This document shows positions 1 to 64,000 of a stretch of DNA of 64,000 nucleotides, piece by piece. Location of the stretch: positions 2,767-66,766 of the forward strand of contig PLLJ01000045.1 in the NCBI GenBank assembly GCA_003140935.1. Direction: 5' to 3'. The notes beneath the pieces were generated by a model that made no database searches, had not been told where the DNA came from, and was given only the letters and a program-made list of their open reading frames with translations. The stretch comes from Candidatus Omnitrophota bacterium (GTDB lineage Bacteria > Omnitrophota > Omnitrophia > Omnitrophales > Aquincolibacteriaceae). Each line of letters opens with the position of its first letter. Within the stretch, counting starts at the first letter, position 1. Both the position numbers and the translations under genes were made by a program.

Positions 1-2033
1 AGCTGTTCGAACCCCCGGATCTTTTCCACGCTCCCAAGCTCCTCCTGGGATACCGGACGGCCTTTTGCTTTAAGAAAATGGTTGTAGAGGATCTTATAAA
101 GGAATGTGCTTTTCCCGGAACCGGAGACGCCCGTCAGGACCGTGAATTTTCCGATCGGGATCTCCACATGGATATTTTTCAGATTGTGCGCCTTCGCGTT
201 CCGGACCACGATCTTATGTTTTGCCGGGGCCGTCCTGCGGGCCTTCCGCTCGATCCCGCGCTTTCCGGCCAGGTATTCCCCGGTGACCGATCCCGGATGA
301 CGTTTGAGTTCTTCCACGCTTCCTTGGAAAATAAGTTCCCCGCCTTTGGCGCCTCCCTGGGGCCCGAGATCGATCACGCAATCCGCGGCGCCGATCATGG
401 TCCGGTCATGCTCCACGACCACGACCGTGTTCCCAAGATCGCGAAGCTTTTGCAGGAGCACGATCAGCATCTGATTATCGCGCTCATGAAGGCCGATGCT
501 GGGCTCATCTAGCACGTAAAGGGTATCCACCAGGGCCGACCCCAGAGAACTGGCCAGATGGATGCGCTCCACCTCGCCGCCCGAAAGCGTGCGCGACGTA
601 CGGTCCAGCGTGAGATACCCGAGCCCGACGTCCTTGAGGAACCGCGTGCGGCTGAGAAGCTCCGCCCAAACAGGTTCCACCTTTTCTTTTTCCTCCGGGG
701 TCAGGGGCAACGTCTCGAGAAATCGAAGCAGCTCTTCGATGCCCAAGGCCTGGACCTCGGCGATGTTCTTTCCGCCGATCCAAAAATCCAGCGCTTCTGT
801 TTTGAGGCGCGTCATCCGGCAAGTCCCGCAGGGTGCGTAACCGCGGTAGCGGTTGAGAAAGATCCGTACGTGCATCTTGTAGGTCCTTTTGTTCATGTAC
901 TCAAAGAACTCCCGGACGCTTACGAAGTCGTCGCCGGGATAGCCCTCGAGGATCCACTTGCGGTACCGGGGCTTGAGCTTCACCCATGGTATGCGGATCG
1001 GAATGCGCTTGCGCTGGCAGAAATCGAGGAACTGCCCTTGTTCCCAGCGGGTGCTGGCCTTGGTCCAGGGTTCGATGGCCCCCTCACGGATCGATTTGGA
1101 TCCGTCCGGAACGACAAGATCCGGATCAACCGTAATGACACGGCCGAATCCCTGGCAGGACGGACAGGCGCCGAGAGGACTGTTGAAAGAAAAAAGGTTC
1201 GGGGACGGTTCCAGGAATGACCGCCCGCACGAAAAGCACCTGGGTTTTTCCGAAAATTTCAGGATCTTGCCCGCAACCCACACCTGGGCTTCGCCGCGTC
1301 CCAGGCGGAAGGCCTGTTCCAGAGAATCGGTGAGCCGCTCTTGACCGGAGAGGTCGATCTTCAAAAGATCCACGCTTACCAAGAGCTCGCTTAAAACGGC
1401 CTTTTTTTCGATCAGAGCCGCCGCGTCGAGCCATTCACCGCCGTTCCGCCAGACAGCGTCGGCGGATCCGTCCAATGCATTATGGCGGACATGAAAAAAT
1501 CCGCTGAAACCCTGCCGCTCCAGTTCTTCCAGATTTTCACGCAAATATTTCGGGCTCTTTTTCCCAAGCGTCACTTGAAAAGCAACGCGTGCTTCCTGGC
1601 CCATGAACTCCGCGACGAGAGTCGTTGCCACTTTACGAGGATCGTATTTTTCAACGGGAACGTGACACGCCGGACACCGCAAACGCCCCGCGCGCGCAAA
1701 AAGGACCCGCAAGTGATCGTTGATCTCGGTCTGAGTCCCGACCGTCGAACGGGCGTTGGTGATGGTATTTTTCGCTTGGATGGCCAGGGCCGGAGGAACG
1801 CCTGAGGCGGACTCCAGGTCGGGTTTGGCCATCCGTTCGAGGAATTGACGCGCGTAAGCGGAAACAGATTCGATATAGCGGCGCTGGCCTTCGGCATAGA
1901 GCGTGTCGAAAGCCAGGGAAGATTTCCCGGAGCCGGAGACACCGGTGATGACGTAGAGTTTCCGGTGCGGGAGTTTAAGATCGAGGTTCTTTAAATTGTG
2001 GGTTCTGACCCCACGGAGCTGGATCGCATCCAA
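1..2033 (-). CDS. uvrA: Excinuclease ABC subunit A (UvrA), N-terminal ~677 aa; C-terminus lies beyond the window start
   Basis: Minus-strand translation from a TTG start at 2033 gives MDAIQLRGVRTHNLKNLDLKLPHRKLYVITGVSGSGKSS (Walker A). Further in frame: LFSFNSPLGACPSCQGFG zinc finger, LSGGE signature, DEPSIGLH Walker B, and a second GVSGSGKST Walker A near nt ~100. Frame is continuous to the window edge. Confidence 0.85.
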   Translation of the reverse strand, partial: MDAIQLRGVRTHNLKNLDLKLPHRKLYVITGVSGSGKSSLAFDTLYAEGQRRYIESVSAYARQFLERMAKPDLESASGVPPALAIQAKNTITNARSTVGTQTEINDHLRVLFARAGRLRCPACHVPVEKYDPRKVATTLVAEFMGQEARVAFQVTLGKKSPKYLRENLEELERQGFSGFFHVRHNALDGSADAVWRNGGEWLDAAALIEKKAVLSELLVSVDLLKIDLSGQERLTDSLEQAFRLGRGEAQVWVAGKILKFSEKPRCFSCGRSFLEPSPNLFSFNSPLGACPSCQGFGRVITVDPDLVVPDGSKSIREGAIEPWTKASTRWEQGQFLDFCQRKRIPIRIPWVKLKPRYRKWILEGYPGDDFVSVREFFEYMNKRTYKMHVRIFLNRYRGYAPCGTCRMTRLKTEALDFWIGGKNIAEVQALGIEELLRFLETLPLTPEEKEKVEPVWAELLSRTRFLKDVGLGYLTLDRTSRTLSGGEVERIHLASSLGSALVDTLYVLDEPSIGLHERDNQMLIVLLQKLRDLGNTVVVVEHDRTMIGAADCVIDLGPQGGAKGGELIFQGSVEELKRHPGSVTGEYLAGKRGIERKARRTAPAKHKIVVRNAKAHNLKNIHVEIPIGKFTVLTGVSGSGKSTFLYKILYNHFLKAKGRPVSQEELGSVEKIRGFEQ

Positions 2034-2040
2034 GGGCGGA

Positions 2041-2433
2041 TCACGACTTGATCTCGCGGCCCAAAGCTTCGCCGATGGCTTCCAGAAGCTTTTTTCCGCC
2101 AAAGACCTTTTGACTTTTGGGATCGATGGAGACCGACGTCGTTTCGCGATCCACGCGCTTGACCACGAACGTGATGACCCTTAGGTCGGAGTCATCGAAA
2201 CGGCTATAATTCATGTCCCGTACGCTGATCAAGCCTTTCTCTTTATCGGTCTCCTCAAGCTGCCAGTTCTCTATGGCAGTGAGAACATCCAGCGTTCGCA
2301 AATAGGTCAGATCGTACGGAAGCTTGTAGACGAACACTTCATCATTGGGCGGAAGGACTTCTCCGACGGTATTACATCCGGCAAGACCCAGCCCCAAGAT
2401 CAGAACGAGTACGAACTTTGAAAAATAATTCAT
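2041..2433 (-). CDS. Small lipoprotein (signal peptide + LAGC lipobox), function unknown
   Basis: ORF track 130 aa; N-terminus MNYFSKFVLVLILGLGLAGC. Confidence 0.6.
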   Translation of the reverse strand: MNYFSKFVLVLILGLGLAGCNTVGEVLPPNDEVFVYKLPYDLTYLRTLDVLTAIENWQLEETDKEKGLISVRDMNYSRFDDSDLRVITFVVKRVDRETTSVSIDPKSQKVFGGKKLLEAIGEALGREIKS

Positions 2434-2443
2434 GGGATGTCTC

Positions 2444-5400
2444 CTAAAATTTTCCGGTCATGCGCACAAACGGCCCATGACTTTTGAAACTATTCGTGTC
2501 ACGAAGGTCATCGCTGAAGTCAGTGAAATTATACCCCACCCCGAGCCGCACGTATTCATAAAATTCACGGTCAACTTCCACCAGGGCGCCTTGCTTCAAG
2601 GTATCCAAGGCATACGACTGCATCAGGATCCGGTACTCAAGCGCCAAGTCCCATTTGCGTGTCACGTGGAAATTGATGCGGTTCGCGGTCAGGAACGTGT
2701 TGACGTCCACCTTGTCGCCCACAGCGGAATTGACCACCGAATGTTTGAAGGCCAATTTCTCGGCCAAACCGAAATAGCGGTTCACGTCATAAGCCACATC
2801 AGTCGCAAGGATATGGGCCTCTTGGTCGAATTGGAAACCGTTGTATTGAGTGTCGTTGTATTGCTGGCTGGCGCCGACGTCCTTCAGAAAAGTGTACCGT
2901 GCCAATAAGTTCAGTTTATCAAGCTTGATGGGTCGGTAGGCAAACCCCGTACTGCCCTCCACAAAGTTCGCGGGAGTATTGGCCGGATCGTATTGACGGG
3001 TATCCCCGTAATTGAAGTAGGAAAGAAAACCCAGATCTTCGGTGATCTGGTAACTGAAAGAGTTGCGCGTGACGATCTGCGCCATTTTGGGGGCATCTTT
3101 ATCGCCGCGCAATTCCCAGTAGGTTCGCGCCCGGAACTTCTTCCCGCTCGCATAGGCGAGGTTGACGCCGGCGGTGTTGAAATCATTAGCGCGGGCAAGT
3201 GAATTCTGGGCCGCCTGATCGATCAGGCGCGTACTGGAATTCTCCAAGTGGCGGCGCTCGTACTTGGCTCCGTAATCCCAATGATCCCCTGCCTTTCCTT
3301 CATAACCCAGAATGTCCGCGAAGCCGTCGCTTCCCTGATAGGAGGAATATTCGCGTTCGGAATACATGCGCGATTTTTCGGTAAGCGCGAACGAATTTCC
3401 GATGGCCGTCGAAAGCGTCTTGTCCCCGATCCCGCGGTCTTCAGAACGGATGTTCGCATAACTCCGGGCGCCGTTCCCGTGCTGGCGCTCAAACCCGAAA
3501 TAGGTCGAATCCCCCAGAGGCCCGACCATTTCTTCCAGATAAGCAAAAAGATTATTCAAGATCTCATAACGCACGCCGCCGCCGAACTGCTGATCGCTCT
3601 TTCCGCCGATCGCGGTCTGGACCTTCACGTAAGGAAGCAGGCGATCGTTGATGTGATAGCCCAGTTTCCCCGTGACGCCGTTCTTAAAGGGGAACTGATT
3701 GGTGAGATCGGGTATCAGGTTCCCGACATCCTGCACCTCATCCAGATTGCGGCGTTGATATTCCAGTTCCGCGAGATATTTCGCGTCGTCATAAATGATC
3801 TGCGCGGTTTGGGTTTCGAGCGACTGGAACGGCTCCTGGGTATTCGTCACATCGAGCGGCATGAGCTGACTGAGGACCTCATTGCGATCGAAACGATAGC
3901 GAACGGACAAATTGTCCGTGAACTTGTACCGTGTGGCTAAGCCGTATTTTTCAAAACCTTCCTGATCCCGCATATAACCGTTCGAAAAACCCGGATTCAC
4001 GCCCTGGACATAACCGCTCGTTTCCAGTTTTTTTACAGGTTCTGAAGAGGCCTTGATGAGATAAGCGTCTTCCTGGGGCCGCGTATGCCTCCCGTTCAAA
4101 GGACCCAGACCCGCGTAGCTGATACCGCCGTCATAAGAGATCTCGGTCCCCGTCTGCTGGTTGATCGTTCTGGCATACTCCGCCGTGACCTTTGTGTTGC
4201 GTCCGAACTTCATCATGGCGTCCACGCCGGCCATGTCATAATCTCCACCGGGCCGGCTTTCCTGGACCCCGGTCGCGCCGATCCTTACGTGATCTCCCAT
4301 CCAGGTGTAGCCGCGTACGCCTTGGTTTGCGATCGAGGGGACCGCGTTGCTAGGGTCGAATTCATAATCGACGATCAAAACGACCGGACTCCCGTCCAGG
4401 ATGTCGGTCGAAGTCATCGTATCGGCCGCGGCCACGGAGGAAAGCGGCCGGGTAAGCATAATGCGGCCTTCGGGGTAATTGATCTCGTAATCCAAGCCCT
4501 CCTGCAGGTCATAACTGGAGACGGTCATATTCTGGATCTTGTCGCGGATCTCGACGCGGATCTTTTCGCTGCCTTCGATGATGTTACGGTTACGCGTGTA
4601 GAAAAGCGAACCGCCCGTGGCATAAAGCTCGTTATGGTCCGCCTGGTGCGAGGATTTTGCGCTAAAGACCTTGAACCCGCGTTTCGGATCGCCGTAGGCC
4701 GTGCTATCCACCGTATCAAAATTGATCTTCAGCCCAGAAAGCGTGCGGTTGTACGTGGCGAGCTCCGTATCCGTGAACTCGGTCTTGAAGCTTCCCCATT
4801 GGGCGTAGGAGCGGTCCATCTCGACCAGCACGTAAAGCTTTTGGGCCGTGTCCTGCGCCTGATAGTCGCGCGTCGAATTGTCCCCATAGATTGGATAATA
4901 GTCGTTCGGATTGAGGTTCGTGAAAAGCCCGTTGCGCTTATCGGCGGTGTCGTACTTGGCCTTCACAAGGAACTTGCCCTTGAGCTTGCCCTTCAAAAAG
5001 AAAGACGCACGCCCTTGTTCGCGGAACCCGTCGCGGTAAACCTCTGAGTCCGCGGCTTCCATCGCGCCGCTCGCCTCGTTCAGGCCCAACTGTTCTTCTC
5101 CCAAGGCCACCATGAAAAAGGTGCTGTCCTTCACCTTGATCTTCTTGTTGAAGCTTGTGGTCTCGCCCTCCGGCGTCGTGGCTGAAATAGCCACTTCATA
5201 TTCACCAGGCTCCACGAAGAATTCTTTCTGGAAGAGACCGCTTTCTCCGTCCACGGTCACGGGAGTATCGTTGATCATGATCTTATTTTTGGGTTGGGTC
5301 TTGCCCTGCACGCGGACCGTGGGCTTCGCCACAAGCGGAATGCTCCGCTGTCCGTCCTTCAAAAGATTGAAATCGCCGACCGGCGGGATCTCGGGATGGT

Positions 5401-7060
5401 AGTTCGGCTTCGCCTTCGGGTCCGATTTGGTCATGACCTCGAAAAATTTAAGCGCCGTCCAGTCTTCGCGGTTCTTCGCGTCGCGGACCTTGAATTGATA
5501 GGAATAGATCCCGGGCTTGATCAAAAGGCCCGACTCCGTGATCCCGGACCAGGTCACTTCCGGAGGCGGATGCCCGACCCCGTAGCCGGTCCATACCGGT
5601 TGCCCCATGGCATCACGGACTTCCAAGGTCCATTTTTTGATGAATTTCCCGTAATTATTATCGAACGTGAATATCGGTTCTTTTTCGAGAACCCCGATCC
5701 CGATCTTCACGACATCCGGAGATATCTGAACATCAAGGGTCGGCTTAGAAACATCCACGCCCTGCGTGACCATCACCGTCAGATCTTTCCGGAAATTCTC
5801 GGGGATCTCGGACGGCGGCAAAAGCACCGCGAAGTTCGCTTTATTCATAATGCCCGGCGTGGTCTTCACGAGGTACGCCTCTTCCGTGATGAATTTCGTT
5901 CCTTCAGGCAGGCTGTGTCCGTCGATCTTGACCACGTGCTGGCCCGGGGTCACGGCGGGGATGTGGTAGAGACCGTTTTCGTCGGTCACGACCGCGATCC
6001 CTTGTTCGGTGTAAAGACGGACGAACGGAACGCCCTCTTCTCCTTTGTCCTGAACGGTGTTCTGGTTGAGGTCGTTAAAAACTTTTCCGATGATCGTTCC
6101 CTGCTCAAAGACAGGATCCCCCTGCACAAAAAACTTTAGGCCCTGCGTCTCAGAGAGCATGCCGGCTCCCACAATGGAAAATTCCATGGAATATTCTTTT
6201 CCGAGCTCGACCCCGCTCGTCACCATCAACACGAAACTTGTGGAAAAAACAGCCCCCGGAGGCAGGGTCCCGACAGGAATGATCACGGAGCCTTCCCGGA
6301 AGCTGGCTTTTTGCCCGTTCACGCGGATCGTCTTTGTGGCAACGTCGAAACCGTGCGGAAGCGTGGCTCTCAGTTCCACGTTCGTTAAAGTGTTCCCGGA
6401 AGCATTGTTGTAACTGGCATTGATCCCCACGGCGTCCCCCGACGACACATTCTGTTTCGAGGCCGATACGTTCAGCTTCGCCGGAGTTACTTCCCCGTTG
6501 GCCAAGTCAAAACAGACACGCCCGGGAGCGCCCCCGAAAGTCCTGAGGACAAAAACGATGCGCTGTGTTCCCTCAGGCGCCGTGCCCTCCGTTGTGAATG
6601 TTTGGTATCCGGCGCCGGGAAAAGCGTTGGCCTGCGTAATAAACACGGAAGGCGCGGTGGTAATCACCGTATCGGAACCGTCGGGATTGATTTTTTTAAA
6701 TTCGATGACAAGCTGCCCGCCCACTCCGCCGAGGTTGGGAATACTTGATTCCGCTAAAGCGCTGAAAGTGGCGTATTGCCCCGGCTTCACGCCATCCAGG
6801 ACTTGAAAAGTGAAATTGCCGGCAGGACTGCTTTGCACGATCGCGAAAATTCCGTCCGGGACATTGGAGAACCCGGGCGGCTTGGATCCTGGAGCATTGG
6901 TAAAACGGGTGGTCCCGTTCGTGTTGTCCCAGTTCCCGCCCGAGCCGTTCCCGATGTCATTTTCAAAACTGGGATTGCCGAGTCTGTTCGCGAAAGCGAG
7001 CGGCGCACCCAAACTCACAAAACAAAGGAGGAAGCAAACGAACGGAAGGAGAGCTTTCAT
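2444..7060 (-). CDS. Very large (~1538 aa) secreted outer-membrane protein. N-terminal Ig-like/CnaB/SdrD-B-like adhesin-type domains, long C-terminal region ending in aromatic F (putative beta-barrel).
   Basis: ORF track 2444..7255. Probable true start is MKALLPFVCFLLCFVSLGAPLAFA (signal peptide) at 7060. Motif GKVFNDLNQNTVQDKGEEGVPFVRLYTEQGIAVVTDENGLYHI is typical of SdrD B-like/Cna B folds. C-terminus ...HGPFVRMTGKF. Confidence 0.7.
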   Translation of the reverse strand: MKALLPFVCFLLCFVSLGAPLAFANRLGNPSFENDIGNGSGGNWDNTNGTTRFTNAPGSKPPGFSNVPDGIFAIVQSSPAGNFTFQVLDGVKPGQYATFSALAESSIPNLGGVGGQLVIEFKKINPDGSDTVITTAPSVFITQANAFPGAGYQTFTTEGTAPEGTQRIVFVLRTFGGAPGRVCFDLANGEVTPAKLNVSASKQNVSSGDAVGINASYNNASGNTLTNVELRATLPHGFDVATKTIRVNGQKASFREGSVIIPVGTLPPGAVFSTSFVLMVTSGVELGKEYSMEFSIVGAGMLSETQGLKFFVQGDPVFEQGTIIGKVFNDLNQNTVQDKGEEGVPFVRLYTEQGIAVVTDENGLYHIPAVTPGQHVVKIDGHSLPEGTKFITEEAYLVKTTPGIMNKANFAVLLPPSEIPENFRKDLTVMVTQGVDVSKPTLDVQISPDVVKIGIGVLEKEPIFTFDNNYGKFIKKWTLEVRDAMGQPVWTGYGVGHPPPEVTWSGITESGLLIKPGIYSYQFKVRDAKNREDWTALKFFEVMTKSDPKAKPNYHPEIPPVGDFNLLKDGQRSIPLVAKPTVRVQGKTQPKNKIMINDTPVTVDGESGLFQKEFFVEPGEYEVAISATTPEGETTSFNKKIKVKDSTFFMVALGEEQLGLNEASGAMEAADSEVYRDGFREQGRASFFLKGKLKGKFLVKAKYDTADKRNGLFTNLNPNDYYPIYGDNSTRDYQAQDTAQKLYVLVEMDRSYAQWGSFKTEFTDTELATYNRTLSGLKINFDTVDSTAYGDPKRGFKVFSAKSSHQADHNELYATGGSLFYTRNRNIIEGSEKIRVEIRDKIQNMTVSSYDLQEGLDYEINYPEGRIMLTRPLSSVAAADTMTSTDILDGSPVVLIVDYEFDPSNAVPSIANQGVRGYTWMGDHVRIGATGVQESRPGGDYDMAGVDAMMKFGRNTKVTAEYARTINQQTGTEISYDGGISYAGLGPLNGRHTRPQEDAYLIKASSEPVKKLETSGYVQGVNPGFSNGYMRDQEGFEKYGLATRYKFTDNLSVRYRFDRNEVLSQLMPLDVTNTQEPFQSLETQTAQIIYDDAKYLAELEYQRRNLDEVQDVGNLIPDLTNQFPFKNGVTGKLGYHINDRLLPYVKVQTAIGGKSDQQFGGGVRYEILNNLFAYLEEMVGPLGDSTYFGFERQHGNGARSYANIRSEDRGIGDKTLSTAIGNSFALTEKSRMYSEREYSSYQGSDGFADILGYEGKAGDHWDYGAKYERRHLENSSTRLIDQAAQNSLARANDFNTAGVNLAYASGKKFRARTYWELRGDKDAPKMAQIVTRNSFSYQITEDLGFLSYFNYGDTRQYDPANTPANFVEGSTGFAYRPIKLDKLNLLARYTFLKDVGASQQYNDTQYNGFQFDQEAHILATDVAYDVNRYFGLAEKLAFKHSVVNSAVGDKVDVNTFLTANRINFHVTRKWDLALEYRILMQSYALDTLKQGALVEVDREFYEYVRLGVGYNFTDFSDDLRDTNSFKSHGPFVRMTGKF

Positions 7061-7121
7061 TCTTTCGCCGCTTTTTTGTTTTGTGGAAGATCGAACGTTC
7101 ATAGGCTCCATGTCTTTTTGA

Positions 7122-8945
7122 TTAAAACCGACGGCTCGAGAACTTGACGCCGAAGCGAAGGTCGTAATGGGGAATAAGCGGCGGTTCACCATCTTGTTTG
7201 GCGAACTGGGTCCCGCCCACTCCGACGAATTCGCCGAAGATCGCCGTCTTAGCAAGCCACTCGTTCTCTTTCCACCGTTCGGTCCTGAACGGCATGATCC
7301 TCAGACCTGCGGCGACAAAGTATTGGTTCTGGTAAAAGAACGAAAAGGAGGCATTATTGACGTGCTCGAAGCGCATGTAAGGCATCAAAACAAGTTCGTC
7401 ATTAATGTAGTTTTGCGGCAGCGGGATCCCGGGAAGTTTGATGCCCAGGGTGACTTCTGAGTTAGCAATGAAAGCATTAAAGCTTTTTTCGGAACTGAAA
7501 TTGGTCTTGGAAACGAAATAATTCCCGAAATATTCGCCCCAGACATACTGGTGAAGGTAATCCGAGAAAACCTCGGGTTTCGTCTCGCCAAGCGACGGCG
7601 GTTCTGTGCCCCATTCGTAGTAACACTGAAGACCCCAGACTAGATCGTTGTCACGGCTGTTCGTGATATTGTCCTTGATATTGAATTGATCACCGTACTT
7701 GATATAAAAACGGTAATTCCGCATCCACTCCAGGATCGGGATCCCCCCGAACGGCTGGAAATTCTCAACCCAGGGATTGCGGGCAAGGGGCCGCCATTCC
7801 AAACCTGCCCAAAGCTGTAAATTGCTGGCAAAGTCCGCGGAATCGGACTGCAGGCTGACCGTTTCTTCGATGAAGGGAGAGATATTATCCAGCGGAAAAC
7901 GGATCCCGCTAAAGACCAGGCGATTGGTCCAAAAACCCACCTGCGTGTCGAAGCCTTTGGCCGCGAGGTTGGTCTGGCGCCAAGAGGTCTCGCCGAAGGA
8001 TTGCCACGTGATCGCGGTGCCGCAAGGCGTTCCTTGGAGGACCCCGTACATCTTCTCACCGATGCCCATCTGGTCGGTGAATTTGAGGATGAGTTCTTCT
8101 TCTTTTTTGAATTGTGCGGGCGTTTTGACCTCGATGGGTTTTTCCGCCTCGGGCACATAAACCGGCGCGCTGCGCACGGCCTCGGCGAAATTCCCGCCCC
8201 GCGATTCCACATTCGCTTTACTCGCAATGATCGCGGTCATAGCCTCTTCAGAAGACGCAAACGCCCGGTCCCCGACCCAAAACAGATCCGTGACCTGGCC
8301 CTTCGCGTTGGGGATAGGAAGCTGGCGTATTTCGACCCCTTCGAAATTAGCCGTCTTGAGGTTCTTCTTGATGTAATCGTCGACAGCCTTCACGTCTTTA
8401 AGACCGGAAAGGTGACGGGACTTCACGGCCCCGCCGCCAAAATCCGTCACGATGGAAAATTCGGCGTCCTGCTCACGGGAGTGGCTCTTGAGGACCGGAA
8501 ATCCACGGACCTCGCTCATTTTATGATCGAGCTTTTGCGGGGCCGCGGCAAAAAATTGTTCGGCGAAAAGGTTGGTCGTATGTTCGACCCGGCCTTCAAG
8601 CTGAGAGGCGCGATGGATTCCGGCGGCCGGGGACCGAACGGGTTTTGTTTCTGCGACGGGTGGGGTCATAGGTTGAATCTCAGCCCCAGAAGAAGCCGCG
8701 GGTTGGACCTGAGCCGCAAGCGGGGGGACTTGCTCTGTGGTCACGGCCGGGACCGGGGCAGGTTTTGTTTCCGCGGCAGGTGGAGCAGCAGGTTGGGCCG
8801 CGGGTTGGGCCGCGGGTTGGGCTTCGGCCGTAGAAACGGCCGCGGGTTCTATTTCAACAACGGGAGTTTTTTCTTCGGCAAAAGATGGGAAAGCTGCGGA
8901 TAGAAAAAAAGCAATGAAGAATATTAAAAAGTTTTTAATTCTCAT
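7122..8945 (-). CDS. Secreted outer-membrane protein (~607 aa) with Pro/Ala-rich linker (AAQPAAQPAAQP) and C-terminal putative beta-barrel ending in F
   Basis: ORF track 7122..8984. Signal peptide MRIKNFLIFFIAFFLSAAFPSFA begins at 8945. Alternating amphipathic strands toward C-terminus, terminal ...FSSRRF. Confidence 0.6.
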   Translation of the reverse strand: MRIKNFLIFFIAFFLSAAFPSFAEEKTPVVEIEPAAVSTAEAQPAAQPAAQPAAPPAAETKPAPVPAVTTEQVPPLAAQVQPAASSGAEIQPMTPPVAETKPVRSPAAGIHRASQLEGRVEHTTNLFAEQFFAAAPQKLDHKMSEVRGFPVLKSHSREQDAEFSIVTDFGGGAVKSRHLSGLKDVKAVDDYIKKNLKTANFEGVEIRQLPIPNAKGQVTDLFWVGDRAFASSEEAMTAIIASKANVESRGGNFAEAVRSAPVYVPEAEKPIEVKTPAQFKKEEELILKFTDQMGIGEKMYGVLQGTPCGTAITWQSFGETSWRQTNLAAKGFDTQVGFWTNRLVFSGIRFPLDNISPFIEETVSLQSDSADFASNLQLWAGLEWRPLARNPWVENFQPFGGIPILEWMRNYRFYIKYGDQFNIKDNITNSRDNDLVWGLQCYYEWGTEPPSLGETKPEVFSDYLHQYVWGEYFGNYFVSKTNFSSEKSFNAFIANSEVTLGIKLPGIPLPQNYINDELVLMPYMRFEHVNNASFSFFYQNQYFVAAGLRIMPFRTERWKENEWLAKTAIFGEFVGVGGTQFAKQDGEPPLIPHYDLRFGVKFSSRRF

Positions 8946-9007
8946 CGCCAATAAGTTTTTTCTTTTCGTTGTAACGCATTGCAAAACTTAGGGTAAGGAA
9001 CTGCCGC

Positions 9008-9811
9008 TTACGCTATGCCCAGCACCTGAGGCATATGATAAAGACCCTGCTTCTTTTTCGCAAGAAATTTTGCCGCCAAAAGCGCCCCGCGGGCAAAAGC
9101 TTCGCGCGAGGAAGCCTTGTGGACCAGTTCGATCCGTTCTCCGTCCCCGAAAAAAGATACCGTGTGGTCCCCGACCACGTCCCCGCCCCGGAGCGCGAGC
9201 ACCCCGATCTTGCCTTTTTCACGAACACCGGTCTCGCCTTTGCGCCCGTAAACCACATCCTTATTCATGTCACGGCCCCTGGCCCCAAGCAGGACCTCCA
9301 GGAGCTTCATGGCGGTACCGCTCGGCGCGTCCTTCTTCATCCGGTGATGGATCTCCATGATCTCAAGATCGTAGCTTTCATCCAGCGCTTTTCCCGCGAT
9401 CGCGGCCAGCTTGAAAAGCAGGTTCACGCCCACGCTCATGTTGGGAGATTGCACGATCGGGATCTTACGGGAAGCTGCCTGGATCTGCCGGAGCATGGGA
9501 GCCGGGATCCCCGTAGTCCCGATCACACACGCCGTGTGCGTTTTAAGAGCGGCTTTGAGATTCTCCCGAAGCGCCGAAAAATGGCTGAAATCGATCAGAA
9601 CATCCGCATGTTTCATCGCGGCAGTCGCGTCCTGGGTGATCTTCACGCCCATGAGGTCCCCACCGAGCACCGGCCCGAGGTCCTGGCCCAAAGCGGCATG
9701 CCCGCGTTCTTCAAGCCCGCCCACGATCTTGAAAGCTTTGTCCCGGCTCGCCAGCTGAAGGATGGTCTTTCCCATCCGTCCCGCAGCGCCTGCCATGACG
9801 AGCTTGATCAT
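9008..9811 (-). CDS. dapB: 4-hydroxy-tetrahydrodipicolinate reductase
   Basis: MIKLVMAGAAGRMGKTI... N-terminal NAD(P)-binding GxxGxxG; full-length similarity pattern to DapB. Confidence 0.9.
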   Translation of the reverse strand: MIKLVMAGAAGRMGKTILQLASRDKAFKIVGGLEERGHAALGQDLGPVLGGDLMGVKITQDATAAMKHADVLIDFSHFSALRENLKAALKTHTACVIGTTGIPAPMLRQIQAASRKIPIVQSPNMSVGVNLLFKLAAIAGKALDESYDLEIMEIHHRMKKDAPSGTAMKLLEVLLGARGRDMNKDVVYGRKGETGVREKGKIGVLALRGGDVVGDHTVSFFGDGERIELVHKASSREAFARGALLAAKFLAKKKQGLYHMPQVLGIA

Positions 9812-10695
9812 TTAACGACCCCCAGTTTTTTGAGGACTTCCGCGAGCTTCTTCGCGTTCTCGGGTCTCATCGCGCAAAGCGGCATCCGGAATTCGGGCTT
9901 GATCTTTCCCATCATCCCGAGCGCCGTTTTCACCGGGATCGGATTCGTCTCCATAAAGACGGCTTTGGAGACCGGATAAAGCATCTTATGGATCGAACGC
10001 GCTTCTTCCATGTTCCCGTTCAATGCCGCGGTCACCAGATTCTTCACAAGTCTCGGTGCGATGTTCGCGACGACCGAGATCACGCCGCGCGCGCCGATTG
10101 CGATCAGAGGGAAATTCAGGGAATCCTCCCCTGAAAGGACCGGCAGGTCGCAAAGCTGCATGATCTGATCGGCCTGGTCCATGCTGCCGCTCGCTTCTTT
10201 GATCGCGACGATCGTATCGATCTTGGAAAGACGCGCCACGGTCTCGGGAGCGATGGAGACCCCCGTGCGTCCCGGCACATTGTAAAGCACGATAGGTATA
10301 TCGACGCGACGGGCGAGATATTGATAGTGACGGAAAAGGCCTTCCTGTGTCGGCTTGTTATAATACGGGGTCACGACTAGCACGCCGTCCGCATTGATCC
10401 TTTTGGCATGCTGGATCAGACCGAGCGCCTCGGTCGTATTGTTCGAGCCGCAACCGCAGATCACGGGGATCCGGTGATGGATATACTCGACCACGAACGA
10501 CATGGCCGCGCGATGTTCGATATGCGACATCGTGGCGGATTCGCCCGTCGTGCCGCACGGAACGATCACGTCCGTGCCTTCCTTGAGGTGAAAATCCAAG
10601 AGCCCCTTGAGCGCTTTTTCGTCCACCTTCCCGTTACGGAACGGTGTCACAAGCGCGACCATCGAACCTTCGAAAACAGATCTCTTTTTTTTCAT
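9808..10695 (-). CDS. dapA: 4-hydroxy-tetrahydrodipicolinate synthase
   Basis: VALVTPF...GTTGES...YNVPGRTG motifs; 4-nt overlap with dapB. Confidence 0.9.
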   Translation of the reverse strand: MKKKRSVFEGSMVALVTPFRNGKVDEKALKGLLDFHLKEGTDVIVPCGTTGESATMSHIEHRAAMSFVVEYIHHRIPVICGCGSNNTTEALGLIQHAKRINADGVLVVTPYYNKPTQEGLFRHYQYLARRVDIPIVLYNVPGRTGVSIAPETVARLSKIDTIVAIKEASGSMDQADQIMQLCDLPVLSGEDSLNFPLIAIGARGVISVVANIAPRLVKNLVTAALNGNMEEARSIHKMLYPVSKAVFMETNPIPVKTALGMMGKIKPEFRMPLCAMRPENAKKLAEVLKKLGVVK

Positions 10696-11507
10696 AGAAA
10701 ATATTCCCCTTTGTAAACGAATTGGGCTTTGCCTTCTAAAAAGACTTGGGTGATCTCATTACCTTTTTGCCGCATCTCGATCCGGAGCTTTTCGCCGCTT
10801 TTTGTCAGAACCTGGACGGGCGATTCGACATAGCCCTTGAGAACGCTTACGACCGCCGAGGCCGTAGTCCCCGTGCCGCAGGCGAGCGTTTCGTTCTCCA
10901 CGCCGCGTTCGTAGGTCCGGACCGTGATCTCTTTCTTGCTTTTCACTTCCACAAAATTCACGTTCGTTCCGAACGGCTGGAAACGCGGGTGGTTCCGGAT
11001 GGCCTTACCGTTCTCAAAGACCCCTGTTTTCCCTAGATCTTCCACGAAGATCACCACGTGCGGCACGCCAGTATCGAGAAAGGCGTAAGGGAAACGGTGC
11101 TTCACCACCTCCAGGACCCCGTTCATCTCAAAAATACGCGGCTTCGCGAGCTGGACCCTGACGCTGTCCCGGGGTCCGACCGCGGCTTCGATCATCCCCG
11201 ACCCGGATTCAAAGGTCATGCGCGAAGAATATTTTAAAACCTCATGGGCATAGAGCGCGATGCAACGGAACCCGTTCCCGCACGCCGCGGCCTCCGACCC
11301 GTCCAGATTAAGGATCCGCATCTTAAAATTCGCCCTCTTGGAATTTTCAAACAGCAGGACCCCGTCCGCTCCCGCACCCTGATGGGGACGGCAAACCTCC
11401 CGGGTAAAGGCGAGCGCGTCTTTCACGACCCCCTGGCGGTTATCCACCACGACGAAATCGTTCCCCGAAGCGACCATTTTGTAGAACGGAATAGAGTTTT
11501 TCATATA
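10692..11507 (-). CDS. dapF: Diaminopimelate epimerase (ORF track start 11591; likely start MKNSIPFYKM at 11507)
   Basis: FYKMVASGNDFVVVD, ...ACGNGFRC..., ...ETLACGTGTTASAV catalytic Cys motifs. Confidence 0.85.
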   Translation of the reverse strand, partial: YMKNSIPFYKMVASGNDFVVVDNRQGVVKDALAFTREVCRPHQGAGADGVLLFENSKRANFKMRILNLDGSEAAACGNGFRCIALYAHEVLKYSSRMTFESGSGMIEAAVGPRDSVRVQLAKPRIFEMNGVLEVVKHRFPYAFLDTGVPHVVIFVEDLGKTGVFENGKAIRNHPRFQPFGTNVNFVEVKSKKEITVRTYERGVENETLACGTGTTASAVVSVLKGYVESPVQVLTKSGEKLRIEMRQKGNEITQVFLEGKAQFVYKGEYFL

Positions 11508-11751
11508 AAGGCTTGCCAGTCTTTTGGTTACAAGCTGGTGTATTGTATCAAAAATCCTGGGAACGGGGAAAGGGAAACGCTTTTTTACCATGGGGACTCG
11601 GGACTTGTGCCTCGGGACTCGTTTAAAGAAGAATTTTCGAGTCCCTAGTCCCGTACTGAATGACGGGTAGAAATTAATGGTTATTCAGTACTGCACTGGC
11701 TTCCAATAAAAATTTCAATGAGAGCCAGGCGAACTACGAGTCTCGCGAAAA

Positions 11752-12930
11752 TTATACGAGTATAATTTTAGCAGGTTCGAAACCGTTGAAATTGGGGACG
11801 GCGCTGGCCGAAGAGTAGGCGCCGATATTCTTGGCGTAAACCACATCCCCGACATAAAGCTCGGGCAGTTCTTCGTCATTGGAAAGAATATCGAAGGAAT
11901 CGCAGGTGGGTCCGGCCAGCGTGGTCTTGTATTTGGCCCCGCGGCGCAGGGTCTTGAACTCGTACTTGCAGTGGTCAAAGACCATCCCGGAAAAATCCTG
12001 ATAAACACCGTCGTTCAGGTAATAGAAATTCTGATTGTCACGGAACGCGCGGCCGATCACCTGCGTCACAAGGATCCCCGCAGGACCGGCGAAAAAGCGC
12101 CCCGGTTCCGCGATGAATTCCGTTTGTTTCGAAAAAAGCGACTTCATCTGCTTGCGGATCTCGGCGGCCATACGCTCAAAATTGATGCCGATCTCGTTCT
12201 CGAAATGCTGGATCGGGAACCCGCCGCCGATATCGACGGTCTTAAGCGGCATGTCGTTCTCCCGGGCCTCCCGGAAAATAGCCGCCGTCAGCTCGAGCGC
12301 CTGAAGATAATTCTCCACGTTCGTGGATTGCGACCCGACATGGAAGCTCACGCCCCGGGGCACCAGCCCGAGGTTCTTGGCTTTCCGCAAAAGATAAAAG
12401 GCCTGGTCCGGTTCCGCCCCGAATTTGAGCGAGAGCTGCACCACGCTCCCCCGGTTCGCGACCTTGATGCGGATGATCACGTGCGCCTTGGGGAAATTCT
12501 CCGCGATCTTGTAAAGTTCGGCCTCGTTGTCAAAGGTCATGAGACGTACCCGCCGGCGGCGGGCCGTGATGAGATCTTCCTTGGATTTGATGGTATTGGC
12601 GAAAATGATGCGGCTCGGGGACACGCCGTGCCTCAGGACCGCTTTCATTTCCGCGGCGCTCGCCACGTCGAAACTGGTGCCGAGTTCCGCGAAGGTCTTC
12701 ACGATCTTCGGATGCGGGTTGGCCTTGATCGCGTAGTAAGGCGTGACTTCCGGAAAGGACTTCTTGAAGCGGGCGAATTGTCTCTCAAGCACGCTCTCGC
12801 GGATCAGCATAAAAGGGGTCTTATGCTTTTTGAGCATCATGCGGATAAGGTTCTCGGCCCCGGAGATCTCGACCGGCTTGGGCTTTTCCAAAGGCGTTTG
12901 AACGGGTGCGTCCAGAACGAGTTGTGCCAT
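11752..12930 (-). CDS. Type III PLP-dependent (alanine-racemase fold) ornithine/basic amino-acid decarboxylase
   Basis: YAIKANPHPKIVKTF, FDVASAAE, HVGSQ, IDIGGGFP, EPGRFF motifs of the ODC/DapDC family. Adjacent to a homospermidine synthase, suggesting putrescine supply. Confidence 0.8.
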   Translation of the reverse strand: MAQLVLDAPVQTPLEKPKPVEISGAENLIRMMLKKHKTPFMLIRESVLERQFARFKKSFPEVTPYYAIKANPHPKIVKTFAELGTSFDVASAAEMKAVLRHGVSPSRIIFANTIKSKEDLITARRRRVRLMTFDNEAELYKIAENFPKAHVIIRIKVANRGSVVQLSLKFGAEPDQAFYLLRKAKNLGLVPRGVSFHVGSQSTNVENYLQALELTAAIFREARENDMPLKTVDIGGGFPIQHFENEIGINFERMAAEIRKQMKSLFSKQTEFIAEPGRFFAGPAGILVTQVIGRAFRDNQNFYYLNDGVYQDFSGMVFDHCKYEFKTLRRGAKYKTTLAGPTCDSFDILSNDEELPELYVGDVVYAKNIGAYSSASAVPNFNGFEPAKIILV

Positions 12931-12937
12931 CTAATGA

Positions 12938-14446
12938 TTATACTCTTTCATCCACGAGGAACGAGTTGAATTGCCAAAGGGCTTCTTCTCCGGGGGCTTC
13001 GGAACCGAATTTCATGTATTTCTTGTTAAGGTTCTGAAGCGGCGTCCAGTCCGAAGGAATTGAAATGAAAGGAACGATGTAGGGCGTCACGAATTTCAGA
13101 ATGAATTCGTGATCGATGTCGTCGGGGAGCAGGAATCCTTCCTTGGGATTTTGGATCATCCAAAGCGCCGCGGCGACGACCGAGACCGCGACCTGGAGCG
13201 TCGTGGCCTGCTGATGCGCCACAAGTTTCCGCGTGGTGTGGATATCGAGAAGACTGCCGCACCACCAGGACTTGAAATCATGCCCCATGAGAAGCACGCC
13301 GAGCTCGTCGCGTCCTTCCGTGATGTCGTCGGCAAGAGTGCGCTGTTTTTCCTGCATCTTGTACTGGCGCATCCTGAGCTCATGGAGCGAAAGGACCGCC
13401 GAATCCGAAGGACAATAGGCGTAATGAACGGTCGGGCGATAGACCGCCTTGCCGTTTTCCCAGACCGTCAACCGGTCCGAAAGACTGTACGCCTCTCCGT
13501 GACGGATCACCATGCCGTTGATCTCGCCGCACGGCACCCAGGACCGGACCAGCGTGTTCATGCCGAGCGTCCCGAGACAGATCTGGTTCTTCGGACCTTC
13601 CTTGTGCTCGTACCCGTCCTTGGGGAATTCCTTTTCGTGCGTCCCCCATCCCATCTCGGCCGGGGCCACGCCTTCCTCATAGAAACCTTCGATCGACCAC
13701 GTGTTCACGAATTCGTTCACCTGCTTCGGAACATCCGTGATTTGCGTGTCGCGTTCGCTGACGTGGATGACTTTGACGCCGGTGATCTCGGCAAGTTTCG
13801 GAAAATTCTTTTCTTCAAGATACTTTTTGAGGTCCCCGGCGCGCGGGTCCGCGGATTTTTCTTTGAGGATCTTTTTCGCGATATCGATCAGGGCCTTTTT
13901 CGTGAAATGCGAAACAAGCCCGGGGTTCGCGCCGTGGTCCACGATCGCCGTGGCGCCTTTTTCGCGCCCCCACTTCGCCTCCATCAGCTTGCGGAGTTTC
14001 ATGTGACGGGCATAAAGCGTGTACTTAGTCGGGTCCGTCCGCTTATCATCGAGGTACGGGTCCCACACTTCGACCGAGGTGTTCACATAAAGCACCTCGT
14101 TCGTGCGGCACCAGTCCAGGATCTCCCAGCAATCGATGTTCCACGCGAGATCGATGATCATGTCTCCCGGCCCCGCGTACTTGGCCAGAAGCTTTTTGTA
14201 ATTGTCCTGGGTGACCTTGTCGAAGACGTATTTCACGCCGCGCTTGAGGGCGTCCTTCACGCGGGGGCGGTGGTCCACGAAATCCATGATCGTGATCTTC
14301 GAGGCCGGCATATCGAAGTGGCGCAGGACCAGCGGCACGGCGCATTGCGCGACGCCGCCGCAGCCGATCATGAGAAGCCTGCCGCCGAACTTCACTTTTG
14401 TTTTTGGAATGACCGCTTGGGCCTTCGGGTATTTAAATCCGCTCAT
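12938..14446 (-). CDS. hss: Homospermidine synthase (saccharopine/carboxynorspermidine dehydrogenase fold)
   Basis: ORF track 12938..14581. Likely start MSGFKYPK at 14446 with a GGAGAG RBS. LLMIGCGGVAQCAVPLVLRHF Rossmann motif; HVSERDTQ; FVNTWSIEGF; VYRPTVHYAYCPSDSAVLSLHEL; blocks characteristic of bacterial HSS. Confidence 0.8.
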   Translation of the reverse strand: MSGFKYPKAQAVIPKTKVKFGGRLLMIGCGGVAQCAVPLVLRHFDMPASKITIMDFVDHRPRVKDALKRGVKYVFDKVTQDNYKKLLAKYAGPGDMIIDLAWNIDCWEILDWCRTNEVLYVNTSVEVWDPYLDDKRTDPTKYTLYARHMKLRKLMEAKWGREKGATAIVDHGANPGLVSHFTKKALIDIAKKILKEKSADPRAGDLKKYLEEKNFPKLAEITGVKVIHVSERDTQITDVPKQVNEFVNTWSIEGFYEEGVAPAEMGWGTHEKEFPKDGYEHKEGPKNQICLGTLGMNTLVRSWVPCGEINGMVIRHGEAYSLSDRLTVWENGKAVYRPTVHYAYCPSDSAVLSLHELRMRQYKMQEKQRTLADDITEGRDELGVLLMGHDFKSWWCGSLLDIHTTRKLVAHQQATTLQVAVSVVAAALWMIQNPKEGFLLPDDIDHEFILKFVTPYIVPFISIPSDWTPLQNLNKKYMKFGSEAPGEEALWQFNSFLVDERV

Positions 14447-14581
14447 TTTCTCTTTCTCTCTCCGTCCGTTCAATGAAGAAGGGACGAATACTACATCAAA
14501 AAAAAATCCACAGCAAGAAATACCATGGGGAAAACGCGTCGGGGGAAGAGAACGGCGTCCCAATCCTCCGAGACATCTCAA

Positions 14582-14735
14582 GGGTTGATTGGGACTGTCC
14601 TAATACTTATCAATTTCCGCACAACGGAAATTGGGGCTGTCCAAGTCAGCCATCCTGGAAATAAAACGAAAGACTTGGACTGCACTGAACTTCCATTAGG
14701 TTTTATGGGTTGTTCAGTGCGGCCGGTTTATCGGA
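14582..14735 (+). repeat. R1 structured intergenic repeat (three consecutive hairpins); near-identical copy at 39681..39830
   Basis: caatttccgcacaacggaaattg; gtccaagtcagcc...(A-rich loop)...gacttggac; gcactgaac...gttcagtgc. About 90% identical to the copy at 39.7 kb. Confidence 0.8.
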
Positions 14736-15434
14736 TCATTTTTCTTCGAACCAGTCCACCTTGCCGGTCTTAACATCGTAGATCGCGAGAACGATCTTGA
14801 GCGTGCCTTGGGCGACCCGGTCCCGGATCTCTTCGCTGTTGGCCCGGAGGTCCCTTTCCACCTGGAAGACATTCTGTTTGATCACCTCATGGGTCAGCGC
14901 GGCGTCCTTCAGGTCCGGATTTTCCAGTTCTACTTCCTTCACGACGGGTATGATCTGTTCCTGAATATCGTGGAGACTCCCCTCAAGCTTCTCCCCCGAG
15001 ACCGCGGCCCCGACCGCTCCGCATTGCGTGTGACCCAGGACCACCAGCAGAGGCACATGCAAATGACCGGCCGCGTACTCCAGGGAACCGACCACACTGC
15101 TGTCCACGGCGATGTTCCCCGCGACCCGCACTACAAAAATATCTCCGATCCCCCGGTCAAAAACCGTTTCCACCGGCACCCTCGAATCCGCGCATCCGAG
15201 CACGACCGCAAACGGTTTTTGGCCGTTCACGGCGGTCTCTTCCCGTCTCGCATTATTTGCGTCGGGATGCTCCATCTTCATGGCGACAAAACGGGCGTTC
15301 CCTTCTTTGAGCAGCGCGAGCGCTTCCTCCGCGGTCTGTTCCGTGCCTTCGCCCGCGAACACCGGACCGGTCTGTGCTGCGATCCCTATCATCCCTATGG
15401 CAAAAAAAACGGCCCTGAAATTTTTTATCTTCAT
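14736..15434 (-). CDS. Beta-class carbonic anhydrase with signal peptide
   Basis: CADSRV...HTQCGAV zinc-ligand motifs; N-terminal signal MKIKNFRAVFFAIGMIGIAAQTGPVFA. Confidence 0.85.
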   Translation of the reverse strand: MKIKNFRAVFFAIGMIGIAAQTGPVFAGEGTEQTAEEALALLKEGNARFVAMKMEHPDANNARREETAVNGQKPFAVVLGCADSRVPVETVFDRGIGDIFVVRVAGNIAVDSSVVGSLEYAAGHLHVPLLVVLGHTQCGAVGAAVSGEKLEGSLHDIQEQIIPVVKEVELENPDLKDAALTHEVIKQNVFQVERDLRANSEEIRDRVAQGTLKIVLAIYDVKTGKVDWFEEK

Positions 15435-15558
15435 GGGGGCCTCCTTGATTGGGTGGGTAGTATAAACCTGATTTTTATTGCGTTCCAGAAAAAGCAGATC
15501 GAGTCGAAGGATACCGTTCTATTCCCCGTGGATCGCGGCCCGTATTCGGTGGCTTTCG

Positions 15559-15912
15559 CTAGATCACCTGGACCGATTTTGCGACCTTCGTATAACCGTC
15601 CGTACCCACCACGTATCTCACGGAAACACTGTTTCCCTTGAGCCAGCCCAAACTCATCGAACTCCCGTCTTTGCCCGTGATGGTGGCGTCGGGCGCTAGG
15701 ACAAAAACTGTTTGGAGCCCTTCCGCGTCCCGGATCGTCACTTGCTGGAATTTTCCTTGTTGGCCGTCCCGCTCCGCCACCTCATCAACCTTGCCGGTAA
15801 AGATCTCGCCCGGAAGCTTGACCGGAGGGGTGTACTTAGCCAAGATCTCTCCGGTAAAACATACGGAGCTGACGCATAAGATCATTCCTAATATAAAAAA
15901 TTTCTTTTTCAT
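15559..15912 (-). CDS. Small secreted protein, unknown function
   Basis: MKKKFFILGMILCVSSVCFTG signal; ORF track 15559..15921. Confidence 0.5.
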   Translation of the reverse strand: MKKKFFILGMILCVSSVCFTGEILAKYTPPVKLPGEIFTGKVDEVAERDGQQGKFQQVTIRDAEGLQTVFVLAPDATITGKDGSSMSLGWLKGNSVSVRYVVGTDGYTKVAKSVQVI

Positions 15913-16116
15913 GGGTTCCATCTCCTTATTTTTTAATATGAACCCCGCGATGCGGTCAACGCGCTTTTCCCCTTTTTAAGGAATGGGGTCTGGCATCTTT
16001 ATCGAACATTTCCCGCAAAATCTTGATACTCGCATCTTTCCCGACGTCGCACACGTCGCCCATCGGACGTGGCGGCAGGCGTACTTGCGCATCTGCGCAA
16101 GTGCCGTTCCTCCGAT

Positions 16117-16917
16117 TCAGCGGGGAAGATTTTTTAAAAAATTACCGATCCCGTCGAGGTAGGCCTGTCTTGATTCCAGGAATGCCGTATTATGCCCGCC
16201 TTGGATCCTGAGGAACTGTTTCGGCGGTCCCGCGGCTTCGAAGAGCTTCTCCCCCAACGCGTAAGGCACGATCTCATCGTCCGTGCTGTGAACGATCAGT
16301 TTGGGACAGCGGAGGCCCCTGATCTTGGAAACCGAGTCGAACTTCGACCCGAGCACGAAAAAAGGGACCCACGGGAGCACGCGCGGGGCCATGTCTTTGA
16401 CCGACGAGAACGTCTCCTCCGTGACGAGCGCCTTCACTTCTTTGCGGGAGGCCAGGTCGACGGCCACGGCGCCGCCGATCGATTCGCCGTAGAGAAGGAC
16501 CCGGGCGGCGGAGAGGCCGCGCTTTTTTGTAAGATACTCATAGGCCGCGTCAGCGTCCCTGTATAACCCGGTCTCCGAAGGAGTGCCCTGGCTCTTACCG
16601 TATCCCCGGTAATCGAAAATGAACACGCTCAGACCGAGCTCCCGCAAAAGAACGATCTTTTCGAGCCGGTGGCTTATGTTGCCCGCATTGCCGTGAAAGA
16701 AAAGCAGCGTCTGGGCCGCGCCCGGGACCGGAAAATACCAGCCGTTCAGCCGCTGGTGATCGGCGGTCTCAAAATAAACATCCTCATAAACCAACCCGAA
16801 GGCCCGGGGATCCGCCTCGAGGGTTTTCATCGGAAAATAAATGCTGAACTTTTCAAGAAAACGGACCGCGACCACGAAAACAACGACCGCCGCAAGACAC
16901 CCGAGAAAAAACCGCAT
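16117..16917 (-). CDS. Alpha/beta-fold hydrolase (membrane-anchored)
   Basis: N-terminal TM helix; GESIGG nucleophile elbow; HSTDDEIVP; GGHN. Confidence 0.75.
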   Translation of the reverse strand: MRFFLGCLAAVVVFVVAVRFLEKFSIYFPMKTLEADPRAFGLVYEDVYFETADHQRLNGWYFPVPGAAQTLLFFHGNAGNISHRLEKIVLLRELGLSVFIFDYRGYGKSQGTPSETGLYRDADAAYEYLTKKRGLSAARVLLYGESIGGAVAVDLASRKEVKALVTEETFSSVKDMAPRVLPWVPFFVLGSKFDSVSKIRGLRCPKLIVHSTDDEIVPYALGEKLFEAAGPPKQFLRIQGGHNTAFLESRQAYLDGIGNFLKNLPR

Positions 16918-16939
16918 TCACCCTCTCCTTTGCTTCAAA

Positions 16940-18097
16940 TCACCCCTTCACCACTCCGAGCGGCGAAAGTTCCACCCAAATATCCACGAGGTCGGACTGG
17001 TGTTTTATCACCTCGGCAATATCCTTATAAGCTCCCGGCGCCTCGTCCAACTCATGGGCGCTCCGGATGCCGTGCAAGATCCCTTGCTCGTCCATTTTCC
17101 GAATCTCTTCCTTGAGATCCAATGTTCTCTCCGCCTGTTTTCTTCCCATCTTCCGGCCCGCGCCGTGGGAACAGGACTCAAAACTTTCCGGGTTCCCCTT
17201 CCCCCGGACGAGATAACTGGAAGCGCCCTGCGAGCCCGGAATAATTCCGACCTCCCCTTTTTTCGCCGAAGTCGCACCTTTGCGGTGGACCCACACGTCC
17301 TCGCCGAAATGATGCTCTTTGCGCGCGTAGTTGTGGGCGATATTGATGAGCGGCTCGAAGGAACAGCCGGTGTGCCTCAAAAAACATTCGCCGATCCTTT
17401 CCATCATGAGCTTCCGGTTCTTAAAGGCGAACTCCACGCAGTAATTCATTTCCTCGATATAAGCCCGTCCTTCTTCGCTTTCCTCCGGAAGATAGGCGAG
17501 CTGGTGTTCCGGCGGCACGGGAGAATGCCACTTCGCGTTCAAACGTATCGCGATCCTGTTGTAATGGTCCGCGACCTGTTTGCCGAGGTTCCGGCTCCCG
17601 CTGTGCACCATGATCCAAAGGGCCCCGTCCGAACCTTTCTGGACCTCGATGAAATGGTTCCCGCCCCCGAGCGTCCCGACCTGGAAGATCGCGCTCCGGT
17701 ATTCCCGTTCGCAGACCACGCCTTTGGGGAATGATCTTCCGGGCATACATGCGTCGTCCTGCCGGTCCTTGTGATGGTTAAAACCCACGGGCACCGCCGC
17801 CTTGATCTCTCCCAGGATCTTTTTCAGCTTTTCCCGCTCGAGACTTTCAAGGCTCGTCCGCATGACGCACATGCCGCAGCCGATGTCCACGCCGACGGCG
17901 TTGGGAATGATCATGCCTTTCGTCGCGAGCACGCCGCCGATGGGCATCCCGTATCCCAGATGACTGTCGGGCATCACCGCGATATGTTTGAAAGCGAAGG
18001 GAAGATTGGCGAGGTTCCGGAGCTGGCCCATGGCGCCTTCCTCGATGTCCTCGAGCCACATCTTGATCGGAATCTTTTCAGTCGTGCAGACCCGCAT
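16940..18097 (-). CDS. rtcB: RNA-splicing ligase RtcB
   Basis: VMPDSHLGYGMPIGGV, GVDIGCGM, GGGNHF, HSGSRNLG, NIAHNY, SHGAGR motifs of RtcB. Confidence 0.85.
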   Translation of the reverse strand: MRVCTTEKIPIKMWLEDIEEGAMGQLRNLANLPFAFKHIAVMPDSHLGYGMPIGGVLATKGMIIPNAVGVDIGCGMCVMRTSLESLEREKLKKILGEIKAAVPVGFNHHKDRQDDACMPGRSFPKGVVCEREYRSAIFQVGTLGGGNHFIEVQKGSDGALWIMVHSGSRNLGKQVADHYNRIAIRLNAKWHSPVPPEHQLAYLPEESEEGRAYIEEMNYCVEFAFKNRKLMMERIGECFLRHTGCSFEPLINIAHNYARKEHHFGEDVWVHRKGATSAKKGEVGIIPGSQGASSYLVRGKGNPESFESCSHGAGRKMGRKQAERTLDLKEEIRKMDEQGILHGIRSAHELDEAPGAYKDIAEVIKHQSDLVDIWVELSPLGVVKG

Positions 18098-18211
18098 GCC
18101 TGCCTCCTTAGGCCTTAGTTCATAGCTAGAAACGATTGGCTATCAGCTACCGGGTATCTTTCTACGGCGTCAGGTTTACCGGTTTACAGGAATCGATGCC
18201 TGGCTTTTCAT

Positions 18212-19879
18212 TCATGCTTTTTTATCCTCATATTTTTTCCTCCACGCTTTTTCATCCTCATATTTTTTTAGCCATGCCTTTTCACCTTTACGCTGATAAT
18301 CAGGATCATACCAAATAACATAGGATGCGCTGACCCCCTTGATCTGGCCCTTCTTATGCTTCTGCAGGTCATAGACAAATACGATCTTTGGATCGAGAAA
18401 TAGATTGTGATAGATGACGTACCGGTCATCAGGCGTAAAGCTTCCGCTATAACCGGACGCTTTCTCCTCCGGAAGCCCTTGTCCGTCGTTGTGGAGCAAT
18501 AATTCTGTTCCCGCAACATGATCTTTCAGGACATATTTCCAATCGTAGGTTTCAAGAGCATACCTTCCATCGGTCGATCCCGTATAATCGGAAACGGTCG
18601 GAGGCCGGTAACACGAAAGCTTGTAGAAAAAGTCATCTTTTGTCATGGTGAGTGTCGAGATCTCATGAGTATCTCGATGATAGACCCATACGATATCCTG
18701 ATAAGGATCCACTTGAATGTAGAGCGAATTTCCGTCTTTTGACCACTGGATAGAACCCGCGAAAAGAGAAGGCATGTCTTTGCGCCACACCGCAAGCGTA
18801 CTGATTTCGATCAAATCCAATTCTGTCGCGGCCTCTTTCTTAAGATCACGATTTCTGAGACAAAAAACAACGCGATCGCCTGCGGGAGAAAATCCCATGG
18901 AGTCGAGGGTTTGCTCAACCGGGAAGGAAAAAAGCTCTTTTTCCTGGAGCGTTACGGTATCCAACAAGATCATCACCTCGCGGGCTTTTCCGGGGTCCCG
19001 GGTCCCCAAAAGCAGGTATTGGCCATCAGGAGAAAATTGAGGGTCCTCCGTCAACGGTTTCGAAAGCAAGACGCGAGGGTCCTTTCCGTTGAGCTTTACG
19101 GAAGACAAAAAACCGTGCGGGTCTTTATAGTAGAGACGAAGATCCGAATCGATCCAATCCGTATAAGGAATTTGGGCAAGGGTTTCTTGGGGCCTGCGGT
19201 TCGGATGAGGATTTGTTACGTAAAGAAAGACGGAATAGATAAGACACGCTAAAATCAAGATCCCATATGATAATAAATTGGCCCGGATGACCGCTTTTTT
19301 TACAACGCCGGCATTATGATCTTTAAAAAAAGTCCTTATGATCAAGAATTCAAGCGCCACGGAAATAAAATAGGCGGGAATGAAACCGATCCCAATAGTG
19401 AGCGCGATGGTCCATAACCCGTCGAGTCCCGTGGGGGGTATCCACGCCGGGAAGGACAGAGGATAAATTTTACTCAGGACGGTTGGATGATGGAGCAATG
19501 AGAGAGAAATGACCGCCATCCCCATCTGCACAGCGAACATACAAAGCCAAGCAAGTGGGATACCGGCGAGGGTCGACGCTAAATTCGCCCACAAGGAAGG
19601 AAACACCCCGGACCGGTATTTGATTTGAAGCACTCGGGCTAATACCATGGCTTCTATAAGCACGATAGGGATCAACGCGATAAACATGGCGGGATAGGTC
19701 ACAAAGATCAAAGGCAGGCCGGCATCCGCATAAGCCAGCGAGGGGCACAAGAACACCAAGAAGCCCATTAAAAAAAAGGTGCGGGAACGCCGGGGCTCAA
19801 CATGCCGGTATGGGATATTCCTTTTAAACTTTTCAGTTAGGATATTCTCATCCATGGTTTGTCTCCGAATTTTGTCCAT
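18212..19879 (-). CDS. Polytopic membrane protein with C-terminal beta-propeller (PD40/TolB-like repeats) and Lys-rich repeated tail
   Basis: Several N-terminal TM helices; FSPDGQYLLLG-type repeats; C-terminal KKYEDEKAWRKKYEDKKA. Confidence 0.6.
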   Translation of the reverse strand: MDKIRRQTMDENILTEKFKRNIPYRHVEPRRSRTFFLMGFLVFLCPSLAYADAGLPLIFVTYPAMFIALIPIVLIEAMVLARVLQIKYRSGVFPSLWANLASTLAGIPLAWLCMFAVQMGMAVISLSLLHHPTVLSKIYPLSFPAWIPPTGLDGLWTIALTIGIGFIPAYFISVALEFLIIRTFFKDHNAGVVKKAVIRANLLSYGILILACLIYSVFLYVTNPHPNRRPQETLAQIPYTDWIDSDLRLYYKDPHGFLSSVKLNGKDPRVLLSKPLTEDPQFSPDGQYLLLGTRDPGKAREVMILLDTVTLQEKELFSFPVEQTLDSMGFSPAGDRVVFCLRNRDLKKEAATELDLIEISTLAVWRKDMPSLFAGSIQWSKDGNSLYIQVDPYQDIVWVYHRDTHEISTLTMTKDDFFYKLSCYRPPTVSDYTGSTDGRYALETYDWKYVLKDHVAGTELLLHNDGQGLPEEKASGYSGSFTPDDRYVIYHNLFLDPKIVFVYDLQKHKKGQIKGVSASYVIWYDPDYQRKGEKAWLKKYEDEKAWRKKYEDKKA

Positions 19880-19891
19880 CAGGTTGCGTTT

Positions 19892-20539
19892 TTATTGTGT
19901 CCCGTGTCCCCGGGATTCTTCCCACCGTTCCATGATCCCGAGCACTTCCCGGTCCGGCACGTCGTACCAATGCCGGTAGACCTGCGCCACAGCGTGAAAA
20001 ACGACCGGCATCTCGAGCACCACGAGTTCGTCAACGGTCCGGGCGATCTCCGTCGCGACGTCTTCACCGGCCACGGGCGCCGCGACCACGATCTTTTTCG
20101 CGCGCTTGTTCCTGCAGAGCAGGATCGCGGCCCGCATCGTCGCCCCCATCGCGATCCCGTCGTCCACCAAGATCACGGTCCTGCCTTTAAGGTCCGGCAA
20201 CGGCTTTCCTTTGCGGAGCGTCTTGACCCTCCGGAGGATCTCGAGCTTCTGCGCTTCCTGGATCGCCTTCGTTTCTTTTTCCGGGACCCGTGAGGCGACG
20301 CGCTCGATCAAAAAAGTACTGCCGTCCTCGGCGATGGCGCCAAACCCCGACTCAGGGTCGTCGGGAAAAGGCAATTTCCGCGAGACCACCATGGAAAAAC
20401 GGGCGCCGAGAGACCGGGCGACGTAATACCCAACCTCCACCCCGCCTCGCGGAATTCCCAGGACCGTCACGCCCTTGTCTTTATATTTCTCAAGCGCCAG
20501 GGCCAGTTGCTCCCCGGCGTCCTTCCTGTCCTCGAACAT
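19892..20539 (-). CDS. Predicted phosphoribosyltransferase (PRT type I fold)
   Basis: ORF track 19892..20707. Likely start MFEDRKDAGEQLALAL at 20539. VILVDDGIAMGATMRAA PRPP-binding motif. Confidence 0.7.
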   Translation of the reverse strand: MFEDRKDAGEQLALALEKYKDKGVTVLGIPRGGVEVGYYVARSLGARFSMVVSRKLPFPDDPESGFGAIAEDGSTFLIERVASRVPEKETKAIQEAQKLEILRRVKTLRKGKPLPDLKGRTVILVDDGIAMGATMRAAILLCRNKRAKKIVVAAPVAGEDVATEIARTVDELVVLEMPVVFHAVAQVYRHWYDVPDREVLGIMERWEESRGHGTQ

Positions 20540-20555
20540 AGATCCGCATTCCTTG

Positions 20556-21209
20556 TTATTTTTTAAAATGTTGGACCAAACGAGCCCCCATCTCAAAAGC
20601 CCTCCGGCAATCTTGTGGAAAAATGTCTCTCCTGCGGGCCGCCTTTTGGACCGGATCAAAACGGGGCGCGACATATTTGGAATAATCATCAAATTGGAGC
20701 GTGTCATACACCTGCAAGGTCTCCGCAGGCCCGAGGACCCTTCCCATCATGGCGCCCGTCTCGTTAAAACTCTGGTCCCAGCCCAGCTGAATCGCCATCT
20801 CCTCCGTCGCGCCGAAGGCATAGAGGATCCCCACGCGTGTCTTTCCTGGAAAAAGCGACGCCGGCGGATCCGTGTACGTGTAAAAAGGAAAAACCAGCCG
20901 CTCGATCAAAGAGCGCATCGCGCCGGTCGCGCTGGCCAGGTACACCGGTGACCCCAAGAGAATCCCGCGGGCGGTCTCGATCTTCCGAAGGAACGGCGTC
21001 AGGTCATCCTCCATCGCGCACCGGCCGTAACTCTTTCCGCCTTTCAGCTTGCAGGAAAAACAACTGGTGCAGCCTTTATAATCCAGATCATAAAGGTGGA
21101 CCAGTTCCGTTTGGGCCCCGCACGAAGCCGCGCCTTCAAGCGCGCTCTTGAGTAACGTGGCCGTATTCCACTCTTTGCGGGGGCTCCCGTTGAACGCGAT
21201 GACATTCAT
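20556..21209 (-). CDS. NAD(P)H-dependent FMN reductase / iron-sulfur flavoprotein-like (flavodoxin fold)
   Basis: MNVIAFNGSPRK... with CTSCFSC cysteine cluster. Confidence 0.65.
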   Translation of the reverse strand: MNVIAFNGSPRKEWNTATLLKSALEGAASCGAQTELVHLYDLDYKGCTSCFSCKLKGGKSYGRCAMEDDLTPFLRKIETARGILLGSPVYLASATGAMRSLIERLVFPFYTYTDPPASLFPGKTRVGILYAFGATEEMAIQLGWDQSFNETGAMMGRVLGPAETLQVYDTLQFDDYSKYVAPRFDPVQKAARRRDIFPQDCRRAFEMGARLVQHFKK

Positions 21210-21667
21210 GACGGATCCTTTCGCGGTTGGAAATAATGCCGGTGATCTTTGATCCAGAGCAGGCCGCCCAGCAAAGCCTGGAAAGCCACGATCACATAGA
21301 CCGCTGAAGATATGATGAAACGGTTCGATCGGAGACGCTTTATTTGGTCTCTGTCGTTTGAGTTCGATTCCCTCAAATATGCCGCGGCGTCTTTCGTTCC
21401 TTTAAGTTGCGCTTCTGTTTTCTCGACAAAACCCTTGGCCGAAGGATTGTGCCGCAAGAGGTTCTTAAGTTCATAATCGATCCCTTCCCGGCCTTTCAAT
21501 TGATAAGCCAGCTCCAGTTTCTCATACCGTGTTTTCTCCAGATTGTAGTATTGCATTCTTTGCCATACGCCATAACGCATCATGAAATTCAAAGATAAGA
21601 GCAGTCCCGCCAGCACAACCCCCGCGATCTGCCGCCGTTTGAGTTTTATTTTAAGGATCCTTTTCAT
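21206..21667 (-). CDS. Small membrane protein, unknown
   Basis: Two predicted TM segments; 4-nt overlaps with neighbours. Confidence 0.45.
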   Translation of the reverse strand: MKRILKIKLKRRQIAGVVLAGLLLSLNFMMRYGVWQRMQYYNLEKTRYEKLELAYQLKGREGIDYELKNLLRHNPSAKGFVEKTEAQLKGTKDAAAYLRESNSNDRDQIKRLRSNRFIISSAVYVIVAFQALLGGLLWIKDHRHYFQPRKDPS

Positions 21668-22302
21668 TTCGAGCTCTCAGCATGATAGTTTTGGAATTTC
21701 CTCAGCCTGATAAAAAAGAACACGAGGCCGAGAAGCGTCGTGAAAATGGACAGGCCGATCAAGAAGTGTTGAAGGCCCGGCGAGAACTTAGCCCAATCTT
21801 TACCCGCGACGCCGCCGATCATGAAAAATGTCGCGGACCAGATCGTGCAGCCTAAAGAAGAAAGGACCACAAAATCAAAAATTTCGACCCCGAGCACCGC
21901 CGCCAAAGGACCCAGCAGATGCCGGATCACCGGAAGAAAGTAGCCGAACACAAGCCCCCACTTCCCCACCCACTTAAATGAAGAAACGAGGTATTCTTTT
22001 TTTTCACTCTCAGGATAAAAATAGCGGATGTGTTTTTTTGTGGCCGCGACACCGATGGCATGCACGATCCCATATCCCAGGACGGTCGCCGCGACGCCCC
22101 CTAAAATGATCGCAAGAAGCGCGAGGACAATGCTCAGCTTGCCCTGATAAGCCCGGTAGCCGGCATAGGCCAGAAATCCTTCCACGGGAAGCGGCAACCC
22201 GATCACTCCCAGGAACATCGAGAGGAATATCCCCGCATATTGATGCCTTATGGCAAAAGCTGAGACGGGCCCTAAAAATTTAAAATAATACTTGAGAGAC
22301 AT
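21664..22302 (-). CDS. DedA/SNARE-associated family membrane protein
   Basis: Typical DedA hydrophobic profile with GxxxG-rich helices. Confidence 0.7.
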   Translation of the reverse strand: MSLKYYFKFLGPVSAFAIRHQYAGIFLSMFLGVIGLPLPVEGFLAYAGYRAYQGKLSIVLALLAIILGGVAATVLGYGIVHAIGVAATKKHIRYFYPESEKKEYLVSSFKWVGKWGLVFGYFLPVIRHLLGPLAAVLGVEIFDFVVLSSLGCTIWSATFFMIGGVAGKDWAKFSPGLQHFLIGLSIFTTLLGLVFFFIRLRKFQNYHAESSK

Positions 22303-22337
22303 ATTTTTGAGATCCTTTGAGAAAATTAAGGATACAT

Positions 22338-23618
22338 TTATTTATTTTTTTCCAGAAAAGCCAGCACCTTCGGCAGGATCCGCCGGAAGGTCGTCAACAC
22401 CAGGGGGTCGAAAACAACGCCGTTCATCTCTTCGAGGTGTTCCATCGTCCTCTGCAAAGTCCACGCTTCCTTATAAGGACGGCGCGAGAGGAGGGAATCG
22501 AAGGCGTCGCACAGCGACACGATCCGGCCGATGAGCGGGATCTTCTCGCCCGCGAGCGCGTGCGGATAGCCGGAGCCGTTCCATCGTTCGTGGTGCGTGA
22601 CCGCGATCGTCTTCGCCATCCGCGCGAGCGCGCAGTCGCTTTGGGACAGGATCTCGGCGCCGATCGTGGTGTGCGTTTTCATGATCTCCCATTCGTCCGG
22701 GGTCAGCGGCCCGTGCTTGAGGAGGATGTGGTCCGGGATCCCGATCTTGCCGATGTCGTGCATGGCGCTCGCGTGAAGCAGGGACTCGCATTCGTCCTTC
22801 GGCAGCCGCAGGGCCTTCCCGACCATCGCGCAGATCTGGCTCATCCGCCGGATGTGCAGGCCGGTCGTCGTGTCGCGGTTCTCGGCGGCCGCGGCGAGGA
22901 CGTAGACGATCTCGCGCTGGGTCTTGTCGAGCTCCCGGGTCCGTTCGCGCACGAGTTCTTCCAGATGGTTCTTGTGGAGCTCGAGTTCCTGCGCCGTCTT
23001 GATGCGCCTCTCGATCTCCTTGCGCAGCCGCTGGGCGTTGAGATAGTCCAGCCGGACGTACGCCTCCATTTTGTAACAGGTGTACATCCCGAGCACGTTC
23101 CCCATCACGAGGTAGAAGAAGTTCTTCACGAGCATGCCATACGGGATCGGGTTGATGCCGATCACTACGATCCCGTAACCGAGGACGATCAGGACGCCGG
23201 TGATAGAACCGTAGATGAAGCGCGGCCGCATGACCACGTAGCCGTAGATGAAGATCACAAGCAGGCTCAGCGCGCTGACCGCGCTTTCCGCCTCCGGCAG
23301 GAAGGCGGTCCGGACGATCACGGAGAGCGCGGCGGCCAGAATGCCGGTGATGATCACGTAATCGAGATATTTATGAGGGTTCGGGAAAAAGGAGACGGCC
23401 CAGCACAGGAGCAGGATGGGGCAGACGATCGCGTACCGGACGAAAAGAAGCTGCGGAAGGATCGCGCGCGGCGCGACCCAAACGTCGATCACGCCGAAGA
23501 GCGCCCAAATGATCGCCCCGAGAAGCATGGACGCCCGCATGTCACGGAGGTGGCCCCGGAAATAGGATTCCAGGAACACGGGTTCCTCGGTTTTACTGAA
23601 AGATAGTCCGAAAGACAT
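22338..23618 (-). CDS. Membrane-anchored HD-GYP domain phosphodiesterase (c-di-GMP signalling)
   Basis: About 6 N-terminal TM helices, coiled coil, then HASAMHDIGKIGIP and HHERWNGSGYP (HD and GYP motifs). Confidence 0.8.
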   Translation of the reverse strand: MSFGLSFSKTEEPVFLESYFRGHLRDMRASMLLGAIIWALFGVIDVWVAPRAILPQLLFVRYAIVCPILLLCWAVSFFPNPHKYLDYVIITGILAAALSVIVRTAFLPEAESAVSALSLLVIFIYGYVVMRPRFIYGSITGVLIVLGYGIVVIGINPIPYGMLVKNFFYLVMGNVLGMYTCYKMEAYVRLDYLNAQRLRKEIERRIKTAQELELHKNHLEELVRERTRELDKTQREIVYVLAAAAENRDTTTGLHIRRMSQICAMVGKALRLPKDECESLLHASAMHDIGKIGIPDHILLKHGPLTPDEWEIMKTHTTIGAEILSQSDCALARMAKTIAVTHHERWNGSGYPHALAGEKIPLIGRIVSLCDAFDSLLSRRPYKEAWTLQRTMEHLEEMNGVVFDPLVLTTFRRILPKVLAFLEKNK

Positions 23619-23690
23619 CGGTTCGTCTCACCTCTTCGATAGGGATCGGTTTAGATGATGGCGAGAGCCTAACAACTTCTCCCGGAAAAA

Positions 23691-24563
23691 TCAATGCCTG
23701 GCTGAAGGCGGCATTCCGGGGCCGAAAGATCCAGTTTGGGCCGGGAATTTTTCAAAAAATATCTTTTTATCAAAATGGACGATGAGAGCCGCGATCAGGA
23801 TGAGCACGACCGTCTCAATGCATTTCGCGGCCTGCCCCATTTCGAGGAGCCCCTGGCAGTTGATCACGGCGTGGAACAGGACCGCCGGCAGGATATGGCC
23901 CTTATTCTTATACCATAACCAGTTGAGGATGAACGCCGCCGGCAGGATGCTCACGAAGAAGTTGAGAGCGAACCAAGGGTGGGTTAAAAGCGTGTGGTGA
24001 TAGTAATGATCGATCAAGAACAAGGGGATGTGCCAGAAAGCCCATAAGGCGGCGAAGATCCATGTCGCTTTGAAGAAAGTGCGTTCCCCGCGCAGGCTGT
24101 CCATGCCGTAACCTTTCCAGCCCAATTCCTCGGTCAAGGCAGCCCCGAAGAACATCACGGGAAGCGGAACAAACCCCGACGCATCATGAACGGTTCCGGC
24201 CATGCTGAGCTGGCCCAGGGACTGGCCGAAGAGGAGATGAGACAGGAACACCGAAAGGACCACCACAAGGGGCATGAGAAAAAAGACGGCCGGAAGGGTC
24301 GAGGGTTGGATCGATCTGAGATCAAAAAGCCGGTCCTGAAAATTCCGCTTGAGCCCGGCGTTCTTCGAAGCGAAGATCAGCCCCAGGGCCGCGCATAAAG
24401 GGCCGAAGAGTCCCGCGAGTTCGAGGACGGAAAGCCATGCCTTCGCCCCGCCGCCCGGCTGATAACTGAAATAAGCCGCCCCAAGCCAGGCGGCCCAGGT
24501 GATCAGATTGGCAATAAAGAAAAATTGAACCGGCTTGTAGACATAAGGTTTTTCCATAAGCAT
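23691..24563 (-). CDS. CPBP/CAAX-type intramembrane metalloprotease family protein
   Basis: TEELGWKGY (EExxxR-like), FWHIP, and HAVIN motifs in TM helices. Confidence 0.7.
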   Translation of the reverse strand: MLMEKPYVYKPVQFFFIANLITWAAWLGAAYFSYQPGGGAKAWLSVLELAGLFGPLCAALGLIFASKNAGLKRNFQDRLFDLRSIQPSTLPAVFFLMPLVVVLSVFLSHLLFGQSLGQLSMAGTVHDASGFVPLPVMFFGAALTEELGWKGYGMDSLRGERTFFKATWIFAALWAFWHIPLFLIDHYYHHTLLTHPWFALNFFVSILPAAFILNWLWYKNKGHILPAVLFHAVINCQGLLEMGQAAKCIETVVLILIAALIVHFDKKIFFEKFPAQTGSFGPGMPPSARH

Positions 24564-24700
24564 CTCCGGGCCCGGCTCATCTATGTTTTACGTGTCCCGT
24601 GCGAAAACGAGAACCCCAAGTTCCCGTGAGCCCGCCGAAAACATGGATTTCCGTCCGGGATGCTTCATGAGCGCCTTCGCTTCGCCCCGGTCCTGCTTTT

Positions 24701-24916
24701 TTATGCCCGCTGCGGGTTCATCAACTTAAACCAGGGACATCGCTTGACGCAAAATAGCAAACCCCTGCCCTTCGCTTTGGAACAACCCGCTTTGTCCAGA
24801 GAAGACGCGACTTCCCAGCATTTCCTGCCCGTTGACGGAAAGGCGGCGCATTGGATCTTGGTGGCTCTCGGGCAATCCCAGAATTCCCAGCAGTTCTGCG
24901 GTCTCGGATCCGTCAT
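24701..24916 (-). CDS. Small cysteine-rich protein (71 aa) with two CWE motifs, resembling a two-CW-type domain
   Basis: MTDPRPQNCWEFWDCP...KCWEVAS...GC...FCVKRC: 8 Cys. GGGGAAAAAGG RBS-like stretch about 8 nt upstream of the ATG. Confidence 0.45.
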   Translation of the reverse strand: MTDPRPQNCWEFWDCPRATKIQCAAFPSTGRKCWEVASSLDKAGCSKAKGRGLLFCVKRCPWFKLMNPQRA

Positions 24917-25199
24917 AGACCTTTTTCCCCTTTCTGCTTTTTGTCGAACGGTCCCATTTTCTCTTTCTTATTTTGACCGCCTTCGCGGAACCCCTTTATC
25001 AAATAGTAACACTATTTTACGAAGATAGGACGAAGAACAAAGCGTTTTGAGGATGAGTCGAACGGTGCTGTCCAACTTTGGGCTCTATATCCTATCCGCC
25101 AAATTTCGCGGACGGATCCGTCCACGCCGTGTGGCGGATAGGGTATAGGGTTTGTCACTCATTCCGGGGTATTGCGCTCGCTTTACGGAATCCCCTCTA

Positions 25200-25300
25200 C
25201 GTTTTCGATGGAATCCCCGGAGTGCCGGGCCCCGTTCTACTGATCTTGATATTTTATAAGCGCCAGGGCCAGTTGTCGCCCGGTATCTTTTCTGTCCTTG
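25200..25300 (-). pseudogene. Duplicated 5' fragment of the phosphoribosyltransferase gene (first ~21 codons plus ~40 nt of upstream similarity), truncated by stops
   Basis: Reverse complement of 25238..25300 translates MFKDRKDTGRQLALALIKYQDQ* versus the true gene MFEDRKDAGEQLALALEKYKDK. About 70% nt identity to 20445..20545. Confidence 0.6.
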
Positions 25301-25375
25301 AACATAACCCCGAGTCCCGAATCCCGAGTCCCTGTATTATTGTGTCTCGCGTCCCGAGTTGCGAGTCCCCCGCTT

Positions 25376-26080
25376 TTATTGCTCCGCTTTCATGGGAACA
25401 AAAATGACGGGGAGCAGGGACTCCCTCTCAAAACCCGTATCCGTTCGTGTAATGCGGACGAGCTCCTGGGAAGAACCTCCCACGGGAATCACCATCCGCC
25501 CTCCGACCTTCAACTGCTCCAGCAATGCTTCCGGGACTTCGGTGGGCGCCGCCGTGACCAGGATCACATCGAACGGCGCATGTTGGGGCCATCCCTGATT
25601 GCCGTCCCCCCATTTGACTTCTACGTTGTTGTATCCGAGCTGTGTCAATTTCTGGGTCGCCGCATCCGCAAGTTCTCTTATGATTTCCACACTATAAACT
25701 TCTTTGGCGAGCTCGCCAAGGATGGCGGCTTGATATCCCGAGCCTGTTCCGATCTCAAGCACGCGGTCCTCCGGTCCGACAAGGCCTTTCTCCGTCATGT
25801 AGGCCACGATATAGGGTTGCGAGATCGTCTGCCCGCGGCCGATCGGGAGAGGCTGGTCCGCGTAAGCCGCGCCGCGAAGAAGCGCCGGAACGAACAAATG
25901 GCGCGGGACCTTCCGCATGGCGTTGAGCGTTCTTTGATCGCGGACGCCGCGCAGGACGATCTGTTCGTCCACCATCTTTTGCCGCGCCGAGACGAACGCG
26001 TTCTCTTCCGCTAAGACCGGTCGCGGCAAAAGCGATGCTGTAAAACAAGCCAGATAAAAGATCTTTGCTGTGCTTATCAT
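25376..26080 (-). CDS. pcm: Protein-L-isoaspartate O-methyltransferase with signal peptide
   Basis: TISQPYIVAYM, LEIGTGSGYQAA SAM-binding motif. Confidence 0.85.
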   Translation of the reverse strand: MISTAKIFYLACFTASLLPRPVLAEENAFVSARQKMVDEQIVLRGVRDQRTLNAMRKVPRHLFVPALLRGAAYADQPLPIGRGQTISQPYIVAYMTEKGLVGPEDRVLEIGTGSGYQAAILGELAKEVYSVEIIRELADAATQKLTQLGYNNVEVKWGDGNQGWPQHAPFDVILVTAAPTEVPEALLEQLKVGGRMVIPVGGSSQELVRITRTDTGFERESLLPVIFVPMKAEQ

Positions 26081-26169
26081 GACCCCCGCTCCCCCGCGTC
26101 TTTTTCAGGGAAAAATGCGCCGCGTAAAAAAGGGTATCGCCGTACGCGGCGTCCACGCTGTTTGTTTTG

Positions 26170-27036
26170 TTATAGGTTAATGTTCAGAAAGGCCCGCACG
26201 CCGAGCCCGATCAGAAAAGAAAGGCCGGCGACGCCGAGCGAGATCGAGACCATCTCGACGAACCGTTTGCGGAAATCCAGGCCCTTGGCGACCGAGATGT
26301 AGAAGGTAAACGCAAAGATGATCACCACCGCGGTCACGAGCATCACGGCAAGGGAAACGAGGAGCTCTTTCGATAAAAGATAGGGCAGGACCAGCAGGGT
26401 CACGGTCAGGAGATAGGCGATGCCCGTATAGACCGAGGCCTTGACCGGGTCCTTGCCTTCGCTCTCCGAGCGCGTGGAAAGGAATTCCGAAGCCGCCATG
26501 GATAAAGAAGCGGCGATCCCCGTAATGGCGCCGGCCGTCGCCACGAGCTTGGCGCTCCCCAGCGCGAAGGTGAACCCCGCGAGCGCGCCGGTCAGTTCCA
26601 CCAGCGCGTCGTTCAGTCCCAGCACGATCGAACCCACGTACTTCAAACGCTCCTCGTCGATCATCTCCAGGAGCCGGTGTTCATGCCCCTCTTCGTCGGC
26701 GACGATCCCGGAAGCCTCCGCCACGCTGAGACTCATCAACGCGTAGGCCTCCTGGGCGTCCGCCTCCCCGCCCTCCATGAGCTTGAGACCGAACGTGAGG
26801 CCGAGCACGCGCGCGATAAGGAAATATTTCCATACCGTGGCGCGGTCGGGCAAAAGGTCCCGGCCCGTGTGCTTCTTCCAGATCTCATAATGGCGGAGCT
26901 CGTCGGCGGCGATCTTTTCCAGGACCTCTTTATTTTTCGCGCTTTTTTCGATCGAGGCCAGCTTGAGATAGATGAAATGCTCCGTGATCTCGTTTTTCTG
27001 GAAAGCCAGAATTTTTTCCATGACCGTGTGACTCAT
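26170..27036 (-). CDS. VIT1/CCC1-family iron transporter with N-terminal ferritin/rubrerythrin-like domain
   Basis: N-terminal ELRHYEIW...EEGHEHRL metal-binding helices, followed by 5 TM helices typical of VIT1. Confidence 0.7.
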   Translation of the reverse strand: MSHTVMEKILAFQKNEITEHFIYLKLASIEKSAKNKEVLEKIAADELRHYEIWKKHTGRDLLPDRATVWKYFLIARVLGLTFGLKLMEGGEADAQEAYALMSLSVAEASGIVADEEGHEHRLLEMIDEERLKYVGSIVLGLNDALVELTGALAGFTFALGSAKLVATAGAITGIAASLSMAASEFLSTRSESEGKDPVKASVYTGIAYLLTVTLLVLPYLLSKELLVSLAVMLVTAVVIIFAFTFYISVAKGLDFRKRFVEMVSISLGVAGLSFLIGLGVRAFLNINL

Positions 27037-27143
27037 CGCGTTCTCCTGTTCCCGGACATCATCCCGCGTTCCTTTTTTGAAAAAATACGCCGCTTAAGCT
27101 GAAACCACGTTCCATTTTAGAGGAAGGATGGAATGAAGTCCTC

Positions 27144-28007
27144 TCAATTTTCACTTCTCAAATATCTCAGCCACTCACTTTCCAGATCTTCGACGCTGCT
27201 GATACGGGTTGAATAAGCAAAACTCAGGGCTTCTTCCAGACTCTTTCCATCGCGCAGTTGCCTGCAAAATTCGGTAAAACTGTCTGCGCCGTAATGGGCT
27301 ATTAAAAATCCCACTAAAGAAACCGCTTCTACGTAAAAGATGTCGACCACCTCTTTGCCGTTTAAGGACAGCAAGGTCCTTTTTCCGTCTTGATCGCGTA
27401 TGGAATGAATGGCCACTCTGTTATTGCCGCTGACTTTGCGGATATCCAGGTTCACCACATCGGCCACGGAAAAGAATCTGCCGTTCTTTAAAAGATACTG
27501 GCTGACAACCTTGACCCGTTCTCTTTTAAGCGGTTCCGCCCACTGGGCGACGCCTTCATCCAACCAAGTGGCCACTTCACCTTTAAAGCCCACGAAATCC
27601 CTGAAAATAAGATGCGCCATTTCGTGCGGCAGGAGCGTATCTAAAAACCCCTCCCCATGGGCATAGCTAATGATCCGCTTGTTCCTGTAATCAGCCATCC
27701 CCTCGGACCAGCCGGGCTGATTTGATACTTTCTGATACGTTTGACGATCAGGATAAATATAGATCTTGACCCGATGTTCCCAGGTCCAGAATGCTGAATA
27801 GCGGGGATATCCCAGATCCGAAGCGATCTGAACATAATAAGCCTCGGCCTTATTCAAAACCTCTTGGGCGAATTCTTTATCCTGGGTGAAATAGACCATG
27901 AAGTGTTCGCCTTCTGCTTCTTGCCAATCCTGGGCAAAACATGCCGTCACACCATTGAAAAAACAAAGAATGATAATTACGCCCCGGGTCAGAGATCGAG
28001 TCATCAT
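27144..28007 (-). CDS. Secreted zinc metallopeptidase-like protein (HExxH)
   Basis: ORF track 27144..28151. Likely start MMTRSLTRGVIIILCFF (signal) at 28007. LPHEMAHLIF motif. Confidence 0.6.
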   Translation of the reverse strand: MMTRSLTRGVIIILCFFNGVTACFAQDWQEAEGEHFMVYFTQDKEFAQEVLNKAEAYYVQIASDLGYPRYSAFWTWEHRVKIYIYPDRQTYQKVSNQPGWSEGMADYRNKRIISYAHGEGFLDTLLPHEMAHLIFRDFVGFKGEVATWLDEGVAQWAEPLKRERVKVVSQYLLKNGRFFSVADVVNLDIRKVSGNNRVAIHSIRDQDGKRTLLSLNGKEVVDIFYVEAVSLVGFLIAHYGADSFTEFCRQLRDGKSLEEALSFAYSTRISSVEDLESEWLRYLRSEN

Positions 28008-28246
28008 AACTTTTCTATCTGCGTGTTCCAAGCCCCTGAAACTATACGGGTCCCGCACTGAACAACCCATAAGACCTATTGGAAGTTTAGTGCGCCATGA
28101 TTCTCTTTTTTTAAAAAATAAACGGGTAATCATGACAGTCCAAGTCGCCATTCAAGAAAAAAATGAAGACTTGGGCGGCACTCGCTTTCGATAAAATATT
28201 TTAATGAGAGCCAGTGCCGAGTTACGAGTCCCGAGTCCCCGGAATT

Positions 28247-29383
28247 CTAAAACGTAAGATACGGCCCGGACTTTTTAAGGACCTTCGTCAGTCTGCCAAG
28301 ATCGCCGAGGGACCGGATCCGGGCACCTTCGCTGCGGAAAGCCATGACGCGATCGACCATCACCTGTCCCAAACCCGGGACGCGGAGCATGCGCTGCGGA
28401 TCATCATGATTCAGGTTCACCGGGAAAAACTCCGGATGCGCATGGGCCCACATTTCTTTCGGGTCGATCGTAAGAGAAAGGTTGCCGCCGGGGTCCAGAG
28501 GGATCTCATCCGCTTGAAATCCGTATTTCCGGATAAGCCAATCGGCCTGGTAAAGCCGGTGTTCGCGGACCAGAAGATCCCGGTTGGCGGCCCCCGAGCT
28601 CTCTCCCGGAAGTTCCGGCGCGCCCGCTCCTCTTTGATAAGCGCTGAAGTAGACGCGGGAAAGCCTCAATTGCTTATACAATTTCCAGGAATACCCCAGG
28701 ATCTCCTTGTCCGTTTCCGTAGAGGCCCCCACCACGAACTGGGTGGTCTGCTTGATCCCGGCATACTCCGCTCCTTTCCCGGTCAGTTTGCTGATCAACT
28801 GAATGGGCCGGATAATGTCCCGCAGATAGTTCTTGGTCGTGCTGAGATGTCTGAAATTCGCCTCACCCGCGGTTTCGATATTTAAAGACACGGCCGTCGC
28901 CAATGAAAGACTCTGGCGGATCGCGGTGTCAGACGCTCCGGGAATGACCTTCAGGTGAATGTAACCCCGGAACTGCGACTTGCGCAAATGGAGGGCCACA
29001 CGATTGATACGCTCCATTGTGGTATCCGGGTCCTTTGCGACCGCACTGCTCAAGAAAAGGCCGCTCACCTTCCGCGCGTGATAGTAGGAAAGAAAAGTCC
29101 GGGTCAATTCCTCGGGGCTTAAACTGCATCGCCGGGCGGCCGAACCCGTCCGGAGCGGACAGTATTTACAATTGTTCACGCATTCGTTGGAAAGAAGCGT
29201 CTTGAAGAGGAAGGTCCGCCCGCCATTCGGGAGAATGACCGGATAGATCCATTTGTTTTCCTGGGACCGGCGGCGGTGTTCCTCCGCTCCTGTCGCGCAG
29301 GCGCAAGCTAGGTCATATTGAGCGTCCCGCGCCAGAATGGCGAGCTTTTCTTCCGCATTGGGACTTCTTTGAATGCCGATCAT
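28247..29383 (-). CDS. Radical SAM protein of the putative DNA modification/repair family, with C-terminal helix-hairpin-helix
   Basis: ECVNNCKYC (CxxxCxxC); C-terminal LRVPGLGQVMVDRV HhH. Confidence 0.7.
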   Translation of the reverse strand: MIGIQRSPNAEEKLAILARDAQYDLACACATGAEEHRRRSQENKWIYPVILPNGGRTFLFKTLLSNECVNNCKYCPLRTGSAARRCSLSPEELTRTFLSYYHARKVSGLFLSSAVAKDPDTTMERINRVALHLRKSQFRGYIHLKVIPGASDTAIRQSLSLATAVSLNIETAGEANFRHLSTTKNYLRDIIRPIQLISKLTGKGAEYAGIKQTTQFVVGASTETDKEILGYSWKLYKQLRLSRVYFSAYQRGAGAPELPGESSGAANRDLLVREHRLYQADWLIRKYGFQADEIPLDPGGNLSLTIDPKEMWAHAHPEFFPVNLNHDDPQRMLRVPGLGQVMVDRVMAFRSEGARIRSLGDLGRLTKVLKKSGPYLTF

Positions 29384-29491
29384 AGGCCTTCCGTCGCTAT
29401 CCCCTTTTAATGTCCTACGAGTCCCTAGTCCCGTCTTTATTTATCCCGAGTCCCTGTATTATTGTGTCCCGTGTCCCAAGTGCAGCGTCAT

Positions 29492-30184
29492 TCACTGTGG
29501 GGGCGTGAATTGCGAAAGCTCATAGAGATTCAATTCTTTTTCCAATTCCGAAACTTCTTTAACCTTGCCTTCAAACCCGGCCTCACCGAAGAGCTCATGT
29601 TCCTTATCTTCAAATTGATCTCCCATGGCTTCATATTCTTTTTCAGAAATAAGCCCGCGTAAAGCAGGGAATAAAACCGTGTCTTCCCGCGCGGCGTGAG
29701 GACGGTACATTCTGATGAAGGCGCGCAAAAGACCGGCTAAAGCCTTGGGGTCCTCTTGGCCGCCGGGTCGTTGATCCTTCGAAAGCCGCAGAATGGACTG
29801 GGTAAGTTCACGGCCGGCCACGTGCTGCTGCCGCAAAGTCTTTGTCAGGTCCGTAAGCTTCCCCGCTTTCTCAAAGACCGGGAAGATGTGATCTTCTTCC
29901 AGTTTCTCATGATAGCCTTCGATGAATTCACGGATCATAGTGGCGGATCTGAACAGAACTTCGTACTGAGGGGTTTTATGGTTCTCTATATCTTTCAGCT
30001 CTTGATCATAGATCAAAAGGATCCTTCTCAGGACGCCGTGCTCACGCATAAGATCTTCAACGGGCGATATGGGAATGGCTGCTAATTTTGAGTCGCTCGA
30101 TTTTTCTTCCGCCGGCGTAATGCCTGGGAATGAAAAGACAACGAGTGCTAAAAAAAAGATCGTCACACAGATCGCTTTTTTCAT
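29492..30184 (-). CDS. Secreted hemerythrin-like (HHE cation-binding) domain protein
   Basis: ORF track 29492..30280 starts at a TTG. Likely start MKKAICVTIFFLALVVFSFPGITPA. H/E-rich helices EDHIF...HAARED. Confidence 0.6.
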   Translation of the reverse strand: MKKAICVTIFFLALVVFSFPGITPAEEKSSDSKLAAIPISPVEDLMREHGVLRRILLIYDQELKDIENHKTPQYEVLFRSATMIREFIEGYHEKLEEDHIFPVFEKAGKLTDLTKTLRQQHVAGRELTQSILRLSKDQRPGGQEDPKALAGLLRAFIRMYRPHAAREDTVLFPALRGLISEKEYEAMGDQFEDKEHELFGEAGFEGKVKEVSELEKELNLYELSQFTPPQ

Positions 30185-30702
30185 ACTGCGCCTCCATCTT
30201 TTGGAGCTAATTTTGCGTCTAGGGACCAAGCTCCGGCACCGGCGATGATCAAAAAAAGCAAGCCGAGCACCATCGAACAATCGGTGCGCGCCTCACTGGC
30301 CATAGCCCAGAAACCATAGCGTGGCGCTTGAGCGACATGAAACAACCAAAAATCATGACCCAGCAGAATAGGAATTTTGGTAGAAATGATCGCCACAGAG
30401 ATATTGATCAACAGAGGAATGGCAGCCAATCGCGTACATAGCCCCAAAAGAATAAGCGTGCCAAAAATAATTTCCACACCGCCGACAAAAGGGGCCATGA
30501 TTTCGGGATTTGGAATCCCGATCCTGATAAAACGGCCTACGCCAAGCAGATCAGAAAAGAGGAATTTTTGAATGCCTTCGGAAAGAAATATCCCGCCAAC
30601 CATAAGTCTTATAAAAATGGTCGCCTTAGGAGCTACGGTATGAAACAGGACGGTAGAGAGTAGGTTTAAAATCCTATGGATCATATTTTGTAGCGTATAC
30701 AT
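30181..30702 (-). CDS. DoxX-family membrane protein
   Basis: Four TM helices; ATGA overlap with the downstream gene. Confidence 0.6.
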   Translation of the reverse strand: MYTLQNMIHRILNLLSTVLFHTVAPKATIFIRLMVGGIFLSEGIQKFLFSDLLGVGRFIRIGIPNPEIMAPFVGGVEIIFGTLILLGLCTRLAAIPLLINISVAIISTKIPILLGHDFWLFHVAQAPRYGFWAMASEARTDCSMVLGLLFLIIAGAGAWSLDAKLAPKDGGAV

Positions 30703-31297
30703 TTTTTTTATCCGGTCAATCGGCTCATCTATCTTTTTTCTGACTTTTTTCCTCTCCTCAACCAGGACAATGCCATGATTGATTTAAAAATAAAAAAGGC
30801 GCTACCGCTGTTATGAAGTTATCGACAATAGTAACGCCTCTATTGATAAAAACTCCCCCGCCTGCGATTAAACCGAATGTCGCTTTTGAGGGTAAATGCG
30901 GCATCGCATCCAAGGAATGGCTATTTCTGACGCGGATCGGACAAGATTGTCAAAATCTTGCCGAAGCCGCCCTGGTTTTACATTATTCAAATCAATCGGA
31001 AAACTAGGGCTGCACTAATTTTCTTTTAAAAAAATTTATCGAAAATCAGTGCGTACCAAAGCATTGGGCTTTGATGCATTCAACCGGTCCCCGGGGTGCC
31101 AGCTTGTCCGCCTCTGGCGGAGTACTGTTCTATTCCGCTTCCGGTTGCCATATATCATATCCGCCAAATTTCACGGACGAATCCGTCCACGCTGTGTGGC
31201 GGATATGATATACGGTCTGTCACCGCCCCGCGTCTTTTGTCCTCGTGCCCCGAGCTACGAGTCCCGAGTCCCGTCTTCATTTGTCCCGATTCCCCGT

Positions 31298-31834
31298 TTA
31301 TATCTTTTTCGATTCCTGTTCCAGGCGCTTCATTTCTTCCAGGCTCGAGTTCTCTTCCCCGGCAATCTGTTGTCGGTTGTCCCCATCTTTATTCGAGTCC
31401 CGAGGAGCGAGTCCCGAGTCCCGCGGTGTTTCGTTCGAGTCCCGAGCTACGAGTCCCGAGTCCCGTGGTTTTTCGTCCGTCGTCTTGGCCTCAGGGGAAG
31501 AAAGTCCTTTTTTTGAGTCCTGTTCCAGGCGCTTCATTTCTTCCAGACTCGGGTTCTTTTCCCCGGTAGTCTGTGGTCGGTTGTCCCCATCTTTATTCGA
31601 GTCTCGAGCTACGAGTCCCGAGTCCCTGTCTTTATTCGAGTCCCGAGGAGCGAGTCCCGAGTCCCGCGGCGTTTCGTCAGCCGCAGCTTTATTCGCTCGC
31701 CGGGCCGCGATCGCCGTCCTCGCCGCCCGGATGCCAAAGATCGCGTGCGCCGGAGGCGCTCCGAGAAGAAACGTCCCCGTCACCAGTCCCGCCATCACGA
31801 TTTTAAAAGTTTTCGACATCTCCAACCTCCCCAT
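31298..31834 (-). CDS. Secreted tandem-repeat protein (RDSGLAPRDSNKDGDNR repeats), encoded by a ~230-bp x2 tandem DNA repeat built from the GAGTCCCGAGTCCC motif
   Basis: Signal peptide MSKTFKIVMAGLVTGTFLLGAPPAHA; two ~80-aa repeat units; the underlying DNA is a tandem duplication. Confidence 0.5.
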   Translation of the reverse strand: MGRLEMSKTFKIVMAGLVTGTFLLGAPPAHAIFGIRAARTAIAARRANKAAADETPRDSGLAPRDSNKDRDSGLVARDSNKDGDNRPQTTGEKNPSLEEMKRLEQDSKKGLSSPEAKTTDEKPRDSGLVARDSNETPRDSGLAPRDSNKDGDNRQQIAGEENSSLEEMKRLEQESKKI

Positions 31835-31929
31835 GCTGCGTTGTCCACTTAGGAATTTTATTCAACATGCCCTGAGATTAGAACGGCACTATTCTACGAA
31901 GGAACGGTGAAGAATAAAGTACCATTCCT

Positions 31930-32250
31930 CTATTGTTCTTCCCTCGACCCATTGATCTCATCGCCCCGCGAATATCGTGCGGTGTCTCCGGCCTTATAAT
32001 ATTTTGTGACGGAAATGACGAATTCTAAAAAGCCCCGCGCTTTGAGCTCATCCTTGATCTTCTCCAAAAGCTCCTGTCCCGGATCTTTCTGGCTCCATAT
32101 AAAAAAAGAGAGCGTATCTTTCCGGACGGTCAAATGGTCCACATTCTCATGGGCCCTTAAGATCTGTTCGAGAGGGTGCACATCCTCCAGACGCAGAAAA
32201 CGCGACGGGAATTTGATCTCAATGATCGTTAAAGTGTTTAAAAGTTTCAT
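31930..32250 (-). CDS. Small hypothetical protein (106 aa) tightly bracketed by 34-bp direct repeats
   Basis: MKLLNTLTIIEIKFPSRFLRLEDVHPL...; direct repeats at 31886..31919 and 32252..32286. Confidence 0.45.
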   Translation of the reverse strand: MKLLNTLTIIEIKFPSRFLRLEDVHPLEQILRAHENVDHLTVRKDTLSFFIWSQKDPGQELLEKIKDELKARGFLEFVISVTKYYKAGDTARYSRGDEINGSREEQ

Positions 32251-32358
32251 GCGTACTATTCTACGAAGGAACGGCGAAGAATAAAGCCTTTTGCGGATTA
32301 AAACAACAAACGGAGAAATCAAACAATGGAGTCATCCCTTCCCTCTTTTGGATGGCTG

Positions 32359-32970
32359 TCATCTTTTTTTCAGAGTAGCTTTGTCTTTATAGCTTGTACA
32401 TCGCACATAAAAATCAAATTGAATTAAAAAAAGAAGTATTGCGAACATAATTGTTAGAAATAAATTTTTCGTTAAACTTAATAATCCTATCGCTAATAAA
32501 GTCCCATTTAAAAAAGCCATTAAAAATACGAGGATCGGGAAATGATGCAAAAAACCTTCAAAATGTTTTGGCTCCTCATCGGTTATCGGCAACTTCAAGT
32601 ATTTTGTCAGATCGTCTTCCAGACTATTATCTGTGAAATACTTGCGAGTAAGGTTTGCGCTTTTTGCATAAAAAATCATCCGCATCCTAAGATTCATTAT
32701 GATCGCAAGGAAAATAACTCCTATAACAACTAAAAAAAGAACTATATAGACAAATGGCACTGGCAGATTATACAAGTCCCAAGTGATGGAGTTTATTTCT
32801 CTTGTTAATGCTAAGAATAAAGAAAGCGGAATCGCAATAACACCAAAATAATATTTAAATAATTGATAAAGAATTGTATATAAATGCTCGTAAAGCTCAT
32901 GCAAAAGCTTGTGCTCCTGCATCATAAATTCAAATTCTTGCTGAGCAGATAGTTGAGGATGTTTTTCCAT
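32359..32970 (-). CDS. 4-TM membrane protein, last gene of the AT-rich island cassette
   Basis: AT-rich codon usage; four hydrophobic helices; no recognisable family. Confidence 0.6.
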   Translation of the reverse strand: MEKHPQLSAQQEFEFMMQEHKLLHELYEHLYTILYQLFKYYFGVIAIPLSLFLALTREINSITWDLYNLPVPFVYIVLFLVVIGVIFLAIIMNLRMRMIFYAKSANLTRKYFTDNSLEDDLTKYLKLPITDEEPKHFEGFLHHFPILVFLMAFLNGTLLAIGLLSLTKNLFLTIMFAILLFLIQFDFYVRCTSYKDKATLKKR

Positions 32971-32990
32971 TGCTATCTTTAATGGGGTCG

Positions 32991-34070
32991 TTATTTCCTT
33001 CCCAATCTTTCTAATTCCCGGTTGTATGATTCAAAGCCATGTCTTATGACTATGTTTTGCTCTCGTACTTTTCTTCGAAAAAGTTTAACTTGCCAATCCA
33101 TCCAATTCTGATGAATAAAATAATCCGCAGAAGTCTGCGCGACTCTTGGGTTATAGTTATCGAACGTTTGATTTAAAGGCCGATAACGGCAATCAGCGGT
33201 TTGAACTCCCCATTTTTTACATTCTTTAATTTTTTGCAACATTTCATAAAAATCATGTTCGAAGTTAGATATCATGAACACGTACATCTCTTTTGCTCTG
33301 TATCCGGCTTCGATCAGCATCTCGATTTGTTTTTTTATCATTTGGCGCTGGGAATATCCATGATCCCAAGCGATCCTCGGGTTAAGAAAATGTGCCTGCT
33401 TCAACAATTTCGCCAATTCTGGCGTCAAAAGCCTCCCGTCAATTCCGCACTGACTTTCAGAATAGACCGCTCGCCCATTGCACTTCGCATTCTTCAATTC
33501 ATCCAAAATGTCTTTTATATATGGATTAGCTAAAAGATTATTATCGTAAAAAATTACCCTATTGCTACAAATCTCATCTTTGATACTTTTTTTGGGAATA
33601 AATTCGGGCTCGATTTTCCAAGTTCCGCAGAATTTACATTTTCGCACACATCCTCTTGAAGAATGAACGATCTGATAATCGACATCAACTAAACTGTAAT
33701 CTGGCGCAGATGCTTCCGCCTTTGGATCCACGCCAACAAAAACTTTATCGCATTCAGATTGTTTACAGTGGTCTGGCATGAGTGATGCATAAATGCCACC
33801 GACAGTTATATGGGCCCTGGGATAATTCTTTTTGTAGAATTTCACACTATCCCACACGTATTTGGACCAATAGGTAAATAGAGAGGTAATCTTAATTTCA
33901 TCCGGACAAAACTCTCCAACCAGCTTGTCCCCTCGCACAAGTCGGACTTTATCACCATTTGCTTTGTGGTAACTGGCTAGCTTGAGTAAGCCAACAGGCA
34001 AAAAATCTCGGTGATTTTTGCTTTTTGCTGGAATCGGAAAACCTGGTTCCACTAATAATATTTTAGACAT
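32991..34070 (-). CDS. Radical SAM enzyme with N-terminal B12-binding-like (Rossmann) domain
   Basis: KILLVEPGFP...PVGLLKLASYH...HITVGGIYASLMPD (B12-binding-like); SSRGCVRKCKFCGTW (CxxxCxxC). 8-nt overlap with the upstream HD gene. Confidence 0.75.
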   Translation of the reverse strand: MSKILLVEPGFPIPAKSKNHRDFLPVGLLKLASYHKANGDKVRLVRGDKLVGEFCPDEIKITSLFTYWSKYVWDSVKFYKKNYPRAHITVGGIYASLMPDHCKQSECDKVFVGVDPKAEASAPDYSLVDVDYQIVHSSRGCVRKCKFCGTWKIEPEFIPKKSIKDEICSNRVIFYDNNLLANPYIKDILDELKNAKCNGRAVYSESQCGIDGRLLTPELAKLLKQAHFLNPRIAWDHGYSQRQMIKKQIEMLIEAGYRAKEMYVFMISNFEHDFYEMLQKIKECKKWGVQTADCRYRPLNQTFDNYNPRVAQTSADYFIHQNWMDWQVKLFRRKVREQNIVIRHGFESYNRELERLGRK

Positions 34071-35583
34071 TTTTATTTAACAAGGTTTCTGGTAATTTCA
34101 ATTTAATGCCATTAAATTTTATATTATTCATAACATCTTTGTACTCGGGGAGTTTTCGAGCTAATTGCTCAGGATTAGCCCATCGGACTTTAACTTCAGC
34201 GTAATTATCTTCAAAACGGAAACCATCAAAAATGGCAAATTCCGCCGTTTCTTCGAAAGAACCGTTTCTTTTCCAATCATGTATGCTATCTAAAAAAATT
34301 AATAATACGGCGAAAGGGAAACGAGAAATATTAATCGGGAAGACTTCATGCTTTCTGAGTTCTTTCCAGATTCTGCTGTCATGTAGCGCAATAGAAGTAA
34401 CCGCTGGTATAACATGGGTAACAATTAACGGCCTATTGGGACGGCTGGTCACGACTTTTGATTCGCGTAAAACTCTCACAAGAAATTGAAAACATCCTGT
34501 TACTCCATGCGATCTATGTTTTATCAAATGTTCTCGTAGTATGTCCTTGATACTAGAATCCTCATCTTCTGACATTTCGGGCGTCCAATTATTAAGGATA
34601 CGTTCGGAACAACAATGTCGAATGAAGGATTGTAATTGTATCGCAGCCTGCAAATAATCACTTTTATCAGCGATCTTTTCCAAACCAATTAGTTCTATAT
34701 CCTCATTGTACCCGTACATTTCGCCAATTAAGTTGCCTGCTTTTTGCGAAGGGTAACCAATATCATGGAATATAGAAGTAATTAACCAGATGTATTCGAT
34801 GGAAAAATCTTTTTCCCGAGGAAAAACATTTTTATAATATTTTTGAAATTCCGCATAGTATTTATCGATTATTACGCATCCCATTAACATAACTTGAAAA
34901 GAATGCAAATAATGCTCACGCGTGCCCTTCAATAAGGGCTCATAATATTTCAGCCTCAAGTAAGGTTCCGAAGAATAATGAAATCTTTTATTATCAAAGA
35001 TTTTCTTTATCGTCAAATCAACTAATTCGTATTCCTCCTCTGAGATATTTTTTGTTTTTCTTAATCGTGAATATTTCGATACAAAATCCTTTAGGATTTG
35101 GCGGTATGAAATATTGTCCAAATCGCCAACGTACGATAAAAGCTTATTTGGAACATGTCCATGCTCAGAAGCCGCCTTCTTTTTTATTAGTTGTTTATAT
35201 TTTTTTCCACTAATTGCTTTGGCTTTAATATCAAGAAGTACGGAAAGCGAAGAATTGCTTAACTGAATTAGCCCAAATCCATTATTGAAACATTCAGAAA
35301 ATATCTGATCATATTCATATTCCGGCGGAATATAATAATAAAATTCAAAATTTTTAATTTGTTTTTTTGCTTTGATGATTTCTTTAGCGCCATTCGCTGG
35401 AAAAGCATTGCTTGTATTTATATCAATTGAAATTAATTTGGACTTATAGCGGTAAAGAAGATCTGGGCTCCACGCAATACCTCTTAAAATCCGATCTCCA
35501 GCCTTTTGGGAAAGTCTTCGCCAGTTGTATTTTTTCACTAAAATTTTATTGAGTTTATCTAGAAAAATTTCTTTTTTTGACAT
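34063..35583 (-). CDS. HD-domain phosphohydrolase (506 aa) with dNTP-triphosphohydrolase-like motifs and an uncharacterised ~220-aa N-terminal region
   Basis: TREHYLHSFQV (compare dGTPase RLTHSLEV), SIFHDIGYP (HD), later HRSHGV and LDSIHDW. Confidence 0.7.
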   Translation of the reverse strand: MSKKEIFLDKLNKILVKKYNWRRLSQKAGDRILRGIAWSPDLLYRYKSKLISIDINTSNAFPANGAKEIIKAKKQIKNFEFYYYIPPEYEYDQIFSECFNNGFGLIQLSNSSLSVLLDIKAKAISGKKYKQLIKKKAASEHGHVPNKLLSYVGDLDNISYRQILKDFVSKYSRLRKTKNISEEEYELVDLTIKKIFDNKRFHYSSEPYLRLKYYEPLLKGTREHYLHSFQVMLMGCVIIDKYYAEFQKYYKNVFPREKDFSIEYIWLITSIFHDIGYPSQKAGNLIGEMYGYNEDIELIGLEKIADKSDYLQAAIQLQSFIRHCCSERILNNWTPEMSEDEDSSIKDILREHLIKHRSHGVTGCFQFLVRVLRESKVVTSRPNRPLIVTHVIPAVTSIALHDSRIWKELRKHEVFPINISRFPFAVLLIFLDSIHDWKRNGSFEETAEFAIFDGFRFEDNYAEVKVRWANPEQLARKLPEYKDVMNNIKFNGIKLKLPETLLNKNV

Positions 35584-35593
35584 ATATTTGGAA

Positions 35594-36592
35594 TTATTTG
35601 TTATTTATCATTTGGTCAATGGTGTCTCGAAGTTTTTTTAAAGAAACCAAGATTCCTTCCTTTCTTTTTTTATCAGTTTCCTTCTTTAAATCAAACTCAG
35701 ATAGCTGTGAATTTAATTTATTAATATTTTTAATTAATGAACGGCTTGTTGTTTTGCTGGTCAAGGTGGGTATTTGTACTTTTTTAGTTAAGTCGTTTTT
35801 CAAGTCTTCGATTGTATACTCGATGTTTTCAATAAATCTTTTTGCTGAAGCAGCAAAAATTTCGATTTTGTCCAACTTCTTGCAAGTCATGATGGCATCG
35901 GGTATCCAAAAGAATGCGCGAGTTGTCCCAAGAAGACCTTTTTCTGCTTTCGCTATAAGCTTCCCTCTAATTTCTTCCCTCGAGTGATCCTTAAAAGTTT
36001 GGGGTATGTTTTTTTCTAACTGTTCAACAAAATTTTGTTCTATCTGCACAAGGTAACTGTCATCCAGCTTATTCTCCATAACTTTTTCTTGCGTTTCTTT
36101 ATTAAACCTCAAAAGCCGCAATCTATCTTCGACCTTTTTTCCGTCCATTTTGGTTATCTTTGCTATTTCGCCAATTAGGTCTTGATCGGTTATCGATTTG
36201 TTTTTTCTTTTTATCAAATCAACATAGAATTTTAGCGCTTGGGCTTGCGCCATCGGCTCCCATTGTTCTCTCAGCATGTGAATTTGAAACATTCGTTTTA
36301 AGCCTTCCCCTTGGGCTTTGGCTTTTTTAATGGCCAACACATGGATGGGCACGCCTTCTCGTTTAACTTTTTGAGCAGCTTTAAGCCGTCTTTCGCCATC
36401 GAGCAAAATATATTTTTTGCCTTTTTTGCTATCGTTTTTAAAAACGATCAAAGGCACCATGACTCCAAATTGCCGAATGGATTCCTCTAGTGCTATGAAA
36501 TCCTTATCCTCATAATCCTGGCCTCTGGGATTATCTGGATTGAAAGCTATATCATTAGGAGAAACATACCTGATCTGCTCGTTTTTATTCAT
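35594..36592 (-). CDS. ParB/Sulfiredoxin-like N-terminal domain protein with Lys-rich helical C-terminal half
   Basis: VSPNDIAFNPDNPR...LEESIRQFGVMVPLIV...YILLDGERRLKAAQ (ParB box motifs); GGAGG RBS 6 nt upstream. Confidence 0.75.
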   Translation of the reverse strand: MNKNEQIRYVSPNDIAFNPDNPRGQDYEDKDFIALEESIRQFGVMVPLIVFKNDSKKGKKYILLDGERRLKAAQKVKREGVPIHVLAIKKAKAQGEGLKRMFQIHMLREQWEPMAQAQALKFYVDLIKRKNKSITDQDLIGEIAKITKMDGKKVEDRLRLLRFNKETQEKVMENKLDDSYLVQIEQNFVEQLEKNIPQTFKDHSREEIRGKLIAKAEKGLLGTTRAFFWIPDAIMTCKKLDKIEIFAASAKRFIENIEYTIEDLKNDLTKKVQIPTLTSKTTSRSLIKNINKLNSQLSEFDLKKETDKKRKEGILVSLKKLRDTIDQMINNK

Positions 36593-36761
36593 TCTATACC
36601 TCCATTTATTCCATAAATCATTTAAGATTTTTTATCTTTGTAGACGGAATCGATCCTACTTTCTTTCGTAAGTCAACGGAACACCGTCTGGGGAAAGACG
36701 TTAACTCCCCAATCTTATAGACGCACTCTTCGTTACAGGCAAGGGGAAAAAAGAAACCGCC

Positions 36762-37211
36762 TCAAAGATATAAGGCGCAGACGAAGGCGAGGGCGCCGGC
36801 GACGAGGTTGGCCAGGGTGCCGATGAGCCAGCGCTGGAGGTTATAGGCGGCGATCCGGTTCCTCGCGCTCCAATAGTACATCGGGTCGAGGCCTTCGATA
36901 TGCTCCGGCGTTTTGACGATCAACGCCCACGCCACCCATTTGGAAACGAGCTTGAACGCGAGCCACCCGACGATGATCCTGGCGGAATGCGTGGTGAACG
37001 CGATATAGAACAGGACCACTTCGAGAAGCCCGAGGACTTTGCCGAAGACCGGGCTTACCTGGCCGATGAGGAACGCCTTGGCCAGCTTCTCGTCCACGCA
37101 GTGGTAGTCTTCGCGCTTTCTCAGGAGCCTGAAGAGCCCGCGGATCGCGAACGACAGGAGCACGGCGACGGACAAACCCACCACAAAATGTTTCAGCGCC
37201 AGAAGCTGCAT
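36762..37211 (-). CDS. Membrane protein, unknown (GC-rich host-like composition resumes)
   Basis: Three or four TM helices. Confidence 0.5.
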   Translation of the reverse strand: MQLLALKHFVVGLSVAVLLSFAIRGLFRLLRKREDYHCVDEKLAKAFLIGQVSPVFGKVLGLLEVVLFYIAFTTHSARIIVGWLAFKLVSKWVAWALIVKTPEHIEGLDPMYYWSARNRIAAYNLQRWLIGTLANLVAGALAFVCALYL

Positions 37212-37267
37212 GTGAATCCCCCCTTTTCTTTAAAAAGTTTTTCCGTTTTGGACTAGTACTGTTCTCC

Positions 37268-37412
37268 ATTTGATTTTCCGCCACAATTCTTCGGACGGAT
37301 CCGTCCTTTGGCGGATAGGGGTTAACAGCACTTGTTCTCAAAAAAAACTTAAAGGTTAACAAGTGCTGTCCAAGTCGCCCTTAATAAAATAAAAACGAAG
37401 ACTTGGGCCGTA
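37268..37412. repeat. Composite of an R2 palindromic element (ccgccacaattcttcggacggatccgtcctttggcgg) plus an R1-type H1 hairpin (gtccaagtcgcc...gacttgggc)
   Basis: Inverse-orientation match to 52722..52830. Confidence 0.7.
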
Positions 37413-37452
37413 CTGTGTACCGCATACCCTTAATTTCAAATGTGATGCGGTG

Positions 37453-37926
37453 CTAGAGACCTTGCTGCACGGGCGAGCTTGAGCCTCCGCTGCCCAGCAT
37501 AAAAGTATACTCCGTCGGTGACTCTGCGGAGACATGGACCGGCGTCTCTTTCGAAGCATAGCCCGTAGCACTCAGCGTAAGCAGGACCTGGAAACCGGAC
37601 TGCGGGAAAGGGCTTTTTCCGTCGAACGGGACCTGGCTCATTTCGCCGTCCTTGGTCATTCCGCTGAGCGTGAACCCCATGAAATCTTTCACGGGAAAGA
37701 ACGCGATCCCTTCCCGGTTAACCGCCGCCGTTCTCGTCACGTTAGAGGCCGCTAGCGTATCTCTCATTTCGATCTGTCCCGCGGAAGGCACGACGTTCCC
37801 CGACTCTTCACGCACGATGACCTTGAGCGAGGGCGCTGCCTCCTCAGCCTTCAAAGGCAGGGTCACGCCCCAAAAAACCAGGATCGCCAGTATCCATCCC
37901 GTTCTTAAGGTCCTCAGGTTTCTCAT
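37453..37926 (-). CDS. Secreted protein, unknown
   Basis: ORF track to 38037. Likely start MRNLRTLRTGWILAILVFWGVTLPLKA at 37926. Confidence 0.5.
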   Translation of the reverse strand: MRNLRTLRTGWILAILVFWGVTLPLKAEEAAPSLKVIVREESGNVVPSAGQIEMRDTLAASNVTRTAAVNREGIAFFPVKDFMGFTLSGMTKDGEMSQVPFDGKSPFPQSGFQVLLTLSATGYASKETPVHVSAESPTEYTFMLGSGGSSSPVQQGL

Positions 37927-37989
37927 CCTTTTTTTCTTTTCGTTTAAAAAAAACAGGGGACGGTCCATCGCGTGACGTCCGCCTCTAAG

Positions 37990-38027
37990 ACAAAAAAAGC
38001 GGTTCCCCTTTAAAAGGAAACCGCCGC
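37990..38027 (-). terminator. Rho-independent terminator candidate downstream of the SNase-fusion gene
   Basis: Minus strand reads ggcggtttcctttt-aaa-ggggaaccgc followed by a run of 7 T. Confidence 0.45.
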
Positions 38028-38207
38028 GAAAATGCAAAATACCAGACGTTGTAGCCTTTAAAGGTGCTGGATATCGGGTATTATATACCTCGATTCTTCA
38101 TGAACCCTAGCAAGTAATTCTGATCGAGAGTTGCCCGCCGTTGGCAGGTCCTGGCCGGAAAAAAACAGACGGCATTCAAGTGCGGCTTCATTTCCTTTCG
38201 CGCGCAG

Positions 38208-39560
38208 TCACCTTTGCATACGAACAGCGTGCCCTTTTTCCAGGAGTTCCTGGTTCACGTAAGTCCCGCCGGCCCAAATGTCGACCAGGTACCTGTCGTA
38301 TTTGTCGGACTTGACGGTCTTGATGAGGATTTGCGCGCTGATTTTTCCATCCGCCATTTTCAACATCTTCTCCATGGCTTCTTTCGCTTCTTTTCCTTCC
38401 TTGCTCACGAGCTCGGGGGCGTCGAGACCGCGCAGGCGCAGGGTCTGCACGCTGCGCACGCCGAAGCCCAGATCGACCACCGCTTCGATCGTGTCGCCGT
38501 CGAGAATGCGGAACACCCAGGCGCGGTAAGTAAAAAGGTCGGCGGAGGTCCGTTTCGAGAGTTTGATCAGATCCGAGGGCGCGGAACCCGCTCCCGGGAA
38601 CGCGGGCATCACTTCGATGATCGCCCCTTCCTTGAAACGGAGGTCCCGGGACGTCCGGTAATAATTGGAGAACCCGAGGTCGATCACCGCCTTGCCGGTC
38701 TCGGGGCCCGCGGCGGCTTTGACGATCTTATAAGTCCCGGGCTTCCCCGGCTTGGCCGTGAGCGGGGTTTCTTTCACCGGCGCCGGCGCCTCATTTTTCG
38801 CGGCCTTGCGCTTTTTCACTTCTTCACGTACCTGGTCGCGGGTCCAGTTTTCTTTTTCAGCCATGGCCGCGACCTCGTCTTGCTCCTTGATATCATTCAG
38901 CGAAAGAAGCTCCTCATAATGGCTCCAGCTCAATTTTCCCGCGGGCGGGGAAATCGGGTAATCGCGGGCGAACTGAAGCATGGCGTACAGCTGGGTCTCG
39001 CTGATGGGCAAGTCTCCGGACAATCTTAAGATCACCTGCTTGCCGTAATCCGCGCGCTCCTTGTGCTGGAGCACGTGCTCGTCGATCAGTTTGCCGATCT
39101 CCCACGCCTCGCGGACTTTTTCCTGTTGGGCGGCCTGCTCCACACGGGCCTCGCTGGCCGCGTGGGCCTTGCGAATGGCGGCGACGAGCTGCTCGTAAGT
39201 TCCAACCTGGGTCGCGAGCACTGTAGACGATGGTCCCAAATCGTCACCGGGCCGTGCCTGTTCACGGCGCTCTTCAGCCGTCCCTGTGGGACTGGGAACA
39301 GGCGAGGTCTGGACCTGCGGCGCGGGCACTGTAGACGATTGTCCCAGATCGTCACTGTGCCGTGCCTGTTCACTGGGAACAGGTGCGGGGACCGGCGGGT
39401 TCATCGAAGGGACCTGCCCTGAGCTTGCCGAAGGGGCCTGCGAAGACGAGGACTTCAAGTCCCCGCGAGCGTGCTGAGGAACCGGGTCCTCAGCCTGCAA
39501 GGACGGGGATATCCAGAGGAGCGTGAGGAAAATACCGAGGGTGATCGTCGTCGTCTTCAT
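38208..39560 (-). CDS. Secreted multidomain protein: signal peptide, low-complexity duplicated segment, YhcG/DUF1016-N-like helical domain, and C-terminal staphylococcal-nuclease (SNase)-like domain
   Basis: MKTTTITLGIFLTLLWISPSLQA signal. Two copies of ARxxDDLGxSSTVxAxQV. SNase-like GDTIEAVVDLGFGV...LRGLDAPE...DKYDRYLVDIWAGG. Confidence 0.65.
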   Translation of the reverse strand: MKTTTITLGIFLTLLWISPSLQAEDPVPQHARGDLKSSSSQAPSASSGQVPSMNPPVPAPVPSEQARHSDDLGQSSTVPAPQVQTSPVPSPTGTAEERREQARPGDDLGPSSTVLATQVGTYEQLVAAIRKAHAASEARVEQAAQQEKVREAWEIGKLIDEHVLQHKERADYGKQVILRLSGDLPISETQLYAMLQFARDYPISPPAGKLSWSHYEELLSLNDIKEQDEVAAMAEKENWTRDQVREEVKKRKAAKNEAPAPVKETPLTAKPGKPGTYKIVKAAAGPETGKAVIDLGFSNYYRTSRDLRFKEGAIIEVMPAFPGAGSAPSDLIKLSKRTSADLFTYRAWVFRILDGDTIEAVVDLGFGVRSVQTLRLRGLDAPELVSKEGKEAKEAMEKMLKMADGKISAQILIKTVKSDKYDRYLVDIWAGGTYVNQELLEKGHAVRMQR

Positions 39561-39680
39561 TCCAAAGGTCCTTTCTTCTATGTAAGGCGTACGGTGTACG
39601 GAGTACGGCGTCCCGCCTGTCGTTCCTGTTCAAAAAAGGCGGGGCAGTGCGTCCCAACCTTCCCATCCATTTTAAAGGCC

Positions 39681-39830
39681 GGTTGAGACTGTCCTAATAC
39701 TTATCAATTTCCGCGCAACGGAAATTGGGGCTGCCCAAGTCAGCCATTCTGGAAATGAAACAAAAGACTTGGACTGCACTAAACTTCATTTAAGCTTTAT
39801 GGGTTGTTCAGTGCGTCCGTTTAAGGAGTT
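39681..39830 (+). repeat. R1 structured intergenic repeat, second full copy
   Basis: About 90% identity to 14582..14735 across all three hairpins; its 3' end supplies the stop codon region of the adjacent gene. Confidence 0.8.
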
Positions 39831-40159
39831 TCCTGCGTCTCTTCCGGGTTCGTTTCTTCTTTTACCGGGGTCCCGAGGGGTTGGGCGGCCTCCAGATCGT
39901 CGATCCGGGATTCCAATTCCGCGTCCTGCCGGACCATGTACTTCATTTTGGAATCGTTCGTGTCGAGCCTGTTTTCCAATTGGCTTATTTTTGCCGCGAG
40001 GGCTTCCATTTTCGAGCCGCTCGCCTTGGCCTTGTTTTCCAATGCGTTCACCCTGGCCTCCAAAATGTCCGTACGGAAAGTATCCTCGACCGCGAGGACC
40101 CGGGTACCCGGAAGAAGCCCAAAGATCAGACAGAACGCGATTAGCAGTTTCTTCTTCAT
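39821..40159 (-). CDS. Secreted coiled-coil protein
   Basis: Signal MKKKLLIAFCLIFGLLPGTRVLA; heptad-rich body. Confidence 0.55.
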   Translation of the reverse strand: MKKKLLIAFCLIFGLLPGTRVLAVEDTFRTDILEARVNALENKAKASGSKMEALAAKISQLENRLDTNDSKMKYMVRQDAELESRIDDLEAAQPLGTPVKEETNPEETQETP

Positions 40160-40334
40160 TTCAGATCTCCTCTTTTTTTAGGGGATGCCTGCGGACAAAC
40201 GGGAAAGCCGGGGATAGAAGGAAGAACGTGAGGAGCCTGCCGGAAGGAGCTGTCTTTTTCATGACAAGAAGCCCAAGGTTCACGGAACGATAGACGGAGA
40301 ACGATCCGTGAGGCGTTCCCCGTTCGCACGGTTT

Positions 40335-40739
40335 CTAAATACTTTTCTGCGTTTCTTGCGGGTCCGTTCTTTTTTTAGATTTGTCCCCGGAGTTTTTCGT
40401 CTCGTTTTGGGCGGTCTCCAGATCGCTGACCCGGGATTCTAATTGGATCTCGTTCATCCGGGCCGCCAGGTTTCCCATTTTGGAGGTATTCGCGCCGACC
40501 CTGCCTTCCAATTGGTTCATTCTTGAATTTGAGATGTTCGCGCCGATCCTGCCTTCCAATTGGCTCATTCTTGACTCTAAGGTTCGCATCTTCGCGTCGC
40601 TCGCTTTAGCCTTCTCTTCCAATTCCTGCACTCTGTTGTTTACAGAGTACGTGCGGTTCGCATCATCGAACGCAAAGACCCGGGCACTTGGAAGAAGTAA
40701 AAAGACCAGACCGGACACGAGAAGTATTTTCTTGTTCAT
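40335..40739 (-). CDS. Secreted coiled-coil protein, tandem paralogue of 39821..40159
   Basis: Signal MNKKILLVSGLVFLLLPSARVFA; shares the EEKAKASxxKM...SQLEGR pattern and a similar upstream region (ttcagNtctcctttttt). Confidence 0.55.
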   Translation of the reverse strand: MNKKILLVSGLVFLLLPSARVFAFDDANRTYSVNNRVQELEEKAKASDAKMRTLESRMSQLEGRIGANISNSRMNQLEGRVGANTSKMGNLAARMNEIQLESRVSDLETAQNETKNSGDKSKKRTDPQETQKSI

Positions 40740-40830
40740 TTCAGCTCTCCTTTTTTATTTCATGAATGCGAACGGACGAGAAAGCCGGAGCTTCGTTTTA
40801 ATCTCTTAAGTTAAACCCGTTCTGCCGCCG

Positions 40831-41433
40831 CTAGTTCCCGGGAGGCGGCGAAACGGCCTGATAATAAACACCGTTCGCTCCGAAGTAGGGCCGGTACCAC
40901 GAAGTCCCGCATTGATAGGCCATGACATTATTCACATTGACGGCCGAACATACGCCCGGAAGCACCGAGACTTGAGTGCCTACCGGCGCCGCCGCGGGGA
41001 CGACCTGCTGGACCACGGTCGTTGCGGGTTGTTCCACCACGACCGTTGCCGGCTGCTGCTGCGCGGTCGCGGCCCCCACCATCGTCCCCATCATCATGCC
41101 GGCAAGGGCATCGTCGGCGGCTCCATATCCCCATCCGGGGCCCCACCCGCCGTTCCACCCGTCGACGGTGTAATTGTTGGTGGTGTTGCCGTTGTTATCA
41201 TTGTTGTTATTCCTTCGATGATTGTCTCCATGGTTCCACTGCCCGCCGTGGTATTCGCCGCTTCCGTGTTCCCCCGGCCTCTCACCGCGGCCTCCGCCGC
41301 CAAGATTTCCGCCGCGTCCGCCGCCGCTCCAACCCCCAACCCCGCGTCCGCCGCCCCGCGCATACGTATCGCCGGAGCCGAGCGAAAAGATCATCGCGAT
41401 CAACACCATCATTATAAGTTTATTGTTTTTCAT
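40831..41433 (-). CDS. Secreted glycine-rich protein (GGWSGGGRGGN..., Asn-rich stretch, two C-terminal Cys)
   Basis: ORF track to 41766. Likely start MKNNKLIMMVLIAMIFSLGSG at 41433, overlapping the upstream gene's end. Confidence 0.5.
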   Translation of the reverse strand: MKNNKLIMMVLIAMIFSLGSGDTYARGGGRGVGGWSGGGRGGNLGGGGRGERPGEHGSGEYHGGQWNHGDNHRRNNNNDNNGNTTNNYTVDGWNGGWGPGWGYGAADDALAGMMMGTMVGAATAQQQPATVVVEQPATTVVQQVVPAAAPVGTQVSVLPGVCSAVNVNNVMAYQCGTSWYRPYFGANGVYYQAVSPPPGN

Positions 41434-42328
41434 GACCGGGCTCCTCGCGTTGTTGGTCCGCAGTGCCGGAAGGAATTCCCCCGCCCTGCTGCATCGGATT
41501 GCGGAATTCGACCTTCGCCGCTTGGGTCGCGTTCTGGAACACGAAGGTCTCCGGAGGAACAGGTTCATCGATCTTCCAACCGCCGAATTCCACCAGGTAG
41601 CTCGGTTCTCCCGTGTTCTCGAGATAGGTCGCGCATACCAGCCGCGGCAGGTGGTCCTCGGTCCCAATCCAGATCTGCCACTCCACTCCCTGATTCGAAA
41701 ATGCCAGATGGTCGGTCTTGACGTTTCCCGCGCCCGACAAAGGCTGGAAAGTCGACTGGCCGACAAAAACGGCGCTGACCAGTCCTTCGGTCAGAATAGC
41801 GTACGGCTGGTCCCTGAGGATATCGGCATACGGAAAGGACTTCCCTTCTTCCTGGTAGGCTTTTTCGATCATGCTGTCCACCGTGCCGGGCGCCGCCTTC
41901 TCGGCATAAAGATTCTTCTCCGGCGCGTACGCCGTGATCGTCTTGCCGTCGAAATAAAAATCGTACGGGAAAAAATCGCCCCGGGTTTCCACAAAGAGTT
42001 TCCCGGAGCCTTCCTTCACGACCCGCGAGGTCCCGTAAAGGCTGACCCACGCCCCGCTCGGCGACTTGATCGGCTTCATACTTCGGGCTTCAAAACGGAA
42101 CGACTTTGCCTGAGAAAGTTTATCGCTCATGAGCTTAAGCGTATCGAGAGCGCGCGGGTCACGGGACGCCGCGACCGGTTGTGAGGACGCGGGTGCCGCG
42201 ACCGGTTGTGAGGACGCGGGTTGCGGAGCCGTTTTTGCGGGAGCCGCTTCTTCCGCCCATCCGGTACCGGCCGCTGCCACGAACACCGCCAGGCTGAACA
42301 CTCCTACCCAACATTTCTTTGAGAACAT
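41420..42328 (-). CDS. Periplasmic LolA-like/DUF2092-type protein
   Basis: Signal MFSKKCWVGVFSLAVFVAAAGTGWA; AGGAGGG RBS; profile consistent with LolA-fold DUF2092. Confidence 0.5.
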   Translation of the reverse strand: MFSKKCWVGVFSLAVFVAAAGTGWAEEAAPAKTAPQPASSQPVAAPASSQPVAASRDPRALDTLKLMSDKLSQAKSFRFEARSMKPIKSPSGAWVSLYGTSRVVKEGSGKLFVETRGDFFPYDFYFDGKTITAYAPEKNLYAEKAAPGTVDSMIEKAYQEEGKSFPYADILRDQPYAILTEGLVSAVFVGQSTFQPLSGAGNVKTDHLAFSNQGVEWQIWIGTEDHLPRLVCATYLENTGEPSYLVEFGGWKIDEPVPPETFVFQNATQAAKVEFRNPMQQGGGIPSGTADQQREEPGHEKQ

Positions 42329-42385
42329 AAAACCCTCCTTGATTGTTTTGAACCGCCCACCGCCCTTTTGACCCCGCGGAACAGG

Positions 42386-43660
42386 TTAAGCCCGTTCGCC
42401 GCGGATGAGATCCTGATAGGTCTCGCGTTTGCGGACGACCTTGAAGGTGCTGCCCTTGACCATGACTTCGCAGGCGCGGGGACGGGAATTGTAATTGGAG
42501 GCCATGGCAAAACCGTAGGCGCCCGCCGTCATGATCGCGAGGGGGTCGCCGGAGTGCATTTCCAGGAGTTCGCGGTTCTTCGCGAAAAAATCCCCGCTTT
42601 CGCAGATCGGACCCACCACGTCATAGACCCACGCTTGCGCTTTTTCATTTTTCACGACAGGCCAGATCTGGTGGAACGCGTTGTAGAAGGCGGGACGGAT
42701 AAAATCGTTCATCCCGGCGTCCACGATCACGAATTTCTTCATGTCGGTCTCTTTGACGTAGATCACCCGTGTCGCGAGGATGCCGCTATTGGCCGCAATA
42801 AAACGGCCGGGCTCGAAGATGAGCCGGAACTTTCTTTTCTTGAAGAGCGGGAGGATCTTCCGTGCGAACTCCTCCGCGGTCTGGGGATTTTCGTCGCTGT
42901 AGACCGCTCCCAGGCCGCCGCCCAGATTCAGGAACTTGATCTTGATCCCGCTTTCTTCGAGCTCGTCGATGAATTCCAGGATCTTCTGGAACGCCTCGAC
43001 GAAGGGGTCGCCGGTCTCGATCTGGGAACCGATGTGCACGTGGATCCCCGAGACCTGGGCGTGGGTGAAGCGCTTCACGTCCTGGAAGACCTCGCGGGCC
43101 TTTTCGAAATCGATGCCGAACTTGTTCTCGGCTTTGCCGGTCGTGATGTAATCGTGCGTGTGCGGGTCCACGTTGGGATTGATCCGGAGCGAGACGTTCA
43201 CTTTCTTGCGCATCTTCCTGGCGATCGCGTCGATCTGTTCGAGCTCGGGCACGGACTCCACGTTAAAGAGCAGGATCCGGACCTTGATCGCGGCGCGGAT
43301 CTCCTCGTCGGTCTTCCCCACGCCGGCGTAGACGATGTTCTTCCCCTGGCATTTCACTTTCCGGGCCCGGAAAAGCTCGCCCCCCGAGACGATGTCGAGG
43401 CCCGCGCCTTTTTTGACGAGCGCGCGCAGCACCGCCAGGTTCGAGTTCGCTTTGACGGAATAGCAGAGGAGCGGCTTCGCGGAACGGAACGCCCGCTGGA
43501 GTTTCGCGAGGTGGTCGGTGAAGGTTTTGTGGCTGTAGATGTAGGCCGGCGTCCCGGTTTTTTTCAGGATCTTGCTGACGCGGACCTTGTCGCAGTAAAG
43601 CTCGCCCTGCTTGTAATAAAAATCGTGCATCTTCTCTTCGTGAAAATCGGTCGGGGGCAT
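42386..43660 (-). CDS. lysA: Diaminopimelate decarboxylase
   Basis: YSVKANSN, HVHIGSQ, GGGLG, EPGRF, CESGD motifs. Confidence 0.9.
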   Translation of the reverse strand: MPPTDFHEEKMHDFYYKQGELYCDKVRVSKILKKTGTPAYIYSHKTFTDHLAKLQRAFRSAKPLLCYSVKANSNLAVLRALVKKGAGLDIVSGGELFRARKVKCQGKNIVYAGVGKTDEEIRAAIKVRILLFNVESVPELEQIDAIARKMRKKVNVSLRINPNVDPHTHDYITTGKAENKFGIDFEKAREVFQDVKRFTHAQVSGIHVHIGSQIETGDPFVEAFQKILEFIDELEESGIKIKFLNLGGGLGAVYSDENPQTAEEFARKILPLFKKRKFRLIFEPGRFIAANSGILATRVIYVKETDMKKFVIVDAGMNDFIRPAFYNAFHQIWPVVKNEKAQAWVYDVVGPICESGDFFAKNRELLEMHSGDPLAIMTAGAYGFAMASNYNSRPRACEVMVKGSTFKVVRKRETYQDLIRGERA

Positions 43661-43661
43661 A

Positions 43662-45044
43662 TCAGCTCCTCAGGGTTTTCTTCCACTCCGCGATCGCCTG
43701 TTTCACGCGCGCGGGGTGCGTGCTTCCGATCGTCTTTTTCCCTCGTACGGATTCTTTTGCGTCAAAAAGGTCGTGGATGTCCGCGCCGAACTTGGGCGAG
43801 AACTTCCGCCATTCCTGGACGGACCACTCGCGGAGCCGCTTCTCGGATTCGATGGCTTGCCGGACGGTCCTGCCCACGAGCACGTGCGCCTCGCTGAACG
43901 GGACTTTTTTCCGGACGAGATATTCCAGGATGTCGGTCGCAAAAAGGCTGTCGTCGTCCAGGGACTTTAAAAGGGCCTTCTTGTGCCAGCTCGCGGAACC
44001 CACGGCCAGGGCCAGGAGCTCCAGAGCGGTCGCGGTCTTTTTCACGGCGTCGAAGACGCCCGGCTTGTCTTCCTGAAGATCGCGGTTATAGGAAAGCGGC
44101 AGGCCTTTTTGCACGGTCAGGATCGCCTGGAGATAACCGAAGATCACGCCGGCCCTGCCGCGCACGAGCTCGAACACGTCGGGGTTTTTCTTTTGCGGCA
44201 TGAGGCTTGATCCGGTCGCGAACGCGTCATCGAGTTCCACGTAGCCGAACGCCTCGGAGTTCCAGAGAATGAAATCCTCCGAAAGCCGCGAGAGATGCGC
44301 CCACAAAATGGAAAGCACGCTCAGGAATTCGGCGAGGGACCCCCGGTCGCTCACCGCGGCGATGCTGTTGGCGGCAATGCCGTCAAACCCGAGCTCTTTC
44401 GCGAGGAATTTCTGGTCGATCGGAAGCGCGGACCCCGCGAGCGCGGCGGAACCGAGCGGCAGGATGTTCACGCGCTTGGCCGCGTCCTGAAGCCTCGACT
44501 TGTCCTCTTCGAGCATTTCGACATACGCCAGCAAATGATGCGCGAGCAGGATGGGCTGCGCCTTCCGGAGGTGCGTCATGCCGGGAATGATCATCTCTCC
44601 CGCTTTCTCGCCAGCGGTGATCAGACTCTTCTGGAGTTTCCGGATGCCGTCTTCGATCGCGACGATCTTCTCCCGGAGGTAAATGCGGGTCGAGGTGATG
44701 ACGAGATCGTTCCGGCTGCGCCCGGTGTGGATCTTTTGGGCCACCGCACCCGCCTTTTTCTCGAGTTCCATCTGGATGAGCGTGTGGATGTCCTCATACC
44801 GGTCGGCATAAACCGCGAGGTCCCGGCCTTTCAGGGACCGGATCACCGACTTGAGGCCCCGAAGGATCGCCTTGGATTCCGCGCCCGTGATAAGACCGAC
44901 CCGGGCGAGCATTTTCGCGTAGGCTTCATTGACGCGGACCTCGGCGTCGAAAAGTTCTTTGTCCGTTTCCAGCGAATAACTGAAGCACTTGAGCGCCGGG
45001 TGCATGTCCTTTTTAAATCGTCCGCCCCACATTTGTTTTGTCAT
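43662..45044 (-). CDS. argH: Argininosuccinate lyase
   Basis: MWGGRF..., GRSRNDLV, HLRKAQP, GSSLMPQKKNPD signature. Confidence 0.9.
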   Translation of the reverse strand: MTKQMWGGRFKKDMHPALKCFSYSLETDKELFDAEVRVNEAYAKMLARVGLITGAESKAILRGLKSVIRSLKGRDLAVYADRYEDIHTLIQMELEKKAGAVAQKIHTGRSRNDLVITSTRIYLREKIVAIEDGIRKLQKSLITAGEKAGEMIIPGMTHLRKAQPILLAHHLLAYVEMLEEDKSRLQDAAKRVNILPLGSAALAGSALPIDQKFLAKELGFDGIAANSIAAVSDRGSLAEFLSVLSILWAHLSRLSEDFILWNSEAFGYVELDDAFATGSSLMPQKKNPDVFELVRGRAGVIFGYLQAILTVQKGLPLSYNRDLQEDKPGVFDAVKKTATALELLALAVGSASWHKKALLKSLDDDSLFATDILEYLVRKKVPFSEAHVLVGRTVRQAIESEKRLREWSVQEWRKFSPKFGADIHDLFDAKESVRGKKTIGSTHPARVKQAIAEWKKTLRS

Positions 45045-45075
45045 GAGATCACCTTTTTTCCCGCCACGTACCGCG

Positions 45076-46260
45076 CTAGTTTTTATACATGCCTTCGTAC
45101 GGAAGTCCCCAGAGTTTCATAAAACCGACCGCGGCCTTCCGGTCAAAAATATCGCCCTTCGAATACGTCGCGAGCTTTTCTTGATAGAGGGCATAGTTCG
45201 ATTCCCGGCCGACGCACACCGCGTGGCCCCGGTCCAATTTGATGCGGACCTTGCCCGTCACGCGCGCCTGGTTGGACGCGAAAAAGGCGTCCAGCGACCG
45301 CTTGAGGGGTGAGAACCAAAGCCCGAAATACACGAGCTCCGCGTATTTCTCGGAAAGGACCCTCTTATAATGAAGGAACTCCCGGTCCATGACGAAGCCT
45401 TCGAGCTCTTCGTGGGCCTTCAAGAGCACGTCCGCGGCCGGCGCTTCATAGACCTCGCGGCTCTTGATCCCGACGAGCCGGTTCTCGATCATATCGAACC
45501 GTCCGACCCCGTACCGGCCCGCGATCACGTTCAAATGCTCGATCAGGTCGACGAGCGGCATTTTCTTTCCGTTCAATTTTACCGGAACGCCTTTTTCGAA
45601 AACGATCTCGATATAACGCGGTTTCTTCGGCGTCTTGGAGGGGGCGCAGGTCATCACGTACGCGTCCTCCGGCGGCTCGACCATCGGGTCTTCTAAGATC
45701 CCCGCCTCGATCGCGATCCCCCAGATGTTCTTGTCGATGGAATAAGGGCTTTTCTTGGTCACGTCGATCGGGATCCCGCTTTTTTGGGCGTACTCGATCT
45801 CCTCTTCGCGCGTCTTGAATTCCCAGTCGCGCAAAGGCGCAATGATCTTGAGGCCCGGGTCGAGCGTCCGTACGCCCACTTCGAGCCGCACCTGATCGTT
45901 GCCTTTGCCCGTGCAGCCGTGCGCCACGCATTCCGCGCCTTCTTTCTGAGCGACGTCCACCAGATGTTTCGCGATGAGCGGACGGCCGAGGGCGGTGGCG
46001 AGCGGGTACTTGCCCTCGTAACGCGCGTGCGCCCAGAGCGCCGGCATAATGTAATCCCTGGCGAACTCCGCCTTCAAGTCCACGATCAAGGTCTTGATCG
46101 CTCCCGCGGCCTTGGCCCGGCGGACGAGCGGGGCCTTCTCTTTGACTTCGCCGATAAAGGCGCAAAAACAGATCACGTCCAATCCGTGAGTTTCCCCGAG
46201 CCATTTCACGGCGCAGGAAGTGTCCAGTCCCCCGGAATAAGCCAAGACAACTTTTTTCAT
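45076..46260 (-). CDS. argG: Argininosuccinate synthase
   Basis: AYSGGLDTS PP-loop, characteristic central and C-terminal blocks. Confidence 0.9.
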   Translation of the reverse strand: MKKVVLAYSGGLDTSCAVKWLGETHGLDVICFCAFIGEVKEKAPLVRRAKAAGAIKTLIVDLKAEFARDYIMPALWAHARYEGKYPLATALGRPLIAKHLVDVAQKEGAECVAHGCTGKGNDQVRLEVGVRTLDPGLKIIAPLRDWEFKTREEEIEYAQKSGIPIDVTKKSPYSIDKNIWGIAIEAGILEDPMVEPPEDAYVMTCAPSKTPKKPRYIEIVFEKGVPVKLNGKKMPLVDLIEHLNVIAGRYGVGRFDMIENRLVGIKSREVYEAPAADVLLKAHEELEGFVMDREFLHYKRVLSEKYAELVYFGLWFSPLKRSLDAFFASNQARVTGKVRIKLDRGHAVCVGRESNYALYQEKLATYSKGDIFDRKAAVGFMKLWGLPYEGMYKN

Positions 46261-47192
46261 TGGATCGCTCCTTGGTTAAAAAGATAAAGCAAAATGGCTT
46301 TCTGAATGTGGAGCCGGTTCTCGGCTTCGTCGAAGACGACGCAATGCTTGCTTTCCATCACGTCGTTGGTGATCTCCTCGCCCCGGTGCGCCGGCAGGCA
46401 GTGCATCACGAGCGCGTCTTTTTTCGCGTGCTTCAAGAGTTCCTTATTGATCTGCATGCCCTTGAAATCCTTGAGCTTTTTCTGGCGCAGGGCCTCTTCG
46501 CCCATGCTCACCCACACATCGGTGTAGACCGCGTCCGCGTCTTTGACGGCTTGGGCGGGGTCCGCGAACCCTTCGATCACGGCGCCCGTTTTTTTCGCGA
46601 TCTGCCTCGCGAGCGCGAGGAGCTTGGGCTTGGGCTGATATTTTTTGGGCGTCGCGTACCGGATCTTCGCGCCCAGTTTCGCGGCGACCAGCATCAGGGA
46701 ATGCAGGACGTTATTGCCGTCCCCCACGAACGCGAGCACCGGGTCTTTTTCCGCCGGGATCTTTTCATAAAGGGTCATGTAGTCCGCGAGCGCCTGGCAC
46801 GGGTGTTCGAGGTCGCTCAAGCCGTTAATGACGGGCTTCTCGAAATAATCCTGGAACTCGGTGATGGTCCAATGCGAAAAGGTCCGCATCACGACCCCCG
46901 AAAGATAACGGGAGAGCACGCGCGCCACGTCCCGCACCTCTTCCCGGATCCCGAGCTTGATGTCTTCAGGCCCGAGATAGATGACGCCGCCGCCCATGGA
47001 ATAGATGCCGGCCTGGAAAGAGACCCAGGTCCTGGTCGAGGGCTTCTCGAAAATGAAACCGAAGATGTGGCCTTCGAGCGCGTCGCGGACCTCCTGCGGC
47101 CGCGCCTTCACTTTGGCCGCGAGCTCCATGAGCTTCCGTATCTCTTCGGTGCTGAGGTCGTTGATCGAGATCAGTGATTGGAACATGCGCAA
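46257..47192 (-). CDS. argF: Ornithine carbamoyltransferase
   Basis: STRTWVSF (STRTR), HCLPAHRGEE (HCLP). Confidence 0.9.
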   Translation of the reverse strand: MRMFQSLISINDLSTEEIRKLMELAAKVKARPQEVRDALEGHIFGFIFEKPSTRTWVSFQAGIYSMGGGVIYLGPEDIKLGIREEVRDVARVLSRYLSGVVMRTFSHWTITEFQDYFEKPVINGLSDLEHPCQALADYMTLYEKIPAEKDPVLAFVGDGNNVLHSLMLVAAKLGAKIRYATPKKYQPKPKLLALARQIAKKTGAVIEGFADPAQAVKDADAVYTDVWVSMGEEALRQKKLKDFKGMQINKELLKHAKKDALVMHCLPAHRGEEITNDVMESKHCVVFDEAENRLHIQKAILLYLFNQGAIQ

Positions 47193-48394
47193 CCTTCTTT
47201 TTTTTGCGACTGAAGCTTTTGGAAAACATTTCCTAATATCTTCATGCCGAGTTTGATCTCTTTGGCCGTGATCGTCATGGGAGGCATGATCCTCAGGATG
47301 TCCGTCTGCGTCGCGTTGATGAGAAGCCCCTGTTCCCGGGCCTCGCTCGCGTAAGGCGCGGACGGTTCCCTGAGCTTCAGTCCCTGCATCAGTCCTATCC
47401 CCCGCGTGCTTTCGATCACGGGATACTTCTCCTTAAGCTTCTCGAGTTCCTGTTGCAGAAGTTTTCCCATCCGGACCGTGTTCGTGAGCAATTTTTCTTT
47501 TTTGATCGCCTTAAAGACCGCGAGACTCGCCGCGCAGACGAGCGGGTTCCCGCCGAAGGTCGATCCGTGCATCCCGGCCGTGAGCACCTCTTTTTTGATC
47601 TTCCGGTTCACGACAAAGGCCCCGATCGGCACACCGCCGCCGAGCGTTTTCGCGAGCGTCATCAGGTCCGGCTCCAGATCATAATGCTGGTACGCGAACA
47701 TCTTCCCCGTGCGCCCCACCCCGGTCTGCACTTCGTCCAGGATCAGAAGCAGGTCCTTCTCGTCGCAGAGTTTCCGGATCCCTTCCAGAAAATCCCGGCT
47801 CGCCACGCAGACCCCGCCCTCGCCCTGGATCGGCTCGAGCATGATCGCGACGGTTTTATCGGTCACCAGCTTTTTGACGGACTCCAGGTCGTTGAAATCC
47901 GCGTGATGGAATTTTTCCATCAGCGGCTGGAACCCCTGGTGGAATTTTTCCTGCCCCGTCGCGTTCATCGCCGCGAGCGTCCTCCCGTGAAAAGAATTTT
48001 TCATCGTGATGATCTCGAAGCGCCCGGTCTCGCTCCCGTACTTCTTGGCGAACTTGATGGCCCCTTCGTTGGCTTCGGCGCCGCTGTTACAAAAAAAGAT
48101 CCTCGCGGGGAACGAGGCCTCGGAGAGGGTCCGCGCGAGCTCGGCCTGCTTCACGCTCAGAAAATTGTTCGCCACGTGGAGCATCTTCCGCGCCTGTTCC
48201 TTGATGGCGTTCACCACGATGGGATGGCAATGCCCCAGCCCGGAGACCGCCCAGCCCGGAAAAAGGTCCAGATACACCTTGCCTTCCAGGTCCCACACGC
48301 GCGCGCCCTTACCTTTGACCAGGCACACCGGCACCCGGGTGTAGGTCGGCATCACGTATTGATCGTATAATTTCTGTACGTCGGCTGTCTTCAT
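47171..48394 (-). CDS. argD: Acetylornithine aminotransferase
   Basis: Class III aminotransferase; LILDEVQTGVGRTGK PLP-lysine region. Confidence 0.85.
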   Translation of the reverse strand: MKTADVQKLYDQYVMPTYTRVPVCLVKGKGARVWDLEGKVYLDLFPGWAVSGLGHCHPIVVNAIKEQARKMLHVANNFLSVKQAELARTLSEASFPARIFFCNSGAEANEGAIKFAKKYGSETGRFEIITMKNSFHGRTLAAMNATGQEKFHQGFQPLMEKFHHADFNDLESVKKLVTDKTVAIMLEPIQGEGGVCVASRDFLEGIRKLCDEKDLLLILDEVQTGVGRTGKMFAYQHYDLEPDLMTLAKTLGGGVPIGAFVVNRKIKKEVLTAGMHGSTFGGNPLVCAASLAVFKAIKKEKLLTNTVRMGKLLQQELEKLKEKYPVIESTRGIGLMQGLKLREPSAPYASEAREQGLLINATQTDILRIMPPMTITAKEIKLGMKILGNVFQKLQSQKKEGCACSNH

Positions 48395-48420
48395 TGAATG
48401 TTGTCCGCGTTCCCCGTTCT

Positions 48421-49275
48421 TTAAAGCGTGATCTCGGTCCCGATCCCCTGGTCGGTAAAAATCTCAAGCAAGAGGGCGTGCATAATACGTCCGTCGATGA
48501 TGTGGGCCTTCAGAACGCCGGCCTCCAGCGCATCGATGCAAGCCTTGACCTTGGGGATCATGCCCCCCGAGATGATCTTCTCGTCGATCAACCGCTGGGT
48601 CTCGCTCACGCGGAGCGAAGGGATCAGCGTCTCTTCGTCCGCCGGATTGCGGAGGATCCCCTGTACGTTCGTCAGTACCATGAATTTCGGAACGTGCATG
48701 GCGGCCGCGATATTGGCCGCCGCCTCGTCCGCGTTCACGTTGTACATTTCACCGTCCGGCCCTTTTCCCACGGGAAAGATCACCGGGATCCTGCCAAATT
48801 CCGTCAGTTCCTTGAGGGGCACGGTGTTGACCGAGGCCACGTCGCCGACAAAACCCACGTCGCCGTTCTCGGTGTGTTTCACCACGTTCAGGATCTCGGC
48901 GTCGTAGCCGGAGAGTCCGACCGCGGAACCCCCGAGACGTCCGAGGTCACGGACAATGCTGCGATTGAGTTCGGAAAGCGTTTCATGGACGACCTCGATC
49001 GTCGCCTTGTCCGTCACGCGCAGTCCGTTCACGAACTCGCTCTGGACGCCTTTTTTCTTCATGGCCTCGGTGATGAATTTTCCGCCGCCGTGGACCAAGA
49101 TGGGACGGATCCCCACGTAGCTCATGAACACGAGGTCCTGAAGCACCATGTCGCGGACCTCCGGATAGGTCAGGGCCGCGCCGCCGTATTTGATCAAGAC
49201 CTCTTTGCCGCGGAATTTCTGGATGTAAGGAAGCGCCTCGACCAGGGCCTGCGCTTTTTCGATGTATTCTTTCAT
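48421..49275 (-). CDS. argB: Acetylglutamate kinase
   Basis: VLIKYGGAAL, HGGG motifs of the amino-acid kinase family. Confidence 0.9.
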   Translation of the reverse strand: MKEYIEKAQALVEALPYIQKFRGKEVLIKYGGAALTYPEVRDMVLQDLVFMSYVGIRPILVHGGGKFITEAMKKKGVQSEFVNGLRVTDKATIEVVHETLSELNRSIVRDLGRLGGSAVGLSGYDAEILNVVKHTENGDVGFVGDVASVNTVPLKELTEFGRIPVIFPVGKGPDGEMYNVNADEAAANIAAAMHVPKFMVLTNVQGILRNPADEETLIPSLRVSETQRLIDEKIISGGMIPKVKACIDALEAGVLKAHIIDGRIMHALLLEIFTDQGIGTEITL

Positions 49276-49285
49276 GATCCCTTTT

Positions 49286-50506
49286 TTAGGAATAGGCGGC
49301 GTTGATCAGCACGTACTTCGTCGTGAGATCGGAAGTGATGAATTCCGCGCGTCCCCGCCCCTTGCCGATCACAACATCGATCGTGTATTCCTTTTTCTGC
49401 AGAATGCGCCGGGCCTTGGGAAGGTTCAGCACCCGCAATCTTCCCTGATTGACCACCTGGGCGTCGCCGAACCAGATGCTGAGATTGTTGGGGTTGAAAT
49501 CCACGCCGCTCGCGCCGACCGCGGCCGCGATGCGGCCCCAGTTCGGGTTGGAACCCGCGAGCATGGTCTTAAAAAGCATCGAGTTGGCGATCTGCCGCGC
49601 CGCGCGCTCGGCGTCCGTCGGTTTTTTCGCGCCCGAGACCCGGAGCCGGCAGACATGCGTCACGCCTTCGCCGTCCTTGACCATTTCATGCGCGATATAG
49701 CGCATCACTTCTTCGAGCGTCTCCCGGAACATCCAGTAATCCTTGCCGATCTTCTGGATCGTGGGATTCCCCGCTTCCCCGTTCGCGAGGCAAAGCACCA
49801 TATCGTTGGTGCTCATATCGTTGTCGATCGCCATTTGGTTGAACGTATCGTCCGCCGCGTGGCGCACGGCCCGCCGGAGAAGCGATTTCGTGATCGCCGC
49901 GTCCGTCGTGATAAAACAAAGCATGGTCGCCATGTTCGGATGCACCATCCCGGCGCCTTTCGCGCAGGCCGCGATCGTGACCTTTTGGCCGCCGAGTTCC
50001 AGCGAAAGCGCGATCTCCTTGCTGGAAAGATCGGTGGTCAGAATGCCTTTGGCCGCGCCGTGGCCGCCTGTCCCGGAAAGACGCTTCACGAGTTTGGGGA
50101 TCGCCCGTTTCACGCAGGTGATCGGAAAAGGAACGCCGATGATCCCCGTCTGCGCGAGCAGGACTTCCTGAGGCAGGACCTCCAGGCATTTCGCGACCTC
50201 CCACGTGATCTCATCGACCGCCTTCTTTCCGACCGGACCGTTCAGGCAATTCGCGTTGCCGCTCGTCCCGAGGATCGCGTGATGTTTCGAGGCGTGGATG
50301 GCCTTCATCGAATAGAGCACCGGCCAAGCCTTCGCCCGGTTCGTGGTAAAGGTCCCGGCCGCGACGCACGGCGCTTTGGAATAGGTCAGGGAAACGTCGT
50401 ACCTTTTCTTTTTCTTCTTGATCCCCGCGTGAATACCGCCCGCGACAAAACCCTTGGGCGCGGTCACGGAACCGTTCTTTTCTTTTTTCCAAAAAGGTTT
50501 TTTCAA
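49286..50506 (-). CDS. argJ: Bifunctional ornithine acetyltransferase / N-acetylglutamate synthase
   Basis: GMVHPNMATMLCFITTDA autoprocessing site (ATML). Confidence 0.9.
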   Translation of the reverse strand: MKKPFWKKEKNGSVTAPKGFVAGGIHAGIKKKKKRYDVSLTYSKAPCVAAGTFTTNRAKAWPVLYSMKAIHASKHHAILGTSGNANCLNGPVGKKAVDEITWEVAKCLEVLPQEVLLAQTGIIGVPFPITCVKRAIPKLVKRLSGTGGHGAAKGILTTDLSSKEIALSLELGGQKVTIAACAKGAGMVHPNMATMLCFITTDAAITKSLLRRAVRHAADDTFNQMAIDNDMSTNDMVLCLANGEAGNPTIQKIGKDYWMFRETLEEVMRYIAHEMVKDGEGVTHVCRLRVSGAKKPTDAERAARQIANSMLFKTMLAGSNPNWGRIAAAVGASGVDFNPNNLSIWFGDAQVVNQGRLRVLNLPKARRILQKKEYTIDVVIGKGRGRAEFITSDLTTKYVLINAAYS

Positions 50507-51525
50507 AGAAGCCCCGCTTCTTCCGGAAAACCGAACCGGAGGTTCATGTTCTGAACGGCCTGGCCCGCGGCGCCTTTGACAAGATTATCGATCGCCGTGA
50601 TGATCACCACGCGGCCCGTTTCTTCCTGGACGCCGACGCCGATATCGCAAAAATTCGTGTGCTGCACGTCCTTGAGGGACGGGTAGAGCCCCGCGGGTTT
50701 GATCCTGACGAAAGGCGCCTTTGAGTACGCCTTTTCCAGCGCCTTCCGGATCACGGTCTCGGTGCCCTTGGCCGTTGTCTGCGCGTAGCACGTCGCGAGA
50801 ATGCCGCGGCTCACCGGCAGGAGATGCGCCACGAACGTGATCGTCACGGGCTTGCCGGCCGCCGCCGAAAGCGTTTGCTCGATCTCGGGCGCGTGCTGAT
50901 GCCGGTTCACCTTGTAGGCGCTGTAATTCTCATCGGCCTCGCAGAAATGGGTCGCGGTTACAAGCTTCTTGCCGGCGCCGCTGACGCCGGAGGCGGCATT
51001 AATGATGATGGACTTGGGGTCAATCAGTTTTTTCTTAAGAAGCGGGATCAGCGCAAGCGACGGCCCCGTGGGATAACACCCGGGATTGGCGATCAGGTCC
51101 GCTTTTTTGATCTTGTCCCGGTAGACCTCGCAAAGCCCGTAAACCGCCTTGGAAAGATGCCGGGGCGCGACATGATTCACGCCGTACCATTTCTCGTAGA
51201 TCTTTTTGTCTTTCAGCCGGAAATCCGCGGAAAGATCGATCACGACCTTGCCGGCCGCGAGAAGCTGTTCGGCCGCGGTCATCGCCTCCGTGTGCGGCAG
51301 GCACAAAAAGACCACATCCGCCTTTTTTTTCACCGCATCGAACGAATAAGGCGTGATCTCAAGGGTCACGTCTTTTGCGACCGAAGGCAGGATTTCTCGA
51401 AGGGCAATGGGTTTTTCCTGCCGGGTGGTCAAGAGAGAGACCCGGACATGGGGATGGGCCAGGAGCAACTTCGTGAGTTCGGCTCCGGTATATCCCGTGG
51501 CGCCAAGAACTGCACAATTCAGCAT
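50503..51525 (-). CDS. argC: N-acetyl-gamma-glutamyl-phosphate reductase
   Basis: VLGATGYTGAEL; catalytic Cys block ANPGCYPT. Confidence 0.9.
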   Translation of the reverse strand: MLNCAVLGATGYTGAELTKLLLAHPHVRVSLLTTRQEKPIALREILPSVAKDVTLEITPYSFDAVKKKADVVFLCLPHTEAMTAAEQLLAAGKVVIDLSADFRLKDKKIYEKWYGVNHVAPRHLSKAVYGLCEVYRDKIKKADLIANPGCYPTGPSLALIPLLKKKLIDPKSIIINAASGVSGAGKKLVTATHFCEADENYSAYKVNRHQHAPEIEQTLSAAAGKPVTITFVAHLLPVSRGILATCYAQTTAKGTETVIRKALEKAYSKAPFVRIKPAGLYPSLKDVQHTNFCDIGVGVQEETGRVVIITAIDNLVKGAAGQAVQNMNLRFGFPEEAGLL

Positions 51526-51842
51526 TTTAGTATGTTTTTCTCCTTAAGGACATTCAAACTATCGAGTTCGGTATTATAGAAATGGCTCTATCCTTTGTCA
51601 ATTTAAGAAGTTACGCCATGACCCTCTTTGATCAAAAGAACGGGAGGCCATGACAGCCCAAGTCACCCTCATGAAAAAGAAATAAAGGCTTGGGCGCAAA
51701 ATGACCATTGGGACCGTCTTTTTCGATGATATGCTCTATCCCCTATTCCCAGAACCACTTACGTGATTTTCTCCATTGACAGGAACGCAGAAAACTCCTA
51801 TCCTTGTCCTCGATTTTATTTCTTAACGGGTGACAAGGATTG

Positions 51843-51890
51843 CCCCAATTTCAACTCCGTTGAAATTGATAAGAATTGGGACTATGTTAC
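51843..51890 (+). repeat. H0-type hairpin repeat (ttgccccaatttcaactccgttgaaattgat..gaattgggactatgt) immediately upstream of rnc
   Basis: About 90% identical to 59919..59962, with compensatory changes in the stem (aac/gtt versus atc/gat). Confidence 0.7.
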
Positions 51891-51894
51891 GCAC

Positions 51895-52644
51895 ATGTCG
51901 AAGCTGATATCCCCCAAAGATCCTCAGAGCAGGGCCTCTTTGCGTAAGATCCTCGGATTCCCGGTGAGGTCCCTCACTCTCTACCGCGCCGCGCTCACGC
52001 ATCCCTCTTTCCGCAATGAGAACGCGCGCATCACCCAAGACCTCGAGGATTTTGACCGGCTGGAATTCCTCGGAGATTCCATTTTAAATGAGGTCATTTG
52101 TCAGAAATTGTTCGAGAAATTCCCCGAGGCCGACGAAGGCATGCTCTCCAAGCTCCGCTCGATCCTCGTCTCTCAGAAGATCTTGAGCCGTATCGCGCAA
52201 GCCCTGGAGCTTCAACACGTCCTCCGGATCAGCAGAAACCTGCGCCAGAATTTCAAGGACTTTCTTAAAGCCAAACTGCTTACCGACGCGCTCGAGGCGC
52301 TTTTCGCGGCGATCTATTTCGATCGCGGCCACGACAAGATCGAGGCGTTCATTCTGAAACATTTCGAAAAATACTTTGATCCCAAACTCCTCTTCCGGCT
52401 CGACCCGAACCCCAAGAGCACGCTTCAGGAAATGACGCTCAAGAAATGGCAGAAGCTCCCGGAATACACGCACGCCTTTTCCGACAAGGGCGTCAAGACC
52501 ACGGTTTCGGCCGGGGGGAGACGCAAGGCTTCGGCCCTTCACAAGATCAAGCGGGAGTCCGAGGTCTTGGCCGCCAGGGCTTTGATCCGGCGGTTACGGA
52601 AAGAGTTTAAAAAAGTGAAGTCGCGCGGCCGGCGACGCGCCTAG
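51895..52644 (+). CDS. rnc: Ribonuclease III
   Basis: ORF track from 51763. Likely start MSKLISPK at 51895. DRLEFLGDSIL signature; degenerate C-terminal dsRBD. Confidence 0.85.
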   Translation: MSKLISPKDPQSRASLRKILGFPVRSLTLYRAALTHPSFRNENARITQDLEDFDRLEFLGDSILNEVICQKLFEKFPEADEGMLSKLRSILVSQKILSRIAQALELQHVLRISRNLRQNFKDFLKAKLLTDALEALFAAIYFDRGHDKIEAFILKHFEKYFDPKLLFRLDPNPKSTLQEMTLKKWQKLPEYTHAFSDKGVKTTVSAGGRRKASALHKIKRESEVLAARALIRRLRKEFKKVKSRGRRRA

Positions 52645-52721
52645 TGCCGCATCACGTTTGAAATTAGGGGTATGCGGTACAGCACTTGATTTTCATCCAA
52701 AAAATGATAGGAAATCAGTGC

Positions 52722-52830
52722 AGTCCAAGTCACCATCCATGTGAAGAAATAAAGACTTGGGCAGTACTGTTAACCCCTATCCGCCGAAGGACGGATCCGT
52801 CCGAAGAATTGTGGCGGAAAATCAAATGGA
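52722..52830. repeat. H1 hairpin + R2 palindromic element composite (inverse of 37268..37412)
   Basis: gtccaagtcacc...gacttgggc, then cccctatccgccgaaggacggatccgtccgaagaattgtggcgg. Confidence 0.7.
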
Positions 52831-52853
52831 GAACAGTGCTAGCCAAGAAAAAA

Positions 52854-55337
52854 TTATTCCGTTACGATCTCGCAGAGAAAATCCTTCGCTTTGCCCTTGA
52901 GGATCTTGGCCTTCAGCTCCGCGACCGGGGCCGGAACGGGTTTCACTTCGGGGGCAAGCAAGGTCCCGGAAAACAGCATCGGGATAGGACCCCAATGGGC
53001 TTTTGGATTTTTTTTGCGGGAAGAAGCCATGTTCGGCAATAACTTCGCCGCAAGATCGATGGACAAGAACACGTCCGTCCGGAAATTCGCGAGCCCGTCA
53101 AACCCGAGCGTCCCTTCGCCGTCCAACACGTAATCTTTGCTCTCGACCAGGAAGTTGTCGGTCGTCACTTTGCCCTCCGCAAGCTTCCATTTAAAATTCA
53201 TCGAGTCAAAATCCTTCAGACCGGACCGGATCTTTCCAAGTCCCTGGAACGGTTCGATCATTGAAAGGGCGTCTTCGAGATCAAACGTCAGGAACTTGCC
53301 GCTCTTCAGGGTCCATTCGCCTTGCCCCGCCAAAGACTTGCTCCAGACTTCCGGTCCCCACCCGGTACCCGTCACCGAGCCTTTAAGATCCAGCGCTCCC
53401 TCAAGGACCTTCCCGCCCACGTCCTGACGGCCCAGAAAAAGCCCGAGGTCCACACCGTGGAATCCGCCTTCAAGATTGTACGCGGGCTCTTTGCCGCTGA
53501 AATTCAACGCGCCTTTGAGCTCGGCCTTCCCGCCGTAACCCTCGAATTGAAGGGACGGGACATTCCATACGTTTTTCTCGTAGAGGACATCCGCTGAGAC
53601 ATTCTTGAGGATCTGATCTTTCGGACAGATCGTCTGGACGAATTCTTTCGCGCGACCGAGGGCGGTCATCCCGGCGCCCTCCTCCTTATGCGGTAAAAAA
53701 GCCGTGACCGCTTGCCAAACCTCCAGCGGCTTCAATGCTCCCGCAGACACCTTCAGGATGACTTGCGGTCTTTCCGGAATTCCTTCGATCCTCAGGTCCG
53801 CCACGATGGGCGAGCCGCCGATCTCGAATTGCATCTGCCGGCCTTCCAGCATGAGCGGACTGTAATCCAGGGAAAGCGACGCGTTGCGGAACCCCGGACC
53901 TTCAGGGACTGTCCAGGACACTTTATCGAATGTGAGGTTAAAAATGTGCTCGGTCTTCTCCAGTTTGCGGAGATCCCCTCTCCAATTCGACATCAGCTTG
54001 ACATCGCCTCCCAGCTTGTAACTTTGAAGCGCGGGAATATATTGTTCCCAACCGTTCACGGAGAACTTGTTGGTGATCAAATTGAGCTGTCCCTCCCCGG
54101 TTTTCAGGTCCAGGTCCTTCAAATTCCCTTTCATGCTCAATTCTTTGAATTTCACGGCAAAATCACCGCCCAGTTTCGCTCCTTTCTGAAGGAGAAGATC
54201 GAAGCTCAGATCCAGCGGAATGTCTTTGGGCTTTGTGAAATATTGACCGTAAGAGAGAAGCGCACGCGCAAGATCCCAGGCGAAATGAAGCGACAGATGG
54301 TCCAGCGTTCCTTCCATGGAAAGAGCCCACTTCCCGGGGCCTGAAAATCCGATATCAAAAGGAAGCGCTTTTCCGAGAGCCGGCCAATATTTCAAAATAT
54401 CTTCAAGCGCCATGTCCGAACCCGCAACATGCACGCCACTGATCTCTCCCGTATTCAGTTTCATGCTTCCGTTCGTTTCGATCTCGCCGAAGGGGAGTTT
54501 GACGAGTCCCTTGTGAAGCTTCAATTCCGTTGTGTCGTTGTTCCAAGCGGCCGTGATTCTCCACTCGGCGTCAAGCGCGGGCAACGCAACCCAAGCGTCC
54601 CCTTGTGACACTTCATAAGAAAGTCCCTTTCCGGCTCCTACCACGTTCAATTCAAGAAAAACCTCTTGCGCTTTTTTCTGGATCTCCACGGAGGTATCGA
54701 TCTGGCCCCCCTTCATAAGGAAGGGCTTTTTCGGACCGGACGCGAGCCCCCCTGCCGTGTCCCCCAGCGAAAGCTGTTTGAGTTCCACCGCCACATACCC
54801 GCTCGCCTTCTCCCAGTTCCACTTTTCGACGGAATCCAGCACGACATGGCCTTTCATCACAAGTGCGTTCGGTTTCCCGGCCAGATCTGTGGTGAAATAG
54901 AACGGAATGGGGATCTTGGGACGGACGGCACCGACCCGAAGCGAGAAATTCTTGAAACGTACCGGATTTAAAAAATCCAGACCGGGAAGGGAAATCTCGG
55001 CTTTACCGGATTGCACATAAAAAGCTGCGGGTTCCACCCGCCCGAGAAGAAGGGGAAGGATATTAAAATCAAATTGGATCTTTTCCGCTTCCACGACGAG
55101 CGGATGATCGGCAAAGGTTAATTGCACATGCTCGAAAACGAGCTTGGGCTGGGGGAAGTAACCCACCTGGGCTTTCTGATATTTCAATGTCCCCGCGGTG
55201 ATCGCTTGGATCTTTTGGATCAGAAGTTCATGGAGTTTTTCGGAGGGAAGGAAACGATGGGCTTGGAACCAAAGGCCCGAAACAAAAATAACGAGGAGAA
55301 GAACGAACGATAGCAGCAATGCCTGGCTTTTTTTCAT
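52854..55337 (-). CDS. AsmA-family outer-membrane assembly protein
   Basis: N-terminal signal-anchor MKKSQALLLSFVLLLVIFVSG; 827 aa; AsmA/TamB-like repetitive beta-rich architecture. Confidence 0.7.
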   Translation of the reverse strand: MKKSQALLLSFVLLLVIFVSGLWFQAHRFLPSEKLHELLIQKIQAITAGTLKYQKAQVGYFPQPKLVFEHVQLTFADHPLVVEAEKIQFDFNILPLLLGRVEPAAFYVQSGKAEISLPGLDFLNPVRFKNFSLRVGAVRPKIPIPFYFTTDLAGKPNALVMKGHVVLDSVEKWNWEKASGYVAVELKQLSLGDTAGGLASGPKKPFLMKGGQIDTSVEIQKKAQEVFLELNVVGAGKGLSYEVSQGDAWVALPALDAEWRITAAWNNDTTELKLHKGLVKLPFGEIETNGSMKLNTGEISGVHVAGSDMALEDILKYWPALGKALPFDIGFSGPGKWALSMEGTLDHLSLHFAWDLARALLSYGQYFTKPKDIPLDLSFDLLLQKGAKLGGDFAVKFKELSMKGNLKDLDLKTGEGQLNLITNKFSVNGWEQYIPALQSYKLGGDVKLMSNWRGDLRKLEKTEHIFNLTFDKVSWTVPEGPGFRNASLSLDYSPLMLEGRQMQFEIGGSPIVADLRIEGIPERPQVILKVSAGALKPLEVWQAVTAFLPHKEEGAGMTALGRAKEFVQTICPKDQILKNVSADVLYEKNVWNVPSLQFEGYGGKAELKGALNFSGKEPAYNLEGGFHGVDLGLFLGRQDVGGKVLEGALDLKGSVTGTGWGPEVWSKSLAGQGEWTLKSGKFLTFDLEDALSMIEPFQGLGKIRSGLKDFDSMNFKWKLAEGKVTTDNFLVESKDYVLDGEGTLGFDGLANFRTDVFLSIDLAAKLLPNMASSRKKNPKAHWGPIPMLFSGTLLAPEVKPVPAPVAELKAKILKGKAKDFLCEIVTE

Positions 55338-55519
55338 GGCTCCCGATCTCTTGCTGGCACTGCGTCACGATGTGTTTTAAGGGCCCGCAGTACCGTACCG
55401 TGCACCCGCAGAAACTGAAATGACACGGTGCTGGAACCGCGCCTCCCGGGAAGACCCGGATCAAACCCTGAAGAAGACCCCTGCACGGCTCGCGCCGGAG
55501 AAACTCGGGAAAACCGCGA

Positions 55520-64000: not shown

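Follow-up and report, generated by a model that had tools for sequence, protein, structure and literature searches.

R1, the element of three consecutive hairpins flagged at 14582-14735 of the 64,000-nucleotide stretch of Candidatus Omnitrophota DNA analyzed here (the window), is probably one composite of a clade-specific family of mosaic hairpin repeats, dispensable and self-propagating DNA of the BIME/BOX kind. The constant piece of the family is a hairpin designated H2 (stem GYCCAAGTC/GACTTGGRC, 22-nt A-rich loop), and our verdict is that H2 and its partners make up a new family of BIME/BOX-like mosaic repeats. Orthologous spacers are the strongest evidence. Between the same genes, the spacers of related genomes are empty or differently filled, and the modules are dispensable DNA. 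The units amplify in tandem with a period of 82-86 nt and lie in either orientation relative to transcription. The sites at which modules occur in the window are as follows.

14555-14735, + strand: composite copy A, with H0 (14557-14595), H1 (stem 14611-14619/14625-14633), H2 (14639-14680) and H3 (14682-14720); its neighbors are the stop TGA of a carbonic anhydrase gene (14736-14738, - strand) and the start ATG (14446-14444) of a homospermidine-synthase-like (HSS) gene.
28055-28176, + strand: site C, with an inverted H3 (28055-28093), Hx of flavor ii (catgatt/aatcatg, 28095-28134) and H2 (28138-28176).
37246-37476, + strand: site D, with module X (37246-37331), Hx of flavor iii (37325-37369), H2 (37368-37408) and module Y (37411-37476).
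39649-39830, + strand: composite copy B, with H0 (39651-39689), H1 (~39705-39727), H2 (39733-39774) and H3 (39776-39814); its neighbors are a small coiled-coil gene (TAA 39821-39823) and a DUF1016_N+SNase gene (start 39560).
51615-51695, + strand: site E, with Hx (catgacc/ggccatg, 51615-51654) and H2 (51656-51695), directly upstream of the argC TTGACA-17-TATAAT.
51798-51887, - strand: site E2, with H1 (51843-51887), then an H2 variant with the compensated stem CCTTGTC/GACAAGG (51798-51842).
52641-52849, + strand: site F, with Y' (52641-52683), Hx of flavor iii (52680-52723), H2 (52723-52762) and X' (52763-52849).
59873-59957, - strand: site G, an inverted H1 (~59910-59950) joined directly to an X'-type hairpin, with no H2.

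Copies A and B are 91.3% identical without gaps over their hairpins (14597-14722 and 39691-39816), which bears out the two near-identical three-hairpin copies described in the earlier note; over that note's own coordinates the identity is 86% (135/157 columns). The similarity begins ~27 nt further left than first reported, at 14555 and 39649, and takes in an additional left hairpin, H0 (gtcccaatc...gattgggac, 14557-14595 in A). Folding of either strand far exceeds that of shuffled sequences (z = -5.8 and -6.4). The genes beside A and B are unrelated, and the copies are therefore not duplicated gene ends, the case that the earlier note had itself held up against its reading. Of the stop codons that the full copies were said to supply, the TAA of B (39821-39823) is part of the repeat only in its poorly conserved tail, and the TGA of A falls just outside the repeat. 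Stop donation is clearest at site F, where the RNase III stop is the TAG of Y' (52642-52644) and the element ends the gene four codons earlier than in an element-free relative. All six contigs with the neighboring gene, from several public assemblies, are 99.995-100% identical to the window and offer no strain-level polymorphism to compare. Beside copy B, 39821-40809 holds two to three tandem small coiled-coil genes with internal DNA repeats of 48 and 224 nt and only weak Pfam matches.

The recurrence of the middle hairpin, H2, at 28138, 37368, 51656 and 52723 was reproduced, the pattern CCAAGTC-N5-35-CTTGG matching 11 times over the two strands where 0.2 matches are expected. When a covariance model is trained solely on copies from elsewhere than this genome, it recovers precisely these six + strand H2 sites of the window, at 43-58 bits. 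The statement that H2 lies on the same strand each time holds for these six copies and fails for a seventh, the stem-swapped copy on the - strand at site E2 (51798-51842), which scores 22 bits (E 0.002) and lies in the 5' leader of the RNase III gene. H2 was also said to recur alone outside the full copies; in fact a second hairpin precedes every H2, and further repeat modules flank the pair. The preceding hairpin is H1 in A and B and Hx at the remaining sites. The inner stem of Hx, TGATTCTC/GGGTAATCA, is common to sites, and its outer base pairs vary (catg, cactg, ccctg).

The flanking hairpins of ~40 nt (H0, H3, X, Y) change order and orientation between sites. H3, for example, lies 3' of H2 in A and B, and inverted and 5' of the Hx-H2 pair at 28055. 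At site F, X and Y have traded places and are inverted relative to site D, around an Hx-H2 core of unchanged orientation. Module X of site D holds a nested palindrome (tccgcc..ggacggatccgtcc..ggcgga); the loop of X' at site F likewise carries a 39-nt palindrome (52780-52818), which X' copies of other genomes lack. Site G has H1 and X' without H2, so the modules occur independently of one another. On the gene side, 53 of the 54 predicted genes of the window lie on the - strand. The sole + strand gene is that for RNase III (51895-52644), with repeat sites E/E2 on one side and F on the other. The ATG at 51895 is the probable true start of this gene, a longer ORF from 51763 traversing repeat modules.

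Across species the H2 consensus reads cagt CCAAGTC RCCATTNATGAAAAGAAAATAAA GACTTGG gc, with a 9-bp stem (13-19 bp at most when extended) and a conserved A-rich loop of 17-24 nt. The earlier note called this loop variable; its consensus RCCATTNATGAAAAGAAAATAAA is common to different species, so the loop is not variable, and it is conserved as much as the stem. Copies from one genome are barely more alike than copies from different species, at 62% against 57% over those loop positions that are unconstrained. Hairpins of the H2 type also swap the entire stem and keep the loop (CCAAGTC, CCTTGTC, CCCAACT, CCTGATT), and the variant stems are fully compensated. The c:g/t:g covariation proposed for the H2 stem dissolves in the larger sample, in which the two positions vary independently: among 107 distinct copies the Y/R pairs are T.G 61, T-A 25, C-G 13 and C.A 8, where independence predicts ~59, 27, 15 and 7. 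It is the Hx stem that covaries, with double changes in six of seven pairs and 55 cells as compared with 14.8 in shuffles; none of 500 shuffles reaches 55 cells, and slid controls collapse. The Hx palindrome is thus maintained. The same result is expected of a DNA palindrome, so covariation does not tell RNA from DNA. A mini-ORF in the loop (ATG AAA AGA AAA TAA) was rejected, as it is present in fewer than half of the copies and hence not conserved.

In one genome per GTDB species, the strict H2 pattern, which fixes the H2 stem and part of the loop and by which the copy set was ascertained, matches 105 stretches. About 95 lie in ~19 Candidatus Omnitrophota MAGs, and ~9 are chance matches inside genes of other phyla; the genomes compared are MAGs. 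Proteins common to the H2-bearing MAGs and the window are 70-95% identical, and the H2-bearing group is therefore a clade of genus-to-family level. Metagenomes from sludge, groundwater and sediment samples add at least 120 further H2 matches. The density is 6-7 copies in the 64 kb of the window and reaches 13 strict-pattern loci in one MAG; besides the canonical copies, a model search of the loci gives ~35-40 further sites that are weaker, variant or decayed. Head-to-tail Hx-H2 arrays comprise four 82-nt units at one locus (L075; L numbers denote the loci compared) and run at 84-86 nt in L089, L103 and L068, and other arrays consist of hairpins that retain the loop on different stems (CCTGATT, CCCAACT, CCTTGTC). 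The dispersed repeat proposed in the earlier note is thereby substantiated, with many further copies in related genomes, unrelated flanking genes, and presence or absence at orthologous sites.

The orthologous spacers record gain, loss and replacement of these modules. The site F spacer runs from the RNase III gene to an AsmA-like gene; the element is absent there in L069 (12-nt spacer), L237 (9 nt) and L239, the last of which has an unrelated hairpin at the position. At the argC/argJ junction, the window, L237 and L239 have overlapping genes (TTGA); in L109 the two genes are separated by a 165-nt Y'-core-X' element that supplies a TAG stop and abuts the GTG start, and in L069 by Y'X' without a core plus another insertion. 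The RtcB spacer is 22 nt in the window and holds X-core-Y in L031. Site E is absent from L237, L239 and L069. In the spacer between the RNase III gene (rnc) and argC, the perfect TTGACA-17-TATAAT (~51572-51600, - strand) and the rnc start region are kept in L069, L237 and L239; between these anchors the window has Hx-H2 and an inverted H2v-H1, L069 and L239 have gtacgg-type palindromes, and L237 has neither. The relatives that lack or replace elements in these comparisons have flanking proteins ~90% identical. The H2 upstream of the HSS gene, by contrast, has one position and orientation in the window and L011, with differing neighbors, and H2 is kept again in the orthologous trio L059/L075/L098, where its partner is flavor ii in tandem or flavor i.

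A palindromic repeat of gtacggtgtacgg-like units was also seen (window 39585-39612; L069 4860-4925; L239 ~2310-2400; L009). In relatives it fills spacers in which the window has H2 modules.

Tests that DISCRIMINATE an RNA gene from a DNA repeat comprised gene orientation, GC skew, folding, covariation, Rfam, and promoter and terminator scans. Genes were called with our own codon-usage finder, which matches strand and stop for every complete gene on L001, with a few starts differing. Among 116 classified copies, those between co-directional genes have the same sense in 39 cases and the opposite sense in 35; divergent spacers account for 11 and convergent ones for 3, and 8 copies overlap a predicted gene. 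Given no orientation bias across the classified copies, the six-for-six + strand placement in the window looks like a local accident. The orientation of H2 against local GC skew divides 58 to 52, and 37 copies lie closer to the upstream stop and 37 closer to the downstream start. Folding energies of the two strands are indistinguishable (top better in 53 units, bottom better in 53). Choosing a strand by G.T versus A.C asymmetry was rejected, as no asymmetry was seen. Many copies fill entire operon spacers with a free flank of 3-40 nt, which leaves no room for a promoter, and consensus scans gave no sigma-70 promoter-like site in either locus scanned. Terminator scans gave a few terminator-like matches, without a stem-plus-T-tract signature for these hairpins. 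Rfam returned only noise, for the whole window at the gathering threshold and for the locus at a permissive E-value. The earlier note had offered a REP/MITE-like element or a family of small structured RNAs; the dispersed repeat survives from this pair, the REP label does not, and a small-RNA family is disfavored by random orientation, equal folding, tight flanks and the Rfam result. A role as a DNA uptake sequence (DUS/USS) was likewise rejected: CCAAGTC occurs outside the hairpins three times on the + strand and three times on the - strand, against ~4 expected per strand.

Certain observations run counter to the repeat reading, namely the conservation of the loop, the 62% versus 57% similarity, and the retention of H2 at two orthologous positions. 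These fit selection on individual copies and a conserved 'master' sequence equally well. The lack of an IS or transposase partner in the flanking DNA searched, and of a captured insertion with a clear target duplication, also weighs against the repeat reading. As an alternative, the modules could be cis-acting RNA hairpins in polycistronic mRNAs, selected for a host function such as 3'-end protection, segmental stability or processing, for example by RNase III. Roles of this kind (3'-end protection, stability, processing) are established for some E. coli REP/BIME copies. Copies inside operons are necessarily transcribed, compensatory change maintains the stems, a stem would form in either orientation and so would explain the absent polarity, and H2 persists at the two orthologous sites. 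Nonetheless, orthologous spacers between proteins ~90% identical do without elements or carry unrelated ones, the T-tract signature of terminators is missing, and half of the transcripts would carry a U-rich loop in place of the A-rich one, which leaves the conservation of the loop unexplained. We consider such a role unlikely, if less so than any other alternative weighed here.

On the preferred reading of a self-propagating mosaic repeat, modules of ~40 nt (H0, H1, Hx, H2, H3, X, Y and others) would accumulate, duplicate head-to-tail, nest and exchange within spacers. Spread would require hairpin formation in single-stranded DNA, with stems that keep their pairing through compensatory changes, and new cores may land at junctions or in the loops of other hairpins. 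It could proceed by a putative trans-acting enzyme that recognizes the H2 stem and loop, or, alternatively, one copy could serve another through template switching or gene conversion. Lying inside operons, the modules are transcribed passively, and effects on mRNA such as stop-codon supply or 3'-end protection would be a by-product.

Nesting and element ends bear on this scheme. Hx-H2 cores sit in the loop of an aggggacaggc...gcctgtcccct hairpin that is present and empty in L239. This terminator-like hairpin is another dispersed module in its own right (L239 1427-1470; L043, L071, L072, L105), and its loop holds a core in four loci. Most cores are bracketed by direct repeats of 6-8 nt (CAGYACT, GYCATGA, AGCCCTG) that match the outer 5' arm of Hx, and the C/T variant of these repeats agrees on both sides in 11 of 13 flavor-ii copies. 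The flanking repeats fit target duplication and a leftover of tandem register alike; since the heptamers are also the outer arm of Hx, they could reflect the register of tandem units and not a target duplication. The compared loci yielded neither a recent insertion that shows a clear-cut target duplication nor a closely matched empty and filled pair. As for a MITE, the Y'...X' composites begin and end with inverted ends containing (C)TAG, the repeats flanking the core overlap the Hx stem, and no parent IS for a MITE origin was found near the elements.

A different use of the same hairpins is conceivable, in which H2, with an invariant 22-nt loop and a stem replaceable by compensated variants, is the recognition hairpin for exchange of the neighboring ~40-nt 'cassettes', or a binding array for a loop-specific host factor. 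Such an exchange would amount to site-specific recombination through hairpins of single-stranded DNA, a loose parallel to the exchange of cassettes at attC sites. If true, it would explain why H2 is kept at orthologous positions with differing partners, why Hx varies within H2-Hx-H2-Hx arrays, and why different species share the conserved loop. We regard this as doubtful, and more so than a role in mRNA.

The mobilization of true REP elements by a RAYT (IS200-like Y1 transposase) encoded elsewhere in the genome appears improbable. The hairpin dependence and clustering of the family do resemble REP/BIME, and RAYT-like Y1_Tnp genes are common in Omnitrophota. Neither the window nor 0.68 Mb of genome loci with H2 contains an IS200/RAYT ORF, and ~0.7 Mb of flanking DNA yielded no IS, transposase or other multicopy gene as a partner. 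With an IS200 seed and the RayT profile as queries, the matches were limited to L186 and a fragment in L199. The Y1_Tnp gene (Pfam 26.5 bits) of L186, a metagenome locus, lies ~170 nt away from an array of H2 and H1. Homologues of this gene are frequent in Omnitrophota, and one (P0149) is on a contig of an H2-bearing MAG. The RAYT-like genes inspected, all in related Omnitrophota, are listed below.

L186 1118-1939: RAYT-like Y1 transposase gene.
L232 ~3870-3990: RAYT-like Y1 transposase gene.
L235 ~3890-3935 and 4745-4790: RAYT-like Y1 transposase gene.

All three are flanked by a short-loop, GC-rich palindrome of their own and not by H2 (CAATTCCCGGAATTG; ACACACCCGGTGTGT; CAACACCGGG..CCCGGTGTTG). 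A REP-type palindrome at each RAYT-like gene indicates that the clade has classical REP/RAYT systems alongside the H2 family, and membership of H2 in a REP/RAYT system is therefore not supported. The transposase search suggested in the earlier note thus came out against a RAYT or IS200 partner in the window and in the H2-bearing genome loci. The REP label also falls on structure. The bases upstream of H2 are CAGT, CCGT or CTGY, with no GTAG-type 5' tetranucleotide; the 22-nt loop is long and conserved; and H2 copies, which are extragenic and numerous as REPs are, lie head-to-tail in the arrays seen and not as inverted doublets (REPINs).

One further candidate partner, the DUF1016_N+SNase gene beside copy B (also in L038, L011, L033 and L052), was set aside. 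Its product has a signal peptide and the gene lies 0.1-1 kb from the elements; without a fixed geometry to them it was judged unrelated. The window gene (38208-39560, - strand) encodes a secreted fusion of DUF1016_N and staphylococcal nuclease with a proline-rich repeated N-terminus (internal repeat 39205-39373). Homologues occur in several H2-bearing loci (L038 twice, L123, L197).

Binding sites of a DNA-structuring host protein (nucleoid-associated, gyrase or IHF-like), recognized as duplex or as a cruciform with an A-tract spacer, are a still less probable account of the family. Gyrase and IHF bind BIMEs. The elements are similarly intergenic and neutral in orientation, and their inverted 9-mers flank a phased A-rich tract conserved across species. 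Against this, the loop is kept while the whole stem is swapped, which fits recognition of structure plus loop and not of duplex half-sites, and copies are dispensable at orthologous sites. Multicopy, independently transcribed small RNAs, such as a sponge presenting the same A-rich loop on many stems, are very improbable: conserved loops on variable stems and the several-hairpin arrays of some loci recall CsrB-type sponge RNAs, but many copies have just the 3-40 nt of free flank, the scans gave no consensus for a promoter or terminator, the strands fold alike, orientation follows no pattern, Rfam has no match, and copies are gained and lost between close relatives.

The mosaic repeat that we favor shows modular hairpins in variable combination, tandem amplification, intergenic location, restriction to a clade and dispensability at orthologous sites. 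It shares with enterobacterial REP/BIME the short extragenic palindromic units, the mosaics with linker motifs, the tandem amplification, the location in operons and at gene ends, the orthologous spacers of variable composition, and passive transcription. BIME units differ in that they alternate in orientation and have short loops, a GTAG-type foot and a RAYT gene flanked by the same REP, whereas the H2 family has head-to-tail units, a conserved 22-nt A-rich loop, and RAYT genes in its clade that carry other palindromes. The BOX elements of S. pneumoniae (boxA-boxB(n)-boxC) are likewise modular, with a repeatable middle module, predicted stable hairpins, an intergenic location and the lack of a transposase of their own. 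In BOX, both the A-B-C order and the sequence are fixed, whereas a constant H2 is combined with at least four flavors of partner hairpin and with several outer modules in either order and orientation, and the two share no sequence relationship. The small dispersed repeats and nested mini-MITEs of Nostocales and the Correia elements of Neisseria are similar in being very small, inserting into one another and into hairpin loops, being clade-restricted, and being able to give stop or start signals to neighboring genes. They differ in having well-defined inverted repeats at their termini and target duplications (TA in Correia elements), in contrast to the degenerate 6-8-nt flanking repeats of the H2 core.

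No description of intergenic repeats in Omnitrophota was found in the searchable literature. The phylum is known almost only from metagenome-assembled genomes, for which a catalogued repeat family helps explain assembly breaks and short contigs and provides strain-typing markers. A catalogue also prevents mis-annotation, as gene callers extend ORFs into the elements, which also contribute stop and start codons to genes. A long, conserved loop on a constant hairpin, interchangeable partner hairpins and nesting in hairpin loops are unusual for bacterial repeats, and these three features together point to a hairpin-dependent mechanism of propagation.

Other repeats and an atypical region were noted in the window. 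A palindromic element (tccgcc..GGACGGATCCGTCC..ggcgga) occurs at 25086-25158 and 31151-31223 (89% identical) and at 1445-1474, 37277-37303 and 52780-52818; it is free-standing or nested in the loops of X modules, and as a short GC-rich palindrome it resembles the RAYT-flanking REPs of related Omnitrophota more than H2 does. A second repeat family is built on GAGTCCCGAGTCCC (25306-25369, 28213-28239, 29415-29457 and 31229-31677; inverted at 11593-11629) and includes a tract of ~450 nt at 31.2-31.7 kb that is tandem-like and apparently does not code for protein. The family is almost restricted to this genome, with two matches in 0.75 Mb of related loci. Finally, 32000-36600 is a low-GC island (0.34-0.38, compared with ~0.55 elsewhere) in which a codon model trained on the remaining sequence predicts no genes from 32250 to 35594. 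From its low GC and the outcome of the codon model, the island was probably acquired horizontally.

Follow-up and report, generated by a model that had tools for sequence, protein, structure and literature searches.

Beside pcm, the intact gene for protein-L-isoaspartate O-methyltransferase, the window analysed here (64,000 nt of Candidatus Omnitrophota contig PLLJ01000045.1, GCA_003140935.1, positions 2,767–66,766 of the forward strand) carries a short, interrupted second version of the 5′ end of its phosphoribosyltransferase (PRT) gene. This stub (Table 1) is an ordinary gene remnant in a variable region, and is probably the non-functional scar of a separate PRT copy, left when the interval between pcm and RtcB was reshuffled in this Omnitrophota lineage.

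Table 1. Features of the gap between pcm and the CPBP protease gene, with related genes and loci. Positions are those of the window unless a locus is named.
Feature	Position	Strand	Basis or remark
pcm (protein-L-isoaspartate O-methyltransferase), intact, upstream of the stub	25376..26080	-	Pfam PF01135, E 4.5e-61
GGGAC-module spacer after pcm	25318..25375	-	Spacer comparison
GAGTCCC units near the stub	25312, 25326, 25363
PRT-type ribosome-binding leader GGACTCGGGGTT	25306..25317	-	Part of the nhmmer match; near-copy in tandem just upstream
PRT 5′ stub	25237..25305	-	22 codons MFKDRKDTGRQLALALIKYQDQ and TAG stop at 25237-25239
Possible decayed continuation of the stub	25206..25236	-	nhmmer posterior 0.5-0.7; alone not significant
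R2, REP-like imperfect palindrome	25086..25158	.	Hairpin -40.9 kcal/mol, z = -7.0
R5, putative upstream element of the two-CW gene	25011..25056	-	TAAAAT/TAGAAT box; promoter-like
Two-CW gene, 71 aa, unannotated	24701..24916	-	Orthologues in relatives, dN/dS, NF045718 alignment
Two-CW orthologue loci	L108 2468-2680; L110 13563-13775; L112 4100-4312
ATGAAG, first two codons of a former ProCA (carbonic anhydrase) gene	24663..24668	-	Three-way alignment
GTGTCCCGTG unit, spacer upstream of CPBP	24592..24601	+	Motif positions
CPBP (Rce1-like) protease gene	23691..24563	-	Pfam PF02517, NCBIfam NF041656; heads the block that runs to FMN reductase
Resident intact PRT, 215 aa	19892..20539	-	Pfam PF00156, E 9.8e-15; stub counterpart 20474-20539

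The minus-strand DNA of the stub (25305..25237) is ATGTTCAAGGACAGAAAAGATACCGGGCGACAACTGGCCCTGGCGCTTATAAAATATCAAGATCAGTAG, translating as MFKDRKDTGRQLALALIKYQDQ*; the resident PRT begins MFEDRKDAGEQLALALEKYKDKG. In a pairwise alignment of the 22 sense codons (25240-25305) with the start of the resident gene, 52 of 66 nt and 16 of 22 amino acids are identical, including an 18-nt identical core (CAACTGGCCCTGGCGCTT) and a shared QLALAL core. A repeat search of the window recovers the pair as family D17 (63 nt, 81% identity, spacing 4766 nt), direct repeats at 20478-20540 and 25244-25306 of which the former makes up the working 5′ end of PRT. When the PRT protein was compared to the whole window by tblastn, the stub was found at E 2.6e-5 with no other significant site, and an nhmmer profile of six sequences, the PRT 5′ regions of the window and of five relatives, matched 25317..25206 at E 1.4e-16, the next match in the window being at E 0.35. 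Chance or low-complexity similarity was rejected on these values. The diverged PRT 5′ copy that a preliminary description of the window had put beside pcm is therefore present, with the translation as written there, and the similarity is one of coding sequence rather than being confined to low-complexity repeats.

The nhmmer alignment covers a 12-nt ribosome-binding leader, codons 1–22, an 8-nt insertion (gtagaacg, 25232-25239) which overlaps the TAG stop and shifts the frame after codon 22, and about 27 further nt (25206-25231) weakly resembling PRT codons 23–31, including the GIP motif, in the shifted frame. The whole PRT-like fragment thus comes to about 110 bases. The preliminary description gave it about 100 bp, which is roughly right, although most of the length beyond the 22 codons lies 3′ of them; its further proposal, that the promoter-proximal part of the resident gene had been copied too, did not hold up. 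When the 80 nt preceding the stub and the 81 nt following it were aligned locally with the flanks of the resident PRT and two orthologues, the scores were no better than those of shuffled sequences, so the resident promoter-proximal region was not duplicated; only the 12-nt leader is PRT-like, and it is of the variant seen in L112 and L116. No further pieces of PRT were found in the gap or elsewhere in the 64-kb window by tblastn or by an ORF self-search, and in the self-search of all ORFs of at least 100 aa the stub was the sole gene-fragment copy in 64 kb. Across 941 nt of the locus, eight independently assembled contigs (ENA, JGI, and Logan data) are 100% identical, with a single base different in a ninth, and an assembly artefact was rejected on the strength of this agreement.

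In several respects the stub resembles pseudogene remnants at bacterial rearrangement or deletion junctions: it is a short disabled piece in a non-coding gap, with an intact homologue elsewhere, absent in relatives, in a region of variable gene order. Its homology to PRT is significant, it stops after codon 22 with the rest of the gene missing, and nothing like it follows pcm in the related loci L107, L108, and L109. Unlike such remnants, it starts with a leader and a start codon of its own, and its divergence from the resident gene is that of other species' genes; together, these two properties point to a second allele rather than a simple recent duplication.

The preliminary description took the stub for a duplicate of the resident PRT, and a recent intragenomic duplication of the resident 5′ end, followed by neutral decay, would be a version of this: the copy might be templated filler DNA from a deletion junction, or else a product of recombination between repeats. 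The two sequences are just 4.8 kb apart on the same strand and have the QLALAL core in common, and many of the changes run from G/C to A/T, as decay predicts. However, the stub is equally far from the resident (52 of 66 nt) and from the orthologues of other species (53, 50, 51, 51, and 54 of 66 for L110, L111, L112, L114, and L116, respectively). The PRT genes share 52 to 62 of the 66 nt among themselves, and the resident shares 57 to 62 with its four closest orthologues. Stub and resident differ at 14 sites, and at four of these (in codons 3, 10, 21, and 22) the stub carries a base found in relatives, the positions of this type including K3 and the KDQ ending. The leader is likewise another variant: that of the stub, GGACTCGGGGTT, matches the L112 leader (GGACTCGGGACT) at 10 of 12 positions, with CGGGGTT also common to L116, while the resident leader (AGGAATGCGGATCT) is of the type AAGGAAYGCGGAYCY found in L110 and L111. 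Finally, generic GGGAC units apart, no repeat common to both sites flanks both copies. A recent duplication is therefore distinctly unlikely. Given that its distance to the resident is no smaller than that to the orthologues, and that its leader is of a different variant, the stub is most likely, as far as 66 nt can indicate, what remains of a separate and diverged PRT copy.

Compared to PRT genes, the stub has dS values of 0.43–1.46, at or above the between-species range (0.08–0.48 across these 22 codons, and 0.31 between the window and L110 for the complete gene), and dN values of 0.15–0.18, about three times the orthologue value. A chimeric origin of the resident PRT itself was rejected, its identity to relatives having no step along the gene.

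The dN/dS of the stub against PRT genes is 0.10–0.42, a ratio resting on about 14 changes; a value below 1 fits a stub descended from a functional diverged allele as well as one that is itself under some constraint. If the latter, the stub might be a functional short ORF or leader; its translation would then act with the G-rich leader and the R2 hairpin to adjust read-through from pcm to the two-CW and CPBP genes. In favor of this, the ATG is intact, a ribosome-binding leader of the PRT type precedes it, and 22 sense codons follow before the stop, with a very stable hairpin 78 nt downstream. In a leader peptide or attenuator, alternative hairpins and a U-tract terminator would come after the short ORF, with conservation in relatives; here, R2 is followed by no U-tract, the stub region folds no better than shuffled sequences (z = 0.31), and the stub is missing from all of the relatives examined. 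There is also no Rfam match, and R5, directly upstream of the two-CW gene, already looks like that gene's own element. Such a regulatory role is hardly likely at all.

Comparison with related loci places the stub in a region of variable gene order. Orthologues of pcm with 86–89% identity are found in Omnitrophota assemblies (L107, L108, and L109); in all three, pcm is directly followed by a nitroreductase gene, and the stub is absent there and elsewhere in those loci. Neither a nitroreductase gene nor a trace of one occurs in the window, the gap between pcm and CPBP included. Orthologues of PRT, with 75–86% identity, lie directly upstream of RtcB in eight relatives (the comparison loci include L110, L111, L112, L114, L116, and two ERZ1426815 contigs), which identifies the resident PRT as the positional orthologue. 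What precedes PRT is far less constant: among these nine genomes (the window and the eight relatives) the upstream gene takes six forms: an FMN reductase in the window and two relatives, and elsewhere one of three genes of 102, 361, and 370 aa, a guanylate cyclase, or a toxin-antitoxin pair. PRT thus has a hotspot of gene-order change or insertion at its 5′ boundary, and the stub serves as a flag for this boundary of the PRT-RtcB pair in one Omnitrophota clade. The surroundings of pcm, the two-CW gene, ProCA, PRT, and RtcB are arranged differently in every related Omnitrophota contig examined. This variability, with the absence of the stub from the three relatives having pcm and nitroreductase, bears out, in outline, the preliminary interpretation of the stub as a footprint of rearrangement; the causal part given there to the repeats is conjectural. 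The synteny check proposed with it, whether PRT was once a neighbor of pcm, came out negative: PRT adjoins pcm in none of the relatives examined, and is downstream of pcm in none of 80 metagenome pcm loci of at most 65% identity.

A synteny comparison through 12 PRT homologues from a genome collection (36–67% identity, many of them from other phyla and from archaea) gave no neighbors in common. The best of these, with about 60–67% identity, include assemblies bearing the labels Halobacteria, Altiarchaeota, Methanophagales, Micrarchaeota, and Anaerolineales (loci L015-L026); this taxonomic scatter of the best homologues suggests either a wide horizontal spread of the PRT family or binning errors. 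In the window only, an orphan membrane protein gene (18212-19879, minus strand; a 555-aa ORF, 547 aa in source annotations) lies between PRT and RtcB. It was dropped as a synteny probe, being an orphan with a single database homologue at 42% identity.

The comparisons establish that the stub is homologous to PRT, truncated, and missing from relatives, and that gene order varies; its lack of function, and the order and nature of the following events, we infer. A PRT copy with its own leader may once have stood after pcm, or a piece of one may have been placed there; this second copy could have been an earlier occupant of the site, or a segment imported from a related strain. The 8-nt insertion with its in-frame stop would have disabled it, and everything past the first 22 to about 31 codons would have been lost. 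Reshuffling between pcm and RtcB would also have removed the nitroreductase gene found behind pcm in relatives, broken the two-CW/ProCA junction just past ATGAAG, and set the block of genes from CPBP to FMN reductase upstream of the resident PRT. Four observations count against a scar: a full PRT gene beside pcm is seen in no relative, so that the predecessor state is unobserved; the stub retains an intact ATG, its leader, and 22 sense codons; its dN/dS against PRT genes is below 1; and the population copies are all alike, with no variation to reveal present-day selection.

The block just mentioned, which occupies the space between stub and PRT (CPBP, HD-GYP, VTT, a small gene, and FMN reductase), raises the possibility of a Campbell-type insertion. 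Here, a circularized segment of about 4.8 kb would have entered an ancestral pcm-leader-PRT-RtcB arrangement through one crossover inside the 5′ end of PRT, bringing with it R2, R5, the two-CW gene, CPBP through FMN reductase, and the leader and 5′ end of PRT from a relative with FMN reductase before PRT. The incoming 5′ end would now head the resident PRT, with the original one displaced beside pcm. Much of the geometry would fit: the block is bounded exactly by direct repeats of about 66 nt with a spacing of 4766 nt, of which one is the 5′ end of the intact gene; the 18-nt identical core is a possible crossover point; the two copies bear different leaders, as expected of donor and recipient; and in an ERZ1426815 contig, the genes from CPBP to FMN reductase run contiguously into PRT. 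One event and one ancestral PRT would suffice. The arrangement recalls the attL/attR duplications of genomic islands, in which direct repeats flank a multi-gene block, with one working gene end and one displaced partial copy. It differs from those in that the duplicated part is the 5′ end of a protein-coding gene, rather than a 3′ end or a tRNA, that identity between the repeats is only about 80%, and that part of the block looks native. Pfam assigns families to four of the six block genes (FMN reductase, VTT/DedA, HD-GYP, and Rce1-like), the 153-aa and two-CW products having none, and finds no integrase or recombinase domain among them. In addition, homologous recombination would work poorly on 66–100 nt with about 80% identity, and the relatives compared show pcm followed by nitroreductase (in three cases) but never by PRT. 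Finally, the two-CW gene and the start of ProCA also lie within the pcm-RtcB interval of L108, and so look native rather than imported. An insertion of this kind is rather unlikely, and the scar of a separate PRT copy remains the preferred reading of the stub.

The gap between CPBP and pcm as a whole had been described as an 810-bp intergenic junkyard of repeats. The repeats are there, at the positions first given for the GTGTCCCGTG module, R5, R2, and the GAGTCCC units (Table 1), but not all of the 812 bases are intergenic, and "junkyard" is too strong a word: what was annotated as empty hides a conserved gene for a 71-aa protein with two Cys-Trp motifs (NCWEFW and KCWEV), together with its probable upstream element. 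Orthologues of this two-CW gene in L108, L112, and L110 have 90, 82, and 79% aa identity, respectively, and pairwise dN/dS values of 0.09–0.39 at dS 0.33–0.53; by these sequence comparisons it is a real conserved gene under purifying selection. Gene callers in the source assemblies either skip it or call the opposite strand. Like proteins of NCBIfam NF045718, the 71-aa product has two Cys-Trp motifs and aligns over nearly the whole of the 80-position model (positions 1–78, E 0.0024); unlike them, it scores 18.2 bits, under the curated cut-off of 35. A literature search on two-CW proteins or Omnitrophota intergenic repeats turned up nothing relevant.

R5 is best read as a conserved promoter-like upstream element of the two-CW gene, a reading suggested by two sets of observations. 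R5, the spacer, and the two-CW gene are conserved together in L112 (87% over 363 nt), and copies of R5 elsewhere (31888, 32255, and L107 9873-9918) lie 5–95 nt upstream of start codons, with a TAGAAT/TAAAAT box in common. Counts of predicted sigma-70 promoters and intrinsic terminators were not above those in shuffled sequences.

In L108 and L110, the two-CW gene is followed by ProCA. Homology of the window with these two loci spans the two-CW gene, the spacer, a ribosome-binding site, and the ATGAAG with which ProCA would begin, and then ends, marking a second rearrangement breakpoint in the same gap. A longer ProCA stub was rejected, there being no similarity beyond these six bases. The functional ProCA of the window is at 14736-15434, with a different upstream sequence.

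A comparable fragment occurs in L107, where a 1.1-kb gap contains a CPBP 5′ stub (7281-7388) of about 35 codons, with 88% nt identity, followed by a stop; gene remnants anchored at the start codon thus recur in the clade. It is conceivable, though very unlikely, that the three 5′ ends (PRT here, CPBP in L107, and the ATGAAG of ProCA) are not random deletion scars at all, but by-products of a specific, recurrent exchange at gene starts in the hotspot upstream of PRT/RtcB. If so, such a process might be promoted by the GGGACTC leader modules, which are strand-biased and potentially capable of forming G-quadruplexes, or by REP-like hairpins.

R2 has properties in common with REP/BIME elements: it is an imperfect palindrome of about 70 nt predicted to form a very stable hairpin, has several dispersed intergenic copies (including 31151-31223, 89% identity, and L107 9587-9663, 87%), and shows stem changes that preserve pairing, two stem pairs being changed on both sides among the copies. 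It has no sequence relation to enterobacterial REPs, and in the 64 kb no RAYT transposase was seen in association with it. Rfam gave no gathering-level match in the 64 kb, the sole sub-threshold one being a spurious miRNA model on the R2 hairpin. Other dispersed repeats, all intergenic, are found at 1445-1489, 37246-37332, 52763-52849, 14555-14728/39649-39822, and 28053-28182; they include hairpin variants with the R2 core GGACGGATCCGTCC, an 87-nt inverted pair (93% identity), and a 174-nt pair (86%). These dispersed intergenic families look like miniature mobile elements. Short repeats of this kind, both the REP-like hairpin and the strand-biased GGGACTC modules, could confuse annotation and assembly of these genomes.

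The GAGTCCC motif (GGGACTC on the other strand) occurs 29 times in the window, compared to 9.7 ± 3.1 expected, with a strand split of 25 to 4; its sites are in several spacers, inside the gene for a 178-aa repeat protein (31298-31834), and at the PRT 3′ end, whose GHGTQ* it encodes. After pcm, the first two GGGAC units are shared with relatives, whose pcm 3′ flanks bear CGGGGGAC units, and a 39-nt module (25321-25359) recurs at 29443-29481 (92% identity across the 39 nt in blastn). Where such units adjoin the stub, they consist at least in part of the PRT-type leader itself, in two tandem copies. This tandem leader (GGGACTCGGGATTCGGGACTCGGGG, 25309-25333, minus strand) has four G-tracts with 4-nt loops, and so conforms, on the sense strand, to the G-quadruplex motif rule (four runs of at least three G, loops of 1–7 nt), GGGACUCGGGAUUCGGGACUCGGGG being the candidate G-quadruplex sequence predicted in the leader repeats.

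Some of these modules extend into coding sequence. The module GGGACACGGGACACAATAA is found at 19892-19915, 25337-25355, and 29443-29481, corresponding to the PRT C-terminal tail and stop (GHGTQ*) and to two intergenic spacers; after RWEKE, the tails of PRT orthologues vary, as if reading into spacer modules. The 178-aa repeat protein, encoded on the minus strand, is secreted-looking, with RDSGL(V/A)ARDSN repeats encoded by GAGTCCCGA units that also fill nearby spacers, and its gene contains a 204-bp tandem duplication.

Follow-up and report, generated by a model that had tools for sequence, protein, structure and literature searches.

The 64,000-nucleotide stretch analyzed here (the window) carries a dispersed repeat that, judged from its sequence, appears to be a member of the known class of G-rich heptamers, in a lineage-specific dialect. 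Taken as a whole, the observations are probably best explained by a dialect of this class that spreads by slippage and module copying and has a role at the 3' ends of genes, the copies found in coding sequence being passengers. The class was described by Rehm et al. (2015; PMC4692102), with the heptamers GGGAATC in Xanthomonas and GGGGAYT in Nostoc; the G-rich heptameric SSRs number about 180 per genome, and no function was found for them. As in the class, the window contains at least two tandem G3 heptamers, stop-proximal placement and an inverted pair. The preference for four-unit, quadruplex-capable arrays, in contrast, was not seen in the window, where only positions 25309-25332 are of this kind, whereas the heptamer shows this preference in other phyla.

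The 14-mer GAGTCCCGAGTCCC was found 11 times in the window with at most one mismatch, while 0.05 matches were expected from dinucleotide shuffles, none of 100 of which reached 11. The dispersed intergenic copies reported in the first-pass annotation are therefore real. The matches are located at 11593(-), 11639, 25312, 25319, 28226, 29419, 31259, 31409, 31451, 31613 and 31652. The looser pair GGGANNNGGGA occurred 26 times versus 2.8 times in shuffles, GGGACTCGGGACTC and its near variants were found at 11 places, and TRF gave rows of period 7. The GAGTCCC motif is read as GGGACTC on the gene-sense (minus) strand, and the unit in the mRNA sense is GGGAC(T/A)C, with GTAGCTC and GCTCCTC as variants. 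The G3 tracts are usually paired 7 nt apart, with AT-rich spacers of 12-13 nt between pairs, and the module consensus is GGGACNC GGGACAC AATAAnnAC GGGACTC GGGACTC GTAnCTCGG. Most arrays in the window have two units, against four preferred elsewhere, and the G tract is barely more conserved than the other positions (0.88-0.94 versus 0.78-0.86). A literature search for the 14-mer string returned no paper containing it. The composite module ACAATAAWNACNGGGACTCGGG had no match in a metagenome collection, which evidently lacks the source sample.

The class is strongly biased towards non-coding DNA. In the 64 kb of the window, six separate loci are non-coding or at a gene end, and 5 of the 11 14-mer matches lie inside one ORF. 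At four co-oriented genes the arrays begin 2-14 nt past the stop codon and lie on the coding strand. The shortest gap, 2 nt, follows the TAA of a small-protein gene, where the non-coding module GGGGAATCGGGAC-AAATGAAGAC-GGGACTCGGGACTCGTAGCTCGGGG occupies 31240-31297 (minus strand). Beside it is a long palindromic hairpin at 31148-31215 (inverted repeat I1, also seen by self-blast; 68 nt; RNA fold -45.9 kcal/mol, z = -7.2), a second copy of which is found at 25085-25158. The module at 29415-29481 (minus strand) begins 14 nt past the TGA of a hemerythrin gene and fills the spacer between this gene and a radical-SAM gene with three pairs of G3 tracts and AT-rich spacers of 12-13 nt. The array GGGGACTCGGGACTCGTAACTCGG at 28213-28240 (minus strand) begins 6 nt past the TAG of the radical-SAM gene, where it adjoins and is fused with a structured, dispersed element about 190 nt long. 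The module at 25305-25371 (minus strand) begins 4 nt past the TAA of a PCMT gene. Within this module, 25309-25332 is the window's sole canonical quadruplex motif, its four G3 tracts being joined by 4-nt loops, and a quadruplex appears in the module's predicted minimum-free-energy structure (ViennaRNA); at the other sites a quadruplex would need loops of 11-15 nt.

The two remaining sites differ from these four in placement. GGGGACACGGGACACAATAAAAA at 19889-19911 (minus strand) overlaps a stop codon: a 271-aa gene, phosphoribosyltransferase-like by family match, takes its final codons (...RGHGTQ) and its TAA from this module. This sixth site had been overlooked in the first-pass list. It also carries a copy of the gtattattgtgtcccgtgtccc module, as do 25334 and 29456; the linkage of the motif to gtattattgtgtcccgtgtccc proposed earlier holds near 29400-29480 and fails at 28211-28240, where there is no copy. 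The site at 11593-11652, between lysA-like and dapF-like genes, is an inverted pair with G-rich arms on the plus strand (11593-11621) and the minus strand (11639-11652). Its hairpin is of modest stability (-25.1 kcal/mol versus -20.9 +/- 3.4 in shuffles). Of the six non-coding sites, five fall in the interval 19.9-31.3 kb, and four of these are in a strain-variable region. At the gathering score, Rfam 15 gave no match in the whole window, and there was none at E <= 1 for 27990-28260; no tRNA or rRNA was found in the window, and promoter and terminator scans were at or under the shuffle expectation. A promoter reading of the adjoining CTGGCTCTCATT element was also considered, and it fits neither the sigma-54 nor the sigma-70 consensus.

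Self-blast showed 92% identity between 25321-25359 and 29443-29481, and 87.5% identity between 29415-29462 and 31255-31301. Since the sites have non-heptamer spacer sequence in common, the modules are evidently copies of one another and not independent products of slippage. Several loci carry copies of composite modules 40-50 nt long, as would be the case for a miniature mobile element (MITE or REP/REPIN-like) whose transposase is encoded elsewhere in the genome. A GTAG head is a feature of REP elements, and CTCGTAG/CTCGTAA recalls it; in Xanthomonadales, moreover, some copies of the heptamer array form inverted pairs flanking 60-70 nt. This origin is nevertheless very improbable. The modules lack a palindromic structure, being direct arrays of heptamers, and an alignment of nine copies showed ragged boundaries and neither terminal inverted repeats nor target-site duplications. 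No transposase and no RAYT (Y1 transposase) gene is among the genes called within 10 kb, and a GTA end is not general, following 0 of 80 viral-contig arrays and 3 of 266 non-seed arrays.

The five coding matches belong to a small secreted protein gene at 31298-31819 (minus strand), which encodes 173 aa from MSKTFK and has GGAGG upstream of its start. The 178-aa minus-strand ORF that the first-pass annotation had drawn through the tandem array does exist (31298-31834, from an upstream ATG at 31834), but the start at 31819 is better. The protein consists of a signal peptide (aa 1-26), a helix (29-41), a linker, a second helix (92-104), a second linker and a third helix (155-172), the helices being AF2 secondary structure and the linker being predicted by AF2 to be unstructured. 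Unit 1 (aa 45-104; 31508-31687, minus strand) has a linker of two heptamer modules, which encode RDSGLAPRDSNKD as well as RDSGLVARDSNKDGDN, and after this linker comes the conserved GEKNPSLEEMKRLEQDSKK. Unit 2 (aa 105-173; 31301-31507, minus strand), with a linker and the C-terminal helix, is its in-frame tandem duplicate, in which the order of the modules is swapped. At 39 and 42 nt, the coding modules have lengths that are multiples of 3, and the linker module is read as RDSGL(A/V)(P/A)RDSN. The tandem unit, first estimated at about 230 bp, is actually 204 bp: direct repeat D2 has a spacing of 204 nt, with copies at 31305-31422 and 31509-31626 that are 90% identical. Self-comparison by blastn matched 31227-31477 to 31420-31678, and the junction of the duplication is at AAAG microhomology. 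The string DSNKDGDN was considered as an EF-hand-like calcium loop and rejected, with no Pfam match and a misfit at position 12.

Five orthologues retain the signal peptide, the N-terminal helix (IFGIRAAR...) and the C-terminal helix (...SLEEMKRLEQESKK). Over the N-terminal 45 codons, the synonymous to non-synonymous codon differences were 13:9 versus the orthologue L198 and 11:6 versus L199. By this sequence conservation, the 173/178-aa ORF is a genuine conserved gene with a signal peptide. The exact protein is present on 4 contigs, and 4 assemblies carry an identical repeat structure at the gene. The protein forms only 4 clusters among 5.8 billion proteins, and a comparison with Pfam and NCBIfam found no family.

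The linkers of the orthologues bear on the direction in which the repeat moved. Those of L006, L198 and L199 have no GGGACTC module, that of L004 has a different heptamer repeat, (GGATGGC)4, and that of P0002 has exactly one module. The coding modules thus appear as a stepwise series of 0, then 1 (P0002), then 2+2 (window). The close relatives L004 and L006 have GGGAC-type modules past the stop codons of other genes and no coding copy. Since the orthologue linkers are mostly free of the motif, and relatives with a motif-free gene as well as unrelated phyla carry the array, these data support the conclusion that a non-coding repeat entered the disordered linker, and not the reverse, and that the in-frame 204-bp duplication came afterwards. 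Of the two directions raised by the first-pass annotation, the adoption of an intergenic repeat into a gene is the one that survives. The other direction, in which the repeat stems from the RDSGL protein, with the intergenic copies as decayed fragments of it, can be regarded as refuted for practical purposes, although the densest perfect 14-mers do lie inside the ORF. Four of the five orthologues have no module, relatives without coding copies keep intergenic modules, and the array is found in unrelated phyla that do not have this protein. Both directions had been called unusual; the repeat class is in fact published, while internal, in-frame, duplicated use of it in a secreted protein is uncommon.

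An apparent natural variant, L197, is identical save for a patch in which 17 nt are replaced by 18 nt equal to the copy in the 3' flank of the gene; the gene is frameshifted. The module at 31240-31297 has the donor-like sequence. This patch suggests that exchange between copies is ongoing. Phase-variable on/off switching by gain or loss of units was not seen, the sole variant (L197) being a patch replacement. An exchange between copies would also be expected if the modules were recombination junctions, that is, short homology tracts for the exchange of cassettes between strains, which would explain their clustering at 25-31 kb. Between the small-protein and Peptidase_MA genes, the window has DoxX, hemerythrin and radical SAM, while the same interval has Fic in L004 and a nitroreductase with a 122-aa ORF in L006. 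A module follows every cassette gene, and the breakpoint of synteny between the window and L004 upstream of Peptidase_MA is exactly at a GGGAC heptamer. These observations, however, come from three relatives and one resolved breakpoint. Modules are also found past core genes (lysA/dapF, PCMT), there is no recombinase gene nearby, and the repeat-bearing regions of Xanthomonas are more stable than controls. We consider it improbable that the modules are recombination junctions. An integron attC origin of the cassette region was also considered, and no GTTRRRY-type cores were seen by eye.

A scan of reference genomes gave (GGGACTC)n-GTA arrays at more than 115 loci in about ten phyla. The nucleotide similarity of the window to the fetched genome loci did not extend past the repeat. 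Four units were preferred (2 units, 33 arrays; 3, 21; 4, 53; 5, 10; 6, 2), and an inverted partner was found at most 160 nt away at 52 of 119 sites. The variant unit GCNCCTC is common to the window and the Omnitrophota MAGs L137, L151 and L160. GTA as a universal 3' boundary proved to be an artefact of the search pattern. In 88% of the seed sites GTA is followed by A or G, which its use as a stop codon explains in part.

The scanned arrays adjoin or cover stop codons, and they frequently encode tails of the form ...RDSGLGTRDS*. In 50 sites with a clear upstream sense-strand coding signal, the stop codon was the terminal TAR of the array in 16, at most 10 nt ahead of the array in 18, and 11-20 nt ahead in 6. 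Perfect (GGGACTC)4 arrays were found at orthologous gene ends in five species, with a downstream spacer that could not be aligned. For the present genome, an enrichment at stop codons genome-wide is an extrapolation from 64 kb.

It is worth noting that such positions could also reflect mere tolerance. The arrays would then be neutral by-products of slippage in the least constrained DNA, namely gene ends and disordered linkers, with no function in cis. Period 7 is the commonest tandem period in the window and in L004, and unrelated heptamers are present as well: NGTACGG at 39581 in the window, CAACGCG/CGTTGTG and GGATGGC in L004, and CGTGGCC in L006. The same protein linker gained different heptamers in two relatives, close relatives differ in how far the 3' flank of the small gene extends, and the over-representation of heptamers has been ascribed to polymerase slippage (PMC4692102). 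On the other hand, the starts of the arrays are tightly clustered at 3-10 nt past stop codons across phyla, with a strong preference for four units and strand specificity relative to the gene. The orthologous sites are perfectly conserved in five species beside a fully diverged spacer, and positional conservation between two Xanthomonas species is 83% (PMC4692102). Neutrality thus deserves to be taken seriously, but we find it a good deal less convincing than a role at the 3' end.

In the preferred explanation, a dialect of the class with a 3'-end role, units would arise and change in number by replication slippage, and short-patch recombination or gene conversion would carry modules from one site to another. 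Once transcribed, modules may fold directly behind the terminating ribosome, either into a quadruplex whose central loop is long or, where inverted copies pair, into a hairpin. The folded modules could then punctuate or stabilize the 3' end of the upstream cistron in a REP-like manner. The coding copies would be passengers that are tolerated, the family having its source elsewhere. Several observations weigh against this explanation: there is only one canonical four-tract quadruplex motif, the modules have no better folding energies than shuffles, the arrays mostly have two units and are concentrated in a region that varies between strains, conservation of the G tract is only slightly above that of the other positions, and no experiment assigns a function to the class. 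A broader proposal would be that (GGGACNC)n is a translation-coupled 3'-end signal in about ten phyla, serving also as homology tracts for cassette swaps and as a source of peptides. Modules would then have to begin a few nt past the stop codon, so that the terminating ribosome governs folding, and the RDSGL... linkers and tails would be new peptide sequence fed into proteins. We regard this extended proposal as unlikely.

The role of G-rich heptamers has been in question since they were first seen in cyanobacteria and characterized in Xanthomonas. The present analysis extends the class to an uncultivated lineage of moderate GC content, and gives evidence that precisely the GGGACTC array, which prefers four units and is coupled to stop codons, spans many phyla. 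The series of 0, 1 and 2+2 modules is a clean stepwise case of a repeat turning into the sequence of a conserved secreted protein. Should the stop-codon coupling be functional, it would point to a control layer at bacterial cistron ends that is widespread and unrecognized. Otherwise, the locus would still be a tidy case of simple repeats making new coding sequence.

The window repeat was compared with several known systems. It resembles contingency loci in having a unit that is not a multiple of 3 within a gene, with a natural frameshifted variant (L197). The change in L197, however, is a patch copied from another module and not a gain or loss of units, and most window copies are outside genes, beside housekeeping genes. 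The REP/BIME elements of enterobacteria and the REPINs of Pseudomonas are abundant, short and extragenic, and often lie right past stop codons within operons. REP elements are thought to stabilize the upstream mRNA or to act on termination, and they are imperfectly palindromic over 20-40 nt, fold on their own and have an associated RAYT transposase. The window modules, in contrast, are direct heptamer arrays that fold no better than shuffles; the 68-nt palindrome at 31148-31215 is more REP-like than the heptamers.

Heterocystous cyanobacteria have short tandemly repeated repetitive (STRR) heptamers, for which Mazel 1990 is reportedly the reference. The GGGGA(C/T)T repeats of Nostoc PCC 7120 are likewise dispersed, tandem, G-rich heptamers, mostly intergenic and near ORF ends, and GGGGACT is one shift and one base away from GGGACTC. 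The cyanobacterial arrays are nevertheless longer, with another unit and in another phylum, and the Nostoc repeats prefer the non-coding strand (Rehm et al., PMC4692102). TAACTGA heptamers occur in Beggiatoaceae, cyanobacteria and Bacteroidetes, and a post-transcriptional role was proposed for them (MacGregor 2015, PMC4679880). Like the window repeat, they form short runs (2-6 units for TAACTGA) of one heptamer in intergenic DNA of unrelated phyla with no evident mechanism of transfer. Unlike the window modules, they are AT-rich, incapable of forming a quadruplex and located just upstream of start codons.

The GGGAATC/(GGGANTN)n repeats of Xanthomonas campestris and X. axonopodis share with the window repeat a heptamer unit in which both the GGG tract and the pyrimidine-rich end are conserved. 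They are also intergenic, on the coding strand, and located 0-50 bp past the stop codon or over it (7-11% of copies overlap ORFs; PMC4692102). Convergent inverted pairs, a number of units that varies between relatives, and the lack of an associated transposase are further common features. In the window, however, the unit is GGGAC(T/A)C, and two-unit pairs with AT-rich spacers of 12-13 nt mostly take the place of perfect four-unit runs. Composite modules, furthermore, have been copied between sites, one set of them inside coding sequence. Finally, the Xanthomonas repeats mark unusually stable regions, whereas the window modules cluster in a strain-variable one.

The 14-mer GAGTCCCGAGTCCC, with at most one mismatch, matches the window 11 times, against 0.05 matches expected from dinucleotide-preserving shuffles. 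Six matches are non-coding (11593(-), 11639, 25312/25319, 28226 and 29419), a further one (31259) lies in the 3' flank of the small secreted protein ORF at 31298-31834(-), and the other five fall within this ORF. For the looser pair GGGANNNGGGA there are 26 occurrences (2.8 in shuffles), of which the minus strand carries 22. Since this strand carries nearly all genes in the window, the motif is GGGACTC on the mRNA-sense strand. The first-pass annotation of a repeat found both in intergenic copies and in a translated array is thus borne out, but the duplicated unit is 204 bp long (31305-31422 versus 31509-31626, 90% identical) rather than about 230 bp. The gtattattgtgtcccgtgtccc module, which had been placed at 28211-28240 and 29400-29480, is absent from the former; its copies are at 25334, 29456 and 19889, the last being a site (19889-19911) missing from that annotation.

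Nine module copies, taken from the window and from two close relatives, align to the consensus GGGACNC GGGACAC AATAAnnAC GGGACTC GGGACTC GTAnCTCGG, in which G3 tracts come in pairs (7 nt apart), with AT-rich spacers of 12-13 nt between the pairs. Identity is 92% between 25321-25359 and 29443-29481, and 87.5% between 29415-29462 and 31255-31301. Since the non-heptamer spacer is common to the copies, they are related to each other and are not independent products of slippage. Four arrays follow stop codons on the sense strand, with a gap of 2 nt to the small protein gene (TAA), 4 nt to the PCMT gene (TAA), 6 nt to a radical-SAM gene (TAG) and 14 nt to a hemerythrin-domain gene (TGA). At 19.9 kb, the module GGGGACACGGGACACAATAA itself supplies the final codons (...RGHGTQ) and the stop of a phosphoribosyltransferase-like gene. 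Between the lysA-like and dapF-like genes, an opposed pair of arrays can form a hairpin of modest stability (-25.1 kcal/mol versus -20.9 +/- 3.4 for shuffles). Additional G tracts stand in a row on the antisense strand at 11559-11580 (+) (GGGAACGGGGAAAGGGAAACG), between this inverted pair and the probable true dapF start. This start is an internal ATG near 11513; residue 36 of the longest ORF is where the Pfam domain starts.

Gene calls on four contigs, each from a different sample, gave the identical 178-aa product of the repeat-bearing ORF. Among 5.8 billion proteins searched, there were only three further clusters, of 99 aa each, and a scan of metagenomes yielded two orthologues that are more distant. 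All orthologues share a Sec-type signal peptide (MSKTFK...APPAHA), a basic segment IFGIRAARTAIAARRANK and a C-terminal segment (G)E(K)N(P)SLEEMKRLEQESKK; what varies is the linker, 54-138 nt in length. Over the 45 N-terminal codons, differences from the more distant orthologues are mostly synonymous (synonymous to non-synonymous 13:9 and 11:6), as in a translated gene under purifying selection. Judged from these comparisons of sequence, the ORF is a real gene. No GGGACTC module was found in the linkers of three orthologous loci (L006, L198 and L199), exactly one (...SRDSGLAPRDSNK...) is present in the orthologue P0002, and the window protein has two in each of its two units. The repeat is therefore the newcomer in the gene. 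Of the two directions of transfer considered in the first-pass annotation, an intergenic repeat was taken up by the gene; the opposite one, in which the small-protein repeat was the source that seeded the intergenic copies, is refuted by the orthologue linkers that lack the module. The linker of the close relative L004 holds an unrelated heptamer repeat, (GGATGGC)4.1, so the linker is a place where heptamer repeats settle. AlphaFold2, run on a small alignment and with low overall confidence, predicted helices at residues 3-20, 29-41, 92-104 and 155-172 and both linkers as coil (pLDDT near 50). The model is consistent with a disordered linker that would tolerate low-complexity insertions.

Unit 2 (31301..31507) starts with GLSSPEAKTTDEK, equivalent to the ancestral ALSSSDDETK located after RANK in the orthologues, and the junction of the units reads ...TCAAAAAAAG followed by GACTTTCTTCC. 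Since AAAG precedes both ancestral end points, the segment from 'ALSS' to 'ESKK' was doubled in frame at this microhomology, outside the heptamers. The two types of module stand in opposite order in the two units, which indicates an additional rearrangement afterwards. With lengths of 39 and 42 nt, the coding modules keep the reading frame. The corresponding locus in an assembly from another sample (L197) is identical across about 700 nt except for one patch, where 17 nt of coding copy 2 are swapped for 18 nt equal to the non-coding copy just past the stop codon; the resulting frameshift gives a 143-aa product that retains unit 1. Exchange between the copies would thus be ongoing. It is unlikely that this patch is an artefact of the assembly graph, because the overlap at re-entry is only about 7 nt.

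Among relatives with 92-95% identity in the genes they share, the content of the region between two conserved genes, the small-protein and Peptidase_MA genes, varies: DoxX, hemerythrin and radical SAM in the window (25376-31298), Fic in L004 (5563-6789), and a nitroreductase with a 122-aa ORF in the other close relative, L006 (575-2635). In all three, a module follows each cassette gene, and one synteny breakpoint coincides exactly with a GGGAC heptamer. It is possible that the modules serve as recombination junctions, but the comparisons are very few, and repeat-bearing regions in Xanthomonas show greater stability (Rehm et al. 2015, PMC4692102). An origin of the modules as mobile elements is unlikely, since they have ragged copy boundaries and neither terminal inverted repeats nor target duplications, and no transposase was called within 10 kb. 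A second variable slot, between the VIT1 and Rce1-like genes, holds PCMT in the window and PAP2 with a 533-aa ORF in L004.

Small repeats of several families abound in the genome. A near-perfect palindromic element of 68-73 nt has two copies, 89% identical (31148-31215 and 25085-25158). Its RNA has a folding energy of -45.9 kcal/mol (z = -7.2) and no U tract; the element resembles REPs more closely than the heptamers do and may be the true terminator of the small-protein gene. Another element, about 190 nt long and with three hairpins, is dispersed (28047-28239, with partial copies at 14682-14722 and 39776-39815; L006 636-819 and 1617-1811; L004 4659-4702). The core GCACTAAACTTCC..TTATGGGT.GTTCAGTGCG is invariant, the genes downstream of the element differ between strains, and Rfam gave no match even at E <= 1. 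Further dispersed intergenic repeats, 60-174 nt long and 81-90% identical, pair 14555-14728 with 39649-39822, 37232-37332 with 52763-52858 (inverted), 51823-51887 with 59890-59954, and 20478-20540 with 25244-25306. A cysteine-rich ORF of 71 aa at 24701-24916 (-) (MTDPRPQNCWEFWDCP...CWEV...FCVKRCPWF) has 81% nucleotide identity in L004 and L005, where its position is different, upstream of the small-protein gene. The poorly annotated run at 32359-39560 (-) encodes a 203-aa membrane protein, a radical-SAM-like protein, a 506-aa protein, a ParB_N protein and a 450-aa DUF1016/SNase nuclease that matches the PADLOC candidate defence family PDC-S02 (E = 6e-23); it may be a defence or mobile island adjoining the variable region.

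Heptamers are the dominant tandem period in the lineage, and their units are of several unrelated kinds: NGTACGG x4 just before a gene start (window 39581-39608), a CAACGCG/CGTTGTG inverted pair before the small-protein gene and GGATGGC x4 within its linker in L004 (5171-5237 and 5434-5462), and CGTGGCC in L006 (2280-2298). From this dominance we infer that slippage would give birth to heptamer units and change their number; the modules would spread by short-patch recombination. In the transcript, the pairs of G tracts might fold directly behind the terminating ribosome and so punctuate or protect the upstream cistron at its 3' end. We regard this functional part as rather doubtful, and its structural support is weak. 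The canonical four-tract motif occurs only at 25309-25332, the minimum-energy fold from ViennaRNA with quadruplex energies contained a quadruplex at this site and at 29.4 kb only, and its fold energies for the modules were no better than those of shuffles.

A search for TACGAGTCCCGAGTCCC in one genome per species gave at least 115 stretches. Among the matches listed, arrays of at least three units occur in Xanthomonadales/Lysobacterales, other Gammaproteobacteria, a Betaproteobacteria MAG, Hyphomicrobiaceae, Acidobacteriota, Omnitrophota, Bacteroidota, Anaerolinea, Sedimentisphaerales, Gemmatimonadales and others; two, three, four, five and six units were counted 33, 21, 53, 10 and 2 times, and 52 of 119 sites have an inverted partner no more than 160 nt away. 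A sense-strand gene, its frame assigned by codon-position GC periodicity, lies upstream at 50 of the sites listed. In 16 of these 50 the stop codon is the TAA or TAG of the array end, so that the array is translated; in 18 the stop lies at most 10 nt before the array, and in 6 it lies 11-20 nt before. Unrelated proteins of Xanthomonadales, Hyphomicrobiaceae and one Omnitrophota MAG end in the array-encoded tail ...(R)DSGLGTRDS*, with the stop from CTCGTAA or CTCGTAG (loci L083, L086, L091, L092, L098, L099, L106, L119, L134, L149, L151, L153, L154, L167, L171, L175 and L180). One orthologous gene end carries the array in the same frame in five species, as a perfect (GGGACTC)4 in four of them, while the next 60-70 nt are unalignable; the arrays therefore persist, or stay homogenised, over long times. 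'GTA' as a general array end came from the search pattern used and was discarded. The coding copy at 31431-31465 (GGGACTCGGGACTCGTAGCTCGGGACTCGAACGA) is identical over 35 nt to L182 460-494, from a Vicinamibacterales MAG (Acidobacteriota). The variant unit GTAGCTC recurs in several phyla, for which single mutations from GGGACTC would not account. Predicted viral contigs (L028 at 10369-10439, L047, L057 and L063) carry long GGGACTC arrays (7 + 3 units) or arrays of the octamer GGGGACTC. The overall interest is moderate; the cross-phylum coupling of arrays to stop codons most deserves follow-up.

Rehm et al. (2015, PMC4692102) described G-rich heptamer repeats, GGGAATC/(GGGANTN)n, with 186 and 183 copies in two Xanthomonas genomes, and GGGGA(C/T)T in Nostoc. 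The Xanthomonas repeats are 89-93% intergenic, lie on average 28 nt from the ORF at their 5' side, clearly prefer four units and form convergent inverted pairs in 70-75 cases; they are transcribed, and a quadruplex was shown in vitro, while no function was identified (PMC4692102). The AT-rich heptamer TAACTGA, scattered over unrelated phyla (MacGregor 2015, PMC4679880), is analogous to the window heptamers but differs in composition. The window arrays match the repeats of Rehm et al. in type of unit, strand, distance to the stop codon and inverted pair, and very probably are members of this published class, to which the present case adds another lineage and an unusually clear uptake of the repeat into a protein.

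Follow-up and report, generated by a model that had tools for sequence, protein, structure and literature searches.

What is a radical SAM (rSAM) enzyme doing in a tight gene cluster with a ParB-like protein and a nuclease candidate? The question is raised by an AT-rich island in the 64-kb stretch of Candidatus Omnitrophota DNA that we analyzed (hereafter the window). A first-pass annotation had described a four-gene cassette there and offered three defense logics for it: nucleotide depletion, viperin-like antiviral nucleotides, or nucleic-acid modification. We favor the last of these, with modest confidence, and read the island as a mobile restriction-modification-like (R-M-like) defense cassette in which the rSAM enzyme would mark DNA. 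The locus comprises the following elements, numbered by position in the window:

32323–36700, no strand: AT-rich block that holds the four genes; 35.8% GC, GC3 0.31–0.38 in the four genes against 0.74–0.84 in flanking host genes
35594–36592, minus strand: ParB/Noc-type protein, 332 aa; Pfam ParB_N 1.6e-12, above cut-off
34063–35583, minus strand: 506-aa nuclease candidate; PD-(D/E)xK fold at residues ~1–120, HD domain at ~220–440
32991–34070, minus strand: rSAM enzyme, 359 aa; B12-binding-type Rossmann N-terminal domain and predicted rSAM barrel
32359–32970, minus strand: four-transmembrane (4-TM) protein, 203 aa; accessory gene of island composition, GC3 0.31
36758–36777, minus strand: terminator-like hairpin followed by a T-run, overlapping the stop codon of host gene 36762–37211, which lies upstream
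31930–32250 (31888–32286 with repeats), minus strand: 106-aa ORF adjoining the cassette but outside it, flanked by a 32-nt direct repeat

The composition of the island sets it apart from its surroundings. Its 35.8% GC, against 53.5% over the whole window, is the lowest of all 4.4-kb windows in the 64 kb (the next lowest outside it reaches 49.5%; sd 4.8%), and GC3 drops with it. The shift first estimated as 40% against 60% is thus real and large, although the figures needed slight revision. The hairpin marks the right edge, beyond which GC climbs to 0.58. Inside, the four minus-strand genes are as tightly packed as first described: 10 nt separate the ParB gene from that of the 506-aa protein, the latter overlaps the rSAM gene by 8 nt, and 20 nt lie between the rSAM and 4-TM genes.

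The repeats that had been taken as signs of mobility turned out to be parts of neighboring genes. The direct repeat, reported as 34 bp, is 32 nt long (97% identity; 31888–31919 and 32255–32286), and its copies lie in the 5′ regions of two successive minus-strand genes outside the low-GC block rather than at both ends of the island. The supposed repeat-rich junction, at 31.2–31.7 kb, is the interior of a repeat-protein ORF (31298–31834), and the 39–42-nt tandem repeats likewise belong to genes nearby. The 106-aa ORF has an intermediate GC3 (0.57) and no homologue in any related locus. No direct repeat spans both island ends; a scan of the island and adjoining sequence yielded no tRNA, no integrase and no Rfam match, and a promoter scan gave 10 promoter-like sites against 14.7 expected.

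The conserved, translationally coupled unit consists of three genes, encoding the ParB protein, the 506-aa nuclease-HD protein and the rSAM enzyme, whose linkage includes overlaps of 4–8 nt and which occur together in six unrelated contexts. These are the island in the window, a Velamenicoccus conjugative element (76/74/74% amino acid identity), two defense islands, where the type I R-M system that comes after the trio differs from one island to the other, and two insertions among housekeeping genes. Because the shift in composition coincides with the same trio at ~75% amino acid identity in the Velamenicoccus element and with its presence in four other unrelated contexts, we conclude, as the first-pass annotation did, that the island was acquired horizontally; the acquisition appears to be recent. 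In line with this, rSAM genes of the clade with at least 65% identity have 32–42% GC regardless of host. The cassette itself is neither a housekeeping nor a biosynthetic cluster; elsewhere, the neighbors of the trio are HEPN/MNT, AbiEii, type I R-M and conjugation genes.

None of the five remaining trio contexts has the 4-TM gene, so that the cassette holds as a tight cluster of four genes in the window but as a conserved unit of only three. Only four homologues of the 4-TM protein were found, and its relatives likewise adjoin an rSAM gene of the same family. One of them (P0133, 55% identity, in loci L105 and L106) overlaps a type IIG-like methylase gene upstream and, downstream, the gene of an rSAM family member with 75% identity. 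The 4-TM gene is a lineage-specific, rare but recurrent neighbor of the rSAM gene.

The setting within a conjugative element, together with an HTH_17 gene upstream of the trio in three contexts (Velamenicoccus and the two defense islands), could also point to a stealth or addiction module of mobile elements, in which ParB and the rSAM enzyme would modify element or recipient DNA against restriction while the nuclease enforces retention. Orphan rSAM relatives, which occur in phages and on a contig of plasmid- or phage-like character, and inteins in several family members, fit such a role. However, the island in the window and two other contexts carry no mobility genes, and most members of the rSAM family lie on chromosomes, coupled to restriction modules of the DISARM, Pbe or GHKL kind, and we regard this alternative as quite unlikely. 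Since R-M systems are themselves addictive, it overlaps with the R-M-like reading and differs from it chiefly in who benefits.

The ParB protein of the trio consists of an NTP-binding ParB_N domain that contains a GERRLKAA box, an HTH region and a C-terminal part that is helical. It scores 47.7 bits against the Pfam ParB_N cut-off of 26.3 (E 1.6e-12), and its residues 8–177 align with the CTP-binding Spo0J structure 6sdk; its matches to NCBIfam noc/parB domains stay under the equivalog cut-offs. The original ParB/Srx-fold call, based on a GERRLKAAQ box, thus stands. Neither the island nor any of the six trio contexts contains a ParA gene, as a ParABS partition system would, and we predict that this ParB is a DNA-loading or sensing partner.

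The 506-aa protein combines a PD-(D/E)xK nuclease fold with an HD domain. The alpha-beta-beta-beta-alpha-beta core of the former is present in a model of moderate confidence (pLDDT 64), and candidate active-site residues are D41 and E68, both invariant, and D54, kept in at least 90% of members, with the lysine unplaced. The all-helical HD fold carries the H...HD...D metal-binding motif (conserved H224, H227, H273-D274, H359, H401-D402 and D432). The HD motifs noticed earlier are therefore genuine, but the protein is not a plain dGTPase: a dGTPase/SAMHD1 assignment requires both a family-model match and a stand-alone dNTPase architecture, a combination that the protein does not show. This bears on a scheme in which the HD protein would deplete (d)NTPs in SAMHD1/dGTPase fashion, with ParB as nucleotide sensor and the rSAM enzyme as accessory. 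Like pVips and dGTPase/SAMHD1 depletion systems, the island combines an rSAM enzyme with an HD protein in a defense context; unlike them, it has no PADLOC match, and its folds indicate a class-B rSAM and an HD nuclease with a REase domain. We consider the depletion scheme very unlikely.

The rSAM enzyme fits the annotated architecture. Its CX3CX2C motif (C141/C145/C148) is invariant in sets of 24 and of 79 family members, and an N-terminal Rossmann-like domain of the B12-binding type precedes the predicted barrel, as in class B enzymes. Fold comparison places it in the class-B/AprD4/TsrM type, with AprD4 as the best structural match, and it matches none of the pVip models, which speaks against the viperin-like option. 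We also considered that it might modify RNA or protein in the manner of MiaB, RimO or MgmA, next to an ordinary partition ParB, with the nuclease linked through incidental packing of the island. The enzyme lacks both a TRAM domain and the N-terminal cysteine triad typical of MiaB, ParA is missing, and the short overlaps, the six contexts and gene fusions in relatives argue against incidental packing, making this account highly improbable.

None of the six local proteins that we compared with PADLOC, NCBIfam and Pfam matched a defense-system model. The sole PADLOC hit, to PbeC, was at chance level (E 0.02) and fell on the unrelated small ORF. These databases hold no dedicated family for the rSAM enzyme, the 506-aa protein or the 4-TM protein, and PDB sequences gave no match to the family profiles of the first two. 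Nor did the searches reveal a methyltransferase among the island proteins. The island thus departs from a classical R-M system while containing a nuclease-fold protein, and we propose that the rSAM enzyme would take the place of the methylase.

The wider rSAM family supports this placement. The enzyme is 50–78% identical over more than 25 phyla. The family, with 187 clusters at E≤1e-30 and ~1000 at E≤1e-10, reaches CPR, DPANN, Asgard archaea, methanogens and many bacterial phyla. We surveyed 78 non-redundant rSAM loci from more than 25 phyla, calling ORFs by a crude longest-ORF rule; in 55 of them, a gene in the same orientation lies no more than 60 nt upstream of the rSAM gene. The rSAM gene usually closes the operon and is preceded by one of at least eight restriction-type modules, which include a GHKL ATPase (17 or more loci), a long ParB (15–17 loci), PbeA (3e-225) with PbeC (9e-130; 8–12 loci), DrmA/B/C/E (9 loci), a ParB-like protein with SNF2 (5 loci), and HerA or HAS-barrel types. 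Most of these operons show no methylase motif. A few do, and some rSAM operons contain an N6 methylase (HsdM/HsdS types or a type IIG-like enzyme); there, the rSAM enzyme would add a second mark or serve some other purpose. The rSAM enzyme is the one constant element in a very large and modular family of restriction-like operons that extends throughout the prokaryotes. Because it occupies, in dozens of bacterial and archaeal phyla, the place that a restriction system normally gives to its DNA methylase, it probably puts a protective mark of an undescribed kind on DNA.

The long ParB proteins, which lie immediately upstream of the rSAM gene and are 33–37% identical to the ParB in the window, carry a C-terminal domain that matches Pfam REase_DpnII-MboI (3.7e-27 in L062), with the signature kept in at least 90% of members. 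With this DpnII/MboI-type nuclease domain, ParB-nuclease and rSAM would constitute a two-gene restriction-plus-modification unit. An Rx4H-like motif had suggested a HEPN domain at this position, an assignment dropped in favor of the Pfam match. When the proteins encoded just upstream of the rSAM gene were compared profile against profile, no hidden common adaptor emerged: the only kinships were between the long ParB and ParB-like c3 proteins and between groups c7 and c9, and the 506-aa protein was unrelated to the others.

Fusions point in the same direction. In a sister subfamily (34% identity), P0286 joins a C5 DNA_methylase domain (5e-57) to an rSAM enzyme, and P0251 joins an rSAM enzyme to a ParB-like domain, with an Mrr_cat nuclease gene starting 1 nt later; the ParB-like call in P0251 (0.0018) and a small-methylase call in P0295 (0.0026) are under Pfam thresholds. 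Phage copies are orphans that adjoin a terminase or a phage DNA methylase gene, and a viral fold search returned only fold-level class-B rSAMs, in uncultured phages. Together, the restriction-module operons and the C5 methylase fusion favor nucleic-acid modification among the three logics first proposed, and suggest, from context and fusions, that DNA is the substrate.

Which mark could such an enzyme write? Most characterized class-B rSAM members are C-methylases. The best structural match, AprD4, is by contrast a B12-independent dehydratase that has the same N-terminal domain but no B12, and the family is common in CPR and DPANN organisms, which generally make no cobalamin, so that any assignment of cofactor and chemistry is tentative. 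Two additional cysteines, C284 and C294, are invariant in the family of the window and missing from the sister subfamily with the C5 methylase fusion. RlmN and Cfr have catalytic cysteines, which this pair may recall. In the proposed mechanism, the enzyme would use a 5′-deoxyadenosyl radical to modify the DNA of its own cell covalently, and cobalamin might serve as the methyl carrier. The mark would most likely be a C-methylation or related base modification, with cytosine as our best guess. The ParB/Noc-type protein would bind NTP and DNA and load or target either the rSAM enzyme or the nuclease, as ParB-like DpdB does for DpdA, and DndB and SspE do in phosphorothioate systems; the PD-(D/E)xK and HD protein would cut or degrade unmarked DNA; and the 4-TM protein may be an optional anchor, regulator or back-up effector.

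Several known systems share features with this scheme. DISARM also marks self DNA and restricts unmarked DNA, and more distant rSAM relatives, with 52–57% identity, end DrmA-DrmB-DrmC-DrmE operons at the usual position of the DrmM methylase; the sequence of these loci ends upstream of DrmA, where a methylase is possible. The window has no Drm genes, and its putative marker is an rSAM enzyme rather than a SAM-dependent methyltransferase. DISARM and Pbe normally partner with methylases or phosphorothioate genes, the methylases of Pbe being cytosine-specific (PMC10853773), and the phosphorothioate systems Dnd and Ssp have the ParB-fold partners DndB and SspE (PMC10164549). Dnd, Ssp and Pbe/CxC-ABC-DndE are R-M-like systems with non-canonical modifications and ParB-fold partners, but the window lacks DndA, DndC, DndD, DndE, SspABCD, PbeA and PbeC, and its rSAM enzyme is unrelated to DndC. 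In the Dpd system, the complex DNA modification enzyme DpdA depends on DpdB, a ParB-like NTPase, and acts together with restriction proteins of the SNF2 type (PMC10164549). One type of rSAM operon has an SNF2 partner that matches the models for DpdE and ZorD; however, the window has no TGT or preQ0 genes, and its ParB belongs to the Spo0J/Noc type, which carries a GERRxxA box, rather than to the DGQQR type.

The enzyme itself is only 10–15% identical to TsrM, TokK, CysS, MgmA and AprD4 and, at ~360 aa, much smaller; the substrates of known class B members are small molecules or peptides rather than DNA. That radical chemistry on bases within polynucleotides is possible is clear from RlmN/Cfr, MiaB, spore photoproduct lyase and phage M6 gp53, the last two acting on DNA (PMC8989533), but these enzymes belong to other rSAM classes, and no restriction module has any of them as a regular partner. 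In the full texts covered, a set that leaves Krishnan et al. 2020 outside, no rSAM enzyme of this kind is described with restriction modules, and no rSAM partner is reported for Pbe or phosphorothioate systems. We found no dedicated family, PADLOC model or paper for the rSAM enzyme of the window.

A different role for the enzyme would be that of an effector, which, upon infection sensed by ParB and the nuclease, makes an antiviral nucleotide or small molecule or directly damages nucleic acid by radical chemistry. Viperins are rSAM antiviral effectors and provide a precedent. The rSAM enzyme is constant while the putative sensors vary, as with shared effectors, and its extreme conservation would suit a fixed small-molecule chemistry. 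Ophion OpnA is a further rSAM antiviral effector (bioRxiv 10.1101/2025.09.30.679545); Ophion, which has another architecture (rSAM, PHP and PRTase), and a Thermus-phage rSAM/DUF483 module are the only rSAM defense systems in the literature that we found. We give the effector role a small but real chance.

Returning to the DNA mark, we think it quite possible, if somewhat less than probable, that the family as a whole installs a new covalent modification, for example a methylated unactivated or sp2 base carbon, that serves as the 'self' mark for DISARM-, Pbe-, GHKL-, ParB-nuclease- and HerA-type systems in bacteria, archaea and some phages. Such a mark would be a fourth prokaryotic 'epigenetic' self-label after methylation, phosphorothioation and 7-deazaguanine, and a new base modification to which present sequencing pipelines are blind. 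It would explain self/non-self discrimination in many DISARM-, Pbe- and GHKL-type operons that have no methylase, and would add a compact (~360 aa) DNA-acting radical enzyme to the toolbox. Whatever its substrate, one enzyme that plugs into at least eight different restriction modules and stays 50–78% identical from one domain of life to another offers an unusually clear lead, and one that can be tested.

Positions 32323-36700 average 35.8% GC, compared with 53.5% over the window as a whole. No other 4.4-kb stretch of the 64 kb is as low; outside these positions the minimum is 49.5%. Third-position GC shifts likewise, from 0.74-0.84 in flanking host genes such as argH to 0.31-0.38 in the four island genes. 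The AT-rich island with altered codon usage that the first-pass annotation had estimated by eye thus corresponds to a large, real drop, and the island was acquired horizontally. Gene calls agree with the four minus-strand reading frames described there; the first and last of their three junctions are spacers of 10 and 20 nt, and the middle one is an overlap of 8 nt.

Island genes and neighboring features (window positions)
35594-36592, minus strand: ParB protein, 332 aa
34063-35583, minus strand: 506-aa protein
32991-34070, minus strand: radical SAM enzyme (rSAM), 359 aa
32359-32970, minus strand: 4-TM protein, 203 aa
36758-36777: terminator-like hairpin that overlaps the upstream host gene at its stop codon, with a T-run after it; the island's right edge
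31888-31919 and 32255-32286: direct repeat of 32 nt, copies 97% identical
31298-31834, minus strand: repeat protein, 178 aa; N-terminus resembling a signal peptide, tandem repeats of 39-42 nt (RDSGL.PRDSNKDGDN units)

The host probably belongs to Omnitrophota: the flanking ArgH groups with proteins from Omnitrophota MAGs at 90% identity or more. No tRNA, integrase or Rfam element was found at the island. The direct repeat, previously taken as 34 bp, does exist, but it is 32 nt long and both copies lie outside the low-GC block, immediately 5' to two successive genes of the minus strand: a 106-aa ORF (31930-32250) and the repeat protein. It may serve both genes as an operator or promoter element, or be the trace of a duplication. 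The supposed repeat-rich junction turns out to be the gene of the repeat protein itself; in related strains this protein has 92 or 178 amino acids (locus L088 versus L089 and L090), so strains differ in repeat number. Two genes upstream of the island (38208-39560, minus strand), a 450-aa protein combines DUF1016_N (a YhcG-type nuclease N-terminus) with SNase; its N-terminal half is of low complexity, and it may be a further nuclease or defense gene. A second, milder dip in GC (0.42-0.50; GC3 0.46-0.68) at 27000-31000 holds a 335-aa ORF, a different radical SAM protein (378 aa, 28247-29383), a hemerythrin and a DoxX gene, and could be an older acquisition adjoining the island.

The ParB protein matches Pfam ParB_N above threshold (1.6e-12) and aligns with the CTP-binding protein Spo0J, and also with Noc, across the N-domain and the HTH region, including the GERRLKAA box. 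For the 506-aa protein, we replace the earlier dGTPase-like reading with that of a candidate two-domain nuclease (PD-(D/E)xK plus HD, hereafter REase-HD), for which the structure model is of moderate quality. Nucleotide depletion driven by the HD domain appears quite improbable to us. For the TM protein, which contains four hydrophobic segments, only four homologues were found.

ParB, REase-HD and rSAM occur in the same order and with the same junctions in five unrelated contexts besides the window. One lies in Ca. Velamenicoccus archaeovorus, on a conjugative element (76, 74 and 74% amino-acid identity). Two are defense islands, the first holding HEPN/MNT, AbiEii and HTH_17 and the second HTH_17 plus a nuclease; in each, a type I R-M operon comes after the trio, and the two operons differ. 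The last two are insertions among housekeeping genes. The TM gene is missing from all five. Its closest relative (55% identity) sits in another operon, where its gene overlaps both neighbors: upstream, that of a 1096-aa type IIG-like methylase, and downstream, that of an rSAM of the same family. The conserved unit therefore comprises three genes, with the TM protein as a rare but recurrent rSAM accessory: of the four-gene cassette first proposed, three members keep their linkage in other genomes and the fourth drops out.

In the two trio loci followed by type I R-M (L093, 9267-14256; L109, 7860-13665), these operons are complete, differ from each other and begin 57-155 nt after the trio; L109 carries an RNase HII-like gene between hsdM and hsdS. 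Trio and R-M operon may form a composite system rather than a chance packing. A small, excisionase-like HTH_17 gene, which the window lacks, lies upstream of the trio in L001 (5270-5386), L093 (5222-5392) and L109 (3010-3186) and may be a cassette regulator or a mobile-element remnant.

With ORFs in related loci called by a simple longest-ORF rule, the rSAM gene is usually the last of its operon across 78 non-redundant loci, and in 55 of them a co-directional gene lies at most 60 nt upstream, often with a 4-nt overlap. The upstream partners fall into recurring modules.

Modules upstream of rSAM genes
GHKL (HATPase_c_3) ATPase, usually with a ~330-aa protein: 17 or more loci
Long ParB (450-500 aa): 15-17 loci
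PbeA (3e-225), PbeC (9e-130) and a ~145-aa protein: 8-12 loci
DrmA/DrmB/DrmC/DrmE (DISARM): 9 loci
ParB-like, SNF2 (ZorD/DpdE-like) and ParB-like: 5 loci
HsdM/HsdS with HAS-barrel/HerA-like: 2-3 loci
HerA-type: 2-3 loci
ParB and REase-HD (the trio): the window and five other contexts

Because a single clade of at least 70% identity spans several of these module types, rSAM acts as a plug-in module. A methylase motif occurs in only a few rSAM operons (the DISARM-type loci being covered as far as DrmA, short of the region upstream of it), and N6 methylases are also present in some. DISARM usually ends in a methylase gene. Pbe/CxC-ABC systems are reported to have phosphorothioate genes or cytosine methylases as partners (PMC10853773). 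By these pairings, rSAM occupies the modification slot. Pbe operons with rSAM are carried by strains of Methanobrevibacter and Methanosphaera, among others. Some operons extend past rSAM: in two of GHKL type (L008, L014) it is followed by two further proteins, one conserved, 509 aa long and bearing the N6-methylase-type motif (D/N/S)PP(Y/F/W), the other of 426-444 aa.

Gene fusions tie the family to DNA, ParB folds and nucleases. At its C-terminus, the long ParB carries a domain that matches Pfam REase_DpnII-MboI (3.7e-27 in locus L062) and whose signature is kept in at least 90% of members. A ParB-nuclease plus rSAM is therefore the commonest two-gene form. In a sister subfamily (34% identity), which retains TSLFTY, GGI.A.LMPD, RGC.RKC.FC and F.DNN.LA.P and is without the extra cysteines C284 and C294, the 777-aa protein P0286 fuses a C5 cytosine DNA methylase (PF00145, 5e-57) to rSAM in a plasmid- or phage-like setting. 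A small C5-methylase-like N-terminus (FSGTG, PPCQRFS; sub-threshold, 0.0026) is found in the homologue P0295. Another homologue, P0251, joins rSAM to a C-terminal ParB-like domain (VEGNRRIASL; ParB_N 0.0018, sub-threshold), and a Mrr_cat nuclease gene follows after 1 nt. An rSAM, a ParB fold and a restriction-type nuclease thus recur in three arrangements: separate genes, as in the window; ParB-nuclease with rSAM; and rSAM-ParB with a nuclease. Modification of RNA or protein, with this linkage incidental, is very improbable.

The family is large and widespread. A search returned 2400 rSAM homologues, the best 120 being 65-78% identical to the window protein and coming from Elusimicrobiota, Nanoarchaeota, Zixibacteria, Atribacterota, Omnitrophota, Ignavibacteria, Saccharibacteria and others. 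An exhaustive HMMER search of 1.84 billion cluster representatives gave 187 clusters at E<=1e-30 and 1029 at E<=1e-10. Scanning one genome per species yielded 80 loci, which span over 25 phyla of bacteria and archaea, with CPR, DPANN, Asgard and methanogens among them. Within the clade of at least 65% identity, the gene keeps 32-42% GC regardless of host, a constancy that fits frequent transfer. Of 2.9 million viral contigs, just seven contain relatives; the closest are orphans adjoining a terminase large subunit or a phage DNA methylase, and phage anti-restriction methylases behave in the same way. A module for mobile-element stealth or addiction, which would overlap the defense reading set out below, receives a low probability from us.

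In several members (P0284, P0299, P0301, P0256), inteins that bear homing endonucleases of the LAGLIDADG or HNH type interrupt the protein near the cluster-binding region, which is unusual outside replication and repair proteins. In Thorarchaeota, locus L056 (8001-9400 and the downstream gene) encodes two tandem rSAM paralogues of 396 and 459 aa, adjoining a divergently oriented HerA module with c34 and c35, protein clusters found beside rSAM genes.

The linkage of the trio, the fold assignments, the modular tie to restriction modules and the methylase fusion are shown by the data; on them we build a mechanism that we consider somewhat better than an even bet. The rSAM would mark the cell's DNA by radical chemistry, ParB would act as an NTP-gated DNA clamp or loader, and REase-HD would attack DNA that lacks the mark. 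Characterized class-B rSAM enzymes are mostly C-methylases. Among rSAM enzymes, spore photoproduct lyase and M6 gp53 act on DNA (PMC8989533). DpdB serves as an NTP-gated clamp or loader for the DNA-modifying DpdA, with DndB and SspE comparable in phosphorothioate systems (PMC10164549). This reading has weak points: the solid methylase fusion belongs to the sister subfamily, and N6 methylases share some of the operons. A third concerns AprD4, the best structural match: it works without B12, a cofactor that many hosts (CPR, DPANN) do not produce. Alternatively, rSAM could be an effector that produces an antiviral molecule or damages nucleic acid, which we consider unlikely.

No rSAM-specific PADLOC v2 model, NCBIfam or Pfam family was found, and the PDB holds no relative by sequence. 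In full-text literature searches we did not find the family described, though Krishnan et al. 2020 may mention it. The window belongs to none of DISARM, Dnd/Pbe and Dpd, because their defining genes are absent among its genes. These systems combine a modification module, a restriction module and a ParB-fold helper, and the cassette would work likewise. We predict that it is an R-M-like defense system with a new type of modification enzyme.

Follow-up and report, generated by a model that had tools for sequence, protein, structure and literature searches.

Which function should be assigned to an HD-like protein whose gene lies between those of a ParB-like protein and a radical SAM (rSAM) enzyme? 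The locus belongs to a 64,000-nt stretch of DNA from a Candidatus Omnitrophota bacterium, the whole of which is referred to here as the window. From its motifs, the initial annotation had proposed a dNTP-depleting antiphage enzyme of the dGTPase/SAMHD1 type. The gene, its two neighbors, and the island that carries them are as follows:

32300..36700, no strand: low-GC island, GC 0.27–0.43 against ~0.55–0.6 in the flanks (GC profile)
32359..32970, minus strand: predicted membrane protein of 203 aa inside the low-GC island (no family matches)
32991..34070, minus strand: rSAM partner, 359 aa, with a Rossmann-like (B12-binding-domain-like) N-domain and an rSAM core (PF04055, phrog_9298, CxxxCxxC)
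34063..35583 including the stop codon, minus strand: HD-like protein gene, 506 aa (ORF call, homologs, confident structure model)
35594..36592, minus strand: ParB/Spo0J-type partner, 332 aa (PF02195, Spo0J 6sdk, conservation in 14 orthologs)
36758..36777, minus strand: terminator-like hairpin closing the upstream gene (consensus scan only)

The HD Gene and Its Immediate Neighbors

The ORF had been correctly delimited: it encodes 506 aa, with TREHYLHSFQV at residues 221–231, SIFHDIGYP at residues 270–278, and GIAWSPDLLYRYKSKLISIDIN at residues 35–56. Judged by its sequence conservation, it is a true gene rather than a chance ORF, because a homolog search recovered 10 homologs with 64–76% identity and an exhaustive search with the family profile matched 1,275 cluster representatives (E ≤ 1e-3). 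Both neighbors were also rightly named. The ParB-like protein scores 47.7 bits with PF02195 (ParB_N; cut-off 26.3), and the rSAM protein carries the CxxxCxxC motif (C141/C145/C148), scores 27.6 bits with PF04055, slightly below the cut-off, and matches phrog_9298 (E = 2e-38). The HD gene is not fused between them, as had been claimed, but is a separate gene. Its ATG lies 10 nt downstream of the ParB stop codon, and its 3' end, with the stop codon, runs 8 nt into the start of the rSAM gene (ATGTCTAA). The three genes are therefore tightly packed and possibly translationally coupled.

Members of the HD family are labeled "hypothetical protein" in public sources. Scans of Pfam, NCBIfam, PADLOC, and PHROG with the HD protein gave no usable match, and PDB sequences searched by phmmer and profile hmmsearch gave none except a chance match to PurE. 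A word-indexed homolog search with the 123-sequence family alignment recovered the 10 close relatives and nothing else. Searches with the HD gene yielded no match in plasmids, one partial match to a phage contig, and one marginal match in IMG/VR.

Domain Architecture of the HD Protein

The structure model built on the 123-sequence alignment (pLDDT 92.7, pTM 0.93) supersedes a poor earlier one from 11 sequences (pLDDT 64.5). It predicts four parts, all encoded on the minus strand:

35224..35583: N-terminal alpha/beta domain, residues 1–120, with a predicted PD-(D/E)xK (restriction-endonuclease-like) fold (model, Foldseek)
34933..35223: helical linker, residues 121–217 (core-only homologs, conservation)
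34249..34932: predicted all-alpha HD-superfamily core, residues 218–445 (invariant residues, weak profile matches, register with Dgt motifs)
34066..34248: small C-terminal beta-beta-alpha-beta domain, residues 446–506 (model)

The 220 residues preceding the HD motifs had been left as a single unassigned domain. Residues 1–120 do form an alpha/beta domain of their own, but residues 121–217 belong to the conserved family core, because core-only homologs, ~365 aa long, begin to align near residue 135. In this linker P145 is invariant and Y160 and F167 are conserved. The secondary structure order of the N-domain in the model is a-a-b-b-a-b-a-b-b. Foldseek relates it with probabilities of 0.99–1.0, E-values of only 0.003–0.3, and target-normalized TM-scores of 0.28–0.45 to NucS/EndoMS (2vld), Hjc (2wj0), AF2093 (2ph7), and phage resolvases/VRR-NUC domains. 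The PD-(D/E)xK relationship that the initial annotation wished to see checked extends to the predicted fold but not to the catalytic residues: in the N-domain alignment P40 is the only invariant residue, D41 and D54 are both variable, and N, G, or E occupies the third position, where no lysine is conserved. The C-terminal domain can be aligned up to residue 497 between the two family branches described below.

A Divergent Subfamily of Predicted HD-Type Metal Enzymes

Across 123 diverged sequences (18–31% identity), H227, G235, W266, H273, D274, H359, H401, and L428 are invariant, and H224, D432 (at least 90% conserved), and R439 are nearly so in the HD core. Ligand conservation is unchanged in a set of 82 sequences. 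The metal-ligand order H ... HD ... D of the HD superfamily is present as H227, H273-D274, and D432. Of the Pfam families, only PF01966 is matched by more than one of the 82 members (six matches, best E = 0.0062); others are matched once each, among them PF18019 (Cas3_HD; E = 0.011). The HD protein taken alone has no Pfam match, the family consensus reaches E = 0.64 with PF01966, and TIGR03401 matches the H..HD stretch at E ~ 0.03. No HD-clan profile match to the protein or its family attains the gathering score. The conserved ligand positions, the single recurrent Pfam family, and the all-alpha fold of the model uphold the HD-superfamily core recognized earlier, and the protein is, by prediction, a very divergent HD-type metal enzyme.

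The two additional invariant histidines, H359 and H401, point to a putative H-HD-H-H-D ligand set, a combination characteristic of binuclear HD phosphodiesterases and nucleases. A five-motif succession of this kind (H, HD, H, H, D) is found in the Cas3 HD nucleases. The HD family shares it with Cas3/Cas3'' (PF18019), and shares their nucleic-acid-conflict contexts, but differs in having no recurrent SF2 helicase, fused or adjacent, and no Cascade or CRISPR neighbors. The single PF18019 match is subthreshold, and no helicase or cas gene recurs in the neighborhood.

Is the protein a dGTPase/SAMHD1-like dNTP triphosphohydrolase that starves phages of dNTPs? The two share the HD superfamily, and the first two metal-ligand motifs have a similar spacing: RxxHSxxV and HDIGxP are in register with H69 and H117-D118 of E. 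coli Dgt. The surroundings of the gene also have, qualitatively, the flavor of a defense island. However, the aligned RxxHSxxV...HDIGxP stretch is a generic HD signature, and nothing beyond it aligns. With hhalign, whose positive control reached 100%, the probability was 1.3% against E. coli Dgt and 2.3% against a Dgt-family alignment, with only 61–62 columns aligned; this Dgt alignment was shallow, as the homologs listed for E. coli Dgt all fell within 84–99% identity. The dGTPase models of NCBIfam and PADLOC do not match the HD protein. Genuine Dgt homologs all carry PF13286 (HD_assoc) together with PF01966, and PF13286 has no match in the HD protein or its family. The family profile recovered none of the solved dGTPase/SAMHD1 chains from PDB sequences, and none is among the top 50 Foldseek matches. 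The catalytic histidine of the Dgt motif HDIGNPPFGH is missing (HDIGYPSQKA in the HD protein, FHDxxYPxQ in the family consensus), whereas H359 and H401 lie outside the dGTPase ligand set. Finally, the HD gene is carried in a cassette and almost never occurs alone, unlike the defense dGTPases, which to our knowledge are single-gene systems. We therefore reject membership in the dGTPase/SAMHD1 family, for which no profile, fold, or model match was found, and regard a dNTP-starving role as very unlikely. The initial annotation had named placement in a different HD subfamily as the finding that would speak against its reading, and this applies only by half. The core does fall outside the triphosphohydrolase family, but no named HD subfamily fits it either; the family defines an unmodeled HD subfamily of its own.

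Conservation of the Cassette and Its Genomic Context

The genes ParB, HD, and rSAM are collinear in 14 loci, with ParB–HD spacings of −17 to +12 nt and HD–rSAM spacings of −1 to −115 nt. The named lineages of cassette loci represent four phyla (Omnitrophota, Zixibacteria, Aminicenantes, and Planctomycetota), and three further loci come from uncultured bacteria. Of the 18 distinct loci in the ParB-HD branch of the family, 17 have the ParB gene next to the HD gene and 15 contain the B12-domain-like rSAM. No other flanking gene recurs around the cassette. As a search of full-text literature on ParB/HD/rSAM combinations found no description of it, this is an undescribed three-gene cassette recurring in several bacterial phyla. 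The 203-aa membrane protein gene is a genome-specific passenger outside the conserved cassette, because it was found only in the genome of the window. The hairpin at 36758..36777 is predicted to mark the 5' boundary of the cassette transcription unit.

All 14 loci are more AT-rich than their flanks, and in the window the edges of the low-GC island are sharp. Integration signatures were not found: the window contains no tRNA gene and no direct repeats bound the island. We tentatively consider the cassette, with its foreign composition, to be horizontally mobile, as one element of the joint best explanation given below. Several loci lie beside defense genes: a Type I restriction-modification (R-M) system with pP_pnuc_1 (L007), SNF2 with a PD-Lambda-5_A-like ParB (L010), and a BamHI-type R-M pair (L115). 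ParB-HD pairs that are core-only and have no rSAM adjoin DNA methyltransferases (L013 and L115). This defense-island evidence is qualitative, as PADLOC families were counted over 142 flanking ORFs with no background control.

The ParB-Like Partner

The ParB-like protein retains the nucleotide-binding motifs NPR and DGERR, with the "ENLQR" box replaced by FQIHM; D65-G66-E67-R68-R69..A72 (GxxRxxA/GERR) is conserved in 14 orthologs. Its similarity to Spo0J (6sdk; E = 6e-8) covers residues 8–177 and reaches through the HTH region, and the phage ParB-methyltransferase family phrog_498 matches its N-domain.

A housekeeping or plasmid-partition operon, in which the HD protein would serve chromosome or plasmid maintenance, might be suspected from the NCBI name of the partner ("ParB/RepB/Spo0J family partition protein") and from its subthreshold matches to Noc and ParB models. 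The scores with ParB-family NCBIfam models are nevertheless all far below the cut-offs, and no ParA-type ATPase adjoins the ParB gene in any locus examined. Nor is there a parS-like site: no conserved palindrome was found in or near the cassette, and of the three perfect palindromes in the cassette of the window none is conserved even at 73–76% protein identity. Together with the negative plasmid search, the patchy distribution of the cassette, and its foreign composition, these results make a partition role extremely unlikely.

ParB-like proteins are also found in another company. The phage 5mYOX dioxygenase needs ParB176 only on dsDNA (PMC13229309), and DndB is a member of the ParB superfamily (PMC10853773). 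Both are precedents for ParB-like proteins that serve DNA-modifying enzymes on dsDNA. Like the ParB-assisted DNA-modification systems (5mYOX with ParB, DndB/Dnd, DpdB/Dpd, and ParB-methyltransferase fusions), the cassette places a ParB/Srx-fold protein beside a potential DNA-acting enzyme. Those systems use a dioxygenase, a PP-loop ATPase, or a transglycosylase, whereas an HD protein and an rSAM are found here, and the most constant pairing is ParB-HD and not ParB-modifier. Models of Dnd, Dpd, and Ssp do not match the cassette. With PADLOC-DB v2.0.0, the ParB and HD proteins have no match at E ≤ 1, and the rSAM has chance-level matches only.

The Radical SAM Partner and Its Phage Relatives

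No significant solved relative of the rSAM partner was recovered by PDB sequence and profile searches. Standalone homologs occur in phages, in the early DNA-metabolism region, and one of them lies two genes from a Dam methylase. This distribution fits the expectation for an enzyme that modifies a generic substrate, be it nucleic acid or nucleotide.

Such a substrate is also compatible with a nucleotide-processing pair. The rSAM would transform a (deoxy)nucleotide, the HD protein would dephosphorylate substrate or product, and the CTP-binding ParB fold would sense or regulate. The pair would yield a nucleoside or nucleotide analogue with antiviral action, as with OxsB/OxsA or, more loosely, the viperins. 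OxsA (HD) and OxsB (B12-dependent rSAM), which belong to oxetanocin-A biosynthesis, act as a complex on dAMP/dADP/dATP. In both cases the HD enzyme has a genetic, and presumably also a physical, link to an rSAM with a B12-binding-type N-domain, and here the overlap between the two genes indicates tight coupling, conserved across phyla. The phage standalone rSAMs could serve nucleotide hypermodification, and the ParB partner retains its nucleotide-binding GERR motif. OxsA, however, is a small single-domain HD protein, whereas the HD protein studied here has 506 aa, extra domains, and a ParB partner. Among all PDB sequences, the HD and rSAM profiles show no detectable similarity to the solved OxsA/OxsB, and an OxsB identity for the rSAM was dropped; no pVip match was obtained for it either. 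The nucleotide-processing scheme would leave the nuclease-fold N-domain and the ParB HTH unused, and it fits poorly with ParB-HD pairs that occur without any rSAM (L013 and L115) and with the peptide-modifying type of rSAM found beside the HD gene in the sister branch. We consider it unlikely.

A Sister Branch Associated with a SPASM Radical SAM and a Peptide

A second branch of the family, of long form, has no ParB. Homology between the two branches extends over residues 77–497 (hhalign 100%, E = 1.5e-47). A SPASM rSAM gene precedes the long-form HD gene in 51 of the 52 loci with enough upstream sequence. This enzyme reaches the cut-off of no curated equivalog, and a viperin identity was rejected, as pVip matches the rSAM core only (E ~ 1e-21, against ~1e-57 for SPASM). 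A small ORF occupies 55 of 62 intergenic gaps, and in 51 of these its product has a Cys-rich C-terminus. The peptide combines a conserved leader with a Cys-rich C-terminal core ending in ...ITCSKCHHCR and is not matched by curated precursor models. A PqqD-like ORF is occasionally present. As neither a protease nor an exporter recurs in these loci, the peptide is probably retained inside the cell. It is the long-form branch alone that resembles the PQQ, mycofactocin, and ranthipeptide clusters, through its SPASM rSAM, short Cys-rich precursor, and occasional PqqD-like ORF; unlike these clusters, it has no recurrent protease or exporter and its third conserved gene encodes an HD-like protein. 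The window itself contains no SPASM rSAM, peptide, or PqqD-like ORF.

This arrangement is not explained by restriction-modification logic and hints at a deeper dependency between HD protein and rSAM. The HD protein might need an rSAM product, and its role could be metabolic or regulatory rather than one in defense. In the long-form branch the product would be a small cross-linked peptide acting as subunit or cofactor, in the branch of the window a modification by the B12-like rSAM. Indeed, homologous branches of one HD-like family are each tied closely to an rSAM class of their own, the two classes being unrelated (15/18 and 51/52 loci), and the long-form loci usually encode the conserved, probably intracellular peptide. 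However, a search of the trio loci for a hidden precursor found neither a homolog of the peptide nor any small ORF that is conserved, and neither the 123- nor the 82-sequence alignment contains a family-wide conserved Cys or other obvious modification target. Moreover, phages carry the trio-type rSAM without an HD partner, ParB-HD pairs exist without rSAM, and an AT-rich island beside R-M genes is atypical of housekeeping metabolism. On balance, we consider such a dependency unlikely as the explanation.

A Tentative Model for the Cassette

Our best explanation, which we favor with low confidence, is that the HD gene encodes the central enzyme of a mobile cassette acting as a DNA-directed, restriction-like conflict system. 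The cassette would associate a nucleotide-binding, HTH-bearing ParB/Spo0J-type protein, the HD protein, and a B12-binding-domain-like rSAM. The HD protein would join a catalytically degenerate PD-(D/E)xK-fold domain to an HD metal-dependent phosphohydrolase with H-HD-H-H-D ligands. We infer every catalytic activity and the division of labor as follows. The ParB-like protein would bind or load onto DNA and recruit or license the HD enzyme, which would cut phosphodiester bonds as a nuclease or phosphodiesterase, while its degenerate nuclease-fold domain would provide nucleic-acid binding. The rSAM might modify nucleic acids or nucleotides, labeling self or in some other way gating the effector, although we know of no radical SAM enzyme shown to fill the role of "M" in a restriction-like system. 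Against the model stand the unconserved PD-(D/E)xK catalytic residues, the lack of a conserved parS-like palindrome, and the ParB-free long-form branch.

A more speculative and, in our opinion, improbable extension would encompass both branches. The family would then define a new class of intracellular conflict systems whose binuclear HD effector is under the obligate control of radical SAM chemistry, exerted in either of two interchangeable ways: by a ParB-type DNA clamp with a B12-domain-like rSAM, as in the window, or by a SPASM rSAM maturing a nonexported Cys/His-rich peptide that would serve the HD effector as ligand, subunit, or cofactor.

Significance

The HD family comprises more than 1,000 clusters at 50% identity, yet Pfam, NCBIfam, PADLOC, and PHROGs contain no model that matches it. 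Even in the most conservative reading, the cassette, which comes from uncultured anaerobic lineages, constitutes a well-defined unit of three genes that lends itself to testing and offers clear mutational targets: H273/D274 in the HD protein, GERR in the ParB partner, and CxxxCxxC in the rSAM. If it is a defense or DNA-modification system, it would bring radical SAM chemistry beyond that of viperin into prokaryotic immunity, lengthen the list of ParB-fold proteins that serve DNA-acting enzymes, and add a new type of HD effector. Should the HD effector prove to be controlled by radical SAM chemistry, this would be the first peptide-maturation-gated or rSAM-gated immune module of the nuclease type.

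Organization of the ParB-HD-rSAM Locus

The gene for the 506-aa HD protein lies in a sharp-edged island of low GC content (0.27–0.43 across ~32.3 to 36.7 kb vs. ~0.55–0.6 outside), together with a ParB-like gene and a radical SAM (rSAM) gene. The ORF and its motifs TREHYLHSFQV (residues 221–231) and SIFHDIGYP (residues 270–278) are located as initially annotated. Both neighbors were also correctly named: the upstream product is a ParB_N protein over the Pfam cut-off, and the downstream one carries CxxxCxxC on an enzyme whose N-domain is Rossmann-like, with a weak B12-binding resemblance. The genes are not fused, contrary to the initial proposal. The ParB stop precedes the HD start by 10 nt, and the HD stop and rSAM start overlap by 8 nt. 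A terminator-like hairpin just upstream of ParB ends the preceding gene. The features of this region are as follows.

38208–39560, minus strand: 450-aa protein that pairs DUF1016_N (the N-terminal region of YhcG-type nucleases) with a staphylococcal-nuclease (SNase) domain; its start resembles a signal peptide, and it has a long low-complexity stretch rich in Pro and Ser
35594–36592, minus strand: ParB-like gene
34063–35583, minus strand: HD gene
32991–34070, minus strand: rSAM gene
32359–32970, minus strand: predicted 203-aa multi-pass membrane protein, low in GC like the island, no family match
31888–31919 and 32255–32286: 32-nt direct repeat, 97% identical, bracketing a 130-aa ORF (31930–32322)
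31298–31834, minus strand: GC-rich ORF with a repetitive product (…PRDSGLVARDSNKDGDNR…) and a hydrophobic segment at the N-terminus
31229–31677: tandem and direct repeat families falling within the preceding ORF: units of 56 nt that include GAGTCCCGAGTCCCG, and a 118-nt pair of 90% identity

The 32-nt repeat pair sits just beyond the left edge of the island, which is not itself flanked by a repeat. The membrane protein gene is private to this genome and absent from the other copies of the cassette.

Looking up identical proteins and scanning the genomes of GTDB species, we found collinear ParB, HD, and rSAM genes, abutting or overlapping, at 14 loci. Those with named records belong to Omnitrophota (Ca. 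Velamenicoccus archaeovorus), Zixibacteria, Aminicenantes, and Planctomycetota, and their HD proteins are just 25–32% identical. The AT content of the cassette exceeds that of its flanks in all 14 loci. The cassette is conserved and compositionally foreign. An all-against-all comparison of flanking ORFs from 18 distinct loci revealed no further recurrent gene, and the cassette is all but missing from plasmids, from phage records, and from 2.9 million viral contigs.

The more constant pairing is that of ParB with HD. At L013/L014 and L115, a core-only HD gene follows ParB without rSAM and adjoins DNA methyltransferases; the L115 pair also adjoins a BamHI-type restriction-modification (R-M) pair. 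Elsewhere, L007 has pP_pnuc_1 and a Type I R-M system as neighbors, and L010 has SNF2 and a PD-Lambda-5_A-like protein. When 142 flanking ORFs were scanned with PADLOC, many R-M methylase models and mad2 came up, a qualitative result only. Directly 3' of the L007 cassette, between hsdM and hsdS of a Type I R-M system, a 503-aa ORF (9389–10900) carries an RNase HII domain. Immediately 3' of the L005 cassette, on an Omnitrophota-like contig, an intein-interrupted (PF14890) RtcB RNA ligase gene (7976–10969) lies beside archease.

A Probable New Family of HD Proteins Distinct from dGTPases

The HD protein matched nothing in Pfam, PADLOC, or PHROGs, and its best NCBIfam score was E = 0.036, to an HD subfamily. 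PDB sequences were unmatched by the query alone or by the family profile. A word-indexed search yielded ten close relatives and one distant one. With an exhaustive HMMER profile search, the count rose to 1,275 cluster representatives at E ≤ 1e-3, of which 126 reached ≤ 1e-30. PF01966 (HD) was matched by 6 of 82 diverse members (E ≤ 1) and is the sole family matched by more than one, a recurrence that argues against chance; one further member matched Cas3_HD, of the same clan. In an alignment of 123 sequences, 18–31% identical to the query, H227, G235, W266, H273, D274, H359, H401, and L428 are invariant, and H224, D432, and R439 are conserved at ≥90%. The predicted ligand order is H-HD-H-H-D.

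The initial annotation likened this protein to dGTP triphosphohydrolases. The register of that comparison is correct (H227 corresponds to Dgt H69, and H273-D274 to Dgt H117-D118), but the motif is the generic HD signature. No NCBIfam or PADLOC dGTPase model matches and the HD_assoc domain is absent; genuine Dgt homologs all carry PF13286 and PF01966. The histidine of the dGTPase PFGH motif is missing, and H359 and H401 lack a dGTPase counterpart. With hhalign, Escherichia coli Dgt and a Dgt alignment gave 1.3–2.3% probability over 61–62 columns only, spanning RxxHSxxV...HDIGxP. By the same method, the family's two branches score 100% probability against each other (E = 1.5e-47). The protein thus does not appear to be dGTPase-like, and depletion of dNTPs, suggested by the shared motif, is a most improbable function.

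The ~220 aa preceding the HD core, initially left unassigned, comprise two parts. Residues 1–120 form an alpha/beta domain, for which the PD-(D/E)xK fold raised at that stage was recovered by Foldseek with a probability of 0.99–1.0, but E values of only 0.003–0.3. The high-probability structural matches are exclusively PD-(D/E)xK nucleases (NucS/EndoMS, Hjc, AF2093, phage resolvases, and VRR-NUC). The catalytic D...(D/E)xK is not conserved, P40 alone being invariant, so binding or scaffolding is a more likely role for this domain than catalysis. Residues 121–217 are helical; since core-only homologs (~365 aa) start near residue 135, we count this part in the family core. The protein represents a new, unmodelled family of the HD superfamily, in which the ligand set is extended and the N-domain resembles a nuclease fold in degenerate form.

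ParB and rSAM Partners

The ParB-like partner retains the NPR and DGERR..A motifs, F(Q/H)IHM stands in for the ENLQR box, and its alignment with Spo0J (E = 6e-8) runs through the HTH region. No conserved parS-like palindrome was found in the cassettes. The window has three perfect palindromes, at 35839–35859 (TTTTTGCTG-ctt-CAGCAAAAA), 36431–36448 (ATCGTTTTTAAAAACGAT), and 35317–35333 (ATATTCCG-c-CGGAATAT), all inside ParB or HD coding sequence. They are unlikely to be parS sites, since none is kept in cassettes at 73–76% protein identity. A partition or housekeeping role seems extremely improbable.

The rSAM is the most conserved of the three products (at L024, E = 8e-114 vs. 7e-43 for HD) and has no significant relative among solved structures. 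Standalone homologs exist in phages (phrog_9298, E = 2e-38), encoded within early regions for DNA metabolism and in one case two genes away from a Dam methylase. The homolog in Marinitoga camini virus 1, which is a temperate Thermotogota virus, is annotated as hypothetical (KP836355.1, 37383–38465; 35% identity, 90% coverage) and adjoins HerA- and NurA-like genes.

A Sister Branch Associated with SPASM rSAM Enzymes

Long-form members of the family, found in metagenome loci L034–L113, are 580–830 aa long, homologous to query residues 77 to 497, and without ParB. Among loci with enough upstream sequence, 51 of 52 have a SPASM-type rSAM gene directly upstream on the same strand. These enzymes resemble AhbD/NirJ and peptide maturases (E ~1e-57, under all curated cut-offs); given this best resemblance, we rejected a viperin identity. 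The HD family is thus linked family-wide to rSAM enzymes of two unrelated classes.

A small ORF occupies 55 of the 62 intergenic gaps between the SPASM rSAM and HD-like genes, as at L034 (rSAM, 589–1653; small ORF in a 251-nt gap; HD-like gene, 1904–3967). The 62-aa consensus has a conserved leader and ends in ...EQLTDPDYRLKQLEKLNKGKLSITCSKCHHCR, with a C-terminal core ...ITCSKCHHCR; CxxC lies near the C-terminus in 51 of the 55 peptides. None of the curated precursor models matches it, and no protease or exporter recurs among the neighbors. At L072, L076, and L106, the gap holds a ~95-aa PqqD-like (RiPP recognition element) ORF (NF033530, E = 2.4e-5, below cut-off). The next commonest neighbors, named by eye from their sequences, are a putative HsdM-like methylase, a QueC/PP-loop-like protein, and a tyrosine recombinase. 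The three-gene cluster has the look of an intracellular system, RiPP-like or concerned with a peptide cofactor, that is so far undescribed. The trio loci contain no homolog of the gap peptide. At L032, the gene immediately 5' of a long-form rSAM-HD cluster (270–1646) encodes a SLFN/AlbA_2 and HATPase_c_4 protein, which matches the PADLOC pAgo and Aga_SIR2-PNTD models at E ~1e-18.

Possible Function of the Cassette

We favor, tentatively, a DNA-directed, restriction-like system. The ParB-like protein, bound to DNA or loaded onto it, would license the HD phosphodiesterase/nuclease, and the rSAM would supply a modification. Three parts suggest action on nucleic acid: the HTH of ParB, the domain with the nuclease fold, and the HD domain with its Cas3-like motif pattern. 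Proteins with a ParB fold have been documented as assisting DNA-modifying enzymes (PMC13229309, PMC10853773). The orphan phage rSAM copies are placed where orphan modification genes usually sit, and methyltransferases adjoin the ParB-HD pairs without rSAM. We rate this mechanism low, since it leaves the peptide-linked sister branch unexplained and its enzymatic roles are ones that we infer. Two rival readings are each unlikely in our estimation: an OxsAB- or viperin-like pair making a nucleotide analogue, and an HD enzyme dependent on an rSAM-made peptide or modification.

Neither the cassette nor the family matches the Pfam, NCBIfam, PADLOC, or PHROGs libraries, and full-text literature searches for this gene combination found no description of the cassette. 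Very probably, a new HD family that is not a dGTPase stands at the core of this conserved ParB-HD-rSAM cassette. Each component falls in a known superfamily, and the HD enzyme would be one placed in a conflict-type cassette. There is some small chance that systems of this kind, with an HD effector gated by an rSAM, may form a new class.
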